From positions 192,001-256,000 of the forward strand of contig CBDCWP010000039.1 of NCBI GenBank assembly GCA_965223505.1: DNA of 64,000 bases. The letters run 5' to 3'. Under the pieces are notes generated by a model. It did no database searches. It was given only the letters and a program-made list of their open reading frames with translations, and was not told the origin of the DNA. A program made the translations under genes and the position numbers. The DNA is from Planctomycetota bacterium. Lineage in GTDB: Bacteria; Planctomycetota; PLA2; JAEUHO01. Each line of letters opens with the position of its first letter. Within the stretch, counting starts at the first letter, position 1. Positions 1 to 64,000 of this stretch are shown piece after piece.

Positions 1-2
1 AG

Positions 3-785
3 CTGTTCCGCGAGAGCGGCACGTACCCGTGCAGCGTCGTGCTCGACTCCCCGGCCGGCGACCTCGCCGTGCTCAAGATCCGCGGCATCAAGCGCAAGCT
101 GCCCTACGTCTCGATCTGCCCGACGCGCAACCTGATGCTGGGGGAGACGGCCATCGCCATCGGCAACCCGAAGAGCCTGGGTGACACGATCACCGTGGGC
201 GTCGTGTCCGCGCTCGGCCGCGACGCGAAGATGACGACGGGCGTCGTGCTGCGTGACCTCGTGCAGACGGACGCGCCGATCAACACGGGAAACTCGGGCG
301 GCGCGTTGCTCAACCTCGACGGCGAGCTCATCGGCATCATCGTCTCGTTGATGCCGCGCGCGAGCTGCATTGCGTTCGCGGTGCCGGGCGACCAGGTCTC
401 CAATCTCGTTCGGCGCGCGCTGCGCGTCACGCCGCCGGCCAACCCGCTGCCGGAGGGCGCCGAGGCCGAGGCCACACCGCCGCCCGCGGTCAGCAAGGCG
501 CCGCCCAGGGTCGTGAAGACGATGCCGCTGCGGCCCGGCGACTTCGGCTTCGACATCCAGGACAACGGCGCGCAGCTGCGGATCCGGCGCGTGACCGGCG
601 GGACCGCGGCGAGCCGCGCGGGGCTGCTCGGCGGCGACGTGCTCCTGACGGTGGACGGTCTCCCGGTCGAAGACCTCAGCGATCTGCTGATGTCGTTCTC
701 GAAGGCGCGGCCCGGCCAGGAGTACTACGTGGGCGTTCGCCGCGGCACGGTCTTGCGACACGTGATCCTGATCGCGCCGAAGTAG
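3..785 (+). CDS. HtrA/DegP-like trypsin serine protease with C-terminal PDZ domain (5' truncated by window edge)
   Basis: DLAVLKI, AIGNP, QTDAPINTGNSGGAL catalytic-Ser motif, PDZ-like tail; frame open to window start. Confidence 0.9.
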   Translation: MFRESGTYPCSVVLDSPAGDLAVLKIRGIKRKLPYVSICPTRNLMLGETAIAIGNPKSLGDTITVGVVSALGRDAKMTTGVVLRDLVQTDAPINTGNSGGALLNLDGELIGIIVSLMPRASCIAFAVPGDQVSNLVRRALRVTPPANPLPEGAEAEATPPPAVSKAPPRVVKTMPLRPGDFGFDIQDNGAQLRIRRVTGGTAASRAGLLGGDVLLTVDGLPVEDLSDLLMSFSKARPGQEYYVGVRRGTVLRHVILIAPK

Positions 786-786
786 A

Positions 787-2700
787 TTGACCCGGGTGAA
801 GCGCCCGGTCGTCATCGGTTCCCTCGTCGTCGTCGCCGTTCTGGCGTACGGCTGGCTCGACGTTCGTCGAAGGGCCCGCATCGACCGCGGCCCGCGCTTC
901 CATCGCACCGACTTCACCGTCTACCAGTACGCCGCCCGGGCCCTGAAGGCCGGCGACGACCCCTACGAGGCGCGCAACCCGCGCGGCTACAAGTACGTCT
1001 ACCCGCCGCTCCTGGCCGTCCTGCTCATGCCGCTGGCCGACATCGACACGGCGAACGCCGCCTACGTCTTCTTCGTGCTCTCGGCGGCGGCGCTCGCCTG
1101 GTGCGTGTTCCTGCTCGCGCGTGTCGAGGCGCCAGACAGGCTCGGGCTCGCGGCGCCGCTGCTCGCAACGCTGTTCTTCTCTTTCGGCTTCGTCCTCCAG
1201 AGCTTTCAGCGCGGGCAGGTCACCTTGATCCTGCTCGCCCTGCAGGTCGCGGCACTCGTGTCCGTCATGCGCGCGCGGTACGTGTTTGCCGGGCTGCTGC
1301 TGGCACTCGCCATCGCGCTTCGGCTGACGCCGATCCTGCCCGCGGCCGTCGTGGGACTCGCGCTGCTCGCCGGCGCCCGTGCGATCGGCCACGGCCCGTG
1401 GCTTCGATTCGGCGGCGGCCTGTTCGTCGGGCTGGCGCTGTGCTTCCTCGTGATTCCCATCGTCGCCCTCGGCACGGAGCGCGCCAACGAGGTCAACGAG
1501 CGCTGGCTCGACGTCACGAAGTCCGTGTACGCCGGCCACGCGGGCGAGCTGGCCTCCCTCGAGCGCGACTACAAGATCAACGAGTACCGCTTCAAGAACC
1601 AGGCGCCGCGGCGCGTCCTCTCGACGTGGATGGGCTGGCTGACGGGCGCCGAGTTCGTGAAGGAGAAGCCGGCGCTGACGGCACACCAGGAGAGCGTCGT
1701 CGATGCGCTCTCGCGCGCCGTGGTGTTCGGGCTCGGCCTCGGGTTGATCTTGCTCGCCCTACGTTGCCGACCCAAGCGGAACGCGGACCTCCACACCAAC
1801 CGGTTCGCGGTCGTGTACGCGTTGGCGATCCTGCTCTCGACGTTGATGACCCGCTACACGTGGCCCACGCACTACACGATGGCGATTCCGGCGCTCGCCA
1901 TCGGGTTGGCGCACCGCCGGTTGGCGCCGTGGATCCTCTTCGTCGGCACGGTGCTGTTCTACGTTTCGCACGCGAAGCCGCTGGAGCCCCTGGGCGCCTT
2001 CGGACCGCTGATGATCGCGAACGTGTTCTTCGTCGTGGCGTTCTCGCGCAGTCGCGACGCCGAGGCGCCGGACGCGCGCATCCTCGACGCCTTTCCTCGC
2101 GACGGCCTTCGCGCCGGCACGTACCGCGCAGCCCGACTGCGGTGGGGCGGCATGCGCCGCATCGCGTCCGCGCTGCCGACCCAAGGCCGCATCGTCGATC
2201 TCGGCTGCGGCATGGGCCTGCTCGCGCACGTCCAGGCGCAGCGCGCACCGGACTGCGAGATCATCGCGGTCGATCATGACGCAAAGCGCATCGCCGCGCT
2301 GCGCGCGAGCATCACCACGCAGTCGATCGAGCCCGTGCACGCGTCGTTCGACGACGTGGATCTACCGGACTGCGACGGCATCGCGCTCATCGACGTCCTG
2401 CACTACCTCGACGAAGCGGGACAGGAAGCACTGCTCGAGCGCTGCGCCGACGCCTTGCGACCGGGTGGGGTGCTCGTCCTGCGCGACCCGAACCGCGCGG
2501 GCGGGCTGCGCTTCGCGTTCACGCGCCTGCACGAGAAGCTCGCGGTGCGGCTCGGGTTCACCCGTGCGAAGCTCGGTCGCTATCGAACGGTCGACGACTG
2601 GGCGCGCGCGCTCGAGGGGCACGGCCTGACGGCCCGGATCCACCCGCAACGCGTCCTGTCGCTCTATGCGGACCGGCTTGTCGTCGGGGCGAAGGCGTGA
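787..2700 (+). CDS. GT87/DUF2029-like membrane glycosyltransferase fused to class I SAM methyltransferase
   Basis: DFTVY..A...GDDPY, YVYPP, RGQ motifs and many TM helices; C-terminal IVDLGCGMG, DVLHYL, LRPGG. Confidence 0.75.
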   Translation: MTRVKRPVVIGSLVVVAVLAYGWLDVRRRARIDRGPRFHRTDFTVYQYAARALKAGDDPYEARNPRGYKYVYPPLLAVLLMPLADIDTANAAYVFFVLSAAALAWCVFLLARVEAPDRLGLAAPLLATLFFSFGFVLQSFQRGQVTLILLALQVAALVSVMRARYVFAGLLLALAIALRLTPILPAAVVGLALLAGARAIGHGPWLRFGGGLFVGLALCFLVIPIVALGTERANEVNERWLDVTKSVYAGHAGELASLERDYKINEYRFKNQAPRRVLSTWMGWLTGAEFVKEKPALTAHQESVVDALSRAVVFGLGLGLILLALRCRPKRNADLHTNRFAVVYALAILLSTLMTRYTWPTHYTMAIPALAIGLAHRRLAPWILFVGTVLFYVSHAKPLEPLGAFGPLMIANVFFVVAFSRSRDAEAPDARILDAFPRDGLRAGTYRAARLRWGGMRRIASALPTQGRIVDLGCGMGLLAHVQAQRAPDCEIIAVDHDAKRIAALRASITTQSIEPVHASFDDVDLPDCDGIALIDVLHYLDEAGQEALLERCADALRPGGVLVLRDPNRAGGLRFAFTRLHEKLAVRLGFTRAKLGRYRTVDDWARALEGHGLTARIHPQRVLSLYADRLVVGAKA

Positions 2701-3557
2701 GCTGCCCGCTCTGTGGGTCCGATGCCGCGCCGCGCGTCGTGATGCGCACGGAAACCCTGCCGCTCGTTCGGTGCCCCCGCTGCACGCTCGTTCGCGTGGA
2801 TCCGTTGCCGGGCGCCGAGGAAACGCTCGCGCAGTACGACGCCGACTACTACCGAAGCGGCGACCGCGGCTACGTCGACTACCTCGGCGACGAGTCCGTC
2901 TATCGCGCCGAGTTTCGCCGCCGCCTGCACACCCTGCGCACGGCCGGTGCGCGTGGACGTCTGCTCGATGTCGGCTGCGCGACGGGCGCGTGTCTCACCG
3001 AGGCGCGCGCGCTGGGGTTTCGGGCGTCGGGTCTCGAGCCGTCCGACGAGATGGCGGCCGTCGCGCGCGAGCGCTCCGGCTGTCCCGTGCAGGCGCTCTC
3101 GCTCGACCGCGCCGTCTTCGCGCGCGCGTCGTACGACGTCATCGTGATGTTCGACGTGCTCGAGCACCTGACCGATCCCGTCGCGGCGGCGACGAAGGTG
3201 CGGCGCGCGCTGCGACCGGGCGGGCTGCTCGCCGTCACCGTTCCCGACTTCGGCGGTTGGTGGGCGCGGGTGGGCGGACGCCGATGGCCGATGATCACGC
3301 CGTGGGAGCACCTCGTGTACTTCACGCGCGCGACCGTTCGCGCGACGCTTGCGACGGCGGGCTTCGAACGCATCCGCTTCCATTGCGCGCGCACGCCGAT
3401 GTCGTGGGGGAGTATGGCGCATCACGTTCCGCTGCTCCGTCGATTCGTACCCCGTTCGTTGGCTCACGAGGGCACGGGTCTGCCTTTTGGGAGTTTGTTC
3501 GTACTCGCGAACGCGCCGCGCGCTCGCGGCGGCGAAACCCGGCCGACGTCTGGGTAG
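2697..3557 (+). CDS. class I SAM-dependent methyltransferase with N-terminal zinc ribbon
   Basis: CPLC..CPRC, LLDVGCATG, FDVLEHL, LRPGG; GTGA overlap with upstream stop. Confidence 0.85.
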   Translation: MSCPLCGSDAAPRVVMRTETLPLVRCPRCTLVRVDPLPGAEETLAQYDADYYRSGDRGYVDYLGDESVYRAEFRRRLHTLRTAGARGRLLDVGCATGACLTEARALGFRASGLEPSDEMAAVARERSGCPVQALSLDRAVFARASYDVIVMFDVLEHLTDPVAAATKVRRALRPGGLLAVTVPDFGGWWARVGGRRWPMITPWEHLVYFTRATVRATLATAGFERIRFHCARTPMSWGSMAHHVPLLRRFVPRSLAHEGTGLPFGSLFVLANAPRARGGETRPTSG

Positions 3558-3591
3558 AATCCGCGGCCCGCGAACGGAGAGAGAAGCCGTC

Positions 3592-4545
3592 ATGATTCAC
3601 GTGCGCTGTCTGGTCGACGGCGAGTGCCAAATCTCCGAGGGCATCGAGGCGATCGATGCGACGAAGGACATCAAGGCCCGCTGGATCCGGGTCGTCGCGC
3701 CGACCAAGCAGGAGGAGGCGGCGCTCGCCGAGAAGCTCGGCCTTCACGAGCTGGCGATCCGGGACGCGCTGCGCGAGGGCCTGCCGCCGAAGATGCAGGA
3801 CTTCGGCAACCACATCTTCATGATCCTCAACACGCCGATGATGGGCGGCGAGTCGCGCGTGCGGAAGATCGCCCTGTTCCTCGCCAAGGACTTCGCCGTG
3901 ACGCTGCAGCGCGTCGAGATCGGCGCGCTCGACGAGATGGCGGACCGCATCGACCAGGATCCGCAGCACACGCTGCGAACGCCGTGCACGGTCGCCCACG
4001 TCGCGCTCGACCACATGATGAACGGCTTCGAGCAGATGGCCGACCGCATGAACCTCGAGATCACCCGGCTCGAGGACCGCGTGATGCGCGACGTCTCGCC
4101 CGAGGTCATGCGCGAGATCCTGCGGCTGCGGCGCCAGCTCGGCTGGCTCCAGCGCCTCACTCGCAGCCAGCGCGACGTGTGCATGTCGCTCTCGCGCGTG
4201 CCGCACCAGGTGGTGGACAAGGAGATGCTGCCGTACCTGCGGGACGTCTACGACCACGTGCTGCGCATCTACGAGATGCTGGACGCCGGCCGCGACGGCC
4301 TCACGGCCGCGCGCGACGCGCACCTCTCGGTCGTGAACAACCGGCTGAGCGAGATCATGCGCACGCTCACCATCATCGCGACGATCATGATGCCGCTCTC
4401 GCTCATGGCCGGCATCTACGGCATGAACATGAAGGGCATCCCGGGCGTGGCGAACGACATCGGGGCCTTCTGGGTCATGCTGGGGCTGATGGGCGTCGTG
4501 GCGTTCATCATGCTGCGGGCGTTCCGCAAGCGCGGCTGGTTCTAG
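3592..4545 (+). CDS. corA: CorA-family Mg2+/Co2+ transporter
   Basis: GIYGMN signature between two C-terminal TM helices; LHELAIRD, YLRDVYDH. Confidence 0.92.
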   Translation: MIHVRCLVDGECQISEGIEAIDATKDIKARWIRVVAPTKQEEAALAEKLGLHELAIRDALREGLPPKMQDFGNHIFMILNTPMMGGESRVRKIALFLAKDFAVTLQRVEIGALDEMADRIDQDPQHTLRTPCTVAHVALDHMMNGFEQMADRMNLEITRLEDRVMRDVSPEVMREILRLRRQLGWLQRLTRSQRDVCMSLSRVPHQVVDKEMLPYLRDVYDHVLRIYEMLDAGRDGLTAARDAHLSVVNNRLSEIMRTLTIIATIMMPLSLMAGIYGMNMKGIPGVANDIGAFWVMLGLMGVVAFIMLRAFRKRGWF

Positions 4546-4638
4546 CGCCGGCGGAAACCGCTGCTTCGCCGGCTCTTCCGGAGCCGGGCCCTTGGCGAAG
4601 GGGGGCGGGCGCGGCTTCGAGCGGTACCCTCTCGCCCG

Positions 4639-5121
4639 ATGCGACGTCTGTTTCCGATTCTCGTCCTGCTGGCCCTGCCGTGGCTGCTGCCGCTCATCGG
4701 CCACGCCCATGCGCGCGGCAGCCTGACCAAGGAAGGGCTGCAGGCCGCGTCCGATGACACGCTGTGGGCCACCGACGCGGTCGGGGAGTGGGTGACGTTG
4801 CAGGGCGAGGAACACGCCGGGACGTTCATCGAGGCCAACTGGCAGACCCTGCTGATCTGCTTCGGCCTGTTGATCGCGAGCGTGCTCGTCGTGCGGCTCG
4901 GTCGCAACGTCATCCGCGACGCGCTACAGCGGATGGCGGCGCGCGTGCCGCAGCTGCGCCGCGAGGCGGTGACGGTCGAGGAGGAGAACCGCGTCGAGAA
5001 GGCCGCGCAGGAGGAGAGCGAGGCGGCGCTCAAGGTCGCCGAGGAGGAAGCGCTTTCGCAGGCGTCGAAACAGGTCGAGGACCCGAAGCCCGTGCAGGAC
5101 GGCGGGGAGGGCGAGGACTGA
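4639..5121 (+). CDS. hypothetical exported/membrane protein
   Basis: signal peptide, one TM segment, acidic tail; TGATG coupling to next gene. Confidence 0.6.
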   Translation: MRRLFPILVLLALPWLLPLIGHAHARGSLTKEGLQAASDDTLWATDAVGEWVTLQGEEHAGTFIEANWQTLLICFGLLIASVLVVRLGRNVIRDALQRMAARVPQLRREAVTVEEENRVEKAAQEESEAALKVAEEEALSQASKQVEDPKPVQDGGEGED

Positions 5122-6809
5122 TGCCCGAACGCGACCTGCCCCTGCTACCCGGCATCCGGCTGCTGCGCATGCTCTGGCGCATGCTGCCGCCGGTCTTCAT
5201 CGGCGTGAACCTGATCGCGTGGGCGCACCTGCTCGACGCGTCGGAGAGCTTGAAGCGTCAGGCCCTCGTGACGTCGTTGTTCATCATCGCGTTCACCGGC
5301 GTCGCCGCCCTGGTCCGCGAGATCCTGTCACCGCACCGGCCGGGCATGCGGCTCGTGGCCATGGCCGACCATCGCGCGGAACGGCTCGCCGCGGTCGTGC
5401 GCGCGCTGGCGTTCATCTTCCTCTTCACCGAGCTGGCCATCTACCTCGTCCACGCGAACGAGTGGCACGAGGCGGTCGCGTCGGCCCTCGCGCTGTTCCG
5501 CAACACCGCGATCATCATCTTCGTCGCGTCCGCGTTGAGCCGCAGCGCTGTGTTCCGCAGCCTGCGGCCGGACTCGATCGAGAGCTACGGCGACGTCCTG
5601 CGCTCGCTCATCGTGCGGGTCGTCTACCCGATCGCGGTCCTGACGGCGCTCTTCTTCGTGTTCGCCTCGGCGCTCGACCAGTTCGACGTCGCACAGTGGT
5701 TCGCCACCCGGGTCGGCTGGACCGTCGTCATCTTGATCGTCGTGCGCGTGCTGTACCGCTACCTGCGGCTGCACATGCGCCGCGCCGTCGCCTTCATCCA
5801 CGCCGAGGAGACGGAAGCCGCCGGCGGCGAGGCGACCGAGCCTTCGCCGACGCACATCGGTGTCGAGCGCATGGCCGGGCGGGCGCTCAAGATCGCGGTG
5901 ATCATTGGAACGTTCCTGCTGTTGCTTCGGACGTGGGGGCTGACGCTCGACGGGTTGATCGGCATCTTGGAGGCGCACCAGCTTCCGGTGTTCGGCGCCA
6001 GCTACTTCCGGATCGCCAACGCCGCGGTCCAGGTCGCCACCGTTCTGATCCTCTGGTCCTTCGTCAAGGACCTGCTGATCTTCATCGTGTTCCCCAAAGC
6101 GGACACCGCCGTCGGCATCCGCTACGCGATCCTCACGATCCTGCGGTACACCGTCTTCGTCCTGGCCGCGTTCGTCGGCCTCGATGCGCTCGAGATCGAC
6201 ACGTCGGCGTTGGCGGTGTTCGCCGGTGCGTTCGGCGTCGGCCTCGCATTCGGCTTGCGCGACATCTTCGCGAACTTTTTCAGCGGCCTCATCATCCTGC
6301 TCGAGCGGCCCGTGCGCGTCGGCGATCTCGTGCAGGTCGGAAGCGTGACGGGGCGCATCGAGGCGATCCGACTCCGCGGAACCAGCATTCGCACGGGCGA
6401 GGGCACCACGATCATCATCCCGAACCAGCAGATGATCGGCGAGCGCCTCACGAACATGTCCCACGACATGAAGCGGGCGCGGCTCCAGGTGCAGGTGGGC
6501 GTCGCCTACGACGCGGACCCGGCGCTCGTCGAGCGCGTGCTCGTCAACGCGGCGCGCGACGACGGGCGCATCCTCTCGGATCCCGGCCCTTTCGTTCGCT
6601 TCACGAACTTCGGCGACTCCTCGATCGACTTCACGCTCAACGCCTACACGGCGCACGTGGACGACCGCTGGGCCATCGGCTCCGATCTTCGGCGCGCGGT
6701 GTTCGCCTCGCTCAAGCGCGCGGACATCGAGATTCCGTTCCCGCAGGTCGATCACCGGATCACGTACGACGTCCGCTTCGAAGAGGAGAAACGCGCGCGC
6801 GAGTCGTAG
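5121..6809 (+). CDS. mscS: MscS-family mechanosensitive channel
   Basis: GVGLAFGLRDIFANFFSG, ERPVRVGD, IPN, VGVAY, IEIPFPQ. Confidence 0.9.
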   Translation: MPERDLPLLPGIRLLRMLWRMLPPVFIGVNLIAWAHLLDASESLKRQALVTSLFIIAFTGVAALVREILSPHRPGMRLVAMADHRAERLAAVVRALAFIFLFTELAIYLVHANEWHEAVASALALFRNTAIIIFVASALSRSAVFRSLRPDSIESYGDVLRSLIVRVVYPIAVLTALFFVFASALDQFDVAQWFATRVGWTVVILIVVRVLYRYLRLHMRRAVAFIHAEETEAAGGEATEPSPTHIGVERMAGRALKIAVIIGTFLLLLRTWGLTLDGLIGILEAHQLPVFGASYFRIANAAVQVATVLILWSFVKDLLIFIVFPKADTAVGIRYAILTILRYTVFVLAAFVGLDALEIDTSALAVFAGAFGVGLAFGLRDIFANFFSGLIILLERPVRVGDLVQVGSVTGRIEAIRLRGTSIRTGEGTTIIIPNQQMIGERLTNMSHDMKRARLQVQVGVAYDADPALVERVLVNAARDDGRILSDPGPFVRFTNFGDSSIDFTLNAYTAHVDDRWAIGSDLRRAVFASLKRADIEIPFPQVDHRITYDVRFEEEKRARES

Positions 6810-7035
6810 CGAAGTGCCGGCCCGGACGACCCACCTACATGCGGCGACGAGCGCCGGGGTGTGGCGGCCCGAAGGCCTTCACCCGGGCCGGCGCTACGAA
6901 CATACGCCGACCACGCGAGCGATGCGAAGCGGGCGATGAGAAAGCCGCTCATACCGCGGTTTGGGGCCCTCGCCGGGCTATGTTTCACGACGCGGCTGCC
7001 GTATTCAAAGGGCTGGTTCGCGGAAGGATTCCCTC

Positions 7036-7713
7036 GTGCGCATTCTGGTGATCGAAGACGACCAGCGCCTCGCCAGCGTTCTCGAGCGCGCGCTCCAGCA
7101 AGAGGGCTGGACCGTCGAGGTCGCGCACGACGGTGAGAGCGGTGCAGAGCTTCTGCGCACCGGGAGCGGCGATGCCGCGATTCTCGATCTCGGACTTCCG
7201 GGCCGCGACGGCTTGGAGCTGCTCTCGAGCCTGCGCAACGGTGGTTCGTCGCTCCCCGTCTTGATCCTGACCGGACGCGACGCCGTCGAGTCGCGCGTGA
7301 CCGGGCTCGACGCGGGTGCCGACGACTATCTCGTCAAGCCGTTTGCGCTCGACGAGCTGCTCGCGCGCGTGCGCTCCCTGCTGCGCAGGGGCGGCGGCGC
7401 CGAGCCGGTGCTGCGGTTCGCGGATCTGGAGCTCGACCCGGCACGCGGGACGGTCATGCGCGCAGGCAAGCGGTTGACGTTGCGTCCGCGCGAGTACGGT
7501 CTGCTCGAGTACTTCATGCGCAACCCCGAGCAAGTGCTTTCGCGGGCGCGCATCTACGAGCACGTTTGGGAGGCGCGCTACGACGGGTTGAGCAATGTGA
7601 TCGAGGTGTACATTCGTTACTTGCGCAACCACTTGGAGGAGCACGGCGACCGGCTCATCCACACCGTGCGCGGGCGCGGGTACATCCTGCAGCGCGAGGA
7701 CGCGGCCCCGTGA
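7036..7713 (+). CDS. OmpR-family response regulator
   Basis: RILVIEDD, ILDLGLPG, GADDYLVKPF, HTVRGRGY. Confidence 0.93.
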   Translation: MRILVIEDDQRLASVLERALQQEGWTVEVAHDGESGAELLRTGSGDAAILDLGLPGRDGLELLSSLRNGGSSLPVLILTGRDAVESRVTGLDAGADDYLVKPFALDELLARVRSLLRRGGGAEPVLRFADLELDPARGTVMRAGKRLTLRPREYGLLEYFMRNPEQVLSRARIYEHVWEARYDGLSNVIEVYIRYLRNHLEEHGDRLIHTVRGRGYILQREDAAP

Positions 7714-9326
7714 GTCTTCGTTGGCGCTTCACGCTGATCGCGACGGTGCTGCTTGCGGCGGTGCTGGTCGCGGGCGGGCTGCTCATCGGCAATCTCGAGC
7801 GCGAGCGTGCGTACGAGGAGATCAAGACCGAGATGAGCCACCTCGCGCACGAGCACTTCCCGGGCCGCGAAGACTTGCCGCGGCCCGAGCGCGGACCCGA
7901 CGGCTGGGGCTGGACGCCGGCCGGCGACATTCCCCTCGACGATGCGGCGAGCGGCGTGGTCGCGAGCGGCGCCCGTCTTCAGATCCACTACTACATGCGC
8001 TTCTTCGACAAGATGGTCCCGGCCGCCGTCGCGTACACCGGTGAGCAGCAGATCGAGGGGCTCAGTCCCGAGGCGCCGCAGCAGGGCGCCGGTCCCGAGA
8101 CCGCGCTCGAAACCGTCGAGCACGAGGGGCGCACCTACTTTCGATGTGTCCGCTTCGTGCTGCGTCCGAAGCGCAACGACGAGCCGCGCGTCGAGCCGCC
8201 GCCGCGTACGGATCCGCGCGAAGCCGAGGAGCCCGGGGGCCGCAGGCCCGGAGACCTCGCCAGTCCACGTCCCGAAGGCCGCGACGGACGCCCGGGAGGA
8301 CGGCGCCGCCCGCGTCGAATGCCGAGCCTGCATGCGGTCGTGTACCTCGACCAGCAAGCGGCGCTACAGCCGCTCTCCGATCGTCTCGCTCAGCTGCGAC
8401 TGACCGGCTTCGGCGCCTTGGCCATCGGCGGCCTGTTGGCGTTCCTCCTGTCGGGATTCATGGTGCGTCCGATCACGCGCGCAGCCAAAGCGGCCGAGGG
8501 CATCTCCACACTCGAACAGCGCCTGCCGGACGCGAAGTCGCGGGACGAGCTCGGTCGGCTGGTGGCGGTGCTCAACAGCATGCTCGGGCGGCTCCAGGAC
8601 GGGGCCGAGCGCGAGCGCGGCTTCCTAGCGACGGCGTCTCACGAGCTGCGTCGGCCGCTCGCCGCGCTGACGGCGGAGCTCGAGCTCGCGGTCAAGCGCG
8701 AGCGCAGTCCGGAGGAGCTACAGAAGGCGATCGGGCTCTCGCTCGCCGACGCGCGTGGGATGGGACGGCTGGTGGACGACCTCCTGGATCACGCGCGGGC
8801 GCGCGCGGGCGCGCTCCACATCGAGCAAGGCGACCTCGACATCGTCGAGTGGGTCACCGAGTCCGTGTCCCGCTCGGAGCGCGTGGTCGGCAACGGCGTC
8901 TCCATCGAGGTTGCCGAGCTTCCGGACGCGCGCGTGAAGGGCGACCGGCACGCGCTCGGCCGGGTGCTCGAGAACCTGCTCGTCAACGCGGCGACGCACG
9001 GCATGCCGAACGCGCGCGTACGGGTGTCGGGCGACTTCGTCGAGAACGACGTCGTGCTGTACGTCGAGGACGACGGCCCGGGCATCCCACCGGACGACCT
9101 GCGCGTGATCTTCGAGACGTTCGCGCGCGGCGATCAGGCGCGCAGCCGTCCCGGCGCCGGCCTCGGCTTGCCGATCGCCCGCGATCTGGTCGTGGCCCAC
9201 GGCGGGTCGCTGGAGGTGGACTCGCCGATCACCGACGGACCCTCCATGCCGCACGGAACGCGTTTCACCGTGCGGCTGCCGGCCGAGCGGACTTCCAGCC
9301 CGAACGACGTCGACGAAGACGCGTAG
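7710..9326 (+). CDS. sensor histidine kinase (HAMP, HisKA, HATPase)
   Basis: ASHELRRPL H-box, ENLLVNA, DDGPG, GAGLGL; two TM helices; GTGA overlap. Confidence 0.92.
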   Translation: MSLRWRFTLIATVLLAAVLVAGGLLIGNLERERAYEEIKTEMSHLAHEHFPGREDLPRPERGPDGWGWTPAGDIPLDDAASGVVASGARLQIHYYMRFFDKMVPAAVAYTGEQQIEGLSPEAPQQGAGPETALETVEHEGRTYFRCVRFVLRPKRNDEPRVEPPPRTDPREAEEPGGRRPGDLASPRPEGRDGRPGGRRRPRRMPSLHAVVYLDQQAALQPLSDRLAQLRLTGFGALAIGGLLAFLLSGFMVRPITRAAKAAEGISTLEQRLPDAKSRDELGRLVAVLNSMLGRLQDGAERERGFLATASHELRRPLAALTAELELAVKRERSPEELQKAIGLSLADARGMGRLVDDLLDHARARAGALHIEQGDLDIVEWVTESVSRSERVVGNGVSIEVAELPDARVKGDRHALGRVLENLLVNAATHGMPNARVRVSGDFVENDVVLYVEDDGPGIPPDDLRVIFETFARGDQARSRPGAGLGLPIARDLVVAHGGSLEVDSPITDGPSMPHGTRFTVRLPAERTSSPNDVDEDA

Positions 9327-9356
9327 CCCGCGCGCGGCGGCCCGTATGCTGTCGCC

Positions 9357-10076
9357 GTGAAGATCGCCGAACAGCGCTTTCTCGTGACCGGTGCGTCGCG
9401 GGGCATCGGGCTCGCGTTGGCCGAGACGCTCGTCGACGCCGGCGCCCGCGTCGTGATCAGCGCGCGCTCCGGCAAGGAGCTGCAGCGCGCGGCCGACGCG
9501 TTGATGGAGCGAGCGTCGGAGGTGCCGTCGGCGGCCGTCGAGTCCGTGAAGGGCGACGTCGGTCTCGTGCGCGATGCCCAAGCCATGGTCGAGCGGGCGC
9601 GGCAGCGCTTCGGCGGGCTCGACGTCGTGGTCAACAACGCGGCGATCATGAACGAGCCGGCGACCATCGCCGAGACACCGGCGGAGGTCTGGGACGACGT
9701 GCTGCGTGTGAACGTCACCGGCACGGCGAACGTCATTCGAGCCGTCCTGCCGGTGATGGAGGCGCAGCACGCGGGCGTCATCGTCAACGTGAGCAGCACG
9801 TGGGGACGCACGGCCGCGGGCCGCGTGGCGCCGTACTGCGCGAGCAAGTTCGCGGTCGAAGCGTTGACGCAGAGCCTCGCTGAAGAGGTGGGCGAGGGCA
9901 TCGTCGCGGTCGCGGTCAATCCCGGCGTCATCGCGACGGAGATGCTCGCGGTGGCGTTCGAGGGCGACGTTTCGATGTATCCCGCGCCGGCGTCGTTGGC
10001 GCCGAAGTGGCTGCGCTTCTTCGACGATCTCGACGCGTCGTGGAACGGTCGGACGTTCGACCTGGCTTCGTTCTGA
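9357..10076 (+). CDS. SDR-family oxidoreductase
   Basis: TGASRGIG, NNA, YCASK. Confidence 0.92.
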   Translation: MKIAEQRFLVTGASRGIGLALAETLVDAGARVVISARSGKELQRAADALMERASEVPSAAVESVKGDVGLVRDAQAMVERARQRFGGLDVVVNNAAIMNEPATIAETPAEVWDDVLRVNVTGTANVIRAVLPVMEAQHAGVIVNVSSTWGRTAAGRVAPYCASKFAVEALTQSLAEEVGEGIVAVAVNPGVIATEMLAVAFEGDVSMYPAPASLAPKWLRFFDDLDASWNGRTFDLASF

Positions 10077-10112
10077 CTACCGCGCCGAGAGCGCGTGCGT
10101 CATACTCCGCGC

Positions 10113-10991
10113 ATGCGAATCTCTCTGTTGCTGCTCGCGCTCTTGATCGTCCTTCCCTCGTGCGGAGAGGAGGACCAAGCGCCGGCGGCGTCGCGTTCCG
10201 TATTGCTGCGCTACAAGTTCGAAGACCAGACCCTGCGCTACAAGACGACCGTGGAGACGATCACGTCGAACCCCATGGGGGGCGAGTTCAGGATGACCCT
10301 GTCATCGGTCGATCAGCACGTGCTGAAAGCCAAGCCCGAGGGCGGCGGGTTCGCGGAGGTCACCCGGAGCGAGTTCGATCAGCAGTCCAACATGTTCGAC
10401 AAGCTCCGGGAGTCGGGCATGGAAGTGCCCGACATGGACGAGATGCTCGGTTCGTTCGAGGGCGTCGTATTCCGGATGCACATGACCGAGCGTGGTCGCA
10501 TCGAGAAGGTCGAAGGGCTGGACGAAGCGATGGAGAAGATGGTCGCTTCCATGGACCCCATGGCGGCACAGATGCTGAAGTCGATGTTCAGCGACGATGC
10601 GATGGATCGCATGATGAAGCAGTCGCAGGTGGTGTTTCCCGAGGAAGCCGTGGAGCCGGGTGCGAAGTGGTCGCACGAGGGCGTCATCGGAGCGCCGATG
10701 GGCGGCGAGGGTGAGATGGCCATCGAGACGAAGATGCTTCTGCGCAAGATCGAGGCGGCCGGCGGCAATCGCGTGGCGGTGATCGGACTCGAGATGACGA
10801 TCGAGGGCAAGATGACGATGATGGGCATGTCGATGTCGCAGAAGGGAACCGCGACAGGCGAGATGCGTTTCGACATCGACCTCGGCGCGCAGCGCAATCA
10901 CCACCTCGTCATGGAGACGACCTCGACGACCGCGTCGTTGCCCGAGCCGATGAAGATGACCATGGACATGAAGTCCGAGCTGCAGGAGTAG
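10113..10991 (+). CDS. Met-rich lipoprotein (DUF6263-like)
   Basis: lipobox LPSC; FPEEAVEPGAKW motif recalled from DUF6263 proteins. Confidence 0.55.
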   Translation: MRISLLLLALLIVLPSCGEEDQAPAASRSVLLRYKFEDQTLRYKTTVETITSNPMGGEFRMTLSSVDQHVLKAKPEGGGFAEVTRSEFDQQSNMFDKLRESGMEVPDMDEMLGSFEGVVFRMHMTERGRIEKVEGLDEAMEKMVASMDPMAAQMLKSMFSDDAMDRMMKQSQVVFPEEAVEPGAKWSHEGVIGAPMGGEGEMAIETKMLLRKIEAAGGNRVAVIGLEMTIEGKMTMMGMSMSQKGTATGEMRFDIDLGAQRNHHLVMETTSTTASLPEPMKMTMDMKSELQE

Positions 10992-10994
10992 CCG

Positions 10995-11420
10995 GTGGCC
11001 AACCCCGAGCTCGAGCGGCTGCTCGGCGCGACCGTGCCGTTCGCCAAGGACATGGTGGAGAAGTACGGGGAGTTCTATCCCTACGGGGCGGCGCTGCAGA
11101 CGGACGAGCAGGTCGGCCTTCTTCAGGGCGGCCCGGAGGGCGAGAATCCGCCGGTGCAGGCCGTGCTCGACGCGGTGATCGAGGGGCTGCGCCAAGCCGC
11201 GGGAGAGGGCCGCATCCGCGCGAGCGCCGTCTGCATCGACATGCGCGTGACGCGTCCCGGCGAGACGGAGAAGACGAACGCGATCTGTGTGCAGCTCGAG
11301 CACGCGGAAGGCGAGGCCATCGACGTGTACGTTCCGTACAGCAAGCAAAGCGAGGGCGAGGTCGCGTTCGGCGAGATGTTCGCGGGCCCCGGCGAGGCGC
11401 GCATCTTCGGCGGTGCGTAG
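10995..11420 (+). CDS. hypothetical protein
   Basis: clean ORF with host-like codon usage, 3 nt after upstream stop. Confidence 0.65.
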   Translation: MANPELERLLGATVPFAKDMVEKYGEFYPYGAALQTDEQVGLLQGGPEGENPPVQAVLDAVIEGLRQAAGEGRIRASAVCIDMRVTRPGETEKTNAICVQLEHAEGEAIDVYVPYSKQSEGEVAFGEMFAGPGEARIFGGA

Positions 11421-11463
11421 CGGTCGCGTGCTCGAGAGCCCGCCGGGGCAGCCGTTCAGATGT

Positions 11464-13251
11464 TCACGACGCGCGAGGTCGCGCGATGCCCAGCCGCTTC
11501 ATCCGCGACTCGAGGGTCGTCGGTTTGACGTCGAGCAGCGCGGCCGCACCGTGCTTTCCGCTCACGCGCCACCCGGTCCGCTGCAACGCCTCGAGGATGT
11601 GTTCTCGCTCGGACTGCTGCAGCGTCTGCAGGTCCGGATCGATCGGCCGGGACGCTCGCGGCAGCCAGTCTCCGGCCTCGAGGCGCCCGCGCGAACTGAG
11701 GATGATCCCGCGTTCGATCACGTTTTGCAGCTCCCGTACGTTGCCCGGCCACGGATACGCCACGAGCGAGCTCATGACCTCGGCAGGAATCGCCTCGACG
11801 TGCGTATTCACCTTGTCGCCGAGCAGCGCCAGGAAGTGGTCGACGAGCAGCGGGATGTCCCGGATGCGATCCCGCAGCGGGGGAATCTCGATGGGAACCA
11901 CGTTGAGCCGATAGTAGAGGTCCGCACGGAACTCGTTGCGCTCCACGGCCTCCGCCAGATCCTTGTTCGTCGCCGCCACGACGCGCACGTCGCACTCGAT
12001 CGTCTTGGCGCCGCCGACCCGTTCGAACGCACCGGTCTGCAGCACCCGCAGAAGCTTGGCTTGCAGGTCGAGCGGCAGATCGCCGATCTCGTCCAGAAAG
12101 ATCGTGCCTCCGTTGGCGACCTCGAACCGGCCCAGACGTCGCGCGAGAGCGCCCGTAAACGCGCCCTTCTCGTGACCGAACAGCTCGCTCTCGATCACGC
12201 CGGCGGGAAGCGCCGCACAGTTCACCGTCACCAGGAGCTCGTCCTTCGCCTCGCTGAGATCGTGAATGGCTCGAGCGACCAGTTCCTTGCCGGTACCGGT
12301 TTCGCCGCTGATCAAGACCGTGGAGTTGGTGGCCGCGACACGCTCGATCGTCCGAATGACCGCTCGAATGCCCGTGGACTCGCCGATGATGCCCCGGAAC
12401 TCGGAACGGCGGCCGACCTGCTCCCGCAGGATCACGTTCTCCCTTCGCAACCGGTCGATCTGTTCCTCCGCGAGCCTGCGGTCGTTCACGTCGCGCATGA
12501 TGAGTGTGAATAGCTTCTCACCTTGGAGCGTCGCCTGCGCCAATGTCGCCTCGATCGAAAACGCGTCCCCATGGGCGCGAAGCGCAGTGAGGTTCTCGGA
12601 TTCGCACAGATACGCGCTCTCGCAACCGTTCGAGTCGAACGCTGCCGTGCGTCGGTCCAGGGCCTCCCGTAGCGAGGTGGAGGCAAAGCGCGTGAACGAC
12701 TGCCCCACGGCGATCCGGGCGGGACATCCGAAGAGCGTTTCGGCTGCCGCATTGAACAACCGAATGTCGTACTGGTCGTCGAAGACGATGATCGCGTCCA
12801 TCGCCGAGTCGATGACGGTCGACAGCCGCGTCTGACTTTCGCGGAGCGCCTCCTCCGCCCGCTTGCGCTCCGTGACGTCTTGCAAGACGATCGTCACCGC
12901 TCTGGTCGTCCCGCTCGCGGACTTGAGCGGGTGACAGCTGACCAGACACACCATCCGCGTAACAGGAACGGTCGGTCGAAGACCGTCCATCTCCAGATTC
13001 AGCACCGGCTCGCCGGAGTCGATCACGGACCGCAAGAGGGACTCGACCGGGCCGACGAGGTCGTTCGGAATCAGCGTTCGTACCTCTCGGCCGATGTGCT
13101 CGGACGCGGGGATGCCATGCATTGACGCAAACAGGTCGTTCGCACGCAGGACTCGCAGATTCCGGTCAATCAGCCCGAGGGCCACGGGGGCGCTGCGATA
13201 GAGATGATCCATCTCCGCCAGCTGCTCGTCGGCATCGGCGTGGGATTTCAT
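11464..13251 (-). CDS. sigma54-dependent enhancer-binding protein (2 PAS, AAA+, Fis HTH)
   Basis: [37 protein letters not shown], terminal HTH. Confidence 0.93.
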
Positions 13252-13483
13252 GTCGCCAACTCTCTGCGCCCGCAGCCGGCAGGAGGATAGCCCCGGCCGG
13301 GCCGGACGTCGGGAACTTCACGGAATGTCAGGAGCGGACGTGGCCAACCGGCCCGCGCGCGAACCGGAGCCCAGCCGTCAGGGCCGTACGGCCCGTTGGG
13401 AGTCCCCGTGAATTGGGCGCCGCTCCCGGACCACACGACGATGGTCCCGCGACGACGGTCCCGAGTCGGGAGTACTCGCGCGA

Positions 13484-13500
13484 CCGGCATTGCATGTGCA
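13484..13500 (+). promoter_or_regulatory. putative sigma54 -24/-12 promoter
   Basis: CCGGCATTGCATGTGCA: GG(13486-87)-N10-GC(13498-99), 50 nt upstream of ATG 13550, divergent from the EBP gene. Confidence 0.55.
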
Positions 13501-13549
13501 AAAGCTGCGGACCGACGCACCGGGCTGCGGACGGGGGCGGAGATTCAGC

Positions 13550-14026
13550 ATGGCTCGACCCACTCTCTCACCCCACATGATCGTCGCGATGGTCCTCTTG
13601 ACTCTCGCGACCGCGACACTTTCGGAAGCGGCGCGGCCGGCGCGTACGCCCGTTACCGTCGTCGAGAACTTCGACGATCCCGCGGACGCGGGCCCGGTCG
13701 ATCGTCTGGTCATCGGCACCAAGAACGCGACGGCGACGCTCGACGGTGGCGAGATCGCTTCGCAAGCGTGGGTCTTCCCCGGCGGCGTGCAGGGGACCAT
13801 CGATTGGAAGAAGGCCGCATCGAAGGTCTCGTTCACCGCCAGCCTCAACGGCGGCGTCGGATTCGTCTATCTGCTCGGGCGCCGCGACGAGGTGCTCACG
13901 AGACTCACCATCGAGAGCGTCGAGAAGCGGTTCAGCTTCGAGTCCGAAGCCGGTGTGCACAGTGCGATGATCGTTCACCTGGGTTCGACCATCGTGATCG
14001 ATGACCTGGAGTACACGGTTCCGTAG
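13550..14026 (+). CDS. hypothetical secreted protein
   Basis: signal peptide ending SEAA, beta-rich mature part. Confidence 0.55.
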   Translation: MARPTLSPHMIVAMVLLTLATATLSEAARPARTPVTVVENFDDPADAGPVDRLVIGTKNATATLDGGEIASQAWVFPGGVQGTIDWKKAASKVSFTASLNGGVGFVYLLGRRDEVLTRLTIESVEKRFSFESEAGVHSAMIVHLGSTIVIDDLEYTVP

Positions 14027-14171
14027 ACGGCTCCCCGCGAAATCGTCGCGACCGGCATGGCGGCCCACCAAGGGGCCGGGGCGGCGCGAACGTCTCTTCT
14101 CATTCTTCCGCGAGCGACGGATCCGTTGGATCCGCGCAGCTCGCATGGTTTCAAAACGGAGATGATCCAAC

Positions 14172-14657
14172 ATGCATTCGATACGCAAGACCGCGGCACT
14201 TCTCGGCGGCATCGCGCTGCTGCTCACCCTGGGAACACACTTCGTCGTAGGCGATGCCCAGGCCGCGAAACCCCTCTCCAGTGGAGCCGCCGAGCTCCAT
14301 CAGATCGGCGGCTCCGGCATCAGGGCCAAGATCACGTTCACGGACAACGGCAACACGCTCAGTGTCCGCGGCCGGGCGACCGGGATGGACCCGACCGTTC
14401 CGTACATTTCCCTCGTCTACGATGCCGGCGCCAAGCCCTCCGGCCCCTCGGCATGTCTCCCGGCGACGCCCGGCATGTTGTCCCAGATTCAGATGTTCGT
14501 GGGCGCCTGGGTGGTCGACGCCGAAGGCAACGGCGTGCTCATCGCGGACAAGTCCGGTCTCTCATACGTCGCGCTCGGTGACCTGGGTGCGATGTCCGTT
14601 CGGAACGCCATCACGCGCTCCCTCCACGCCTGCGGAAAGACCCACGGCCTGCCGTAG
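14172..14657 (+). CDS. hypothetical secreted protein
   Basis: signal peptide (AQA), beta-rich, two Cys. Confidence 0.6.
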   Translation: MHSIRKTAALLGGIALLLTLGTHFVVGDAQAAKPLSSGAAELHQIGGSGIRAKITFTDNGNTLSVRGRATGMDPTVPYISLVYDAGAKPSGPSACLPATPGMLSQIQMFVGAWVVDAEGNGVLIADKSGLSYVALGDLGAMSVRNAITRSLHACGKTHGLP

Positions 14658-14892
14658 GTGAACCTCCGATCGGTAGCCGACGCGGGTCCGCGGGCGCGGC
14701 CCTGCCCGCGCCGGCATGCCGACGGTCTGCGCCGTCGCCACGGCGCCCGAGCCGCCGGGAGAGCGCGCCTGGAGTGAACTCGGTTCCTCCAAACGAACCG
14801 TTGCTCTGGCGCGCCGACTGCGCAGAATGGTAGTGGCGGTACGGCTCCGACCACGGCCGCGCGGCGAACCCGGCGGCCGGCTTGGAGATCAC

Positions 14893-15984
14893 ATGAAGCG
14901 CGGCTGCTTGCTCGTCCTGGCTCTCGGGGCGTGCCTCTTCGGTTGCGGCGGCAGCGGCGGTACGGGTGCAGTACCGGCCGGACCGACCGCTTGGCGCATC
15001 GTTGGCATGAACGGCAGCCGCACGGCGCCGGAGCTGGGCGCGTACACGGGTGTGCTCCAGCCCGATGGTGCCGGCAGCTACACCCTGTTGGCCGACACGA
15101 ACGAGAGCGGCGTGATCTCGACGGGCGTTTCATTGTCGAACGTCGATTTCCACGTGACCCCGTCCGGCGACGCACACATGGGGATCGGCGGAGCCGGAGT
15201 CATCGGCGAGGGCGTCCGGTCAGCCGACGGACAACTGGTCGCGCTCACCCGGCTCGCTGCCGGGGGTGATCCCGGCCTCGATTTCCTCGTACCGAGGGTC
15301 GCGGGTGCGACGCTCGGCTCGATGTCCGGCACCTGGCGCTACGTTGCCTACGCCTTCGATCCGTCGGGTCCGGACAACACGAGCGCGCTGGGCTTCCTCA
15401 CATTCGACGGGGCCGGTGCGTTCACGGGGACGTCGACATCCAACGAGGACGGCGCCCTCAGCTCGAGCACGACGGGCGGGACGTACAGCGTGACGGCGGA
15501 CGGCACCCTGGAGCTGAACTTCTTCGGGCTGATTGTCATGCGCGGCGGCGTCTCTCCGTCCGGCGAGGTCGCCATCGTCGCAGGCTCAGTTGGCGGCTCT
15601 TCGTCGTTCCCAGCGCTGTTCGTTCTCGTCCGGCCGGCCGGCGGAACATCGGCCTCGGATCTCTCGGGGGTGTACAGCCGGATTGCATTCGACAACCGGT
15701 ACGCCTCCTCCGAGTACGTCAGCGGGATCGGGGTCTTCGGCGCCGACGGCGGTGGGAACTACATGCTGAGCAACGTCCGGCAGAACACGGAAGGCCTGAT
15801 CGCCGCTTCAAGCGGCCTGAATGGGACGTACACGCTCGGTGTCGACGGGACGCTGATCATCAAGCTGCCCGGCCTCGATCCGCTCTACACAGGTTCGCTC
15901 TCGACAGGGGGCGACATCGCGATCTCGGCCGGCGGGCTGCAATCCGGGTTGCCCGGCCATCTCGAGGTCGTCATCCGGCGCTGA
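14893..15984 (+). CDS. lipoprotein with three internal ~115-aa beta repeats
   Basis: GGAG RBS, lipobox LFGC, repeated DG.G.Y / NE.G / GTY.V..DGTL motifs. Confidence 0.7.
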   Translation: MKRGCLLVLALGACLFGCGGSGGTGAVPAGPTAWRIVGMNGSRTAPELGAYTGVLQPDGAGSYTLLADTNESGVISTGVSLSNVDFHVTPSGDAHMGIGGAGVIGEGVRSADGQLVALTRLAAGGDPGLDFLVPRVAGATLGSMSGTWRYVAYAFDPSGPDNTSALGFLTFDGAGAFTGTSTSNEDGALSSSTTGGTYSVTADGTLELNFFGLIVMRGGVSPSGEVAIVAGSVGGSSSFPALFVLVRPAGGTSASDLSGVYSRIAFDNRYASSEYVSGIGVFGADGGGNYMLSNVRQNTEGLIAASSGLNGTYTLGVDGTLIIKLPGLDPLYTGSLSTGGDIAISAGGLQSGLPGHLEVVIRR

Positions 15985-15991
15985 GCGGCGT

Positions 15992-17026
15992 TCACTCCGA
16001 CGCCGAGCCCACTTCTCGTTCGCCGCTGCAGCAGGCCACGATGCGTGTGACGTGCCGCAGGTCCGTGCCGCAGCAACCACCAACGACACGCAGGTTCGGC
16101 AGCAGCGCCGCCAGCTCGACGTGGTGCGCTGCCAGCTCTTCGGGGTCGCCCTCGTCCAGCGTGGGGGACTCGTCCAGCTCGGCGTGGCTCTTGCGCGATG
16201 CGTTGGCGCGGAGCATGCCGATGCGCTCCGTCCACGATCCGCCAGAACGCAGCGTCTCGATGAAATGGGTCGGATGCGCGCAGTTGATGCCGAAGTACGC
16301 GACGGCGCCGGGCGCCTCGCGATCGACCTCTTCGATGGCCGCGGCGAGCGTCTCGCCCGATGGCAGCCGACCGTCGGTCTCGACGGTGAAGCTCAGGACG
16401 CACGGCATCCCGCGCTTCGAGCAGGCATGTGCGATGCCGACGGCCTCGGCGGCCGTCGTCAGCGTGAGTGCCGTCACGGCGTCGGTGCCGGCTTCGGCGA
16501 GCGATTCCACCTGCGGCTGGTGGTAGTCGCGGGCTTGTGCCGCGTCCATGCGCTGCGTGCCGTCATAGCCGTCGTAGCGGGGGCCGAGGTTGCCGCTGAT
16601 GACGAAGCGGTCCGCAGGCAACCCGGCCCGCAGTCGCAGATCCTGCAACAGCCCGACCGCGCGGTGGTTGATGCGGCTGCGGCCGATCTCGTCGTAGCCG
16701 AGGCGCTCGGCCCAGTCCGGGTTGATGCGCCAGGTCGTGGTTTCGAGCACGACGCCGTGCCCGCTCTCGCGTGCGAGTTCGACGAAGGACTCGTAGTAGG
16801 TCGTCAGGCGCCGGCGGCCTTCGGCCGTCTCCAGCAGGACGGCGGCGCTGAAGTGGGGTAGCTCGATCCCGTCCTTGAAGACGAGCTCGGTCTCGAGGCC
16901 GGCATCGGTGAGGAATCGCCGGCCCGGCTGCGGCAGCGGTACGCGGGAGGTGGGGGTGGAGGGCAGCACGGGGAGTCTCCTGGCAAGTGGCACGAGTCCG
17001 CCCGGGCGGGATGCCCGGCGTTCCAC
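15992..17026 (-). CDS. homocysteine S-methyltransferase family protein (start uncertain)
   Basis: LTDAGLET, GPRYDGY, GINCAHP, GGCCGTD. Confidence 0.9.
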   Translation of the reverse strand: MERRASRPGGLVPLARRLPVLPSTPTSRVPLPQPGRRFLTDAGLETELVFKDGIELPHFSAAVLLETAEGRRRLTTYYESFVELARESGHGVVLETTTWRINPDWAERLGYDEIGRSRINHRAVGLLQDLRLRAGLPADRFVISGNLGPRYDGYDGTQRMDAAQARDYHQPQVESLAEAGTDAVTALTLTTAAEAVGIAHACSKRGMPCVLSFTVETDGRLPSGETLAAAIEEVDREAPGAVAYFGINCAHPTHFIETLRSGGSWTERIGMLRANASRKSHAELDESPTLDEGDPEELAAHHVELAALLPNLRVVGGCCGTDLRHVTRIVACCSGEREVGSASE

Positions 17027-17177
17027 AAGAGCCTAGGTCCGGCGTGTGGCGATGCGCACCAACTGTAGGTGCGCCTCCAGTTGACTCGAGGTCAACCTCC
17101 GCGGCAGGTCGCGGCAGCGGCGGAAGGGAGGTTGCGCAAGCGCGAGCGGCGCACGCAGAATCGAGGGGCGATGGCGG

Positions 17178-18068
17178 ATGACGGTCTGCGCCACGCGCAG
17201 CGAGGAGGTCAGCTTGGAAATGCCGTTGGCGATGCCGCTTGGGACGTCGGAGGCCGAGGTCGCCCCGGTCTGGAAGCGACTGTCGGCCTGGGATCCGGAC
17301 GTCGAAGGCGCCGAGCTCACCTTCACGGAGCGGTTGGCTCGAGAGAACCGCTGGTCGGCGCGCCACGCGCGTCGTGTCGTTGAGGAATACCGGCGGTTTC
17401 TCTGTCTGTACCTCACCGCCGGTCATCCCGTCACGCCGTCGGACGCGGTCGATCAGGCGTGGCACCTGCACCTCCTGTACACCCGCGACTACTGGGGTGT
17501 GTTCTGCCCGGAGGTCGCGGGGCGTTTGATCCACCACGGACCGACGCGCGGTGGCGACGGCGAGCGCGGCAAGTTCACGGATTGGTACGAACGGACGCTG
17601 GAGAGCTACGAGCGGGTGTTCGGCGAACCACCGCCGCCCGACATCTGGTCGCCCGCACACACGCGCGTGGATCACACCCAGAGCTTCGTGCGCGTCTCGC
17701 TCGACGACTTCGTGCTGCTGTCGCGCCGCCGCGTGCGACGCGTCGCGCTCGTTTGCGCCGGCACGATGTTCGTGCCGTTGCTGTGCGGGTGCGTCTCGGT
17801 CTCCTCGCTGCCGGACTGGTTCTTTCCCGTCGCGTTGCTGGCGGGCTTGATCCTCATCGGACTCGTCGTCGGGATGGTGCAGCGTTCGCGCGAGCGGGCG
17901 CTCATTCGCGAGATCGATGCAACTGAAGATGCGGAGGAAAAGAAGGCGCTGCGAAAGGAGCTGCGTGCGCTTCGTCGCAAGCACGGCAAGGGGGGCGGCG
18001 CCGCCGGCGGCTGCGGCGGTTGCGGCGGCTGCGGCGGTTGCGGCGGCTGCGGCGGTTGCGGCGGTTGA
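17178..18068 (+). CDS. glycine-rich-domain / TIGR04222-like membrane protein with (GGC)6 tail (start uncertain)
   Basis: RLARENRWS..EEYRRF..PSDAVDQAWHLH motif, two TM segments, GGCGGC tail. Confidence 0.75.
   Translation: MTVCATRSEEVSLEMPLAMPLGTSEAEVAPVWKRLSAWDPDVEGAELTFTERLARENRWSARHARRVVEEYRRFLCLYLTAGHPVTPSDAVDQAWHLHLLYTRDYWGVFCPEVAGRLIHHGPTRGGDGERGKFTDWYERTLESYERVFGEPPPPDIWSPAHTRVDHTQSFVRVSLDDFVLLSRRRVRRVALVCAGTMFVPLLCGCVSVSSLPDWFFPVALLAGLILIGLVVGMVQRSRERALIREIDATEDAEEKKALRKELRALRRKHGKGGGAAGGCGGCGGCGGCGGCGGCGG
18006..18068 (+). repeat. 9-bp tandem repeat GGCGGYTGC x6 plus GGCGGTTGA
   Basis: seen directly; encodes Gly-Gly-Cys. Confidence 0.9.
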
Positions 18069-18145
18069 CGGCCGCGGGGGGCGCCGTGCCGATGTGCCTC
18101 ACGGCCGGCCCGCATGTGTCTGCGACCGCCGGACGACGCTGATCG

Positions 18146-19108
18146 TCACTCGTCGGCGCTCTGCGCCGCGGGACGCACGCTCGCGAGGACGCCGTAGTGG
18201 TCGGACAGGTCGCCGAAGGTCGTGGTACGAGGCGCGTGCACCTCGATCGCGGTGGCTTCCACCGGGTGCAGCGGCGTGGGCGACTCGCCCGCCCGGCCCG
18301 GAACCGCGCCCATGCCGAAGACATAGTCGAGCCGCTCGCGGTCGTCCTCGTCGTCGTCGTCGATGCGCGTGTTGGCCGGCGCGTCCCACGTGTAGCCCGG
18401 CGCCTCGGGATGCGCCTCCCGAAAGAGATCCACCGGGCGCCACTCGCTCTGCATCAACGCGCGATGCTCGTCCGTCTCTTCGAGCACGCCGTCGACGGTC
18501 CGTTCGCCCACGACGTTGAAATCGCCGACGAACAATCCGCATGTGCGTTCCGGGTCGACCGTGCGCGCTAGGAAACGCTGCATGAAGCGCTCGCACTCCT
18601 GGAGCTGCCTCGCTCGAACCTCCGGGTGGGGATCGCGAATCGTGTGGTCGCTTTGCAGGTGCGTTTGAAACACACCAAGCGTCGCATCGTCACCCCAGCG
18701 TTCACCGACATCGAGCGCCGCGCCGAACACGCCCTTGTCGGTGAAGTAGTCGGACGTGAAGGGCGCCGTCGCATCGAACTCGCGGAACCCGTGCCACGGT
18801 ACGTCGCCTCGTTCACGAATGGGGAAGCGCGACGCGAAGAACAAGCCGCTGTCTTCGTCGAAGCTGAACCAGGTGCCGTCGTGACACTTCGGCACCTGGT
18901 GTGGGAAAGCTCCGTCGAGGGTCTGAACGAGCAAACTGCGGACGTCTTCGTTGAACACCTCTTGGAGGCATACGACGTCCACCACCGGCTGCATCCCGAG
19001 GATGTTCTCCGCGATGACAGCGGCGCGCATCACGTCGTCCGCGTCGCCGAACGGCGAGGGCAGGATCTTCACGTTATAGGCGAGTACACGAATCGGTTCC
19101 CCAGTCAC
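18146..19108 (-). CDS. endonuclease/exonuclease/phosphatase (sphingomyelinase C-like)
   Basis: YNV, CLQEVF, DSGL, THLQ, GDFN, RLDYV, SDHYG. Confidence 0.88.
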   Translation of the reverse strand: MTGEPIRVLAYNVKILPSPFGDADDVMRAAVIAENILGMQPVVDVVCLQEVFNEDVRSLLVQTLDGAFPHQVPKCHDGTWFSFDEDSGLFFASRFPIRERGDVPWHGFREFDATAPFTSDYFTDKGVFGAALDVGERWGDDATLGVFQTHLQSDHTIRDPHPEVRARQLQECERFMQRFLARTVDPERTCGLFVGDFNVVGERTVDGVLEETDEHRALMQSEWRPVDLFREAHPEAPGYTWDAPANTRIDDDDEDDRERLDYVFGMGAVPGRAGESPTPLHPVEATAIEVHAPRTTTFGDLSDHYGVLASVRPAAQSADE

Positions 19109-19222
19109 CTCACACCTCCGACAACGGGTGCGAGCATAGCGGCGGGAGCGCTCATTTGCGCGCCAGACTGCAAATCCGTATGCTCACGGCTACTGGTGTA
19201 GCGACTGATCGAGGGAAAGCGT

Positions 19223-22072
19223 GTGAAGCCCGAACCCGTGCTCCGCGTCCTTGCGGGCCTCCTGTTTCTCGGAGGGCTGGCCTATCTCGTCGGCCCGTGG
19301 GTGCTTCCGGACATCGTTCGCGAGCGACCGTTCCTGCCGCACTCCGTGGTCAAGGTGATCGTGCTCGGGTTGTGTTGTCTGCACGGAAGCGGGTGGCTCG
19401 TGCGGCACCGTCCGCTCATCGGCGCGACGCTCCTCGCGCATCTGGTCTCGATCGGCGCGATGGTGCTGTACATCGTGGCGCTGCCCGCCGCGGGCGCCAT
19501 GGGGCGCGATGGCGACGGCTGGCCGGTGCGCGACGTGCTGATCGGCGCGATCGTGCTCGACGGCGTGATCACGCTCGTGCTTCTGTGGTCCTGGCTGCGC
19601 GCGCGCGGCGCGACACGGCCCCCGACCCCCGCGCCGCCGGGGCCCGACGACGGTGCGCTTCGTCGCGTGCTCGTCGTCGTCGGTGTCTTCTTCGGCGCGG
19701 CGACCGTCGCGCTCGTCGCGCTGCCGTTCTTGTGCCCGGGCATCGCCGTGGAGCTGCCGTTCGTGTCCAACGCAGGCGTTCGTACGGCGATCCTGGCGCT
19801 GCTGTGCTTCGTCGCCTGTCGAAACCCGCGGCGCCATGCGGCCGCGCTCGACATCCTCGTCGTCGGTCAGCTCGTCGCGGTCCTCGCCGGCCTCGCGCTT
19901 CTGCCGGGCTCGGACGGCTCGGCGTGGTTCCACGTCGGCTCGGTCGAGCTGTCCCGGCGTCTCGTCCTGCTGCTTGTTGTCGGGGTGGACGCCGTGCTGG
20001 GCCTGCTCCTCCTGCTGGGCGCGGTGCGTGCGTGGCGCCGGCGCGAGAAGCTGAAGTTCCTGCGGCCCGTCGAGTTCCGCGCGCTCGAAGCGTTGGCCGA
20101 TCTGCTCGTGGACGTCCGTTCGCCCGGCATGCCCTCGGCGGGCGACGTGGCTCGACACACGGACGCGCACCTCGCGCCGATCCGGGCGGCCAAGCTCTGG
20201 CTCTTTCGCGCTGCGCTCTTCGGTACGCAGCTGTTGCCCGTCTTCCGCTTGCGGCCGCCCATGTCCGAGATGGAACCCGAGCTTCGCCGCAAGGACCTGC
20301 AGCAGCGCTTCGGCTACAAGCCGCTGAGCGAGCTCGACGACGACCGCGGTCGCCAGATCCTGCAGGCGCTGATCCGCATCTCGAAACAGCTCGTCTACGT
20401 CGGCTACTACAACGATCCCAAGGTGCATCCGAGCATCGGCTACACGCCGTTCTCCCAGCGTCCCGAGCGCGACTTCGAGGATCCGCCCGGCCGCGAAGTC
20501 TCTACGACGAAGCTCGACGTGACACCGGCCGACGAGCTACCCGACATCGTCGCGACGGAGGTCTGCGTGATCGGAAGCGGGGCGGCCGGCTCGACGCTCG
20601 CGCACGAGTTCACCCAAGCCGGGCATCGCGTCCTGTTGATCGAGCGCGGCGGGTACACGGAGCCGAGCGCGTTCACCGAGAACGAGCTCGACATGGTCGG
20701 GCGCCTCTATGCCGACGGTATCACCGGCCAGACGGAGGACTTTCGCTTCACGATCCTGCAGGGGAGCTGCGTGGGGGGCGGCACGACGATCAACAACGGT
20801 GTCATCTTCGATCCACCCGCGTATCTGCTCGATCGTTGGAACCAAGAGCACGCAGCCGGGATCGACGTCGCCGAACTGCAAGCGAGCGTCCAGGCCATGC
20901 GCGCCCATCTGCGTGTGCAACGGCAAACGCCGTACAACGAGACCGGTGTGGATCCGGACAACGCGTCCTTTCTGAACCCGTCCGGCTTCCCGTTCATCGA
21001 AGCCCTCCGCAAGCATGCCGGCGCGCTGTACCCCGACAACGGCGCGGTCGAGGCCAACATCGAGAACAACCTCGGCACCGGCTACGAGAACATCGGCGAC
21101 CGCTACGGGCGCAAGCTCGGGACGCTCGAGACGCTGCTTCCCAAGGCGCAAGCGACGGGCCGGCTCACCGTTACGGCGGGGTTGGACATCGACCGGCTGC
21201 TGACGGGCGGCGGCGCGCGCGTGCGTGAAGCCCAGGGCGCCACGCCCGGCGGACGCCGCATTCGCGTTCACGCCGAAAGGTTCGTCATCGCGGCAGGGGC
21301 GGTCGCGTCCTCCTGGTTGCTGATCCGCAACGGCATCCGTCTCGGCGGGCGGGTGGGCCGGGGATTCTCGGCCAACATGGGGTCCTATCTCACCGTCGAC
21401 TTCGGGCGCGAGGTCGGCAGCGAAGAAGGCCTGCAGATCTCGCACTACGCGATTCCGAAGCCGTGGCCCGAGGGTGAGCCGCCCTACGTGCTCGAGACGT
21501 GGTGGAACCCGCCCGCGATCCAGGCGACGAACATGCCCGGTTGGTTCGAGGATCACCAGAGCAACATGCAGGCCTACCGCAACATGATGGCGGTCGGCGT
21601 GATCGTCGGCACCGCGGCCACCGGCACGGTGCGGCCGGCGCTGACGGGCGGCGCCGAGGTGGTGTTCAAGCCCGGGGCGCAGGAGCTGGATCGGCTTGCC
21701 GCCGGCCTGCGATCCGTGGCCGAGATCTCGATCAAGGACGGCGCCGAGCGGGGCGAGGCCGTACGCGTCATGCCGAACACGTGGCAGTACGACGCGTTCA
21801 CGAAGCTGGATGAGCTGGACCGTCTCGACCGGCTCGTTCGCAAGAGCGACTATCTGACGCTGGGCACGGGCCATCCGCAGGGCGGCAACGCGATGAGCTC
21901 CGACGCTGGACGGGGCGTGGTCGATCCGAACTTCCGCGTGCACGGCATGGACAACCTCTACGTCTGCGACGCGAGCGTCTTCCCGACGAGCGTCGGCCTC
22001 AATCCGCAGATGACGGTGTTCGCGCTCGCGCACTACGCAGCGCGCCGGATCACCGACGGGGGTGGATCGTGA
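19223..22072 (+). CDS. GMC-family oxidoreductase with N-terminal multi-TM domain
   Basis: VIGSGAAG, CVGGGTTIN, GHPQGG, VCDASVFPTSVGLNPQMT. Confidence 0.85.
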   Translation: MKPEPVLRVLAGLLFLGGLAYLVGPWVLPDIVRERPFLPHSVVKVIVLGLCCLHGSGWLVRHRPLIGATLLAHLVSIGAMVLYIVALPAAGAMGRDGDGWPVRDVLIGAIVLDGVITLVLLWSWLRARGATRPPTPAPPGPDDGALRRVLVVVGVFFGAATVALVALPFLCPGIAVELPFVSNAGVRTAILALLCFVACRNPRRHAAALDILVVGQLVAVLAGLALLPGSDGSAWFHVGSVELSRRLVLLLVVGVDAVLGLLLLLGAVRAWRRREKLKFLRPVEFRALEALADLLVDVRSPGMPSAGDVARHTDAHLAPIRAAKLWLFRAALFGTQLLPVFRLRPPMSEMEPELRRKDLQQRFGYKPLSELDDDRGRQILQALIRISKQLVYVGYYNDPKVHPSIGYTPFSQRPERDFEDPPGREVSTTKLDVTPADELPDIVATEVCVIGSGAAGSTLAHEFTQAGHRVLLIERGGYTEPSAFTENELDMVGRLYADGITGQTEDFRFTILQGSCVGGGTTINNGVIFDPPAYLLDRWNQEHAAGIDVAELQASVQAMRAHLRVQRQTPYNETGVDPDNASFLNPSGFPFIEALRKHAGALYPDNGAVEANIENNLGTGYENIGDRYGRKLGTLETLLPKAQATGRLTVTAGLDIDRLLTGGGARVREAQGATPGGRRIRVHAERFVIAAGAVASSWLLIRNGIRLGGRVGRGFSANMGSYLTVDFGREVGSEEGLQISHYAIPKPWPEGEPPYVLETWWNPPAIQATNMPGWFEDHQSNMQAYRNMMAVGVIVGTAATGTVRPALTGGAEVVFKPGAQELDRLAAGLRSVAEISIKDGAERGEAVRVMPNTWQYDAFTKLDELDRLDRLVRKSDYLTLGTGHPQGGNAMSSDAGRGVVDPNFRVHGMDNLYVCDASVFPTSVGLNPQMTVFALAHYAARRITDGGGS

Positions 22073-22572
22073 TCACGCTCGGGCGGGTGGCCATCGTCGT
22101 CGGCGTGTACGCGGTGCTGTGGCTGTCGTTTCGCCTCTTCACGCGCAGCCCCGACAAGTCCGAGCGCACCACCTTCCTGGTGTTGGGGGGCGGCTGGGCG
22201 CTCAGCACGTTCGTCGGGAACTGGCTCCTGTCGTTGATCGGGGCGATGAGCTTCATGCCTTGGATCACCAACGCGTTGCACACATTCGTGTGGATCGGCT
22301 TCTGCCTCACCTGGCTCTACTTCGGCGTGCGCTTCCGGTACGGGCTGCTGGCGCAGTTCTCGTTCTTCGCGGGTTTCAGCCTCGTGGTCAAGGTGGCGGA
22401 GCGCCTGCTGTTCGGAACGTGGGAGCACGACCACTTCATCTGGCTCGTGGACGGCAACGTCGCGTACATCGTGGGCTGGTCCCTGATGGACGGGCTCTAT
22501 CCGTTCATCAGCATCATGTTCCTACGGCTGCTTGCACAGCGGTTGCCGAAGCTGCGCCTCGTCATTCGGTAG
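22069..22572 (+). CDS. hypothetical membrane protein
   Basis: about 5 TM helices; GTGA overlap with GMC gene. Confidence 0.7.
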   Translation: MITLGRVAIVVGVYAVLWLSFRLFTRSPDKSERTTFLVLGGGWALSTFVGNWLLSLIGAMSFMPWITNALHTFVWIGFCLTWLYFGVRFRYGLLAQFSFFAGFSLVVKVAERLLFGTWEHDHFIWLVDGNVAYIVGWSLMDGLYPFISIMFLRLLAQRLPKLRLVIR

Positions 22573-22753
22573 CGGGGCCGGAACGCCCGCGATCGCGAGC
22601 CTTCTCGCCCACGCAGTCGTTACCGCCTATCCGCTGCAGCCCGCGCGCGGGACCGGGCGCCGTGCGGCCGGAGGTCGGATCCGCCAGGGGCGCGGTGTAA
22701 CGGCGGCTGGCGTTCGACGTGGTTGGACTCGTCCCCTTCCAAGGAGAATCGCC

Positions 22754-23158
22754 ATGCATCACATCGCGCGCACCACCGTCCTCGTCCTTCTGGGCATCGC
22801 CGCAGCGGCGCCTTGTGCGGCCGCGCCTGCGCCCAGTCCGTTCGCCGGCAGCTACAGGGGAGACATCGGCAATTGGGATGCCAGCCTCACCATCGACGAC
22901 GGCGGCAGCATCGTCGGCGCGGCCCAGCCGTCGTGGAACAGTTTCTGCTCAAAGGCGAGCATCAGCGGGCGCGTGACGAACGATGGTTCGATCCGCATCG
23001 TGCTCCGGTACACCTGCCTCGACTTCAGCCGCAGGTTCCTGGGCGACAAGCGCATTCGATGGGTGATCGACGGTACGGCGTCCCTCGACGCCGAGGGCAA
23101 CCTGGACGTCGACTCGAGCGACCCCGTAGCCGGTGCGTTCACCCTGAACGTTCGCTGA
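22754..23158 (+). CDS. hypothetical secreted protein
   Basis: AAGGAG RBS, signal peptide. Confidence 0.65.
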   Translation: MHHIARTTVLVLLGIAAAAPCAAAPAPSPFAGSYRGDIGNWDASLTIDDGGSIVGAAQPSWNSFCSKASISGRVTNDGSIRIVLRYTCLDFSRRFLGDKRIRWVIDGTASLDAEGNLDVDSSDPVAGAFTLNVR

Positions 23159-23249
23159 CGCTGACGGTCGGCCGCTACGACGGAGACGGCTCCCTTGCGA
23201 GGGGGGTCGTTTCAGGTTCGGCGCCTCCAGTACCCTGTGCGGGAGAAAC

Positions 23250-26200
23250 ATGGCGCGACGGACGGCTCCCCTTTTTCTGGTGCTCCTGCTTTCGGTGCTC
23301 GTGCTGTCGACGTCGCGGGTCGGGGAGGCCGAAGAGCCCGTCGCGCCCACCCCGGCCCAACGCTTCGTCGACGCCTACCGAGCAGACGACGAGACGGCAC
23401 AGAAGAAGATTGCCGGCGACCCTGCAATCGACCCGGTGGACGTGGTCGCGACGCTGTGGCTCTGGCGGCTCGCGGTGCTCCCGGACGAGCCGGACTCGGA
23501 GTTCCTTCCCGCGGCGACGGCGTTCGCGAGGCTGGCGGCCGCGCGCCCCGATGCGCCCAAGCTCGCCGTCGTCGTGGAGGCGCACGTTGCGATCACGGGG
23601 GAGCGCCTGGCAGCTGAGCTCGAGCGCGCCGAGGCCTGGAGCCGAGCCCGCGACCTGAAGGCGACGCAGGAGCGTCTCGCCGCCCACGCCGAGCTCGCGC
23701 TGGCCACGGCGAACGCACAGCCCACACTGCTCACGGCGGCGATCCTGTCCCGATGCGCCGAGGTCCTCGAGGCCGGTGGACGCCGTGCGGAGGCCGCGCG
23801 CGCGCACGGGCTCGCGGCGCGTCACGCCGACGCCTTACCTTTTGGCTGGGCCTGGCGGCCAAGGCGTGGCAATCGACGGCGCGCCTCGCAACGATGCGCG
23901 CCGCGTGGGACGACGCGGCCGCCGCGCTCGAGCGCGCTGCGGTCCGGATGGAGTCCGCGGGGTGGCACCGGCCGGCGGCTTCCATCCTGGCCAATCTCGC
24001 GCTCGTCCAGCGCCGGCAGGGCCGGCCCGATGCGTCCGCCGGCGCGGCGGCGCGCGCCGAAGACAATGCCCGCCGCGCAGGCGACGACGCCATGCGGAGG
24101 CGCGCCCGGCTTGCGCGCGCCTCCGCCTGGATCGACCAGGCGCGGTGGGAGGAGGCCGCGGCCGTGCTTCGAGAGGTCGCCGACGCCGCATCGGCGGCCG
24201 GCGACGAGCGTTCGGCCCGTACGGCGCGGCTGAACCTGGGTCTGCTGTTCTTGCGCAGCGGCCGGTTCGCCGAGGCCTTGACCGTCCACGAGCAGGAGCT
24301 GTCACGCCTTGCGTCGGAGCCGCCCAGCCAGGCCAAGGCGGCGGCGCTGCGCAACGCCGGCATCGTCCTGCGCGAGCTGGGTCGTCTGTCGGAGGCGCGT
24401 GATCTCCAAGCGCGGGCCCTCGAGACCTACCTGGCCCTGCGGGACCGCGCGGGCGCGGGCGCCGCGCGCCTGAATCTCGGTGCGCTGGCGCTTGCCATGG
24501 GCGACCCGGCGCTCGCGAGCACCCATTACCGCGCGGCCGCCGACGCCGCGTGGGGCGCGGGGGACTTCGAGGTGGGATCCCTTGCGACCCTGAACCTCGC
24601 CGCCATCGAGCGCCTTGCGGGCAATCCGGATGCCGCGATCAAGACCCTCGAGGGCGTCGTACACCGCTGCGAGGCCGCCGGGCGTCCGGTGCCCGCCGTT
24701 GCCTTGAGCGAGCTCGGCAAGGCGCGTATGGATCACGGACAGATCGATCGCGCCCTCGAGCACTTCGCCGCGGCCGTCGAGGCCCTCGACTCGAGCGCGG
24801 AGGGACCGCGTCGTGCATCGGCGGTCCTGGCGAGCCAGGCCGCGGCGTTGCGCGAGGCGGGGCGGCTCGCCGCCGCTCTGGCTCCCGCCCGGCGTGCGCT
24901 CGAGCTGCGGCGCGCGTCGCTCGCCGGCCTCGAGGCCGGAGAGGCGGACGGACTCGGCCTGCGCGTGGCGGAGCTCGCCGCGCTCGGCCTCGCGATCACC
25001 GCGCGGCTGTGCGCGGCGGGCACGCTCAGCGAGGCCGCCGCGGCGGCGGAGGCGTTCCGGTTCGTCGAGTGGGCCCGCGCCCTCTTGCTGGTCGAGTCCC
25101 TGCGAACAACCGGCGCGCTGGTCCATGCCACGCTCCCCGACGATTTGCGTCACGCGCTCGAGGCGGCGTCCGCAGCACTGGACCGCGCGCGCCGGGGGCT
25201 CGCCCGCGCGTTGGCGCGGGGCGACACCGGCGCCGTCGACGCCGCCCGTGCGCGCCGCGACCGTGCATACGAGGCCCGCGAGGTCGCCTTGGCACGCGCC
25301 CACCGCCACGCGGGGCGACTCGCGCAGGTCGTGTGGCCACGACCGCTCGAGCTGGAAGCGGTTTGCGAGCTGCTCGGTCCAGGCGAGGCGCTCGTGCTGT
25401 ACCAGATCGCCGAGGACCGTCTCCATGCCATCGTAGTGCGGGCGGATCGAGCGCGGCTCGTGGACCTCGGGGACACCGATGGACTCGCCGAGGATGCGCT
25501 GGCCTGGCGGCGGTTGGCGTCGGTGCCGCGGGGCCCGGAAGCGCTGCTCGCCGCCCGGCTGCACGAGCGCCTGATCGCACCGCTCGACGCAGAGCTGGCA
25601 GGGACTACATCGCTGCTCGTATCGCCTGACGGTCCGCTCACCTTCGTGTCCTTCGATGCGCTGCTCGATCGCGGAACGGGGAGGCGCCTGGTCGAAGAGT
25701 GGGTCGTGCGCGCCGTACCCTCGGCCAGCGTGCTTTCGCTGCTGCGGACGCAGGCACCGCCGGCGCGCGCGCACCAGCGCTTGTTGGCGCTCGGCGATCC
25801 CGCTCGCCCTGCGGCGCTCTCGCTTCGCGCGCAGGGGCTCGGCTTCGCGCTGCCGCGGCCGCTTCCGGGCGGTCGCCGAGAGGCCGCGGCGGTGGTGGAC
25901 CGGCCCCCGCCGGAAGGAACACGTTCTCTTGCTCGGGACGGAGGCGAGCCGCGCCCGTCTTCTCGAGACCCTGGCCGCCGCGGACGAGCCCTGGCGCGCG
26001 ATCCACCTCGCCTGCCACGGCCGCCTCGACGGCGAGCGTCCGCGCCTGACGGGACTCCTGCTCGCGGGCGGGGACGTGCTCGACGTCGACGACGTGCACC
26101 GGCTGCAGGCGCCCGCCGATCTCGTCGTCCTGTCGGCGTGCGAGACCGGACGCGGCGGTCTCGTGCGGGGCGACGGCGTGCTCGGTCTCGTACGCGGGTT

Positions 26201-26411
26201 CTTCGTGGCAGGGGCGCGAGCCGTGGTGGCCTCGACCTGGAAGGTCGCCGACCGGCCGACGCTCGATCTCATGCGTCGCTTCTACGAGGCGCTCGACACG
26301 GGGGCTTTGCCGGCGGAGGCGCTGGCGCGCGCCAAGCGCGAGGTACTGGCCGGCGGGGGCGAGGCGGCCCACCCTGCCCATTGGGCCGGTTTCGTCCTCT
26401 GGGGGCCGTGA
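23250..26411 (+). pseudogene. exported TPR-CHAT (caspase-like) protease split by two frameshifts (~23833, ~25910); could be assembly errors
   Basis: signal peptide in ORF 23250; TPRs and LLVSPDGPL in ORF 23753; IHLACHG, VVLSACETG, STWKV, WAGF in ORF 25656. Confidence 0.8.
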
Positions 26412-26466
26412 CCCGCACGGCGCCGGCGCCGGGGTCGTATGATCGCGGTGCGGAGGCGCGTGCGCG

Positions 26467-27390
26467 ATGAGCGAGGTTTCGACCGACGAAGGCCAGCTCC
26501 TCGAGGCCCTGGCCGCTTCGTATGCGGCGGGCCGTCTCGCCCACGCCGAGCTCGCCCTCCCGCGGAAGGCATTCGACGATCATGCACGAGCCGCCGCGTC
26601 GCGGCGCCGGGCGCGTCGCGCCGGTGATGACGCGCCGTCGCTGTCCGACGTCGTGGCGTCAGCCGTCGCCTCGGATCTCTACCTTGCGACGGCGGCGATC
26701 CACGGCGTGGAGGGCGCCTGGGAAAGGCTCGAAGGAGGGCTCCGCCCGCGACTCCTCGCCTTGGCGCGCGCGCGCGGCGCGGGCACCGTCGAGGCCGAGC
26801 GGCTCGTGACCGACCTGCTCGGTGACCTCGCGCTGCCGGGCGGCGGAGCGCCGCGGCTGCTGGCGACCTACGACGCCACGGGCAGCCTTTTCGGCTGGTT
26901 GGCGACGACGCTCGTGCGGCGCTGGTGGCGAAACGCGCGTGCAACCCGAAAGGGACCCCGCGCGCTCGAGGACAGGGCCTCCATGCTGCCGCCGGCGACC
27001 GCCCCCGGTCCCGCTGCGACGGCGGCCACGCGCGAGTGGGGCGGGCACGTTCGAACCGCCCTGCTCCGCGCGTTGGAACGACTCACCCCCCGGGAGCACG
27101 CCGTGCTGGTCATGCGGCACGTCGACGGGCGCACCGGCCGGGACATCGCGCGGATCCTGGGCGTCGGACCGCCGCGCGTCAGCCGCCTGCTGCAGCAGGC
27201 GACCGGCAAGGTGCGCGAGGGGCTGCTGCCCCTGGTTCGGTCGGCCGGCGTCCGCGGGCGACTCGACGAGGAGAGCTGGGAAGCGCTGCGCGACGGCGTG
27301 GGCGAGGCGCTGCAGATGGCAATTCCAAGAGAAGACGCGCCCCTTCCTCACGAAGGCGCCAGGGGCAAGGAGGGCACCTCCGATGCATGA
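26467..27390 (+). CDS. ECF sigma-70 factor with N-terminal extension
   Basis: DLYLATA, YDATGSLFGWL region 2, LTPREHAVL..IARILGV..RVSR region 4. Confidence 0.8.
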   Translation: MSEVSTDEGQLLEALAASYAAGRLAHAELALPRKAFDDHARAAASRRRARRAGDDAPSLSDVVASAVASDLYLATAAIHGVEGAWERLEGGLRPRLLALARARGAGTVEAERLVTDLLGDLALPGGGAPRLLATYDATGSLFGWLATTLVRRWWRNARATRKGPRALEDRASMLPPATAPGPAATAATREWGGHVRTALLRALERLTPREHAVLVMRHVDGRTGRDIARILGVGPPRVSRLLQQATGKVREGLLPLVRSAGVRGRLDEESWEALRDGVGEALQMAIPREDAPLPHEGARGKEGTSDA

Positions 27391-28306
27391 GACACCCCCG
27401 TCCGGACTCGATCGCCTCCTCGCCGAGGCGGCCGACGGGGCCGCGCCCTGCCCCGATCCCAACGACCTCGCGGGATTCGTCGAGGGCCGTCTGGACGAGG
27501 CCGCCGAGGACGCGGTCCTCACGCACCTTGCCGCGTGCGCGCTGTGTCGTGAGGTCATCGACGCGGTGGGCGCAGCCGATACCCCCGTTGCGTCACCCGG
27601 CGCCCCGTCCCGTCCGTCGTGGTTCCGCTGGACCGCGGCCGCGGCGGCCTTGCTGCTGGCGGCCGTCGGCGCGGGCGTCGCCCTGCAGTCCCGGGACGGT
27701 GGCACCGAGGAGGGCACGCGAGCGCGCCTGGTTGCCGCGGCAGGCCGGATCGCCGATCGCGACGCGTCGCTGGCCGCCCTTCTTGTGCCGCTCTCCGACG
27801 AGGAGCTCAGGCGCCGCGACGCGGACGAGCTGCGAGGGGACGGCGAGGCGATCCTGCCCGTGGGGCGCGTCACAACGACCCGGCCGACGTTTTCGTGGCC
27901 GGCGGTGCCGGGGGCGCGCAGCTACACGATCACGCTGCTCGGCGAGCAAGGGACCCTCTGGTCGAAAACGGTCGAGGGAACGATCTACACCGCCGAGGCG
28001 CCGCTGACCGCGGGCGCCAGCCACGTGTGGTATGTCGAATCCGACGATCCCCATGCCACCTCGCGCAGCGCGGCCTTCGACGTCATGGCGGCCGACGAGG
28101 CCGAGGCGTGGTCGCGAGCCGTGTCCGAGGTGGAGCAGGACGTCTCGGAGCCGCTCTCCTGGCTTCTGCTTGCCCACGCGGCGCTTCGCCGCGATCTGCG
28201 GCAGGAGGCCCTCGCGTTCGCCCGCCGCTACGCGGACGCGTCGCCCGAAGACGATCTCGGCGAGGCCACGCTCGCCCGCGCGCAGGACCGTCTGAACGCT
28301 CGCTGA
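27383..28306 (+). CDS. zf-HC2 (ZAS) anti-sigma factor with TM helix and extracytoplasmic domain
   Basis: CPD..HLAACALC HxxxCxxC, TM helix, RPTFSWPAVPGA domain; overlaps sigma stop. Confidence 0.8.
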   Translation: MHETPPSGLDRLLAEAADGAAPCPDPNDLAGFVEGRLDEAAEDAVLTHLAACALCREVIDAVGAADTPVASPGAPSRPSWFRWTAAAAALLLAAVGAGVALQSRDGGTEEGTRARLVAAAGRIADRDASLAALLVPLSDEELRRRDADELRGDGEAILPVGRVTTTRPTFSWPAVPGARSYTITLLGEQGTLWSKTVEGTIYTAEAPLTAGASHVWYVESDDPHATSRSAAFDVMAADEAEAWSRAVSEVEQDVSEPLSWLLLAHAALRRDLRQEALAFARRYADASPEDDLGEATLARAQDRLNAR

Positions 28307-28384
28307 GAAACACCACCGGCAATTCCGGGGGAGCGGGCGACTCCGACCTCCATTCGGCGCCGATGCGCCCCGGAGGACCCGCCC

Positions 28385-30520
28385 ATGCTTCGCGCCATCG
28401 CGATCGGAACGTTGCAGTTCGCCCTTTCCCTGTCCCTTGCCGCCTGCGGTGCGTCGAACGGCGGAGACGCTGACGGCAATGCCGGCGGTGGCGGCAATGG
28501 GGGCGGCACCACGAACCTCGGCCCGGCGTCGGCCACGATCACCTGGCCGCCGGCGGGCTTCCTGACCGACCACCCCTTCATTCGTGTGCGCGGCACCGCC
28601 GCCGATCCGGACGGCGTCGCTGGCGTGACGGTGAACGGTACGGCCGCCACGAGTATGGACGGCTTCGCCCACTGGGAGGCGCTGGTGCCGCTCGCCGGCG
28701 GAACGGTGTCACTCGTCACTGCCGTCGAGGACACACTCGCCGCCGTCACGAGTCCAGCGGCCCCCGCGCTGACCGCGACGCGAGTCCCCTACGTGTCAGC
28801 GCATCCGGAGGCGATGGCATGGCACGCACCGAGCCAGCGTCACGTCATCCTGGACAGCGAACGGCGGTCCCTCGTCGCCGTGGACCCCGTCACCGGCATG
28901 GGGGCCGAGCTCAGCGGTCCGTTCGTCGGCACCGGGCTCGACCTGATCGACCCGCGGGACTTCGTCCTGGACCCCGCGTCGCCGAATCACGCGTATGTCG
29001 TGGACCGGACGCAGCAGGCCGTGCTCCACGTGGACTTGCTCACCGGGGACCGGCTGATTCACTCGGGCCCCGCGGTGGGCACCGGCGTGGCCTTGTCCCG
29101 GCCGATCTCGATCGACTACGACACGGCGGGAGCCCGACTGCTCGTCGGCGACGCGCAGCTCGACGCCCTGCTGGCCGTGGACCCGGCGACCGGCAATCGC
29201 ACGGAGCTGTCGGGCCCGAGCGTGGGCACGGGACCTTCGTTGGCGGAGCCGAAGCGCTTGACCCTGTGGCAGGGCAAGGCCCTGGTCCTGGAGACGTGGC
29301 AGCGGGTGCTGATCACGGTGGACCTCGCGACGGGTCACCGCACCATCGTTTCCAACTTCCTCGATGCCAACCAAGGGCTCGTCGTCGGCGCGCCCGCCGG
29401 TTGCCTGGTCGACGAGACGACGAGCACGGCCTACTTCGGCGCCTTCCCGGGCAACGTCCTCGAGGTCGATCTCACGACCGGCCTGCGCACACTCCTTTCG
29501 GCTCCGTCGATCGGTTCGGGCCCCGTCCTTCGCAACGTGGCCGCGCTGACCCACGGGCCCGGCGCGAACGAGATTTCCGCGTTCGATTGGGAGTTCGGCG
29601 CCATCCGCAGCATCGATCGAACGACGGGCGACCGCACGGCGGTGTACCGGCCCGCGCGCGGAACCGGCACGCACATCGAGCGTCCCGCCGGTCTTGCGCT
29701 GGCGGCCGACGGCCAGTCGCTCTACCTCATGGACGCGTACACGCAGCTGCTGCGTGTCGACGTCGCCACCGCGGATCGCGTCTCCGTGCCGGTCTCGGGT
29801 TCGCCCGTGATCTCGGCGCAGGGTCTCGCGTTGGACGCGTTGGGCAACCGCCTCTTCACGCGTGGCTCCATCGGCGGGCTGCCGGTGATCCATGCCGTGG
29901 ATCTGCTCACGAACACGAAGAGCGTCATCGCCGGCAACGGCGTGGGCACGGGCCCGATGGACTACCTGCGCGGCCTGGTCTTCGACCCACTCCAGGCTCG
30001 GCTCCTCGTCGCCCGCTACACCCCCGGATCGATCCTCGGCGTCGATCCCGCGATCGGAGACCGCGTCGAGCTGTCCGGGCCGAACGTCGGCACCGGCTAC
30101 GCCACGTCTGTCGTCGATCTCGACCTCGTTCCCGGCACCGGCGACGCGTTCGTGGCGGCGTCCAATGGGTACGTCATCGCTGTGGATCCGACAACGGGCG
30201 ACCGTACGGTCGTGAGCAGCATCGTGGTGGGGACGGGGCCGAGCATCCCGGTCAGCGGCACGATCCGCCTCGTGTTCGACGGCACAGCGGGGCGCGTGCT
30301 GGTCGTGTCCCGGGGGAAGGTGATGTCGGTCGACCCGGTCAGCGGTGAACGCGTGGTCGTGAGCGACGTTGCAACCGGCGTCGGCCCCGTCATCTCGGCG
30401 TTCGGCGGCGACATCGCCCTCGACGCGCAGCGTGGCGTGCTCTGGATCGCCGACAACGGCACGAATTCGTTGACGGCCGTCGACCTGACCTCGGGCGATC
30501 GCGTCGTCGTCTCCCGCTAG
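28385..30520 (+). CDS. lipoprotein: Ig-like domain plus ~12 beta-propeller-type repeats
   Basis: lipobox LAAC; repeated VD(P/L)xTGxRxxxSGPxVGTG. Confidence 0.75.
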   Translation: MLRAIAIGTLQFALSLSLAACGASNGGDADGNAGGGGNGGGTTNLGPASATITWPPAGFLTDHPFIRVRGTAADPDGVAGVTVNGTAATSMDGFAHWEALVPLAGGTVSLVTAVEDTLAAVTSPAAPALTATRVPYVSAHPEAMAWHAPSQRHVILDSERRSLVAVDPVTGMGAELSGPFVGTGLDLIDPRDFVLDPASPNHAYVVDRTQQAVLHVDLLTGDRLIHSGPAVGTGVALSRPISIDYDTAGARLLVGDAQLDALLAVDPATGNRTELSGPSVGTGPSLAEPKRLTLWQGKALVLETWQRVLITVDLATGHRTIVSNFLDANQGLVVGAPAGCLVDETTSTAYFGAFPGNVLEVDLTTGLRTLLSAPSIGSGPVLRNVAALTHGPGANEISAFDWEFGAIRSIDRTTGDRTAVYRPARGTGTHIERPAGLALAADGQSLYLMDAYTQLLRVDVATADRVSVPVSGSPVISAQGLALDALGNRLFTRGSIGGLPVIHAVDLLTNTKSVIAGNGVGTGPMDYLRGLVFDPLQARLLVARYTPGSILGVDPAIGDRVELSGPNVGTGYATSVVDLDLVPGTGDAFVAASNGYVIAVDPTTGDRTVVSSIVVGTGPSIPVSGTIRLVFDGTAGRVLVVSRGKVMSVDPVSGERVVVSDVATGVGPVISAFGGDIALDAQRGVLWIADNGTNSLTAVDLTSGDRVVVSR

Positions 30521-30640
30521 GCCTGCGGTACACCCGCCGTCCGAACGCCCTCGTCGACGCTGAAGGAAGCGTCCTCGAATGGCGCCGGCTGCCGAGGTCG
30601 GGCTCGGCAGCCGGGCGTCGACCTGCCGTCGTCGCGAGTG

Positions 30641-31819
30641 CTAGTCGTCGTCCCTGCGGGAGCGGCGGCGGTCGTTCCGCTCTCGGCGGTCCCGGTGGTC
30701 GCGCACCTTCCGACGATGATCTCGCACGACGGGCTCGCGACGATCGCGGTGATCGCGGACGATCGGCTTGCGGCGGTCGCGGTGATCGCGGACGATCGGC
30801 TCGCGGCGGTCGCGGTGATCGCGGACGATTGGCTCGCGGCGGTCGCGATGGTCACGGACGACGGGCTCGCGACGGTCGCGGTGATCACGGACGACCGGCT
30901 CGCGGCGGTCACGGTGGTCCCGGACGACGGGCTCGCGGCGGTCGCGAAGGTCCCGGACGACCGGCTCGCGGCGGTCGCGATGGTCCCGGACGACGGGCTC
31001 GCGGCGGTCGCGGTGATCACGGACGACGGGTTCGCGGCGGTCACGGTGGTCCCGGACGACGGGCTCGCGGCGGTCGCGGTGGTCCCGGACGACGGGCTCG
31101 CGGCGGTCGCGGTGGTCCCGGACGACGGGCTCGCGGCGGTCGCGATGGTCACGGACGACGGGTTCGCGGCGGTCGCGATGGTCCCGGACGACGGGCTCGC
31201 GGCGGTCACGGTGATCACGGACGACGGGTTCGCGGCGGTCACGATGGTCCCGGACGACCGGCTCGCGGCGGTCGCGATGGTCACGGACGACGGGTTTGCG
31301 GCGGTCACGGTGGTCCCGGACGACGGGCTCGCGGCGGTCACGGTGATCACGGACGACGGGTTCGCGGCGGTCACGGACGACCGGCTCGCGGCGGTCGCGA
31401 TGGTCCCGGACGACCGGCTCGCGGCGGTCGCGATGGTCGCGCACGACCGGCTCGCGGCGGTCGCGATGGTCCCGGACGACGGGCTCGCGGCGGTCGCGGG
31501 GCGCGGGCACGCCGCGCTCGTGCCCCGTCACGATCGGCGGACGACGACGGTCACGGTGATCACGGACGACCGGCTCGCGGCGGTCGCGGGGCGCGGGCAC
31601 GCCGCGTTCGTGCCCCGTCACGATCGGCGGACGACGACGGTCACGGCGGTCGCGCGGCGCGGGCACGCGGTGCTCGTCCCTACGTACCGGCGCTGCCCGC
31701 GGGGAGCCGGAGTCCGTTCGTGAAGGGGATTGGGGCGTTTCGCCGTCCTCCCCGGCAAGGGCCAGGGCGGGGGCCGTCAGGATGGCAGCGAGGATCGCGG
31801 GGAGACAGAGGGACTTCAC
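30641..31819 (-). CDS. secreted low-complexity protein with (VVRDHRDRREP)n repeats
   Basis: AAGGAG RBS, GTG start, signal peptide ..ALALA; repeat variation mostly synonymous in this frame. Confidence 0.7.
   Translation of the reverse strand: MKSLCLPAILAAILTAPALALAGEDGETPQSPSRTDSGSPRAAPVRRDEHRVPAPRDRRDRRRPPIVTGHERGVPAPRDRREPVVRDHRDRRRPPIVTGHERGVPAPRDRREPVVRDHRDRREPVVRDHRDRREPVVRDHRDRREPVVRDRREPVVRDHRDRREPVVRDHRDRRKPVVRDHRDRREPVVRDHRDRREPVVRDHRDRREPVVRDHRDRREPVVRDHRDRREPVVRDHRDRREPVVRDHRDRREPVVRDHRDRREPVVRDHRDRREPVVRDHRDRREPVVRDLRDRREPVVRDHRDRREPVVRDHRDRREPVVRDHRDRREPIVRDHRDRREPIVRDHRDRRKPIVRDHRDRREPVVRDHRRKVRDHRDRRERNDRRRSRRDDD
30715..31650 (-). repeat. 33-bp tandem repeat, about 23 units, plus two longer composite units
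   Basis: unit like GGCTCGCGGCGGTCGCGGTGGTCCCGGACGACG on + strand. Confidence 0.92.
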
Positions 31820-32020
31820 GTCGGCTCCTTTCGAGCGGGGTTCGCGACCTAACTCCCCGCTCGCCTCGAGGGGGGACCCACATTTCCGGATTCGTTCAGC
31901 GACGCGGCGCCTGCGGCGCGGGCAGCGCCGACGTGGCCCGCACGCTGCGTGCTCGACGATCCCTGCCGTTGGCGCGGATGACGGCCCGTTTCGAGGTGGC
32001 GACGGACCCCTGGTCACGCC

Positions 32021-33484
32021 TCAATCGAGTGCGAGCGGCTCACGGGCGAGCTTCCAGCCGCTCAGCTCGATCACTCTGGAAGTCGTCTTCGAACCGATCT
32101 TGACCTTGAACAGGATCCGCCTCGGTGCGAGTACGCCGTGCGTCTTCGTGTAGGTCACCTCGGCTTCGCGAACGATCTCGTCGGGGCCGCCTTTGTCTAC
32201 GACTTCGCGCCACGTGACCGGCACATGGTGAGGAAACGGCACCGTCTCGTGGAAGCCGGGCTCCCGGACCTGCCGGTGGTACCGGAACGTGGTCACGTTC
32301 AGCATCTCGATGTCGTAGGCGTCCTCGTAGATCGTCGAGAGGACTCCATTGGGTTCGAACACGAAGGTCGAGATCGCGTCGCCCGGGGCGTCCAGTCCCT
32401 CGGTGATCTCAACACGTCCGTCTTTCTTGTTCGTCTTCACGGGCTGGGACCCCAGCTGCCTGCGAACCCAGTAGCGCTGGAAGCAGTGGTCAAGGAGCTT
32501 GCGCCAGTGTTGCGTGACGTACACGAACGTCAGACCGAACGGCTTCGTCTCGGCCGGCTCGTCCCAGTCCACCCGTCCCTGCTCGGACTCGAAACGGTAG
32601 GTTCCCCGGATCGTCCGCTCACCCTCCGTGAATGAGACGCGACAGTTCGCGTCGCGGTACCGCCACAGCCCGGGGTGGTATCCGATCGCCTCCCAGCGCT
32701 CGATGGCCTTGCGCGCATCGGCATCGAGCTCGGGCCCTCGCTCCCTGCCGAACTTCCACTGCCGCAATGTGAGGGCGAGGGGCACGGTCTGCGACGCGGT
32801 CTTCATCTCCAGTGCGACGCGGACCGGGACGGCGTGCCCCCGAACACGCACCCACGTCAGCGTGCCGTCCTCGCTCATCGTGCCGTAGCTGGGGATCGTC
32901 CGAGTGACCCGGTACTGCCGCAGCAGGTGCAGATCGTGCCACTTGCGGTAGCCGAGGGAGATCTCGACCGGGTGCGGCTTCACGCCGGGCATGCGCGCCG
33001 TTGCCGAGATGCCGACGAGTACTCCGGTCCGATCGAAGCGGAACGCGCGGTAGGGCGACTTCCCTTCGACGATCACATCGGTGCCTGCTGCGCCGGGTCT
33101 GGACCGAAGCCTGCAGTTTCTCAGGTACTGTTCCCGTCCGGTGGCGCGCAGCAGCGTCTCGAGCACCATCATCCACGAACCGTGCTCGTACGCACCGCCG
33201 TCTGCGGATACGTGCCAGGCGTACTTCAGACCTCTGAAACCGAACCTCAGAATGCCGTCGAGCACGGTCCGCCGCGGCGACGTCGTGGTGTAGAGCTGGA
33301 GTTTACACTCTCCACTCCCGGCGCCGCCTCGATCGAGGTTGTATTCCTTCGCCCGCCACCCGTTCAGCAGTTCTTTCGACCGCGCATCCATCTCGAGCCC
33401 GGGGATGGAGAGATCCTTGGCGAGGACGCAGGCGTCGTGTGAAAGGAAGACGAGGATGGGGAGGACGAGGCGAGACACGGACAT
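32021..33484 (-). CDS. hypothetical secreted protein, probable internal two-domain duplication
   Basis: GGAGG RBS, signal peptide; both halves end in similar beta motifs (LTLRQWKF / IELSGWKL). Confidence 0.65.
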   Translation of the reverse strand: MSVSRLVLPILVFLSHDACVLAKDLSIPGLEMDARSKELLNGWRAKEYNLDRGGAGSGECKLQLYTTTSPRRTVLDGILRFGFRGLKYAWHVSADGGAYEHGSWMMVLETLLRATGREQYLRNCRLRSRPGAAGTDVIVEGKSPYRAFRFDRTGVLVGISATARMPGVKPHPVEISLGYRKWHDLHLLRQYRVTRTIPSYGTMSEDGTLTWVRVRGHAVPVRVALEMKTASQTVPLALTLRQWKFGRERGPELDADARKAIERWEAIGYHPGLWRYRDANCRVSFTEGERTIRGTYRFESEQGRVDWDEPAETKPFGLTFVYVTQHWRKLLDHCFQRYWVRRQLGSQPVKTNKKDGRVEITEGLDAPGDAISTFVFEPNGVLSTIYEDAYDIEMLNVTTFRYHRQVREPGFHETVPFPHHVPVTWREVVDKGGPDEIVREAEVTYTKTHGVLAPRRILFKVKIGSKTTSRVIELSGWKLAREPLALD

Positions 33485-34056
33485 GCGACCTCCAGCGCCC
33501 AGGATGCCCGCAGGCGGAGGTGGACTGCAAGCCTGCGCGCGCTCGCTCTTTCGTGGGGGCCCTGCGCCCGAGTCTCAGGCTCGTGGAGGCTGCATCTCTG
33601 GGTCCGGCGACAGGTTCATCGTGCTGGCATTGATCGCGGGCCGCCATCACGACCTCAGTTTGAGACATCGGCCGAAGTGCTCGAGGGCAGGGCCGAGCGG
33701 CGATCGCGCCATTCGTGGAGAGACGATCCACGAGCCGGCGGGTGGCGGGCCCCTGTCGTCCAAGAAATGGGGGCCCAGCGAGGTTCAGTTGCCAAGAGCC
33801 GATTCGGACGTTCAGGCCGCTCGCACGCAACCGTCTAGGTGTTGACGTCGAACCGCCGCTTGAGCAGGATCGCGGATCGTGAGAAGGACGAAAGTACGTC
33901 GGGGGCCGGCTGGGGACCCGAACGCTGCATGCGGCGCGGCCGCGACTCCAGGGCGGCGCCTCGTTCACGCGATGACCGCTTTCGTCGCGCAGATGGATTT
34001 CACTGTTTCGTCGTCAGATCCTGTATCTGCGCGGCGACTTGCTTGGAGGAAGTGAA

Positions 34057-34590
34057 GTGGCAGTCAGTAGAATTCTGAAGAGTGCAGTGCTTGTCGCGGT
34101 TTGTTCGGCCGTAACGGCAAGTGGGGGCGTGTCCCACGCGGGTGGTGACGGTGCGGTTCGCTTCGACGGAGTCGGGCACGGAACCATTCTCCCGCAGCCC
34201 GACCCGACAAAGGAGATCGCTGCGCTTTCGGGTGTGGCGACAGTCCTGGGCAGGTTCACGGCCCTGCTCGAGACCGACAAGACCTTGATCGAGTTCGTCG
34301 GTTTCGATCCGAAGACGGGCGCGCCCATTCTCCGAGGTTTCTCCGAGATCACGCTCACAGACGCGAACGGCGATGAGCTGTGGGCGCTCGGCATCATCGA
34401 GGGCGTCTTCGATGTCGTGGACGAGAACTGGCCGCAGTTCGAGCTGCACATGGAGTTGATCGGGGGCACCGGGCGCTTCGCCGGTGCAACCGGGTCGGCC
34501 GACGGCAAGGGTGGTCAGGCCACAATTCCCGGAGAGGACAACGACCTGATTCGCGGCAGGTGGACGGGCACGCTCTGCCTGGACGAATAG
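34057..34590 (+). CDS. hypothetical secreted beta-barrel protein
   Basis: GGAGGA RBS, signal peptide, ITLTDANGDEL and GGTGRFAGATG motifs. Confidence 0.65.
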   Translation: MAVSRILKSAVLVAVCSAVTASGGVSHAGGDGAVRFDGVGHGTILPQPDPTKEIAALSGVATVLGRFTALLETDKTLIEFVGFDPKTGAPILRGFSEITLTDANGDELWALGIIEGVFDVVDENWPQFELHMELIGGTGRFAGATGSADGKGGQATIPGEDNDLIRGRWTGTLCLDE

Positions 34591-35082
34591 GAGGCGCTGC
34601 GGCAGGTCGGAACTCCTGCCGCATTTCCTCGCGCGATCAGTTCGTGGCGTTCTCCGCGGCCGCCCTCAGCTGAGCGACCAGTTCGCCCAGGACGATTTGC
34701 GCCTCGGCCGTTGCGCCCGGGCGCCGGCACCGGGTTTGGGACGCCGCGAATATGCGCGAGGAGCTCCACCATCTCCGGGAGCTTGGGGGGGCTTGTCGAG
34801 GTTCGCCAGCCTGCCGACCAGATGCCGCTGCGCGCGGCGAGCCGTGCTGTGTGCCTCGACATTCGGGTGGAACGTGTCGAGCACTCGACACGCCGGCCAT
34901 TCAAGTCGCGGCCGGGTATGGTCGGGGCGACCCGAGTCGATACACATCCGCGACCCGTGCTGGGGGCGGTGCGGTTGGTCCTGTAGGTCGGCTGTTCTGG
35001 CGCCCCGGAGGTGGGTCGTGCCGGAGGAGAGGCAGCAGGACGCCGGCGCCCTTGCCTCCCGAGCACCGCTGGCGTGAAATGC

Positions 35083-35234
35083 ATGTGGCGAATCCCCGCC
35101 TCGTTGACGGAGCGCGTGCGCGTAGTAGCAGTTGTCACCGTCTGTGTGCTGACGCTCCTCGGCCCCGCTGCCGCTGAGGACGACAAGCGGGAGCCCAAGG
35201 CTCCGCCTGAGCCTCTCACCACGGAGCAGGCCGC
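35083..35234 (+). pseudogene. 5' stub of a secreted-protein gene truncated at the IS256 junction
   Basis: MWRIP..VVAVVTVCVLTLLGPAAAEDDK.. signal peptide runs into IS sequence at 35235. Confidence 0.5.
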
Positions 35235-36294
35235 CGCCGCGGCTACGCCAACGGCTTCAAGCGCAAGCGCGTCAGAACCCGCTTGGGCGAGATCGACGTC
35301 CAGGTGCCCCAGGTTCGCGACGTCGAGGGCGGCGACACGTTCTACCCCTCCAGCCTCGAACGCGGCCAGCGAAGCGAGAGAGCGCTCACGCTGGCCCTGG
35401 CGGAGATGTACGTCCAGGGCGTCTCGACGCGGCGTGTCGAGGCGATCACGAAGGTGCTTTGCAACGGCCTGGAGATCAGCTCCACGAGCGTGTCTCGAGC
35501 AGCTGCGCTGCTCGACGAGGAGCTCGAGCGCTGGCGCACACGTCCGCTCGGCGCGTTCAAGTACCTCGTACTCGACGCTCGCTACGAGAAGGTGCGCCAC
35601 GGCGGATCGGTGCGCGACTGCGCTGTGCTGATCGCCATCGGCGTCGATTCTCACGGCAAGCGCAGCGTGCTGGGAACGAGCGTGAGCCTCTCGGAGGCCG
35701 AGGTCCATTGGCGCGAGTTCCTCGCTTCTCTCCAGGATCGCGGCCTTCACGGCGTCGAGCTCATCACCAGCGACGGCCACAAGGGCATTGCGGCCGCGCT
35801 GGCGGCGCGGTTCGCCGGCGTGGCCTGGCAGCGCTGCCAGTTCCACCTGCAGCAGAACGCGCAGAGCTACGTTCCGCGCCAGAAGCTTCGACGCGACGTT
35901 GCCGCTGACCTTCGCGCCGCGTTCAATGCGACGTCGCGTCGCGAGGCCGAAGAGAAGCTCAAGGCCTTCGTGAAGAAGTGGGACAAGCCCGCGCCCGACC
36001 TGGCGCGCTGGGCCGAAGAGAACATTCCGCAGGGCTTCACCGTGTTCGATCTCGGCCTGAACGAAGCGCAGCGCAAGCGCCTTCGCACCACCAACAGCCT
36101 CGAGAACCTGAATCAGCAGATCCGCCGCCGCACTCGCGTTGCCGGACTCTTTCCAAACGAAGCGTCCTTGCTGCGGCTCGCAAGCGCGGTGCTCATCGAG
36201 ATCAGCGAGGAATGGGAAACCGGACGGAGGTACTTGCCGAGGGACGACGCTTGATCAACCGCTCAGCGATTTACAGAAAGAACGTTGCTCTGCC
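35235..36294 (+). mobile_element. IS256-family element, 5'-truncated copy
   Basis: matches 38909-39968 (offset 3674); right IR present, left IR and transposase start missing. Confidence 0.92.
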
Positions 36295-36575
36295 CTGAAC
36301 TTCCGTAGGGCCTTCTTGATGCGGAGGTAGGGAACCTTGGTGTAGTCCAAGGATCCGCCCTGGATGTGGTCGTAACTGGTGGGTGCCGGGCAGTCCTTCA
36401 CTTCGCAGAGGAGGAGGCCACTCGCGTGCTCGATGCCGTAGTCGGGGCCGCGATGCTGCTGGCCAGGTGCCGGTGGTGGCAGTCCGGGGCGAGGTTCTCG
36501 AAGCAGGTCCGGGTACTCGATCGAGTCCATGTACTCCTCGAAGAGGAGTTCAGAGGGGCGGTCGTCGTTGTCCAC
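36295..36575 (-). pseudogene. PD-(D/E)XK-like nuclease, 3' truncated by IS256; paralogue of 56845-57597
   Basis: PDY..EVKD motif; near-identical N-terminus to the 57597 gene. Confidence 0.75.
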
Positions 36576-36664
36576 GCGGGAAGCCTACCGGCCTCGGGCG
36601 ACGTGGGGACACACGACTTCTTGGCATGGGGCAGATGCGCTCGATGTCCTGTAGCCTCGGAAGC

Positions 36665-37045
36665 ATGTCCGAGACCTCGGCCTCCCACCGCCATTCGTTC
36701 TCCGTCTCCATGATCGCGCCTGATGGCCTGGCGTGCATGGAGGAGCACCTCGCTGCGACAGCGCTGCCCCTCGTGCTCTGGCGCTCCGGATACAACGGGA
36801 AACACATCCTGCGTTCTGCCCCCGGGAGCGCGCGCGACTTCGATCTCGACATGGACTCAAACGACGATGATTGCATGTTCGCCTCCGGCGCCGTCAGGGG
36901 GGGGCTCGACGACGCTGCTCGGCTGCTTGAGTCCCTGTCCACCTGCTTGAGGGCGGCATCGGTTCCGCACGAGATTCTGTTGGACGATCCCAAGGGTGCC
37001 CTGGCCAAACGATGGGGTTGGCGCTGGTTGGAGCGAAAACCGTGA
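36665..37045 (+). CDS. hypothetical protein
   Basis: ORF coupled by GTGA to next gene. Confidence 0.55.
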   Translation: MSETSASHRHSFSVSMIAPDGLACMEEHLAATALPLVLWRSGYNGKHILRSAPGSARDFDLDMDSNDDDCMFASGAVRGGLDDAARLLESLSTCLRAASVPHEILLDDPKGALAKRWGWRWLERKP

Positions 37046-37956
37046 CCCCCAAGGCTCTAGAGGAACTCACACGCGATGCCTTGGAGGCCACAGCGGTTCT
37101 GGACGACAGCAGGGAACTTGAACCGTTCCTGTTCAGGGTGCTGGACGCTCTCAAGCGGAACACCGGCCTACGGGACTTCGCTGCACCGATGTTCATTGCA
37201 GAACTTGAGTGCTACCGCACCTTCGTTGCCGATCTGTTGGCGTACTGCATGCATGAGTTGCGGTGGCCCGAGATCCAGCGACGAGTGACCGAACTCATGC
37301 AGCCCGAGGACACAGAGCGATGGCGCCGCAAGAGCATGGAGTACCGCTACGTGTTGGCGTCGTACGAGGACGACTGGTCGTCGCGCGACTTGTACGCCTA
37401 CTACGACGAGGGGGTACCTCCTGTGCTTTCGTCTTCGGCGCGGGAGGCAGTGCCGAGGGGGAAGACCGTCCGTATCGACTTCGATGACCTTGTTGTCCAC
37501 GTCTACGGCGGCGATGGAAAGACCGCTCATCGTCCGCTCTCAGAACTCACGCCTGAGTCCAGGCACGTCCACGGGCGTCTCACGATCTGCATCGGTGGGC
37601 GCACGGTTCCTGGGTTGGGGTACTGGGGGCCCAGCGACGTATGCATGGTTGATTGGCTGGCTGAGATGAGGAGTGTCTTGCAGGCATTCGAGAGCGACGA
37701 TGTCGGCCAGCACGCCTTTGACGAGGGTGAGCAGGGGCAGCCATCCTTCGTCTTCCGCCGCATGAGAGATCGCGGTTTCTTCACGATCGCCGACTCAGCG
37801 ATCTCGGACGGCGTTGCAGATCCGGACTGGCAGGACGTGGAGTTCGTCGCGGGGGACCTAGCCCTTGAGGTCCGTCTCCTGCTCGCGCGTTGGCTCTACG
37901 AACTCCGGGCGGGAGCACCTCGGGTTGCTGATGCCTGGATGGATAGGTGGCTCTAG
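37042..37956 (+). CDS. hypothetical protein, apparent fusion of two modules
   Basis: internal GGGAGG then in-frame GTG at 37450. Confidence 0.6.
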   Translation: MTPKALEELTRDALEATAVLDDSRELEPFLFRVLDALKRNTGLRDFAAPMFIAELECYRTFVADLLAYCMHELRWPEIQRRVTELMQPEDTERWRRKSMEYRYVLASYEDDWSSRDLYAYYDEGVPPVLSSSAREAVPRGKTVRIDFDDLVVHVYGGDGKTAHRPLSELTPESRHVHGRLTICIGGRTVPGLGYWGPSDVCMVDWLAEMRSVLQAFESDDVGQHAFDEGEQGQPSFVFRRMRDRGFFTIADSAISDGVADPDWQDVEFVAGDLALEVRLLLARWLYELRAGAPRVADAWMDRWL

Positions 37957-37977
37957 CCGCGCCCGGCTCGGAAGTGA

Positions 37978-38499
37978 CTACTTTCGACCTGTAATCCGAA
38001 TGTAGATGTCCTCGATCAAGAGCAGCGCGAGTCGGAACAGCAGGAACACGAGCATGACGGGGACGACGATTGGGGCCGCCATCCACCACCACTTACTCGC
38101 AGGTGGTGCGTCGGGATCGACAACACGTCGCTGAGGCGATCTGCTCTGTGAGATCCGCCCGTCCATGTCCCTGAGGTCGTACTCGAAACTGATGTTGCCT
38201 TCCTGATCGACCAGTGTCTCGGCGTCTTCGTCGCTGGCGAGAGCCTGCATGAACGCAAGGTTCGTGCGGTCTAGCACGTCGATGAACTCGGGCCACCGCC
38301 CCGACTGGCGCATCCACTCCTTTGACTCCCCGAGTCCGAAGCCGGTGCGGTGCAGGATTGTCAGGATGTTCCAGGGGTGGGTGCTACGCTGGTCGAGCAT
38401 TAGGGCAATCTGCTCCCGCGTTGCACCTCGTCCGTGTGCTTGCCGCGCAACGCGTTCAAGGCGCTTGAACTCGCGGCTCTCGGTGCGGAGGGGTTCCAT
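37978..38499 (-). CDS. hypothetical protein with C-terminal TM helix
   Basis: ORF; hydrophobic WWWMAAP.. tail. Confidence 0.6.
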   Translation of the reverse strand: MEPLRTESREFKRLERVARQAHGRGATREQIALMLDQRSTHPWNILTILHRTGFGLGESKEWMRQSGRWPEFIDVLDRTNLAFMQALASDEDAETLVDQEGNISFEYDLRDMDGRISQSRSPQRRVVDPDAPPASKWWWMAAPIVVPVMLVFLLFRLALLLIEDIYIRITGRK

Positions 38500-38570
38500 G
38501 TCTCTTCGATCTTGACCGGGACTGTGACGTTCTGATCAGGGTAGCGGCTCTCTCCGGCGCTCCTCGTCGA

Positions 38571-39968
38571 GAGGGTGTACCGTTCTTTCTGTAAATGGCT
38601 CCCCGGAGGAGAGGCGCTCGCTTCGCTTGAATCAGCTAGCTGATTCAAGCGAAGCGGGCGCGCCGCCATCTCCCGGGGCGAACTGAGTGGCGGATCAACG
38701 CCGTACCTTTGCAGGTAACGACACCACGCAAAGGAGGAACGACGTGACCCACCACGAACAGCGTACGCCTTGGGGCGACGCACTGGAAGCGCTCAGCGAG
38801 AACGGGTTCGACGGCATGGCTGAGGCGATGCGGGTGCTGGTGAACGAGGCCATGAAGGTCGAACGCAGTGCCTTCCTCGGCGCCGAGCCCCACGAACGCA
38901 CGGATCAGCGCCGCGGCTACGCCAACGGCTTCAAGCGCAAGCGCGTCAGAACCCGCTTGGGCGAGATCGACGTCCAGGTGCCCCAGGTTCGCGACGTCGA
39001 GGGCGGCGACACGTTCTACCCCTCCAGCCTCGAACGCGGCCAGCGAAGCGAGAGAGCGCTCACGCTGGCCCTGGCGGAGATGTACGTCCAGGGCGTCTCG
39101 ACGCGGCGTGTCGAGGCGATCACGAAGGTGCTTTGCAACGGCCTGGAGATCAGCTCCACGAGCGTGTCTCGAGCAGCTGCGCTGCTCGACGAGGAGCTCG
39201 AGCGCTGGCGCACACGTCCGCTCGGCGCGTTCAAGTACCTCGTACTCGACGCTCGCTACGAGAAGGTGCGCCACGGCGGATCGGTGCGCGACTGCGCTGT
39301 GCTGATCGCCATCGGCGTCGATTCTCACGGCAAGCGCAGCGTGCTGGGAACGAGCGTGAGCCTCTCGGAGGCCGAGGTCCATTGGCGCGAGTTCCTCGCT
39401 TCTCTCCAGGATCGCGGCCTTCACGGCGTCGAGCTCATCACCAGCGACGGCCACAAGGGCATTGCGGCCGCGCTGGCGGCGCGGTTCGCCGGCGTGGCCT
39501 GGCAGCGCTGCCAGTTCCACCTGCAGCAGAACGCGCAGAGCTACGTTCCGCGCCAGAAGCTTCGACGCGACGTTGCCGCTGACCTTCGCGCCGCGTTCAA
39601 TGCGACGTCGCGTCGCGAGGCCGAAGAGAAGCTCAAGGCCTTCGTGAAGAAGTGGGACAAGCCCGCGCCCGACCTGGCGCGCTGGGCCGAAGAGAACATT
39701 CCGCAGGGCTTCACCGTGTTCGATCTCGGCCTGAACGAAGCGCAGCGCAAGCGCCTTCGCACCACCAACAGCCTCGAGAACCTGAATCAGCAGATCCGCC
39801 GCCGCACTCGCGTCGCCGGATTGTTTCCGAACGAAGCGTCCTTGCTGCGGCTCGCAAGCGCGGTGCTCATCGAGATCAGCGAGGAATGGGAAACCGGACG
39901 GAGGTACTTGCCGAGGGACGACGCTTGATCAACCGCTCAGCGATTTACAGAAAGAACGTTGCTCTGCC
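38571..39968 (+). mobile_element. complete IS256-family element (1398 bp) with 8-bp target duplication CTCGTCGA
   Basis: 26-bp imperfect IRs sharing CGTTCTTTCTGTAAAT; TSD at 38563-38570 and 39969-39976. Confidence 0.93.
38744..39928 (+). CDS. IS256-family transposase
   Basis: AAGGAGG RBS; EMYVQGVSTR, LDARYEKVR, SDGHKG, WQRCQFH, RTTNSLE. Confidence 0.95.
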   Translation: MTHHEQRTPWGDALEALSENGFDGMAEAMRVLVNEAMKVERSAFLGAEPHERTDQRRGYANGFKRKRVRTRLGEIDVQVPQVRDVEGGDTFYPSSLERGQRSERALTLALAEMYVQGVSTRRVEAITKVLCNGLEISSTSVSRAAALLDEELERWRTRPLGAFKYLVLDARYEKVRHGGSVRDCAVLIAIGVDSHGKRSVLGTSVSLSEAEVHWREFLASLQDRGLHGVELITSDGHKGIAAALAARFAGVAWQRCQFHLQQNAQSYVPRQKLRRDVAADLRAAFNATSRREAEEKLKAFVKKWDKPAPDLARWAEENIPQGFTVFDLGLNEAQRKRLRTTNSLENLNQQIRRRTRVAGLFPNEASLLRLASAVLIEISEEWETGRRYLPRDDA

Positions 39969-41015
39969 CTCGTCGAGCCGCTTCCTGGCCTCTCGCAGGT
40001 CAGCCCAGAGCCTCTCGGGGGCGCCCTCTCCGGCAGACCGAATCGCATCGTAGGCGGCGCAGACAGCCCTCTTGGCTTCGAGCACGGCCTGCGTGTCCGG
40101 TGTGCGCTGATCGTCTGGCGAGTACATGATCCCGAACGCGGCGAAGTTCGAGCGTGCCTGCGAGAGGGAGTAGGAACCATTGGGGCCGCCCCAGACCTCA
40201 TCGGCACGGGGGTCGTCTTGCCCATCGTCTTCCCAATCGCACAGAGGGCAGATTTCGTAGCCACCGCGCTCTGAAAGGGTCGGGTAGCCACAACAGGGGC
40301 AGGAGTACGTCACGCCTGGCTCCTCCGGCTTCATGACTCCTTCGTCGATACGCTGGCAGTACTGCGAGAACCAGTCAGTGCGGTCGGACATGATGACGAA
40401 GTTGTCGCCTTGGATGGTCCCCGGCTCCTCCCCTGATCCCTCGACCCTGCGAAAGTACGGCTTCGGATGCAGGGAAGTCGATCCCATGTTGTTGACCACG
40501 ATGTACATCCCAAGTCGCTCGCCGAGGATGACGTAGGTCTCTCCTACGGTCAGCAGTACGGAGTCTCGCTCGCCGGGCTCAGCCGCCACGAGGACACCAT
40601 TGCGATCAGCCATGAGCGCCTGGTCGCTTGTGCAGACAGCAGCGAAGGGATAGTCGCCACGATTGACGCGACGTTCTCCCGCCGATTCCCACCGCTTCCA
40701 GTACGTGAGGGCCTCGCCCTTGAGGTGAGCATGGAGGGGGTGGTCTGGCGCCGCGAGGTTCTCCAAGAAGCACGTGCAGGCTGCGTTGCTCAAGCGCTCG
40801 TCTTCACCGCCGACGATACGATTCAGAATCGGCCCCAGCGAACTCCAGGCGTCTTCGGCGACCTCGTGATCTCGCAAGAAGTGTGAGCAGGCGGCGAACA
40901 CACCATGGACGGAGGTCTTGTCGAAGAGGTTCTCGGGCGACTGGACGTATTCTCGGAAGCCGGGCAGGACTCCATCAAGCACGTTGACCAGGCTCTCGGC
41001 GGTCTTCGAGTTCAT
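39969..41015 (-). CDS. three-module fusion: helical CFLENL module + small beta module + CPCC cysteine-rich domain; last codons displaced by IS256
   Basis: SVHGVFAACSHF..ACTCFLENL; CPCCGY..EICPLCDWEDDG..GGPNG.YSL; native end EERRREPLP* at 38536-38570. Confidence 0.75.
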
Positions 41016-41254
41016 CAGGAGTGACCATCGGGGCGTCGTTCGTCACGTCGGGGCTCCACCCGGAAGCGTGCATGCGTACAGCCCGCTTCACATGTGACGT
41101 AGATCGCCCCGGCCTCGGGCAAGCGCTCAACGGTGACGGGGTCGCCGCACCAAGGACACGATACTGCACCGGCTTCAGTGCGATCCGCCTCCAGAGCCGC
41201 ATCAACCACCGACCTCAGGCGGCGTTGCCGGTCATCAGGACGGTCGGTGCTCAT
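41015..41254 (-). CDS. small zinc-ribbon protein
   Basis: CPWC..CEAGC; TGATG coupling. Confidence 0.6.
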   Translation of the reverse strand: MSTDRPDDRQRRLRSVVDAALEADRTEAGAVSCPWCGDPVTVERLPEAGAIYVTCEAGCTHARFRVEPRRDERRPDGHS

Positions 41255-41270
41255 GCTCTCCAGACTCAAC

Positions 41271-42416
41271 TCAGAAGTGTGACAGCCCGCCCAGCAACTC
41301 CATCCGGACGGGCTCGAACTCTGGCACGCCGAAGAGCCCGGGAAACCCCGCACATTCCAGGATGGTCGTTCTCAAGTACTCGATCAGAGTCGGCGCTCCC
41401 TTGGGAGCCGACATCGGCACGGCGGCTCCAGCCCATCGAAACTCCCGCCAGATCGGGTCCCAGTCTGCCCCGGGCCAGACACCATAGGCAGGGCCGCCGC
41501 TGATGTTGTCCTTGTGGTACCCGTCCGGTGAGAGGGACATCACAAAGCCGCCGTGGCCTTCGGGGATTCCCGTCGGCTCGGGGTTCTCTGCCATCCAGTC
41601 GCGATGCTCTCGGAAGTCCTCACGGACCATGTCGATCCACTCCTCCGAGATGCCGTCAATGTGCAGCGCGTCAGAGAACCCGTTCGGCCCCTCGATGCGA
41701 CGGTCTTCCCAGAACCTGCAATGCGTGTAGCCGTCCCCGTTCCCAGAGAACTCGACGAACGAGATACTCCCGACGATCCGCCAGAAGGCTGCGAGTGCGG
41801 GAGGAACCAACGCCGTCTCTGGCTCGATGAACTCCCGGATCGCGTCCTCCAGCGAGGCGATGAGAGCATCCACGTCCTGAGGTGGATCGATGACGACCGC
41901 TCTGGGATAGCCTAGGTCTGTGAGACGCCGAGCGAGTTCGATTGCCGTGGTGCGGCACCGCTTGAACAGATCCGGGGCGTTCTTCAAGGCATGTTCGGCG
42001 AGCGCGCCCCCCGCGAGAAGGTCCTCACGGAACCGTACCGAAGACTCGCGGATGTGCTCGGGGTTGGGGTGATTGCCCGAGTGCCAGTAACCGTCCTCCG
42101 CGAGGCGCTCAACGATCTCCCGGGCTCCTCTGGCGTACCAGCGGTAGTCAGGCGAGTCGTTGGCGACGTACCGGATGGCCTCGCAGCCGTACATCGTACC
42201 GAGCCGCCCGTTGGCCTCGTGGATCGCCTCAACGATGACTGACTTCAACCTGCCGATGTCGAAGGTGCCGTGATCGCAGCCTCCGATCGGATCAAGACGT
42301 ACAACCTCGGGGTCTGCCTCGGGCGTGTCGTTGATACGGAGACTGACCAAGGCGTGTCCAGGTCCCCAGATGTAGGCGACTTGGTACCAGCCGTCGAGAA
42401 GGGAGAACGAGGGCAT
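41271..42416 (-). CDS. hypothetical two-module protein (C-terminal part possibly SMI1/KNR4-like)
   Basis: VPPALAAFWRIVG, LSPDGYHKDNISGG, EYLR..GFPG motifs. Confidence 0.55.
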   Translation of the reverse strand: MPSFSLLDGWYQVAYIWGPGHALVSLRINDTPEADPEVVRLDPIGGCDHGTFDIGRLKSVIVEAIHEANGRLGTMYGCEAIRYVANDSPDYRWYARGAREIVERLAEDGYWHSGNHPNPEHIRESSVRFREDLLAGGALAEHALKNAPDLFKRCRTTAIELARRLTDLGYPRAVVIDPPQDVDALIASLEDAIREFIEPETALVPPALAAFWRIVGSISFVEFSGNGDGYTHCRFWEDRRIEGPNGFSDALHIDGISEEWIDMVREDFREHRDWMAENPEPTGIPEGHGGFVMSLSPDGYHKDNISGGPAYGVWPGADWDPIWREFRWAGAAVPMSAPKGAPTLIEYLRTTILECAGFPGLFGVPEFEPVRMELLGGLSHF

Positions 42417-42419
42417 CCG

Positions 42420-43049
42420 TCAGCCCCTCCGCTTTCGATCTTGCGCTTGACGCCCGTCCGGATGAGTCCAGAACTCACGACAAGACGGAGGCCAGTCCGG
42501 GTCTTCCCGATCGTGGATGGCGCACACCGGGCAGCCTTCCATGACCTGCCGCACTAGGGCAACTTCATCGGGGCTCGTAGGCTGCTTGTATACGATGGCA
42601 GTCAGAGTGGCCGCCTGAAGGGCAAAGAAAGCGGGCGCATCGTCAACACAGCACTCGTGCGTCAGGCACGCTTCCGGGTCTACGTAGAATCGACCCTCGG
42701 CAGCGGGCGCCATCGTGACCTTTGGATCTGCTTGCGACCGCCAGAAGTCCAAAGCACTTCCTCGAAGGTGGACCAGTATCGGATGGCCCGGCTGAGCCAG
42801 GTTCTCCAAGAAGCAGGTGCAGGCTGCTTCGTCCAACTCCCCGTCCTGTCCTCCAATCATCTCATTCAGCACTTCCGCGAGCGCCTTCCACCCCTCAGGC
42901 TGTACCTCCTTCTCCCGGACGAAGTGAGAGCAAGCGGCAAACACCCCGTGGACCGAGTCCGAGTCGAACGGGTTGTCGGTCGAGCGGACGTACGCCTGGA
43001 AGCCCTGCAGCACGGCATCGAGACGGGCGGTGAGGTCATCGGGTGTCAT
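42420..43049 (-). CDS. fusion of helical CFLENL module and single-cluster ferredoxin
   Basis: paralogous N-terminus to 41015 gene; FYVDPEACLTHECC..AP..YKQP..CPVCAI. Confidence 0.7.
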   Translation of the reverse strand: MTPDDLTARLDAVLQGFQAYVRSTDNPFDSDSVHGVFAACSHFVREKEVQPEGWKALAEVLNEMIGGQDGELDEAACTCFLENLAQPGHPILVHLRGSALDFWRSQADPKVTMAPAAEGRFYVDPEACLTHECCVDDAPAFFALQAATLTAIVYKQPTSPDEVALVRQVMEGCPVCAIHDREDPDWPPSCREFWTHPDGRQAQDRKRRG

Positions 43050-43227
43050 GATCGAGTTCGACGCCAGCCTATCCGGACCGCCTGCGCCCCGCCCGGCGAC
43101 CCGAAGTAGGCGGGGGCTGGCGGGTGCGCTCGTATCTATCGACTTCCCTACCCCTCCGATCCATGATCTGGAACATGCTCTGCGAGGGCCCAGGACCGCA
43201 CCGCCAGAGCACACGGAGACAGGGACG

Positions 43228-43443
43228 GTGACCAACGATGTGAAACGGGCCATCTTGCAGGTGCTGCGCGAGAGCGGGCCAATCGGCTGGTACGGCATCG
43301 AACTTAGGCTGCGGGTTCCACGGTCTGCGTTCGGTGACGGATACACCCTGATGACCTACGTTGAGGAGTTGATCGCGGCCGGATCTGTCGCGCGCGTCAC
43401 CGTCGATGGCGAGGAGCGCTTCGTGGCCGCCGACCAACGCTAG
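43228..43443 (+). CDS. small winged-helix-like protein
   Basis: ILQVLRESGPIGW..VEELIAAGSV pattern. Confidence 0.5.
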   Translation: MTNDVKRAILQVLRESGPIGWYGIELRLRVPRSAFGDGYTLMTYVEELIAAGSVARVTVDGEERFVAADQR

Positions 43444-43565
43444 TCTGCTGCGGGGTCCGGAGCCGCGAAAGGTCCTTTCACGCTCCAAACTGCGAGGCGC
43501 CAATCTGCAACAAGATTTCCCGGCTCGGTACGCCGTGAGGTGGCGACGGCACGGGCACGGATAGG

Positions 43566-43934
43566 TCACTCTGGCTGTCCCTCCGCCATGAGGGTCTCTA
43601 CGGATTCTCTGACACGCGGCGGCTCGATGTCATAGCCGCGCGCTCGGGCGCCGCTCCAATTGACCCCGACCTTCATGCCATCTTCGTTTAGCCCCGGCAC
43701 CCTCCGATCGCAGAACTCCTGCCACGAAACCTCATACGGCTGGAAGCCTGAATAGGCGGGGACCGTGTCGATGATGCTCTCCACGCGCGAGCGTGAAGAC
43801 CAGAAGGGCTGGGCGCGCGTGCCGTCAGAGGTCCGAGGCGCCGGGAATCCACGCTCGTCCTTCAAGGTCCACAGCACCCGTGTGCGAGCGACTTCGCGGT
43901 AGAACGCCCATGCCTGAGAACCTGCTTGGCTCAT
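43566..43934 (-). CDS. DUF2750-like protein
   Basis: FYREVA..LWTL, PFWSS, L.EDG..VGVNW. Confidence 0.7.
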   Translation of the reverse strand: MSQAGSQAWAFYREVARTRVLWTLKDERGFPAPRTSDGTRAQPFWSSRSRVESIIDTVPAYSGFQPYEVSWQEFCDRRVPGLNEDGMKVGVNWSGARARGYDIEPPRVRESVETLMAEGQPE

Positions 43935-44227
43935 GGCCCACTCGACCCCGGCTCAGTTGCGTGCAGGTACTTGCCATCGACTTCGCCGCCCTTGTACGGG
44001 CCGTCACCGGACCCGTCATCGGTGGGCTCGTCAAACCACACCCAGTAGGTGAGGCTCACCCCCTTGGGCGTGACGAGTGTCCGAGGCTGGCCCTCCTCCC
44101 ACTGTTCACCGGTGAGATTCCTGACCTCCTTGGGCCAATTGGCGACCGTGCCAGTAGTGCCGTCGGGCCACTCGGCGTGCCCGTGGATCGAGACCTTGGT
44201 TCCCGGGGGATGGACGTGATTGCTCAT
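43931..44227 (-). CDS. hypothetical SH3-like small protein
   Basis: ATGA/GTGA coupling both sides; YWVWFDEP.DDGSGDGPY. Confidence 0.6.
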   Translation of the reverse strand: MSNHVHPPGTKVSIHGHAEWPDGTTGTVANWPKEVRNLTGEQWEEGQPRTLVTPKGVSLTYWVWFDEPTDDGSGDGPYKGGEVDGKYLHATEPGSSGP

Positions 44228-44508
44228 GCGAACCCGCCGTAGTCCGGCCTCGACCAAGCCGATGACCCGTACTGTTCGCAAGGTCGAAGCCGGTTCTTGA
44301 CCATCGCTGCCCAACGGGGAGCCTCCCAGAGCACCCAGGAGATCAGGAACCAGAGCGGTACGGCGGCGAGCCAGGGCCACACGGATTCCGGACCGACCAG
44401 CGCAACGGCGGTGCCGGTCATGGCTGCGGCTGCCCCGAACAGGACGAGCGGCATCGGCGTGGAGGACACTCCCCTGACAGCACCGCACTCCCGGCATCGA
44501 GACTGCAT
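44224..44508 (-). CDS. small membrane protein with Cys motifs
   Basis: CREC, two TM helices. Confidence 0.5.
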   Translation of the reverse strand: MQSRCRECGAVRGVSSTPMPLVLFGAAAAMTGTAVALVGPESVWPWLAAVPLWFLISWVLWEAPRWAAMVKNRLRPCEQYGSSAWSRPDYGGFA

Positions 44509-44588
44509 GCATCCAGGGTACCCAGGCTGGCCTCCACGTGCGCCGTCGCGGCTCGTATCAACCGAAGCGCCATGCCATGCTTGGGGCC

Positions 44589-44789
44589 ATGAAGATCCAC
44601 CGTCACGCTCCCAATGTGTATGTCATCTCGTCGTCCGAGCCCCAGGAGGTGAAGCAGTTCTTCGAGTCGCTCGGGCTCGTGTTTCAGGCTGAGAAGCATG
44701 GTGATGGACCTGAACATGTCGCGTGCGAGCGCAACGGTGTAGTCCTCGAAATCTACCCACTCGCCGCGCCGGAGAAGTCGCCGGAGTAG
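44589..44789 (+). CDS. short VOC/glyoxalase-like protein
   Basis: FFESLGLVF..EKHGDGPEH..VLEIYP. Confidence 0.65.
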   Translation: MKIHRHAPNVYVISSSEPQEVKQFFESLGLVFQAEKHGDGPEHVACERNGVVLEIYPLAAPEKSPE

Positions 44790-44790
44790 T

Positions 44791-45390
44791 CTACGGCCAC
44801 TCGACGAGTCGCTCGGACGGGCCCTCAAGTTCGAGCCACAACCCAGGATGTGACTCGCCTGGATCACACCGGACGACACAATCGAGTTCCGCCGCAGCCG
44901 AACGAGCACAGTCTGCGTCCGTGTCCCACGGACGATGCACCGTGTTGAACCAAACGCTCAGCCAGGGACCATCTTCGATCTTGGGTGTGAGGATGATTGC
45001 GCCTGTTGAAGGGTAGAGCGCGACCGCTCCGTCGATGTCCTTGGGGCCATCGAGGGCTCCGGTGGCGGAGGACTTCACCCACTTGATGGCTCGTTCGATC
45101 GCGCAGTTACGCAGGTAGACCTCAACGTCATCCTGCCGTGCGGGATGCTCTGTCGTCTCGGCCCTGGGAGACTCCTGCTCTGGGGGCAAGACCTCCAAGT
45201 CAGCCCTCTGCACGATCTGCTCAACGTAGAGACCGTGCTCGGATCCGTCAGGCTTGTGAAACTCGACCTCGACGTGCTGCGGGTCATCGTCGAAAAGGTC
45301 CAGCACCCGTCCCACAGCGCCACGACGCAATCCCGCCTCAGGCATGTCCACACGCAGTCGCACAGGCTGGAAGAGTTGCACGATTGCCAT
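44791..45390 (-). CDS. DUF4926-like module fused to a second small module
   Basis: VRLRVDMPEAGLRRGAVG.V..EVEF; second part RQDDVEVYL..SVWF..PWDTD..CAR. Confidence 0.65.
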   Translation of the reverse strand: MAIVQLFQPVRLRVDMPEAGLRRGAVGRVLDLFDDDPQHVEVEFHKPDGSEHGLYVEQIVQRADLEVLPPEQESPRAETTEHPARQDDVEVYLRNCAIERAIKWVKSSATGALDGPKDIDGAVALYPSTGAIILTPKIEDGPWLSVWFNTVHRPWDTDADCARSAAAELDCVVRCDPGESHPGLWLELEGPSERLVEWP

Positions 45391-45601
45391 CTTCGGAGAA
45401 GCGGCCAGCGCCCGCCAGCGCGAAGGGGCTCGGAGCAACCTCCGTGAATCGTCGGCATCGATCGCGTGGCCGCGTCCATGTACCTACCACGCTTCCTATC
45501 CAGAACGGTGCCCGCCGGATGCACACGGCTGCCGCTCGTTTCCGGTCCGGCCCGTGGGCGCTCGGAGACCCGATCTCCCCGAAACGGCCCGCAGACATGG
45601 A

Positions 45602-45635
45602 GAGAGCCCGGAAGAACGGTGTCTCCCGGGCTCTC
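45602..45635 (-). terminator. hairpin immediately downstream of the displaced tRNA 3' end
   Basis: GAGAGCCCGGAAGA / TCTCCCGGGCTCTC inverted repeat, one mismatch. Confidence 0.55.
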
Positions 45636-45638
45636 AAG

Positions 45639-45681
<43 letters not shown>

Positions 45682-45932
45682 CTCCACGGTCTGATCCCTA
45701 CGCGCCTGTCTCGCTAGACAGTGGATGCTATCACCCTCCGATTGGGCACCACCACCACCTCCCGCCGCCGCGCCCTCCAACGAGGACAACGGTGAATTGG
45801 AGAGGGTAGGCCGAGCCCCAGACAACGAACCCGGCGCTAGTTCCTGAGGCTTCGAGCCGCTGTCCGGCCTGCCGCCTAGACTCCGCTACCGCGCCCACCC
45901 TTCCCGGTGCTCGCGCCACCTGGAGGGCCAAA

Positions 45933-46748
45933 GTGGCGCCTACACAGTTCCCGACCGCCGAGCTTCAGGGGATCGCCAATGCGATGCAGGAGTTCGAGGC
46001 TGGCGCTTCCGTTGCAAACACCGGCACGGGCAGCCGCCGCGAGGGGAACCAGTTTGAGAAACTCGTCGGTGAGCTTTGGACCGAAGCGGCCACCTACCTC
46101 ATCGCCAAGGGCGCCACGCCAACCAACGTCACGGGGCCGAAGGGCCACCGCTGGACGAAGCTGGAGTACGAGAGCAGGACGCTCTACCTCCCATCAGTCG
46201 ATGCGATCCCAATGGTCTCCAACCTGACGGAAGAGCGCTGGCTGGGCCTCACCTATATGGTCAGCGATCTCATCGCAGCCTTCCCGGGGGAGGCCGAGGC
46301 CATCGAGCGATACGGTCCCGACATAGGCCCCTTCCAAGGCGAGGACTACCCCAAGATGTACGGCAAACGGTCAACGAGGTTTGACGACGCCATCGTCTTG
46401 GAAGATGACGGAGTGCTCAAGGAGAAGATCCTCCTTGAATACAAGACGGCCAAGAGCACAAGCAAGCGAGCCATCGACGGCAACGCGCACGAACGCCTCT
46501 CATTCCAGGTCCTTCAATACCTCGAAATCGCTACGCGCTACACTTGCTGCACGATGGCGGTGCTCGCCAATGCAGCCTTCGTCAAGTACCTCAACAAGTA
46601 CCACGTCAGCTTCCACGTCCAGGCAGATCGGCTAGCCAACTTCAAGTGGTTCACGATGCAGCATGCCTGCACCGCGTTGGAATACGCGGGATTCGTCAAC
46701 GGCCTCTTTGACTGGTTGCTCACGGGACGCGAAAGGGAGACCAAGTAG
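45933..46748 (+). CDS. putative type II restriction endonuclease (EcoRI/MunI-like)
   Basis: FDD..LLEYKT PD-(D/E)XK core, GNAHER motif, 1 nt from MTase. Confidence 0.7.
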   Translation: MAPTQFPTAELQGIANAMQEFEAGASVANTGTGSRREGNQFEKLVGELWTEAATYLIAKGATPTNVTGPKGHRWTKLEYESRTLYLPSVDAIPMVSNLTEERWLGLTYMVSDLIAAFPGEAEAIERYGPDIGPFQGEDYPKMYGKRSTRFDDAIVLEDDGVLKEKILLEYKTAKSTSKRAIDGNAHERLSFQVLQYLEIATRYTCCTMAVLANAAFVKYLNKYHVSFHVQADRLANFKWFTMQHACTALEYAGFVNGLFDWLLTGRERETK

Positions 46749-46749
46749 A

Positions 46750-47928
46750 GTGCCCGTCAAGTACATCGGTTCCAAGCGCAAGCTCATCCCCGTCATCCTT
46801 CAAACAATCCGCGAGCTAGGTAGAGACTGCACGGTCCTCGATCTCTTCTCCGGCACGGCGCGCGTCGGCCACGCCCTCAAACGCGAGGGCTACCGCGTCA
46901 TCTCCAACGACTATCTTGCCAGCGGGAAGACCATTGCCGAGTGCTACGTCCAGGCGGATGCGGAAGACTGGCTGCGCCAAGCGGAGATGCTCGTCAACGA
47001 GTTCAACGCCATCAAGGGGGAGCCGGGCTACTTCACCGACACCTTCTGCGTGCAGAGCCGCTACTTCCAGCCCAAGAACGGTGAGCGCGTCGATGCCATC
47101 CGCGAAGAGATTGAGCGCAAGGACTTGGAGCCCGAGCTGAAGGCCATCATGCTCGTTTCACTCATGGAGGCGGCCGACCGCATCGACTCCACCACGGGCG
47201 TCCAGATGGCGTACCTCAAGAAGTGGGCCGCCCGCGCCCACAACGATCTGGAACTCCGAGTGCCGGACATCCTCCCGCGCGCCCGAGGCGGCAAAGGCGA
47301 GGCGCACCAGACTGACGCCCACACTGGCGCCGGGAACTTTGAAGCCGACATTGCGTATCTCGATCCGCCGTACAACCAGCACAGCTATCTGGGCAACTAC
47401 CACATCTGGGAGTCGCTCGTCATGTGGGACAAGCCAGAGTTCTACGGCATCGCCTGCAAGCGGATGGACTGCCGGGAGCGAAAGAGCGCGTTCAACTTCA
47501 AGCGGAAGTTCTACGAGGCATGGAGCAGGGTTGTCCGCGAGGTGAAGGCGAAGCACCTTGTTATCTCGTTCAACAACGAGGGCTACATCAAGCGCGAAGC
47601 GATGGAGAGGCTCCTCTCCCGTCGCGGCGAAGTCTTGGTCATCGAGAACGACTACAAGCGCTACGTCGGTGCGCAAATCGGCATCCACAACCTCAAGGGC
47701 GAGCGCGTTGGCGAGGTGAGCCACCTTCGCAACAAGGAGTACATCTACGTCGTCAGCCCCGAGCGCGCCATCAGGGAGACGGAAGCGCAGACTAACGGGA
47801 CGCCCGTGCCGGACGCGACCCCTGAGCCCGACCCGAAGCCGAAACCCTCCCGCGTCTGCGAACACCTGCCCGAGCGCAAGCCCACCGGGCTCCCGGTCAA
47901 AGGGAAGCAGCTAGACCTGTTTTCGTAG
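46750..47928 (+). CDS. N6-adenine DNA methyltransferase (D12/alpha class)
   Basis: KYIGSKRKL, LDLFSGT, YLDPPY. Confidence 0.9.
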   Translation: MPVKYIGSKRKLIPVILQTIRELGRDCTVLDLFSGTARVGHALKREGYRVISNDYLASGKTIAECYVQADAEDWLRQAEMLVNEFNAIKGEPGYFTDTFCVQSRYFQPKNGERVDAIREEIERKDLEPELKAIMLVSLMEAADRIDSTTGVQMAYLKKWAARAHNDLELRVPDILPRARGGKGEAHQTDAHTGAGNFEADIAYLDPPYNQHSYLGNYHIWESLVMWDKPEFYGIACKRMDCRERKSAFNFKRKFYEAWSRVVREVKAKHLVISFNNEGYIKREAMERLLSRRGEVLVIENDYKRYVGAQIGIHNLKGERVGEVSHLRNKEYIYVVSPERAIRETEAQTNGTPVPDATPEPDPKPKPSRVCEHLPERKPTGLPVKGKQLDLFS

Positions 47929-48096
47929 CAGGCTCGCCATTCCGCCCGAAGAGGTCGAAGACGCATCGGAAGTGCAAGTGCTCAGCGCGGGTCTGGGCCA
48001 TGCTGTTTCCCCGCGCAACCTGGATAGGTGCAAGCGAGGCATCATATACCAGCGAGCAGAGTGGCCCGTGGGGCCAAGCGATTGCAAGGCATTGGC

Positions 48097-50250
48097 CTAG
48101 GTGGCAACCACCCAGGTCGTGAAGCGCCCGGCGACGCTGGCAGACGGCCTCTTGTCTGTGTCCCAGCCGTTCTCGCCAAAGATCGATGTCATGGCTTGCG
48201 GCACGAGCCTATAGGCGACGTCATCTCGGTCCTCCATGACGTCGGGCAACTCCTCCTTGATCCTCTCCAAGACGCCGCGCCACGGGACCCCTCGCTCCCT
48301 GATCCGCTCGATGAATGCTTCATCTTCCTGAACTGCGCGAATTGCGGCTGACTGATAGGTGGCAAGTGCGTCTTCGGGTTCATCGGCATCGGCGAACGGG
48401 TCTTCGTCGGGCTCAGCGCTAGGGGGCTCCGCAGGTTCCACAGGTTCCCCGGACACCTGAGGCACTGGCGCCTCGGCTGGAGCAGGGGCTGACCGCTTCG
48501 AGGCGAGTGCGCTCGCGAACCTCTGTTCGAGCTTTACCGCAGCGGTCTCGACAGCGCCCATCTCGTAGTTCGGGTCTCGTGTTTCGTAGAGGCCCTCGAA
48601 CAGCATCACCCTAAGAGGAATCGGATAGCTCTTCCCTCCCACGCTGCTCCAGAAGACGCCATGTCCTGGAATCGGCTCGTTCAGAAGCGAAGACAGTATG
48701 TCGTTGCTGAAGTGCGCATTTGCCTTCCGAACCGCTTGAAGATCACCGGCTGACAGCAGATGGAAGATGAACCAGTTGTCCCCCTGGCTCAGGATTTCGT
48801 GCGTAATCGCGCCCGGCTGCTGGGTGATCAACACTGCTCCTAGGTCGTACTTGCGTCCCTCCTTGACCCACTCTACGTATGGCCCCTCGCCAGAGCTTCC
48901 GCGCGATCCCAAGACCGACTGCGCCTCCTCCACGACAGCGATCACCGGCACAGTCTGGGGATCCGCCTTCGTGAATTCTTGCTGGTTTCGATCGAAGATC
49001 CGGCGCAGGATCAAGCCAGACAGCACAAGGGCTGGAGTCCCGCGCATTTGAGAGACATCGACGATGCAGATGCAGCCCTGTGCTAGGGCCGCGAAGAGCA
49101 TGTCGATCAACTGGCTGCTTGGATCGTGGAGCATTCGCACGACAGTTGTCATGTTGGCTCTCGCCGCGACCATTTCCGCGTCTTGACCATCCTCCAAGCG
49201 CATGAGGCGCCTGACAGTGTTCCCGTCAGCACCATTGCCGTCGCGATGTATGAGATCTACTAGCTCCTTCCAATCCGCGTCGTTCAGCCCTTTCAACTTC
49301 CGGACGTTCTGCTGCTCCTGTTTTTCGGGCGTGAGTGCGATGGAGAGCACATCACTGGGACGGAGTCGGCGGATGTCCAGTCGGATGTCGCCAGCAACGA
49401 ACGACTGGTAGAACGGACTAGGTCCACTCTTTGGAGTGAAGACTACTACTCGGTCCTCCAGCGCCGGAACGTCACAGAGCCCCGGCCGGTTCTTGTCGTC
49501 CGGCCAGAAGTACTCCCCATCCGGATCGAAGATCAAGGTCCCGACGGGTACCTCCCGCCCTCCACGTTTGGGAACCGTCGGCGTATCCGCGTAGAGGTCA
49601 GCGAACAGCAGCTTGACGAGATTCGACTTGCCGAAGCCTGCGCGCGCAAACACGAGTGTGCGACGGGCCACGAGGTGCGACACTTCGAATCGGGGAACGA
49701 CGCAAGGTGCCTTGATCTGCATCCAAGGCTGCGACTCGAATCGCGAATCGCCCGATGCGTAGACGAACTCGCCCAGCGCAAGGTGTCCAAGCTCGGCGGC
49801 ACCGGCTGAGTTGTGACCAGCTACTTCTTGCAGCACGTCGTCCGGAAGGAAGCCAACCTTGCTGCCGACGTGCGGCAACCGACGATGCGATGCCGCAAAG
49901 ATCAGGTTGCCGTTCTCCACGCGCAGGACACCGAGAACTCGCATGTTGATCCGGTACTTGAGGTACTGCTCGCGTAGATCCTCCGGTACGACGCGCTCCT
50001 CTGAGACGGCCCGAATCCCGTAGTCCTCTCCAGCGGGAGATGCGAGTCGGCCTTGGGACGCGATCGAAGTGATGCGTCCCAGCACAGCCTCCTCATCGTG
50101 CTCCAACTGGACAAGAAGGAACTGCCCGTGCATCGGGATGCTCTGGAATTCGCTCCGATACGGCAGAATGAGGTCAGCGTGAAACTCCATGCCTCCTTCG
50201 CTGAATCCCCTGAAGATCCCGACGGTCGTCGCACGGGTAAATAGATTCAC
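48097..50250 (-). CDS. herA: HerA/FtsK-superfamily ATPase (DUF87)
   Basis: N-terminal HAS-barrel-like region, ARAGFGKS Walker A, IFDPDGEY, VVEEAQ Walker B, KEGRKY, TQQP. Confidence 0.85.
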   Translation of the reverse strand: MNLFTRATTVGIFRGFSEGGMEFHADLILPYRSEFQSIPMHGQFLLVQLEHDEEAVLGRITSIASQGRLASPAGEDYGIRAVSEERVVPEDLREQYLKYRINMRVLGVLRVENGNLIFAASHRRLPHVGSKVGFLPDDVLQEVAGHNSAGAAELGHLALGEFVYASGDSRFESQPWMQIKAPCVVPRFEVSHLVARRTLVFARAGFGKSNLVKLLFADLYADTPTVPKRGGREVPVGTLIFDPDGEYFWPDDKNRPGLCDVPALEDRVVVFTPKSGPSPFYQSFVAGDIRLDIRRLRPSDVLSIALTPEKQEQQNVRKLKGLNDADWKELVDLIHRDGNGADGNTVRRLMRLEDGQDAEMVAARANMTTVVRMLHDPSSQLIDMLFAALAQGCICIVDVSQMRGTPALVLSGLILRRIFDRNQQEFTKADPQTVPVIAVVEEAQSVLGSRGSSGEGPYVEWVKEGRKYDLGAVLITQQPGAITHEILSQGDNWFIFHLLSAGDLQAVRKANAHFSNDILSSLLNEPIPGHGVFWSSVGGKSYPIPLRVMLFEGLYETRDPNYEMGAVETAAVKLEQRFASALASKRSAPAPAEAPVPQVSGEPVEPAEPPSAEPDEDPFADADEPEDALATYQSAAIRAVQEDEAFIERIRERGVPWRGVLERIKEELPDVMEDRDDVAYRLVPQAMTSIFGENGWDTDKRPSASVAGRFTTWVVAT

Positions 50251-51410
50251 GAGTACCTCCGCCCCGACACATCGCTCTTCAACTGAATGCCCTCGAAGAG
50301 TTCGCGCTCCTCATCGCCGAGGAGACTGCGGACGGCGCCAGACACTTCGTCCTGGAGTATGTCGAGGTCGAAGTCCACCACCTCTGCGTGCTCGTGTGCC
50401 TTCTGAAGGCATCGCGGGTAGAGCGGAACTGGAAACCCGTCCGTGGCATCCGCCAGCAGATAGGCGAACACCTCGGCGGCGCTGCCCGACTGGCTACTCA
50501 GGAGATCGACGGGCCAGATCGGATCGCCATCGCGTTCACCAAACCTCACGAGGTACATATCCCCTGCCACGAACTTTGGCGCTTCTCCCGCCGCCCCTTC
50601 TTCTTCGCTGCCGCGAGCGTACTCGGGCCAGACGTACGCCTTCGCCTCGATCGCACGCGGGACGCGCACGTACCGAGGGGATCCCGCTGCAAGCACCTTC
50701 TCCAGGGCCAGAGCCAAGCCGTACCGCACCAGCACCTTGCTGTGTTTGGCCAAGCCGACAAGGAACACGCGCCGCCTGTGGTCTGCGTGAATCCGCTCGA
50801 TGGCAGATTCGATTCGGCGCCGGAAGTCGATGAACAACTCTCCTCGGAATACTTTGCTCCGCAACAGCCCGTCCCGGACCATGAGGGTGTCGGTCGCAAA
50901 CTCGCGGTAGCAGATCCGCTCGTAGAGTGCCGCCCACTCACACAGGTCACGGTAGACGAGCACCCACGATGGCGAGATTGAGTGCGGCTCTTCCCGCACC
51001 CGCCTGCCTGAGGGGATCATGTGGCTGAGCCGCGTGAGGGTCCTCGGCTCGCTCAAGAGATCAGCCATGAGCGTGCCCAGAGCGGTCTGGGGTTCCCCAT
51101 GTTCATCAAACTGGGCGCGGCTCAGCGCATCCGTATCCGTGGTCGGCGTGACGGCGTCGAGGCACAACTGCTCACCGTACGAATCGACGACTCTCACGAG
51201 TTGCACGTGAAAGGGATCGAACACCAGTTTGTTGTTTCCGCCGTCGCTTGCAACAAGCGACACAGATGTCGTCGTTCGAGGTCGGATAGTGCGAGCTTCT
51301 GGCCGCAATACGCGAACGTCCGCCCGAAGCTCATCGAGAATCCGCCTGTCCCTAACTGTGGCGTTGCGAATCGCCGCGCGCAGGCCAGGAAGTTCGGCAG
51401 GGTCAAACAT
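50247..51410 (-). CDS. nurA: NurA-like nuclease
   Basis: ASDGG, E, RDGLL, GLAKHS, YPRCLQKAH; coupled to HerA. Confidence 0.72.
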   Translation of the reverse strand: MFDPAELPGLRAAIRNATVRDRRILDELRADVRVLRPEARTIRPRTTTSVSLVASDGGNNKLVFDPFHVQLVRVVDSYGEQLCLDAVTPTTDTDALSRAQFDEHGEPQTALGTLMADLLSEPRTLTRLSHMIPSGRRVREEPHSISPSWVLVYRDLCEWAALYERICYREFATDTLMVRDGLLRSKVFRGELFIDFRRRIESAIERIHADHRRRVFLVGLAKHSKVLVRYGLALALEKVLAAGSPRYVRVPRAIEAKAYVWPEYARGSEEEGAAGEAPKFVAGDMYLVRFGERDGDPIWPVDLLSSQSGSAAEVFAYLLADATDGFPVPLYPRCLQKAHEHAEVVDFDLDILQDEVSGAVRSLLGDEERELFEGIQLKSDVSGRRYS

Positions 51411-52608
51411 GCCAGCCCCTCCACTTTGCGGTCACATCGATCTCACGCACGGGGTCGCTCGCGGAGGCAGAAAACTGCCTCGATTGGCGCTTGCCACTTG
51501 ACGCGGAGCCTGCGTCACGAACCGAGGTGACCCTCCATCGCCCACCGACTCCACGAAGCGACTCTCGGATCATCTCCTCAGGGTCAACAGGGAGACAGGG
51601 CAAGCAGCCGAATCTCACTACGAGCGTGGCATTCCGGGCACACACACCCGCAACATTCTTCCAGACCGTGCGTAGCTCCCTCACGAACTCCGCCTCGGTG
51701 TGCTGGAGTTGAGCGTCCTGTGCGTAGTCCACTCGTGGCGGGCCTCCCAGGAACCAGTTCCTTAGCCACTGATCTGGGACGTATGTGCGCATGCCGAAGT
51801 AGGGAGGCGACGTCACTACCCAATCGAACTGTGTGCTCATGCTCGCCGCAAGCTCAGTAGTCCTAGCGTCCGCCTGCACAACAGCACCTCTTGTCGGTGC
51901 CGGTAGGCTCTCCAAGCAGAAGCGCGCCCGACGCGAAATGGCGTCGAGAACATCTACCCTCGGCGGACGAGATAGAGCATTCCGCCCCCAGTAGCCCAGC
52001 GCAGGTCCTGGCTTTGTGGCGTACGTCCTTGGCATCTGATTCGAGAGGTACGTCGGTAGTCCCTTGTTCATCGGGCCGTGGAGGATGCCCAAGACGAGCG
52101 CTCTCAAGATGACGTCTGTCTGCGTGCGCACGCCCTCCAGGAAGGCGTCACGGAGCCTGCAAATGTCTCGCAAGGTCGATGGCGCGTAGCAGCTTCGCCA
52201 GAACTTCCCGGTCGGCGTGGAGCCTGGGACCCGATCGTTGATCAACTCGACTGCGCGATCAACGACGTCATCTGGCGTTGCTGACGCCAGCTTTGCCGCA
52301 GCAACGGCGGCGGCGACTGGGCTACTATCGATGCCAACGGTGGGCAGTCCGAGTAGGCGCGCGGCAAACGTCGTCGTCCCCCGGCCACAGAACGGATCCA
52401 ACACCCACTGTCCCGGAGTAGCTCTCTCTAGCGCGGACAGGGGGAACTCCACTGGGAACATCGTGTAGTAAGGGCATATCGTGTGAAGGCGCATCGACTT
52501 GCCGCTCGTCGTCGGTGCAGACGATGGCGGCCTAGGTGTCACCCGCCGCCTAAATGCAACGGGGCGAGCCGAGGACCGTGCTTCGGAGAATGTGACACCG
52601 TCAACCAA
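51403..52608 (-). CDS. amino-DNA methyltransferase (SPPY, probably N4-cytosine); start may be 52494
   Basis: PYYTMFP, VLDPFCGRGTT, VTSPPY. Confidence 0.85.
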   Translation of the reverse strand: MVDGVTFSEARSSARPVAFRRRVTPRPPSSAPTTSGKSMRLHTICPYYTMFPVEFPLSALERATPGQWVLDPFCGRGTTTFAARLLGLPTVGIDSSPVAAAVAAAKLASATPDDVVDRAVELINDRVPGSTPTGKFWRSCYAPSTLRDICRLRDAFLEGVRTQTDVILRALVLGILHGPMNKGLPTYLSNQMPRTYATKPGPALGYWGRNALSRPPRVDVLDAISRRARFCLESLPAPTRGAVVQADARTTELAASMSTQFDWVVTSPPYFGMRTYVPDQWLRNWFLGGPPRVDYAQDAQLQHTEAEFVRELRTVWKNVAGVCARNATLVVRFGCLPCLPVDPEEMIRESLRGVGGRWRVTSVRDAGSASSGKRQSRQFSASASDPVREIDVTAKWRGWHV

Positions 52609-52886
52609 ACCAGCAGACCTCTCACGCCACGATTACGACCGACTCCACGCCCTTCACGTGGCGCACAAGCATATTGGCGCCGTCGGACTGCGGCATAGCC
52701 CCGAAGTCAACCGCCAGACGCCTGACAGTTCAGGGATTCATGATCCCCTTCGAAGTGCTGGCGCGCTCGCCGGACCGGATCGCTCGCCAGCCCCAAGAAC
52801 TGGCCACTTCAGGAGAATCTGAGAAACATCGCCGTGCCGTCCTGGAGGCCCGCATTTGACCTCGTGGCGCCAAAGGACGCCGCGAC

Positions 52887-53117
52887 ATGCCCAAGAACAA
52901 CCCCAAGCAGGACCCGGACGGGCTCTTCACCCTGGAGAGAGCCGCCGCGTACCTCACCATCTCCCAGAGGACCCTTCGCTCGCATCGACAACTGGGACTG
53001 ATCCCCGTCGTCCAGGTCAGCAAGCGCCGAATCGCTTTCGACAAGGCCGATCTCGACGCCTACCGCGAGCAGCAAAAGCAGCGCGGCCCACGCCGTCGCT
53101 TCGGGAGGCGGTCATGA
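52887..53117 (+). CDS. excisionase-like helix-turn-helix protein
   Basis: LFTLERAAAYLTISQRTL..G.IP..RIAFDKADLDAY. Confidence 0.8.
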   Translation: MPKNNPKQDPDGLFTLERAAAYLTISQRTLRSHRQLGLIPVVQVSKRRIAFDKADLDAYREQQKQRGPRRRFGRRS

Positions 53118-54550
53118 TTCCGCCTCGGGGACTTGGCCAAAGTGGGAATCGTGGCCAACTGGGGGACGCGATGACCAACGCATCTCCTCGACTCCCGCTC
53201 GCCGGTGTGATCGAAGCGCGCGCCGCCTCCGTGCCCAAGAAGAAGATCAAGCGCAGGCCCAAGGCTCCCACCGGCCTCTACCGACCCCCGTACGTCTGCA
53301 AGAAGTGCGACGTCTGCGTCCGGCGGAAGGCGAAGCAGGCCAAGAAGGGCGAGCGCTGCCTGGAACCGAAGAGGGTGAGGACCTGGTGGTACCGCAAGTC
53401 GATTCGCGGAGTCCGCCGCAAGCCAGTAAGCACAGGCTGCACGGATCTCCGCAACGCCATCGAGGTCGCGGCCCAGCTACGCGATGAGTGGGAACGGCAA
53501 GCAGTCGGGCTCAAGCGCCGTGGCCGCATGAGCATCGAGGAGGCCAAGGAGGGCTTCCGTAAGTACCTCACGACGCAGAAGGGCAGCCCCCAGTACATCG
53601 ACACGCAGATGGGTTACTTGGACGAAGTGCTCATCGCCGCCGGGATCCGCTTCGTAGACGAACTCGACGAGGGGGTCTTTGCTGACTGGCTTCCGATCGC
53701 CAAGAAGAAGAGGCTTCGGGCTCGCGGGAAGAACGTACGCCTCTACCCCCTCAAGCGCCTGGGAGAGTGGCTGCTCAAGAAGGGCGAGTGCATCGATCCC
53801 TTCGCGCTGCTTGTGCCCTACGACGAGGAGAAGGACCGCGCCCACGTCCGACGGGCCATGTGGCCGGGAGAGTGCGCTCGGTTCCTGAAAGCCGTGAGGA
53901 CACGTCAGATCGAGCGGGCTCGGGAGTACCGGGTGCGCGCGGGTCTCTCGCGTGGGGCCATGATCAAGATGCGGCGTGAGGGCCGAGTCCGGGCGCTGGT
54001 CTACAACACGGTGGCCCAGACGGGGCTGCGGCGCAAGGAGACGCGGCTGCTCCTGATCAAGAACGTGGACTTCGACGCCGGGGTCATCTGGATCCCCCAA
54101 GGCGTGGCGAAGTCCAGACACGAGCAGTACGTGCGGCTCAACAGCGATCTGGCTCGGCGCCTGAAGTCATACCTCCGGACGCTCGGTGATGTGTCCGACG
54201 AATCGCCCCTCTTCCCAGCGACCAGGACGCACTCGGGCAAGCGCGCGCCGAAGTCGGCCGTCCCCACGATCAAGACGTTCGACAAGGACCTGGAGGCTGC
54301 GGGCCTGCCTAAGAAGGACGCCCGCGACCGCGTCCTGGACTTCCACGCCCTCCGGATGACCTACATTACGCACCTTCGTGTAGCGGGCGTCGAGCTAGGA
54401 ATGGCGAAGCGGTTGGCCCGACACTCCGACATCAAATTGACCGAGGACATCTACACGGACTTCGACCTGATGGCTGGGCCGGAGCGCGAGGCCGCCGAGA
54501 TGCTGGTGCCGGAGCGGCGGCGGCAGCGGTTCGTGCCGGAGGTGAGGTAG
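53114..54550 (+). CDS. tyrosine recombinase/integrase, intact catalytic set
   Basis: GGAGG RBS, ATGA overlap with xis; TGLR, K, FHALR, RHSD, IY; N-terminal Cys cluster. Confidence 0.9.
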   Translation: MIPPRGLGQSGNRGQLGDAMTNASPRLPLAGVIEARAASVPKKKIKRRPKAPTGLYRPPYVCKKCDVCVRRKAKQAKKGERCLEPKRVRTWWYRKSIRGVRRKPVSTGCTDLRNAIEVAAQLRDEWERQAVGLKRRGRMSIEEAKEGFRKYLTTQKGSPQYIDTQMGYLDEVLIAAGIRFVDELDEGVFADWLPIAKKKRLRARGKNVRLYPLKRLGEWLLKKGECIDPFALLVPYDEEKDRAHVRRAMWPGECARFLKAVRTRQIERAREYRVRAGLSRGAMIKMRREGRVRALVYNTVAQTGLRRKETRLLLIKNVDFDAGVIWIPQGVAKSRHEQYVRLNSDLARRLKSYLRTLGDVSDESPLFPATRTHSGKRAPKSAVPTIKTFDKDLEAAGLPKKDARDRVLDFHALRMTYITHLRVAGVELGMAKRLARHSDIKLTEDIYTDFDLMAGPEREAAEMLVPERRRQRFVPEVR

Positions 54551-54551
54551 G
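54482..54551 (+). repeat. 70-bp direct repeat, copy 1 (integrase 3' end)
   Basis: 65/70 identical to 56029-56098. Confidence 0.9.
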
Positions 54552-54572
54552 AGGCCGAAGACGGACTCTCCG

Positions 54573-55211
54573 TCAGTCTGCTGGACCGTCTTCCGCATCC
54601 GCGTGTGGATCTTCAGACTTCGTTTGCGCCTCGAAGGCACTGAGGGCGATTCGAGTGTGTGCGTTCGGATCCTCGGCGGGCCGATCGTCAGCGTCTTCAT
54701 CAGAGAGGACTCCCACCTTCTCGACGATGGCCTCGAAGATCAGGTAGTTGTGGCCCTTGACGGTCTCCAGATCAATGTGCGCAAATTCAGGGTCAGCGCC
54801 GATCTCCATCTTGGTCCGATACTGGCTCAGCCTGTAGAGCGCCCGCTCAGCGTTGATCCACAGATCCCGATGGTCCGTGGGGTGGAGACGGGCGAGCCGG
54901 TCAACTACGTCATGGGCGATGACGTTCCTGTGCGCTCGCAGTGCCTGGATGGCATCGAAATCTTGGTCGTTGATGGCCTCCATGAAGTCGCGCAAGTACA
55001 TGAGGCACGCCTCGAACTCGTTCTTGTGCCGCGACTTCACATCATCATCGTAGTTCTTGAAGGGGCCGCCGGTGAACGTGACGTCCTCGTAGAAGAACTT
55101 AATCGGGCGAACGATCATGCTCGTCATCAACTCGTTCGCCACGAGGACGAACCCCGCGTACGTGAGCGCACGCGAGAGTCGCTCGGGGGGGAGGTCCTTG
55201 ACGTGCTCCAT
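54573..55211 (-). CDS. putative HEPN-domain protein
   Basis: helical protein with RNVIAH (Rx4H). Confidence 0.6.
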   Translation of the reverse strand: MEHVKDLPPERLSRALTYAGFVLVANELMTSMIVRPIKFFYEDVTFTGGPFKNYDDDVKSRHKNEFEACLMYLRDFMEAINDQDFDAIQALRAHRNVIAHDVVDRLARLHPTDHRDLWINAERALYRLSQYRTKMEIGADPEFAHIDLETVKGHNYLIFEAIVEKVGVLSDEDADDRPAEDPNAHTRIALSAFEAQTKSEDPHADAEDGPAD

Positions 55212-55233
55212 TTACAGGTCTCCTGCTGACCGG

Positions 55234-55935
55234 TTAGTTGCCCTCAGCTACGCCCAGCACCTTCCGAACGTGCTGAGCTTTCACGTCGTAGGTGTAGTCC
55301 GCCGCCGAGAGCAGTGACCTTGCCTGCCCAGCGATCTCGCCCCCCGCCAAGTCCAGGAAGCGAGGTACCGCAACCATGCGGCCTTGGTTCTTCACCGCCT
55401 TGATTGCCGGGATGAAATCGGCATCGCCGGAGACGACAACGGCGATTTCGTAGATCGGAGCAAGTGTCACCATCTCGACGGCCATGGCAACGTCAAGCCC
55501 CTTCTCCTTGCCCCACGTTTCGTCGCTCGCTTTGAAGAAGCGGTGCCCGACGGGCCGGAACTCGATGTACGGACATGAACGCTCGATCTCCCGGATGTGG
55601 TTGCGAGCCTTCACCCACAGTTTCCCTGCTTTGTCTCTAAGGTCGTCTCGCCGATCCTCCGCAAGATCCCAGTGGCCCTGAAGTTCGAAACCCTCGGGGA
55701 TGTACCAGTAGCAGCGAACGAGGTGCGCGGGGGAATACTGCCAAGCACTGTCAGCCAGCATCTGCCAGAGCGTTGTCCAGTAGTACTCCGACGGCCAGGG
55801 ATCACCTGCTGGATCGAAGCTGGATACGATCTGCGCGAACAGATTCCGGAAGTTCGTGCTGTCTACGAACACGCATGTGCGGGGCTTCTGGGGCGGCCCG
55901 CCTGTCCCTTGGGGCGGGAAGCCTGCTCCAGCCAT
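55234..55935 (-). CDS. NYN-domain (PIN-fold) ribonuclease
   Basis: VFVDSTN, EKGLDV, VSGDADF, G..V. Confidence 0.85.
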   Translation of the reverse strand: MAGAGFPPQGTGGPPQKPRTCVFVDSTNFRNLFAQIVSSFDPAGDPWPSEYYWTTLWQMLADSAWQYSPAHLVRCYWYIPEGFELQGHWDLAEDRRDDLRDKAGKLWVKARNHIREIERSCPYIEFRPVGHRFFKASDETWGKEKGLDVAMAVEMVTLAPIYEIAVVVSGDADFIPAIKAVKNQGRMVAVPRFLDLAGGEIAGQARSLLSAADYTYDVKAQHVRKVLGVAEGN

Positions 55936-56028
55936 GGGATCCTCCAGGGAACGCGCCGCGACGATTAGCAGTTCCCGTGGCGCTTGGCCCAGCACTGTAC
56001 TCGGGTCTACCCCGGCTGCGGTTGCCCC

Positions 56029-56098
56029 GAGCGCGAGGCGGCCGAGATGTTCGTGCCGGAGCGGCGGCGGCAGCGGTTCGTGCCGGAGGCGCGGTAGG
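56029..56098 (+). repeat. 70-bp direct repeat, copy 2 (orphan integrase 3' end)
   Basis: encodes EREAAEMFVPERRRQRFVPEAR* versus EREAAEMLVPERRRQRFVPEVR*. Confidence 0.9.
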
Positions 56099-56142
56099 GG
56101 CTACGACTGCATCTCCTGCCGCAGAACAGACGGGCTATCGGG

Positions 56143-56784
56143 TTAGGCGTCCGCGTCCTCACCCGGGTGGAACGGCCGCTCCTCTGCGATCGTGAGCGGT
56201 GGGAGGTCCTTCTGGCAGATGTGCATGCTGTCGCCCTCTTGCCTGCTCCATTGGCCGGTTCTGAGGGACACGACGAAGTTAACGTAGTCAACCGTCGGCG
56301 ATAGCTGCGCAGGGAGTTCCGACATCAGGGCTTCGAGATCACGATACGTACCCAGGAACTCCTGCTCGTCGAGGCTCCAGTCCATGTGAGCGCTGATCTT
56401 GTTGCGCACCTGCTTGAGCGCTCCCATGTGCAGATCGGCGGCCTTCGTGAGGTCGTAGAGCGCCGTCTCGCGCTCGATGTCCTTCTCGGCTTGCCCGCGC
56501 CATCCCACCGACTGGAACCACTGGTGGAACTTCTTGACCGAGTCCAAGAGGGAGTAGGCCGCGACGACGAGCGCCTTCTTGACCGCGACAAGTTGGCTCG
56601 CATCAGTCTGGCCGTTGGCCACCGCGATCATGGCGGAGACATCCTCTGTCGCGATGGCGAGACGGTGGAGGCGACGGGCGTTCTTGTCGATCGGCTGCCA
56701 GAACGATGGCCCCGGGCGATGCACGGGGTGGAAGTAAGGCACGCCGCCAAGCGCACCGCCTGAGTCGTGAGGTGAGGCTCGCAT
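56143..56784 (-). CDS. putative HEPN-domain protein (start uncertain)
   Basis: helical protein with RNKISAH. Confidence 0.55.
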   Translation of the reverse strand: MRASPHDSGGALGGVPYFHPVHRPGPSFWQPIDKNARRLHRLAIATEDVSAMIAVANGQTDASQLVAVKKALVVAAYSLLDSVKKFHQWFQSVGWRGQAEKDIERETALYDLTKAADLHMGALKQVRNKISAHMDWSLDEQEFLGTYRDLEALMSELPAQLSPTVDYVNFVVSLRTGQWSRQEGDSMHICQKDLPPLTIAEERPFHPGEDADA

Positions 56785-56844
56785 AGCGCGGCCCAAGGTA
56801 GCGCTCCGCACCGACCGGGCGTCGAGCGCCCACCATCGGGGGAC

Positions 56845-57597
56845 TTACGACAGCCGCCGCCGCAGCGCCGGAGGCGCGTCCTCCCTGGCCTCGGGACCGC
56901 GCCAGACCTCCTCGAAGTCGCGCTCGCCCATGGCCCACCGGATGTCAGCCGGGCCACGAAAAAGATCGTCGGGAACAGGGCGAACCGCATGGGGGTTCTC
57001 GTAGACGGTGACCCAGGGCAGGGACTCGACAGGATCGGGCTCGCTGGTGACGAGGTCCAGATACGCCCTTGACCGCATGCCGTCAGCGTCTGCCAGCCGC
57101 CGGAGTTCGACAGCGTGCCGCTCCTCGGCCAAGTCACGGATGCCGAGGACGACCACAGCCGACACACGGGTGTTCGACCGCTCCGTCAGAATCGCCGGGC
57201 GATCGACGGGCCCGCCCCCGAATGCCGCGAGAAGGACGGCGGCGGGAAAGTCGAACACGGCGTCGGGTCGTCCCGCATTGCACAGGGCGACGTAGCACCC
57301 GTGGTCCGTGAACGCCTTGAACTTCTTCAGGGCGTCCTTGATGCGCGACCACGGCACCTTCGTGTAGTCCAAGGACCCGCCCGGGAGGTGGTCGTAGTTG
57401 GTGGGGGCCGGGCAGTCCTTCACTTCGCAGAGGAGGAGGCCGGTGGCGTGCTCGATGCCGTAGTCCGGCCCGCGATGCTGCTGGCCCGGGGGCGGCGGTG
57501 GCAGTCCCGGACGCGGTTCTCGAAGCAGGTCCGGGTACCCGATCGAGTCCATGTACTCCTCGAAGAGGCGTTCGGAGGGGCGGTCGTTGTTGTCCAC
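56845..57597 (-). CDS. PD-(D/E)XK-like nuclease
   Basis: E..F..Y, PDY, CEVKD, YENP. Confidence 0.65.
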   Translation of the reverse strand: MDNNDRPSERLFEEYMDSIGYPDLLREPRPGLPPPPPGQQHRGPDYGIEHATGLLLCEVKDCPAPTNYDHLPGGSLDYTKVPWSRIKDALKKFKAFTDHGCYVALCNAGRPDAVFDFPAAVLLAAFGGGPVDRPAILTERSNTRVSAVVVLGIRDLAEERHAVELRRLADADGMRSRAYLDLVTSEPDPVESLPWVTVYENPHAVRPVPDDLFRGPADIRWAMGERDFEEVWRGPEAREDAPPALRRRLS

Positions 57598-57647
57598 GGT
57601 GGAAGCGTACCGGCTCTGGCCGACGGGTGGAAATGCGACCGCTGGGC

Positions 57648-57971
57648 TCAGGCGGGCTTGGCTGCATAGACTTGCAGTGCGTAGCACCCCGGCTCTGACG
57701 TGCCATCGCACCAGAGACTAAGACTGTTGCTGATCTCCTCGACCTTGGGCGCTCCGCCAACACACTGCACGAACTCGATGACATCAAGGACGATCTCGGG
57801 CCAGGTTCCTCTGTGGTTTGTCTCAAACAGGGAGAGGAAGTACCCGTCGTGGTGGCGCTCGATCCTCGGAGGGCTCGTTGGCTCTCGGAGACGCTTGAGA
57901 AACCCATGCAGAACACGCTCGGCCTTCTGGGGCGTGCGAGCGTCGATGAAGAGACGCCATGAGCATGCCAC
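57648..57971 (-). CDS. hypothetical protein
   Basis: short ORF in co-oriented run. Confidence 0.5.
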   Translation of the reverse strand: MACSWRLFIDARTPQKAERVLHGFLKRLREPTSPPRIERHHDGYFLSLFETNHRGTWPEIVLDVIEFVQCVGGAPKVEEISNSLSLWCDGTSEPGCYALQVYAAKPA

Positions 57972-57987
57972 GTCCAAGCGATCAGGG

Positions 57988-58290
57988 TCACCCACAGATG
58001 TCCGCATCCGTCAGCCCCTCCGTAAGGGAGCCACTGACCTGGATCATGTGCCCCCAGAACAGGTCACCATCGTTGAACCAGAACTCGACCTCTCCTGTGG
58101 GGGACACGCTGATGGTCTCGATGATCATCCGCTTTGCGAAGGTGGTCTCTCACGACAGGCTCCTGCTGCTTCGCAGCAAGCGCTTCAAGTTCTTCGTCTC
58201 CCTCGACTTCACCAGTGATCCTCTTGACGAGGGCGTACAGATCCGGGGCCTGTAGGAGACCTAGCACCAGCCGTCGCTGCGGGAGAACGA
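57988..58290 (-). pseudogene. DUF2262-like gene remnant with internal deletion/frameshift
   Basis: EELEALAAKQQEPVV then frame change to FAKRMIIETISVSPTGEVEFWFNDGDLFWGHMIQV..DADICG*. Confidence 0.6.
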
Positions 58291-58299
58291 GGCCACGGA

Positions 58300-58440
58300 T
58301 CAGCCCTCTGCCTGATCAGGCGGAAACTCGTCAGCCGTTGGCGGGCGCACCGAGCCGACACGCCTCGGTGCCGAAGCCCCCATCTCCCGGTAGTTCTTGC
58401 GGGCCTCGTTCAGACTGACTGGGTTCGGGCCAACCGCCCG
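58300..58440 (-). pseudogene. C-terminal remnant of a CPCC-family gene
   Basis: GPNPVSLNEARKNYREMGA..VRPP..DE, similar to the CPCC module near 40150. Confidence 0.6.
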
Positions 58441-59216
58441 GTCGGGACGCGCTCTGACCGAAGGAGAACTGACACAGCTCCTCGACGTGGCCCGCCAAAG
58501 ACCGGTGCTAGACGCCACCACCATCCGCCGGGGTGCTCGGAAGGGACAGCGAGTGGCCCGGATCAGTGACAAGACTCGGCGAGACAAGGAGCGGTTGGGG
58601 CTGGAGCGGGCCTTGATCTACAAGACGCTCGTCTTGACTGGATTGAGACGAAACGAACTCGCGTCGCTCACCGTCGCCTCTCTCGTTCTCGATGCCCCGG
58701 TCCCGCATCTTGTCCTCGACGCGCGCGATGAGAAGAACCGTCAGGGCGCTGAGATCCCCCTCAGAGCGGACCTTGCCGCCGACCTAGCGCAGTGGACAGA
58801 CGAGACTCTTCAACGCGCCAGAGCAGCAGCCAGAGCGTCAGGCGAAGCCGTCCCGGCTCGCCTCCCCGCAGATGCGCCGCTCTTCTACGTTCCCAAGGCG
58901 CTCGTCAAGATTCTTGACCGTGACTTGAAGTTGGCCGGGATCGCCAAGAAGGACAATCGTGGGCGCAGCGTCGACATCCACGCGCTCCGGCACAGCTTCG
59001 CAAGTCACCTCAGCAAGGGCGGCGTCGCACCGCGAACCGCGCAGGCCGCGCTACGACACAGCGACATCAATCTCACGATGGTCACCTACACGGATCCTGC
59101 GTTGCTGGACGTAGCGGGCGCGTTGGATGCCCTGCCGTCCCTATCCCTCGGCGAGGAGGCCTCTGACCGGGCACGTGCAGGGACCGGCACCGATGGCAAG
59201 ACCGAAGCGTCGGGAC

Positions 59217-59240
59217 CGCTTGCACCAACGCTTGCACCAA
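59217..59240 (+). repeat. 12-bp tandem repeat CGCTTGCACCAA x2, candidate integrase arm-type sites
   Basis: perfect duplication about 150 bp inside the att core. Confidence 0.55.
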
Positions 59241-59361
59241 ACTGGCACAAGCGTGGGCAATCGCTGTCAACGCCTGACAAAGCTGAGAGCTTCAATGCGA
59301 GTGCGAGGAAGCGCCGCGCATCGCCACCGAGCCGCAAGAAGTTGGCTGCTGCGGCCATTGG

Positions 59362-59380
59362 CTCCCCCCGGGAGGGGGAG
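59362..59380 (-). terminator. hairpin downstream of tRNA-Pro
   Basis: CTCCCCC-cggga-GGGGGAG. Confidence 0.45.
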
Positions 59381-59386
59381 AGAGAA

Positions 59387-59463
<77 letters not shown>

Positions 59464-59598
59464 ACTCCACGTCGGACGACGGAGGATACCCGGCCCCCTA
59501 CGATCCCGGACCAATTGCAACCCCCCGACAAACCCCAACAAATAGGGCATCCCGAAAAAACTCTCGTACGACCCCGCCCCCCATGCATCTGAAAGGGC

Positions 59599-62500
59599 AT
59601 GAAGCAGGACCAAGAACTCCTCCAAGCCTGGCTCGCCCACGAAGACCGCGATGCCCTCGGAGAGCTCTTCGGACGCCACTACCCCGCCGTCTATCAGGTC
59701 GTCCTGCGCCTCGTCCACCACGAAACCGACGCCCGCGACGTCGTCCAATCCACCTTCCTCAAAGCCCTCCGCAAAGCCGACACCATCCGTCAACCCGACC
59801 GCCTGCGCTTCTGGCTCCTGCGCATCGCCGTCAACGAAGCCCGACAACACCACCGCCGCGCACGACCCGCCGTCTCGCTGGATGACCTCGCCGACGTCTT
59901 CGAAGAAGCCCGACGCGCCACCGTCGAGCACCGCGCCAGCCGCCGCGAGTTCGAGCTCGCACTCGAACAAGCGCTCGAGACCATGCCCGAACGCCTAAAG
60001 ACGCCGCTCGTCCTGCACTACTACCAGAGCCTCTCCCTCGCCGAGGTCGCGCACATCCTCGAGCTGCCCAAGTCCACGGTGCAGAGCCGCTGCGAACGCG
60101 CCGTTCGCTTGCTTCGCAAACGATTCCGCCGTTCCGACAACGCCGCGCTTCTTCCCGGTCTCGCCGCCTACCTCCCCGACCTCGCGTCGACCGCATCGAC
60201 GTCCGCCGTCCCGCTCGCCGCAGGAGCCCTCCTCGTGAAAGTCTGGATCCCCATCGCCGCCGTCGTGTTCGCCCTCGCCTGGTTCCTCGTTGGCGCGCTT
60301 CAAAGCGGCGACCCGGATCGAAACGACATGGCGCGCGACCCGTCCCCGCAGCTTGGCGACCTTCCCGCCGATGCCGCGACGAACGGCGCTCCCCGACTGC
60401 AACCCACGGATCGAGATCCGCCCCGCGAACCCGACGTCGCGAAGCGCGTCGTCGCCTCCGAAGGGCCCGGCCGCATTCGCGGGCGCGTCGTAGCCCTTCG
60501 AACCGGCCGCGGCGTTTCCGGCGCCGAGATCCGTCTCGTTCGAAGCGCCGCCGCGCGCAGCGCGCCGCGCGAAGCCGCGTCGTTCGAGAACGTCTACGTC
60601 TCCGGCCCCGACGGGCGCTTCGTGTGCGACGAGCTGCCGGCGCCGGACGTGTTCGACCTCTGCGTGCGTCATCCCGACTTCGGCTACGCCGAAGCGTTCG
60701 CGGTGCCGACCGCGACCGAAGGCGAAGCGCGGGACCTGGGCGTCGTCTTCCTTCGCGCCCCGCACCGACTCGAAGGGCGCGTCGTCGACGAGCGGGGCAA
60801 GCCCGTCGCGGGCGCGGACGTCCGCGCCGGAACCTGGCGCGAGCAACGCGACGCGGTGACGTTCGAGCTCTCCGCCTTCGCGCTCCGGGGCGCGACCACG
60901 ACCAGCGACGCGGCGGGACGCTTCGCGCTCGACGGACTCCCCGCGGGCGTTCATCGACTGCGGATCGACCGCACCGGCTACGCGACGGCCCTGCTCGGCG
61001 CCGTGCGCGTTCCCGACGCCGGCGTGCTCGACGTCGTCCTGCTCGCGCAGTCGAACGTCCTCGGACGGATCGTTGACGACGCCGGAGAAGCCGTCGAGGG
61101 AGCGCGCATCATGCTGTCGATCTCCGAGTCCCGTCGCCGGGGTGCGCAGGGCGTGGTGCGCACGGTGCCCTGGAAGACCGTTCGAAGCGATGCGGGCGGT
61201 CGCTTTCCCATGTCGCCGCTCCCCGGCGGCGAAGGCTTCGAGCTCGTCGTCGAGGCGTCGCATCCGGGCCACGCCGACCTCTGGATGGAGCAGCCGATTC
61301 CGCAGCAAGGCGTCTTCGAGGTGACGCTTCAGCGGCGCGTCATCCCGAGCGGCCATCGCGTTCGCGTCACGCCGGTCGTAGCGTCGGGCGCCATCGCGCG
61401 GGACGCCAAAGGACGTCTGGTGCTGTTGCAACAGGAGGGCGATCTCGAGCTCGCCGTCGCCTTCGATGCCGACCGCGGGTTGTTCGAGATCGACGATGTC
61501 GCGCCGGGTGCGTGGTACGCGCGACTCGCGGTCAGCGGCTTCGCCCCGGTCGCGCAGTCCATCGACGTCGGCGACGGGCCGCTGGAGTTGAACATCACGC
61601 TTCAGCGCGGTCGAACGCTTCGCGGTCGCATCCTCGACGCCGTGACCGGCGAGCCGATCGCGGGCGCCACCATCGGGCGTCCCGACAGCGAAGCCCACGT
61701 CGTGGTGAGCGACGAGACGGGCGCGTATCTGCTCCCCGGCTTGGACCTCGCGGAAGGACGGCTCCACGTCGGCGCGCTTCACGCGTACGCACCCGGTTAC
61801 CTCGCGCGCGGAGTGAACGTTCGATGGCCGAGCGGTGACGTCGCCGAGCAGGACGTAAAGCTCCTGCCGCGAAGCGCGCTCGTCTCCGTGCCGGGAACGG
61901 TGACGGTCGATGGGCAGCCGGTGCTCGGCGCGCGCGTCGCACTGCAGCCGACGCGGGGGTCGAGCACGAGGTACGGCGCGAGCTCCCGCGCGGACGGCTC
62001 GTTTCGGCTCACGGGGCTTCATCCGGATCACCTCGCCGCGCCCGCGATCCTGCGTGTCGATCACCCCCGCTTCGCGCCGCACACAGCGCTTCGCGTCGTC
62101 GCCGCCGGCGAACCGCTTCAGATCGTCCTCGAGAGCGGCCGGTCCGTATCAGGGCGTGTCGTCGACATCGAGAACCGGCCGGTGGCGGGCGCGACCGTCG
62201 GTTTCGTGACCGGGACCGACGCGGGCGTCATCCAGGAGGATCAGGTCTGGGCGCTCTCCGGACGGCTTCAGCGCGCGGGCACGAGCATGCCGGACGGCCG
62301 CTTCGTGTTGGATCGCGTTCCGTCAGGGGCTGGGCGCGTGCTCGCCTTTCATCAGCACGGTCGGTGGGTCGCGAAGGACGGGGACGCGGCGGGCGCTACG
62401 ATCGCCGCCGCCGGCGACGTGGACGGTGTCGAGCTTCGGCTCGAGATCGGACGCACGCTCAGAGGGGTCGTCGTAGACGACGACGGGCGACCGCTCGCCG

Positions 62501-62946
62501 GCGCCCGGGTGCGCGCCGACGGCGTCGTCGTCGCCACGCGCACCGACGCGCGCGGCCGGTTCGATCTCACCCCTCACTTCGGTGGCGAAGCCCGCGTCAC
62601 CGTGACCGTCACCCACGAGCGCTATCGAGCCGCCGTCAACGTGCCGGCGCCGGACCTTTCGCGCGTGCGCGTACAGGCGCGCGCGACGGGGACGATCGCG
62701 GGCCGCGTCGTCGCCGCCGGCGGCAATCCGCTCTCCGGCATGTCCGTTCGGCTCGTGTACGACGACCCGCCTCCCGTTCGGGCCGTGACGGACGCCGACG
62801 GCGTCTTCGTGTTGGCCGGCGTGTACGCGGGCCGAGGACGCATCGAGCTGCGGACGAACGCCGAGCAGGACACGGCGGACGTTGGCAGGGAGGTCGACAT
62901 CCCGCGGTGGACACGCCTCGACCTCGGCGATCTGGTCATGCCGTAG
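59599..62946 (+). CDS. ECF sigma factor fused via TM helix to repeated carboxypeptidase-regulatory-like (beta-sandwich) domains
   Basis: DVVQSTF, WLLRIAVN, region 4 HTH; repeated GRVVD..G.PV.GA..SD..GRF. Confidence 0.85.
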   Translation: MKQDQELLQAWLAHEDRDALGELFGRHYPAVYQVVLRLVHHETDARDVVQSTFLKALRKADTIRQPDRLRFWLLRIAVNEARQHHRRARPAVSLDDLADVFEEARRATVEHRASRREFELALEQALETMPERLKTPLVLHYYQSLSLAEVAHILELPKSTVQSRCERAVRLLRKRFRRSDNAALLPGLAAYLPDLASTASTSAVPLAAGALLVKVWIPIAAVVFALAWFLVGALQSGDPDRNDMARDPSPQLGDLPADAATNGAPRLQPTDRDPPREPDVAKRVVASEGPGRIRGRVVALRTGRGVSGAEIRLVRSAAARSAPREAASFENVYVSGPDGRFVCDELPAPDVFDLCVRHPDFGYAEAFAVPTATEGEARDLGVVFLRAPHRLEGRVVDERGKPVAGADVRAGTWREQRDAVTFELSAFALRGATTTSDAAGRFALDGLPAGVHRLRIDRTGYATALLGAVRVPDAGVLDVVLLAQSNVLGRIVDDAGEAVEGARIMLSISESRRRGAQGVVRTVPWKTVRSDAGGRFPMSPLPGGEGFELVVEASHPGHADLWMEQPIPQQGVFEVTLQRRVIPSGHRVRVTPVVASGAIARDAKGRLVLLQQEGDLELAVAFDADRGLFEIDDVAPGAWYARLAVSGFAPVAQSIDVGDGPLELNITLQRGRTLRGRILDAVTGEPIAGATIGRPDSEAHVVVSDETGAYLLPGLDLAEGRLHVGALHAYAPGYLARGVNVRWPSGDVAEQDVKLLPRSALVSVPGTVTVDGQPVLGARVALQPTRGSSTRYGASSRADGSFRLTGLHPDHLAAPAILRVDHPRFAPHTALRVVAAGEPLQIVLESGRSVSGRVVDIENRPVAGATVGFVTGTDAGVIQEDQVWALSGRLQRAGTSMPDGRFVLDRVPSGAGRVLAFHQHGRWVAKDGDAAGATIAAAGDVDGVELRLEIGRTLRGVVVDDDGRPLAGARVRADGVVVATRTDARGRFDLTPHFGGEARVTVTVTHERYRAAVNVPAPDLSRVRVQARATGTIAGRVVAAGGNPLSGMSVRLVYDDPPPVRAVTDADGVFVLAGVYAGRGRIELRTNAEQDTADVGREVDIPRWTRLDLGDLVMP

Positions 62947-63044
62947 CCCGGATCCACTACTTCAGTCCCGATGCATGCGTCGGTGTCGCATCAGCCCGGT
63001 GCCACGACGGACGGATCGGCGTTACCTGCAGAGGAGAAACCGCA

Positions 63045-63749
63045 ATGATCACCAGAGTGTTCGTCGTGTCCGCATGTCTCGTGCTCCTCTTCGCCTCGCC
63101 GGCGTCGGCCGAAAATGCGAAGCAGCCCGACACACCGAAGTCCCTTGCCAAAGCGCTCAAGAAGGGCCTTGGCGACGGCAAGACCGGCGGGCTGTGGGAG
63201 CGCGCGGCGGCGTTGAAGGGGAAGTTCTCCGACAAGGAGATGCAGCCCCTCGTCAAGGCGCTCGGCCGCGCGTTCAATCAGAGCAACAAGAACTTCAAGA
63301 TCCTCGCTCTGAAGACGCTCGCCGAGCTCGGCGTTCCCGGGTCGTACGGGCAGTTCTCGAAGCTGATGAAGATCCCCAAGAAGGTCGAGGGCCGAGAGAC
63401 GCGGGCGATCTACCTGCAGGCGATCAAGTCCGCGGGGGCGCTGCACGAGGAAAACGCCCTGGCCGACATCGAGAAGCTGCTCGAGCATCCGGACACGTCC
63501 TTCGCGCGCGGCGCAGTCTGGGCGCTGGCCGGGTACGTCGATCTGGAAGCGAAGAAGAAAGACAAGCTGATTCAGCGCCTCGTGAAGAACCTTGCGGCGC
63601 TCGAGCGCCAGACGAAGGACAAGAAAACCGAGATCAGCAAGCGCGCGACGACGCTCGTTCCGCACGTGAACACGACGCTCGAGAAGCTGACCGGCGAAGA
63701 GGGGCCCAAGACCGCCGCGGAGTGGGAAGAACGCCTCGCCGGCAAGTAG
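63045..63749 (+). CDS. secreted HEAT-repeat-like protein
   Basis: GAGGAG RBS, signal peptide ASA, helical repeats, LEKLTG..W. Confidence 0.65.
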   Translation: MITRVFVVSACLVLLFASPASAENAKQPDTPKSLAKALKKGLGDGKTGGLWERAAALKGKFSDKEMQPLVKALGRAFNQSNKNFKILALKTLAELGVPGSYGQFSKLMKIPKKVEGRETRAIYLQAIKSAGALHEENALADIEKLLEHPDTSFARGAVWALAGYVDLEAKKKDKLIQRLVKNLAALERQTKDKKTEISKRATTLVPHVNTTLEKLTGEEGPKTAAEWEERLAGK

Positions 63750-63821
63750 GTACGGGGCGACCCGGATCGACATGCAAGGTGTCGGGTTTCAACCACCGTC
63801 CCGGCCCCTTACGCTACCCCG

Positions 63822-64000
63822 ATGGCGGAACACGACTTCGTCGTCCTCACCGAAGAGAGCTCGTCCGTGCGCGCGCACTGGATCGCGGGGGCGATCAAGG
63901 CGCACGACATTCCCGTTCACGTCGTCGAGGACGAACGAGCCGACGAGTTCGCCATGGCGCAGAAGCTGATGGGCACCGCGCTCGTTCAGGTGCTCGTTCC
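63822..64000 (+). CDS. DUF2007-like protein (3' truncated by window edge)
   Basis: AHWIAGAIKAHDIPVHV..VQVLV. Confidence 0.55.
   Translation, partial: MAEHDFVVLTEESSSVRAHWIAGAIKAHDIPVHVVEDERADEFAMAQKLMGTALVQVLV

Follow-up and report, generated by a model that had tools for sequence, protein, structure and literature searches.

The 64,000-nucleotide stretch of planctomycete DNA analysed here (the window) carries a three-gene cassette that is best explained as a methylation-gated, restriction-modification (R-M)-like defence working like TdpABC, a reading to which we give a probability of roughly 0.55. The cassette encodes an amino-methyltransferase, a NurA-fold nuclease and a HerA-type ATPase (Table 1). 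Its genes are coupled, its products belong to recognisable families and folds with intact catalytic motifs, and the unit is mobile, with members that travel together. Our data support the view that the trio is mobile and conserved as a unit, has no repair partners and lies in a defence-rich setting. We propose that the methyltransferase marks host DNA, and that a TdpAB-like HerA-NurA machine would draw in and degrade DNA without the mark, the target presumably being phage or plasmid DNA. Self-marking by methylation, as suggested in the first-pass annotation of this DNA, appears to be the likeliest logic.

Table 1. Features of the cassette and its island (positions in the window)
Feature	Position	Strand	Evidence
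Left attachment repeat, copy of tRNA-Pro 3ʹ end	45639..45681	.	43-nt identical repeat
Type II restriction endonuclease, 271 aa, neighbour outside cassette	45933..46748	+	PADLOC REase_II E 3.8e-31
D12-class adenine methyltransferase of R-M pair, neighbour	46750..47928	+	PF02086 E 2.4e-35
HerA/FtsK-family ATPase, TdpA lineage, 717 aa	48097..50250	-	PF01935 E 1.5e-16; TdpA best PDB match
ATPase C-terminal domain (residues 625-717), after variable linker	48100..48378	-	model pLDDT 95.7
NurA-fold (RNase H-like) nuclease, TdpB lineage, 387 aa	50247..51410	-	profile, model, Foldseek, VIA
Amino-methyltransferase, alpha-class, likely m4C	51403..52494	-	PF01555, PADLOC MTase_II, TSPPY, gene call P0271
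Excisionase-like gene	52887..53114	+	phrog_66 E 2.8e-8; divergent from cassette
Tyrosine integrase	53111..54550	+	PF00589 E 6.7e-15; divergent from cassette
Second tyrosine-integrase frame, runs into tRNA gene, probably partial	58397..59545	+	PF00589 E 2.3e-15
tRNA-Pro(CGG); its 3ʹ end, 59386-59428, is the right attachment repeat	59386..59463	-	

The three open reading frames (51403-52608, 50247-51410 and 48097-50250) are all present on the minus strand of the window, and their stop and start codons overlap as first described: the methyltransferase and nuclease genes share 8 nt (ATGTTTGA, 51403-51410), and the nuclease and ATPase genes overlap at a GTGA (50247-50250). A scan for sigma-70 promoters returned no sites, and terminator-like sites occurred at chance level. 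The open frame of the methyltransferase reaches a TTG at 52608 (401 aa); this 5ʹ end is uncertain because the public gene call, P0271, starts at the ATG at 52494 and gives a protein of 363 aa. The enzyme had been called an SPPY amino-methyltransferase, and it matches PF01555 in Pfam (E 6.6e-12) and MTase_II in PADLOC (E 1.5e-16). DPFCGRGTT precedes TSPPY (DPFCGRG at residue 71 and TSPPY at 266, in the numbering of the 401-aa frame), and TSPPY is kept in 62 of 62 sequences. This is the order of alpha-class N4-cytosine methyltransferases (FxGxG, target region, SPPY), and M.DraR1 has the same FxGxG/SPPY motif order (PMC6712171). Because of this order, and of a nearly invariant central segment, the mark would be N4-methylcytosine at one short site common to the family.

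The nuclease has no significant match in Pfam, PADLOC or NCBIfam and none in the plasmid collection searched, and neither PADLOC 2023 nor NCBIfam June 2026 has a model for it; among its homologues, 13 of 65 reach E≤0.1 against the NurA model of Pfam, the best with 6.2e-10. The acidic and histidine motifs noticed earlier are present as motifs I (SDGG, D56), II (RDG, D180) and III (AHEHA, H339) of NurA, as defined previously (PMC13748450). D56, G57, G58, G181 and R184 are at least 90% conserved in the diverse alignment A2. The predicted structure (pLDDT 91.7) matches NurA-fold chains, which bears out the suspected NurA relationship, and the closest solved relative is TdpB, both by profile (8wet_G, E 8.7e-13) and by structure (Foldseek E 1.4e-11; VIA Z 23.9, rmsd 4.1, 326 aligned), at ~20% identity. 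Repair NurA proteins score below TdpB (VIA Z 10-14). A weak match to His_Phos_1 (E 0.015) is ruled out by the NurA fold.

The 717-aa protein is indeed a HerA ATPase. Its Walker A had been described as atypical; in fact ARAGFGKS is the family norm, found in 66 of 69 sequences, with ARAGYGKS in two and ARAGFCKS in one. Walker A, Walker B (VVEEAQ) and a KEGRKY motif are conserved in the 69 sequences. The best PDB match of the ATPase is TdpA (E 1.9e-19), which carries a similar FGKTGFGKSN, and the region RRT..F..xGFGKSN is common to both. TdpA stops at residue 586, opposite residue ~557 of the cassette ATPase, and hence lacks the C-terminal domain. Judging from its predicted model, this domain is likely a winged helix with a basic wing: the best VIA matches, all with modest scores, are RFX5 (Z 7.0, rmsd 2.8, 76 aligned), Cdt1-CTD (Z 6.3) and RFX-DBD (Z 6.0), and K/R is conserved at residues 700, 701 and 704. 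The domain sequence from the window has no Pfam match, and there is no Atlas match and no Foldseek match at E≤0.001. The first-pass annotation did not include this extra winged-helix-like domain, which is retained in methylase-less copies as well.

How might such a machine work? By homology to TdpAB and to archaeal HerA-NurA structures, a HerA hexamer would feed duplex DNA to a NurA dimer, and the winged-helix domain may gate loading by reading either the site itself or whether it is methylated. This would be analogous to the gamma domain of FtsK, which gates its motor. A domain of TraB likewise gates its motor (PMC5365140).

TdpABC is among the closest known systems. The cassette nuclease and ATPase are homologous to TdpB and TdpA, which are their best PDB matches (for the nuclease, also by fold). 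TdpABC is a phosphorothioate-based defence (An et al. 2025, Nat Chem Biol, doi 10.1038/s41589-024-01832-w), with PDB entries 8wet, 8wfd and 8y1k. TdpAB is reported to degrade unmodified DNA. The three-gene layout of writer, motor and nuclease is shared, and the cassette methyltransferase occupies the place of TdpC, the Tdp writer (PMC12914056). In contrast to Tdp, the cassette writer is a PF01555 amino-methyltransferase, with no TdpC phosphorothioate writer found as the third gene, and the cassette ATPase is ~160 residues longer, ending in the winged-helix-like domain.

The family occurs in 189 species-representative genome stretches from Bacteroidota, Actinomycetota, Planctomycetota, Bacillota, methanogenic archaea and others. 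Because the closer alignment A3 served for the genome scan, the near clade alone (44-76% identity) was sampled; 80 of the 189 loci were retained, two of which end at contig ends, leaving 78 that are informative. An orthologous methyltransferase is intact in 61 of the 80, broken in three, absent in 14 and cut by the contig end in two. Thus, 61 of the 78 informative loci have an intact methyltransferase next to NurA-HerA, with the genes arranged in several ways. The cassette is present in 0 of 60 relatives searched, indicating that it is mobile rather than a core, vertically inherited set. A reverse search from the methyltransferase found 77 full-length metagenome copies, 56 linked to the other two genes, 11 unlinked and 10 uninformative. 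Among the 56 linked loci, the order is methyltransferase-nuclease-ATPase in 45 and nuclease-ATPase-methyltransferase in seven, and four are divergent. No fourth gene is conserved: at most 7 of 81 loci share any other gene. In one prophage (L107), the trio lies between genes for terminase and capsid, and a near-identical pair of phage contigs (L001/L002) has a whole methyltransferase beside a truncated nuclease.

The surroundings are enriched in defence genes. PADLOC matches account for 38 of 133 nearest neighbours versus 7 of 101 host control genes (Fisher p 2e-5), or 24 of 119 without seven Septu pairs (p 0.006); all controls were drawn from a single genome, and the related loci do not count as independent.

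Could the nuclease and motor act without the mark? The best-surviving alternative, which we regard as doubtful, is that NurA-HerA is a stand-alone defence nuclease triggered by DNA ends, to which the methyltransferase is added as an accessory, loosely attached and with no gating role. Distance matrices fit this, with the nuclease-ATPase correlation (r 0.93) far tighter than that of the methyltransferase with the nuclease (r 0.71) or the ATPase (r 0.78). The latter two, from 53 sequences and matched in 0 of 999 permutations, speak for the preferred reading; shared host ancestry contributes to them. About a third of the supported splits of the methyltransferase tree (9-10 of 29) clash with the nuclease and ATPase trees. 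The 14 methylase-less loci, which are also evidence against gating, as are the modest winged-helix match (Z 7) and the retention of that domain in these copies, encode a nuclease with its acidic catalytic residues, together with a HerA that is full-length in 12 and damaged in two. Their genomes, many of which are incomplete, contain no full-length methyltransferase orthologue elsewhere (best other match 33% over residues 4-253). Nuclease dN/dS is 0.13-0.31 in six of six methylase-less pairs, indicating that purifying selection continues. However, it is 0.04-0.10 in the six computable of nine methylase-bearing pairs, and the nuclease seems to be under looser selection in copies without a methyltransferase. 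The persistence of linkage through several gene arrangements and the tight translational coupling of the trio also argue against a loose accessory. For methylation-gated restriction, the persistence of methylase-less copies means that the machine probably needs a second cue too, for instance a free DNA end, and would not simply be lethal to unmethylated chromosomes. The repeated loss itself, on ~8 separate branches of a tree read by eye, is an addition to the first-pass annotation.

The same methyltransferase also pairs with unrelated partners, which fits the stand-alone nuclease and, the partners being of defence type, also the preferred reading; it was likewise not noted before. The 27 unlinked viral and metagenome copies have several kinds of neighbour: in 14 it is a ~1,420-aa SF1 helicase, in nine a DUF262/NsnA-like gene, with its HEPN partner seen in seven, in two a PD-Lambda-5_A-like gene, in one type III-B CRISPR genes and in one nothing recognised. 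We dropped the idea that the viral copies are orphan anti-restriction genes, since another partner lies next to 15 of the 16 “unlinked” ones. A broader and more tentative proposal is that the m4C methyltransferase may be a shared writer for at least four unrelated effectors (NurA-HerA, the 1,420-aa SF1 helicase, DUF262 with HEPN, and the PD-Lambda-5_A-like genes). The HerA ring might then load at unmethylated sites through its own tethered winged-helix domains and shred DNA through the NurA dimer. One mark could serve as the licence for a family of defence systems yet to be described, and the chassis could have given rise to TdpABC as a sulfur-based offshoot and to the ICEth1 operon as a repurposed one.

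The cassette lies in a 13.7-kb island at tRNA-Pro, bounded by identical 43-nt repeats that occur in only two copies in the genome. These repeats, the tRNA and a type II R-M pair called by PADLOC on the island uphold the earlier description of an integrated element beside an R-M pair. Contigs from two public runs of one sample cover the trio and the R-M pair unbroken (45652-53491 and 45652-54535); contigs of four runs contain no attL-attR joint, which is uninformative about excision. The layout equals that of ICEth1 of Thermus thermophilus HB27, a 14.9-kb element set in a tRNA 3ʹ end, which has 47-bp repeats and encodes an integrase as well as a restriction enzyme (PMC5365140), just as the island is a ~14-kb element with direct repeats and a tyrosine integrase. 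ICEth1 also encodes a NurA-like protein of 377 aa, the HerA-like TdtA of 568 aa, which has no reported DNA-binding domain, and a PF01555 methylase of 410 aa (PMC5365140), a coupled set that resembles the trio at the family level only; its nuclease-ATPase-methylase order recurs in the seven metagenome loci of that order. The set is needed for DNA donation, the tested function there, with nurA and tdtA mutants losing donation (PMC5365140) and methylase loss having a minor effect (PMC5365140, PMC7767461), which also counts against the preferred reading.

Hence, the cassette could be a transjugation-like DNA-donation module, like the tdtA operon, that spreads island or host DNA, and a C-terminal helix-turn-helix on the translocase recalls TraB. 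We consider this unlikely. The type IIG restriction-methylase that leads the ICEth1 operon and is required there (Tth111II/TthHB27I) has no counterpart among genes conserved beside the trio, the island having an excisionase and an integrase upstream instead. Moreover, the neighbours are defence-enriched, the trio is found inside a prophage head module, and the cassette methyltransferase swaps among defence-type partners.

A role for NurA-HerA in resecting the breaks that the convergent type II restriction enzyme makes, or those of any nearby nuclease system, is very unlikely. The R-M pair converges on the cassette from 168 bp away, and R-M systems of types I and III, Septu and further nuclease systems lie beside some relatives. 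However, none of 82 related loci has a homologue of the pair, the pair's GC3 is 0.80-0.86 versus 0.69-0.74 for the trio, and the nearest neighbours have no PADLOC match in 28 of 52 loci tested. The suggestion that NurA-HerA finishes off this enzyme's cuts is thus not upheld, and the enzyme is not part of the cassette because no fourth gene is conserved. Its partner methyltransferase (PADLOC MTase_II E 2.5e-150) has an open frame from 46663 and a GTG start one base past the endonuclease stop.

Archaeal HerA-NurA is an end-resection complex that acts with Mre11-Rad50. A double-strand-break repair unit of this or the Deinococcus type is highly improbable for the cassette: the RNase H-like NurA fold, motifs I-III, adjoining HerA and weak matches to NCBIfam repair-HerA models are shared, but the ATPase reaches 52 bits against an 800-bit cut-off, the cassette is mobile, patchy and methyltransferase-linked, with foreign codon GC in an integrated island, the nuclease is nearer TdpB, and, as first noted, no Mre11/Rad50 gene was recognised among 11 island proteins scanned, nor any Mre11-like motif pair among 802 flanking proteins. 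The anti-phage systems SIR2-HerA and DUF4297-HerA share the HerA motor, with weak model matches (PADLOC E 3.6e-18). In contrast to those systems, the cassette pairs it with a NurA-fold nuclease, has no SIR2 or DUF4297 match, and scores 49 bits against a cut-off of 800 (NF042943) and 21 against 850 (NF042944).

The first-pass label “undescribed” is not upheld in a strong sense, since nuclease and motor are members of the TdpAB lineage and a like operon has been published in ICEth1, there as DNA-donation machinery (PMC5365140). The cassette is a variant on a known TdpAB-type chassis, and the libraries searched contain no named system that matches it. Our literature search, with most subscription journals outside its coverage, found no paper naming the trio as a defence system. 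Methylase-linked HerA-NurA operons may already be mentioned by Iyer et al. (2004). If methylation-gated restriction is correct, one motor-nuclease chassis would read either backbone sulfur, as in Tdp, or a base methyl group. Self-mark sensing by a ring translocase would become directly testable, with the winged-helix domain and the SPPY motif as handles, and one could ask whether the “DNA donation” operon of ICEth1 arose from a defence system by repurposing. Two more uncharacterised partner modules also come to light through the methyltransferase.

The methyltransferase, NurA-type nuclease and HerA ATPase genes form a real, widespread and mobile three-gene cassette. Re-reading of the sequence bore out both the three minus-strand genes and their overlaps as described by the first-pass annotation, and the true start codon of the methyltransferase may be ATG 52494, as in the public gene call (363 aa), rather than the one at 52608. 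A scan of species-representative genomes yielded 189 relatives of the nuclease; the best 80 of the 189 were kept, and the following counts refer to this near clade only. A HerA sequence follows the nuclease in 78 of the 80 loci, the remaining two stopping at a contig edge, and HerA is split, frameshifted or partly deleted in four copies. An orthologous methyltransferase is intact in 61 loci (58 upstream, three downstream), broken in three and absent from 14; the other two loci are uninformative. Starting from the methyltransferase, with 10 uninformative and three partial copies set aside, we found linkage to NurA/HerA in 56 of 67 informative metagenome loci. The association persists despite reordering: methyltransferase-nuclease-HerA is commonest (45), followed by nuclease-HerA-methyltransferase (7) and divergent arrangements (4). 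No conserved fourth gene was found among the related loci; the commonest neighbour is Septu, in seven related Bacteroidota loci.

The motif order of the methyltransferase (FxGxG, target region, SPPY) is that of the alpha class, and TSPPY is kept in 62 of 62 sequences. Since the m4C enzyme M.DraR1 has the identical motif order (PMC6712171), m4C is the likely product, judging from motifs. The nuclease sequence alone gave no significant library match. However, a 65-sequence profile has TdpB as its sole significant match in the PDB (E 8.7e-13), and TdpB is the top structural match of the predicted model (pLDDT 91.7; Foldseek E 1.4e-11; VIA Z 23.9). All three NurA motifs, as defined in PMC13748450, are present, in agreement with the first reading of this gene. 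The best PDB match of the ATPase is TdpA (E 1.9e-19), with which it shares unusual Walker A surroundings. The end of TdpA aligns opposite residue ~557, beyond which the ATPase has a linker that varies and a domain of 93 residues that is conserved and has a confident predicted fold (pLDDT 95.7). Structurally, this domain best matches RFX5, the C-terminal domain of Cdt1 and the DNA-binding domain of RFX, at modest Z of 6–7. Winged-helix proteins make up most of the match list; conserved basic residues lie on the wing, and the modelled domain is likely winged-helix-like.

TdpAB reportedly degrades unmodified phage DNA. TdpABC is a phosphorothioate restriction-modification (R-M) system in which tdpC alone suffices for modification (PMC12914056, PMC13223576). 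In Thermus thermophilus HB27, the 14.9-kb tRNA-integrated element ICEth1 has an operon, needed for DNA donation, that encodes a type IIG enzyme along with a NurA-like protein, the HerA-like TdtA and a PF01555 methylase (PMC5365140, PMC7767461). The present cassette belongs to neither, since it lacks TdpC and the type IIG enzyme, respectively, and its ATPase has the added C-terminal domain. T. antranikianii is the reported source of Tdp. Because the listed TdtA homologues include one of T. antranikianii (PMC5365140, PMC7767461), Tdp and ICEth1 tdtA may be one lineage. Other HerA/FtsK defence systems are covered in PMC10853773 and PMC12839542, in the accessible passages of which “NurA” does not appear. 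In the literature searched, coverage of which was partial, we found no paper naming the trio. Most likely the cassette works like Tdp, and we favour a putative methylation-gated, TdpAB-like restriction system, with a probability of roughly 0.55.

Is methylation really the gate? That NurA-HerA is instead a methylation-independent, end-triggered nuclease is rather unlikely, but several observations argue against a simple methylation-gated model. Fourteen loci have a nuclease with acidic catalytic residues but no methyltransferase, and 12 of these retain full-length HerA with intact motifs. A full-length methyltransferase orthologue was not found elsewhere in those 14 genomes, many of which are incomplete; one of the 14 loci (L064), and one dN/dS pair, come from a genome (G003) marked as unpublished. 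The absences are spread over about eight branches. Nuclease dN/dS is 0.13–0.31 in methylase-less loci versus 0.04–0.10 in methylase-bearing loci, indicating retained but weaker purifying selection, although pairs overlap, saturation affects three methylase-bearing pairs, and dN/dS may be raised by high GC. Of the supported splits of the methyltransferase tree, about half agree with the nuclease and ATPase trees and a third conflict. Since a classical restriction enzyme could not survive loss of its methylase so often, the HerA-NurA machine would probably require an additional trigger, for instance a DNA end.

A role as an ICEth1-like DNA donation module is distinctly improbable. Away from NurA-HerA, the methyltransferase has another partner in nearly all of 27 viral and metagenome copies: an SF1 helicase of ~1,420 aa (14), a DUF262/NsnA-like gene (9), PD-Lambda-5_A-like genes (2) or Cmr genes (1), with none recognised in one. 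Swapping of the writer among such defence-type effectors is more in keeping with a self-mark than with a role in transfer. Many of the helicase-linked methyltransferase copies are closely related, 13 of 15 falling in one clade, and the helicase gives only partial matches to Mokosh/DpdJ models; the pair is a candidate undescribed two-gene system. The DUF262/NsnA-like gene is usually followed, where the contig extends, by a RiboL-PSP-HEPN gene, making this operon another candidate system. According to PMC9519451, PD-lambda-5 is a compact RM+Abi system, and cooperation with methylases has been suggested for DUF262 Menshen operons (PMC12065111). PADLOC matches were found for 38 of 133 nearest neighbours (52 complete loci) and, among control genes of the host, for 7 of 101 (p 2e-5, or 0.006 once the Septu pairs are excluded), with controls from one genome, several matches to generic domains and ORFs picked mechanically. 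In one prophage (L107) the trio lies between terminase and capsid genes. In two phage contigs (L001, L002), the methyltransferase is possibly retained as protection.

The trio lies in a 13.7-kb island that has a 43-nt copy of the tRNA-Pro 3ʹ end at either border, the two copies being identical. It shares this island with an excisionase gene paired with an integrase gene, another integrase frame, an NYN-domain gene and a type II R-M pair. GC content is 61% for the trio versus 67% for the genome, and the nuclease was not found in 60 relatives searched. Base composition differs between the trio (GC3 0.69–0.74) and the R-M pair (0.80–0.86), so the two are probably separate arrivals. Clean-up for neighbouring nucleases, proposed earlier for cuts by the convergent restriction enzyme, is very unlikely: none of 82 related loci contains a homologue of the R-M pair, which removes the proposed dedicated link to that enzyme. 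Integrase-tail remnants and a partly duplicated gene suggest repeated integrations, and the block to the left is possibly an older island in tandem.

Features of the window and of related loci (L numbers; window positions unless a locus is given)
Feature	Position or locus	Remarks
D12 methyltransferase of R-M pair	46750-47928 (+)	61%-identical paralogue on same contig, outside window (G000:C39:331043-332041)
NYN-domain gene; another gene with weak HEPN_AbiU2 match	55234-56811	PF01936 E 1.4e-11; E 0.009
Integrase-tail remnants	54479-54551, 56026-56098, 35006-35042	repeated
Gene partly duplicated in left block	56845-57711	36292-36591 and 57314-57613, 87%
Lower-GC block (0.64) left of island	34918-45638	begins at 13-nt match to tRNA-Pro end; many short unknown genes
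Transposase in left block, two copies	35283-36254, 38687-39928	presumably IS256-like
33-bp tandem repeat array	30582-31664	~30 copies
Septu (PtuAB) pair	L040, L042, L044, L046, L050, L051, L052 (about 10300-12950)	same strand, ~12 bases or less after HerA
Damaged cassettes	L016:8149-12935, L074, L084, L070	HerA split by 2.6-kb insert, largely deleted or frameshifted
SF1 (AAA_11/AAA_12) helicase beside methyltransferase	L087, L088, L092-L103, L195, L206	~1,415-1,510 aa; often at prophage edges
Methyltransferase leading operon with GmrSD_N/DUF262 (NsnA-like) gene	L104, L106, L164, L177, L181, L190, L191, L198, L200, L201, L203	
PD-Lambda-5_A-like genes beside methyltransferase	L174:4446-6014; L109:3781-4944	E 4e-123; 5e-18
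Methyltransferase directly after anti-phage dGTPase gene	L087:5598-8077	Bradyrhizobium plasmid
Methyltransferase intact, nuclease ending after residue 195, no HerA	L001:3411-5476 (same in L002)	phage contig; L001 carries RecE/RecT and DnaC/DnaD-like genes

That the cassette is a repair unit is hardly probable at all. The nuclease model matches archaeal and Deinococcus NurA after TdpB (Z 10–14). New here are the likely winged-helix-like domain of the ATPase, the alternative partners of the methyltransferase, and the latter's repeated loss.
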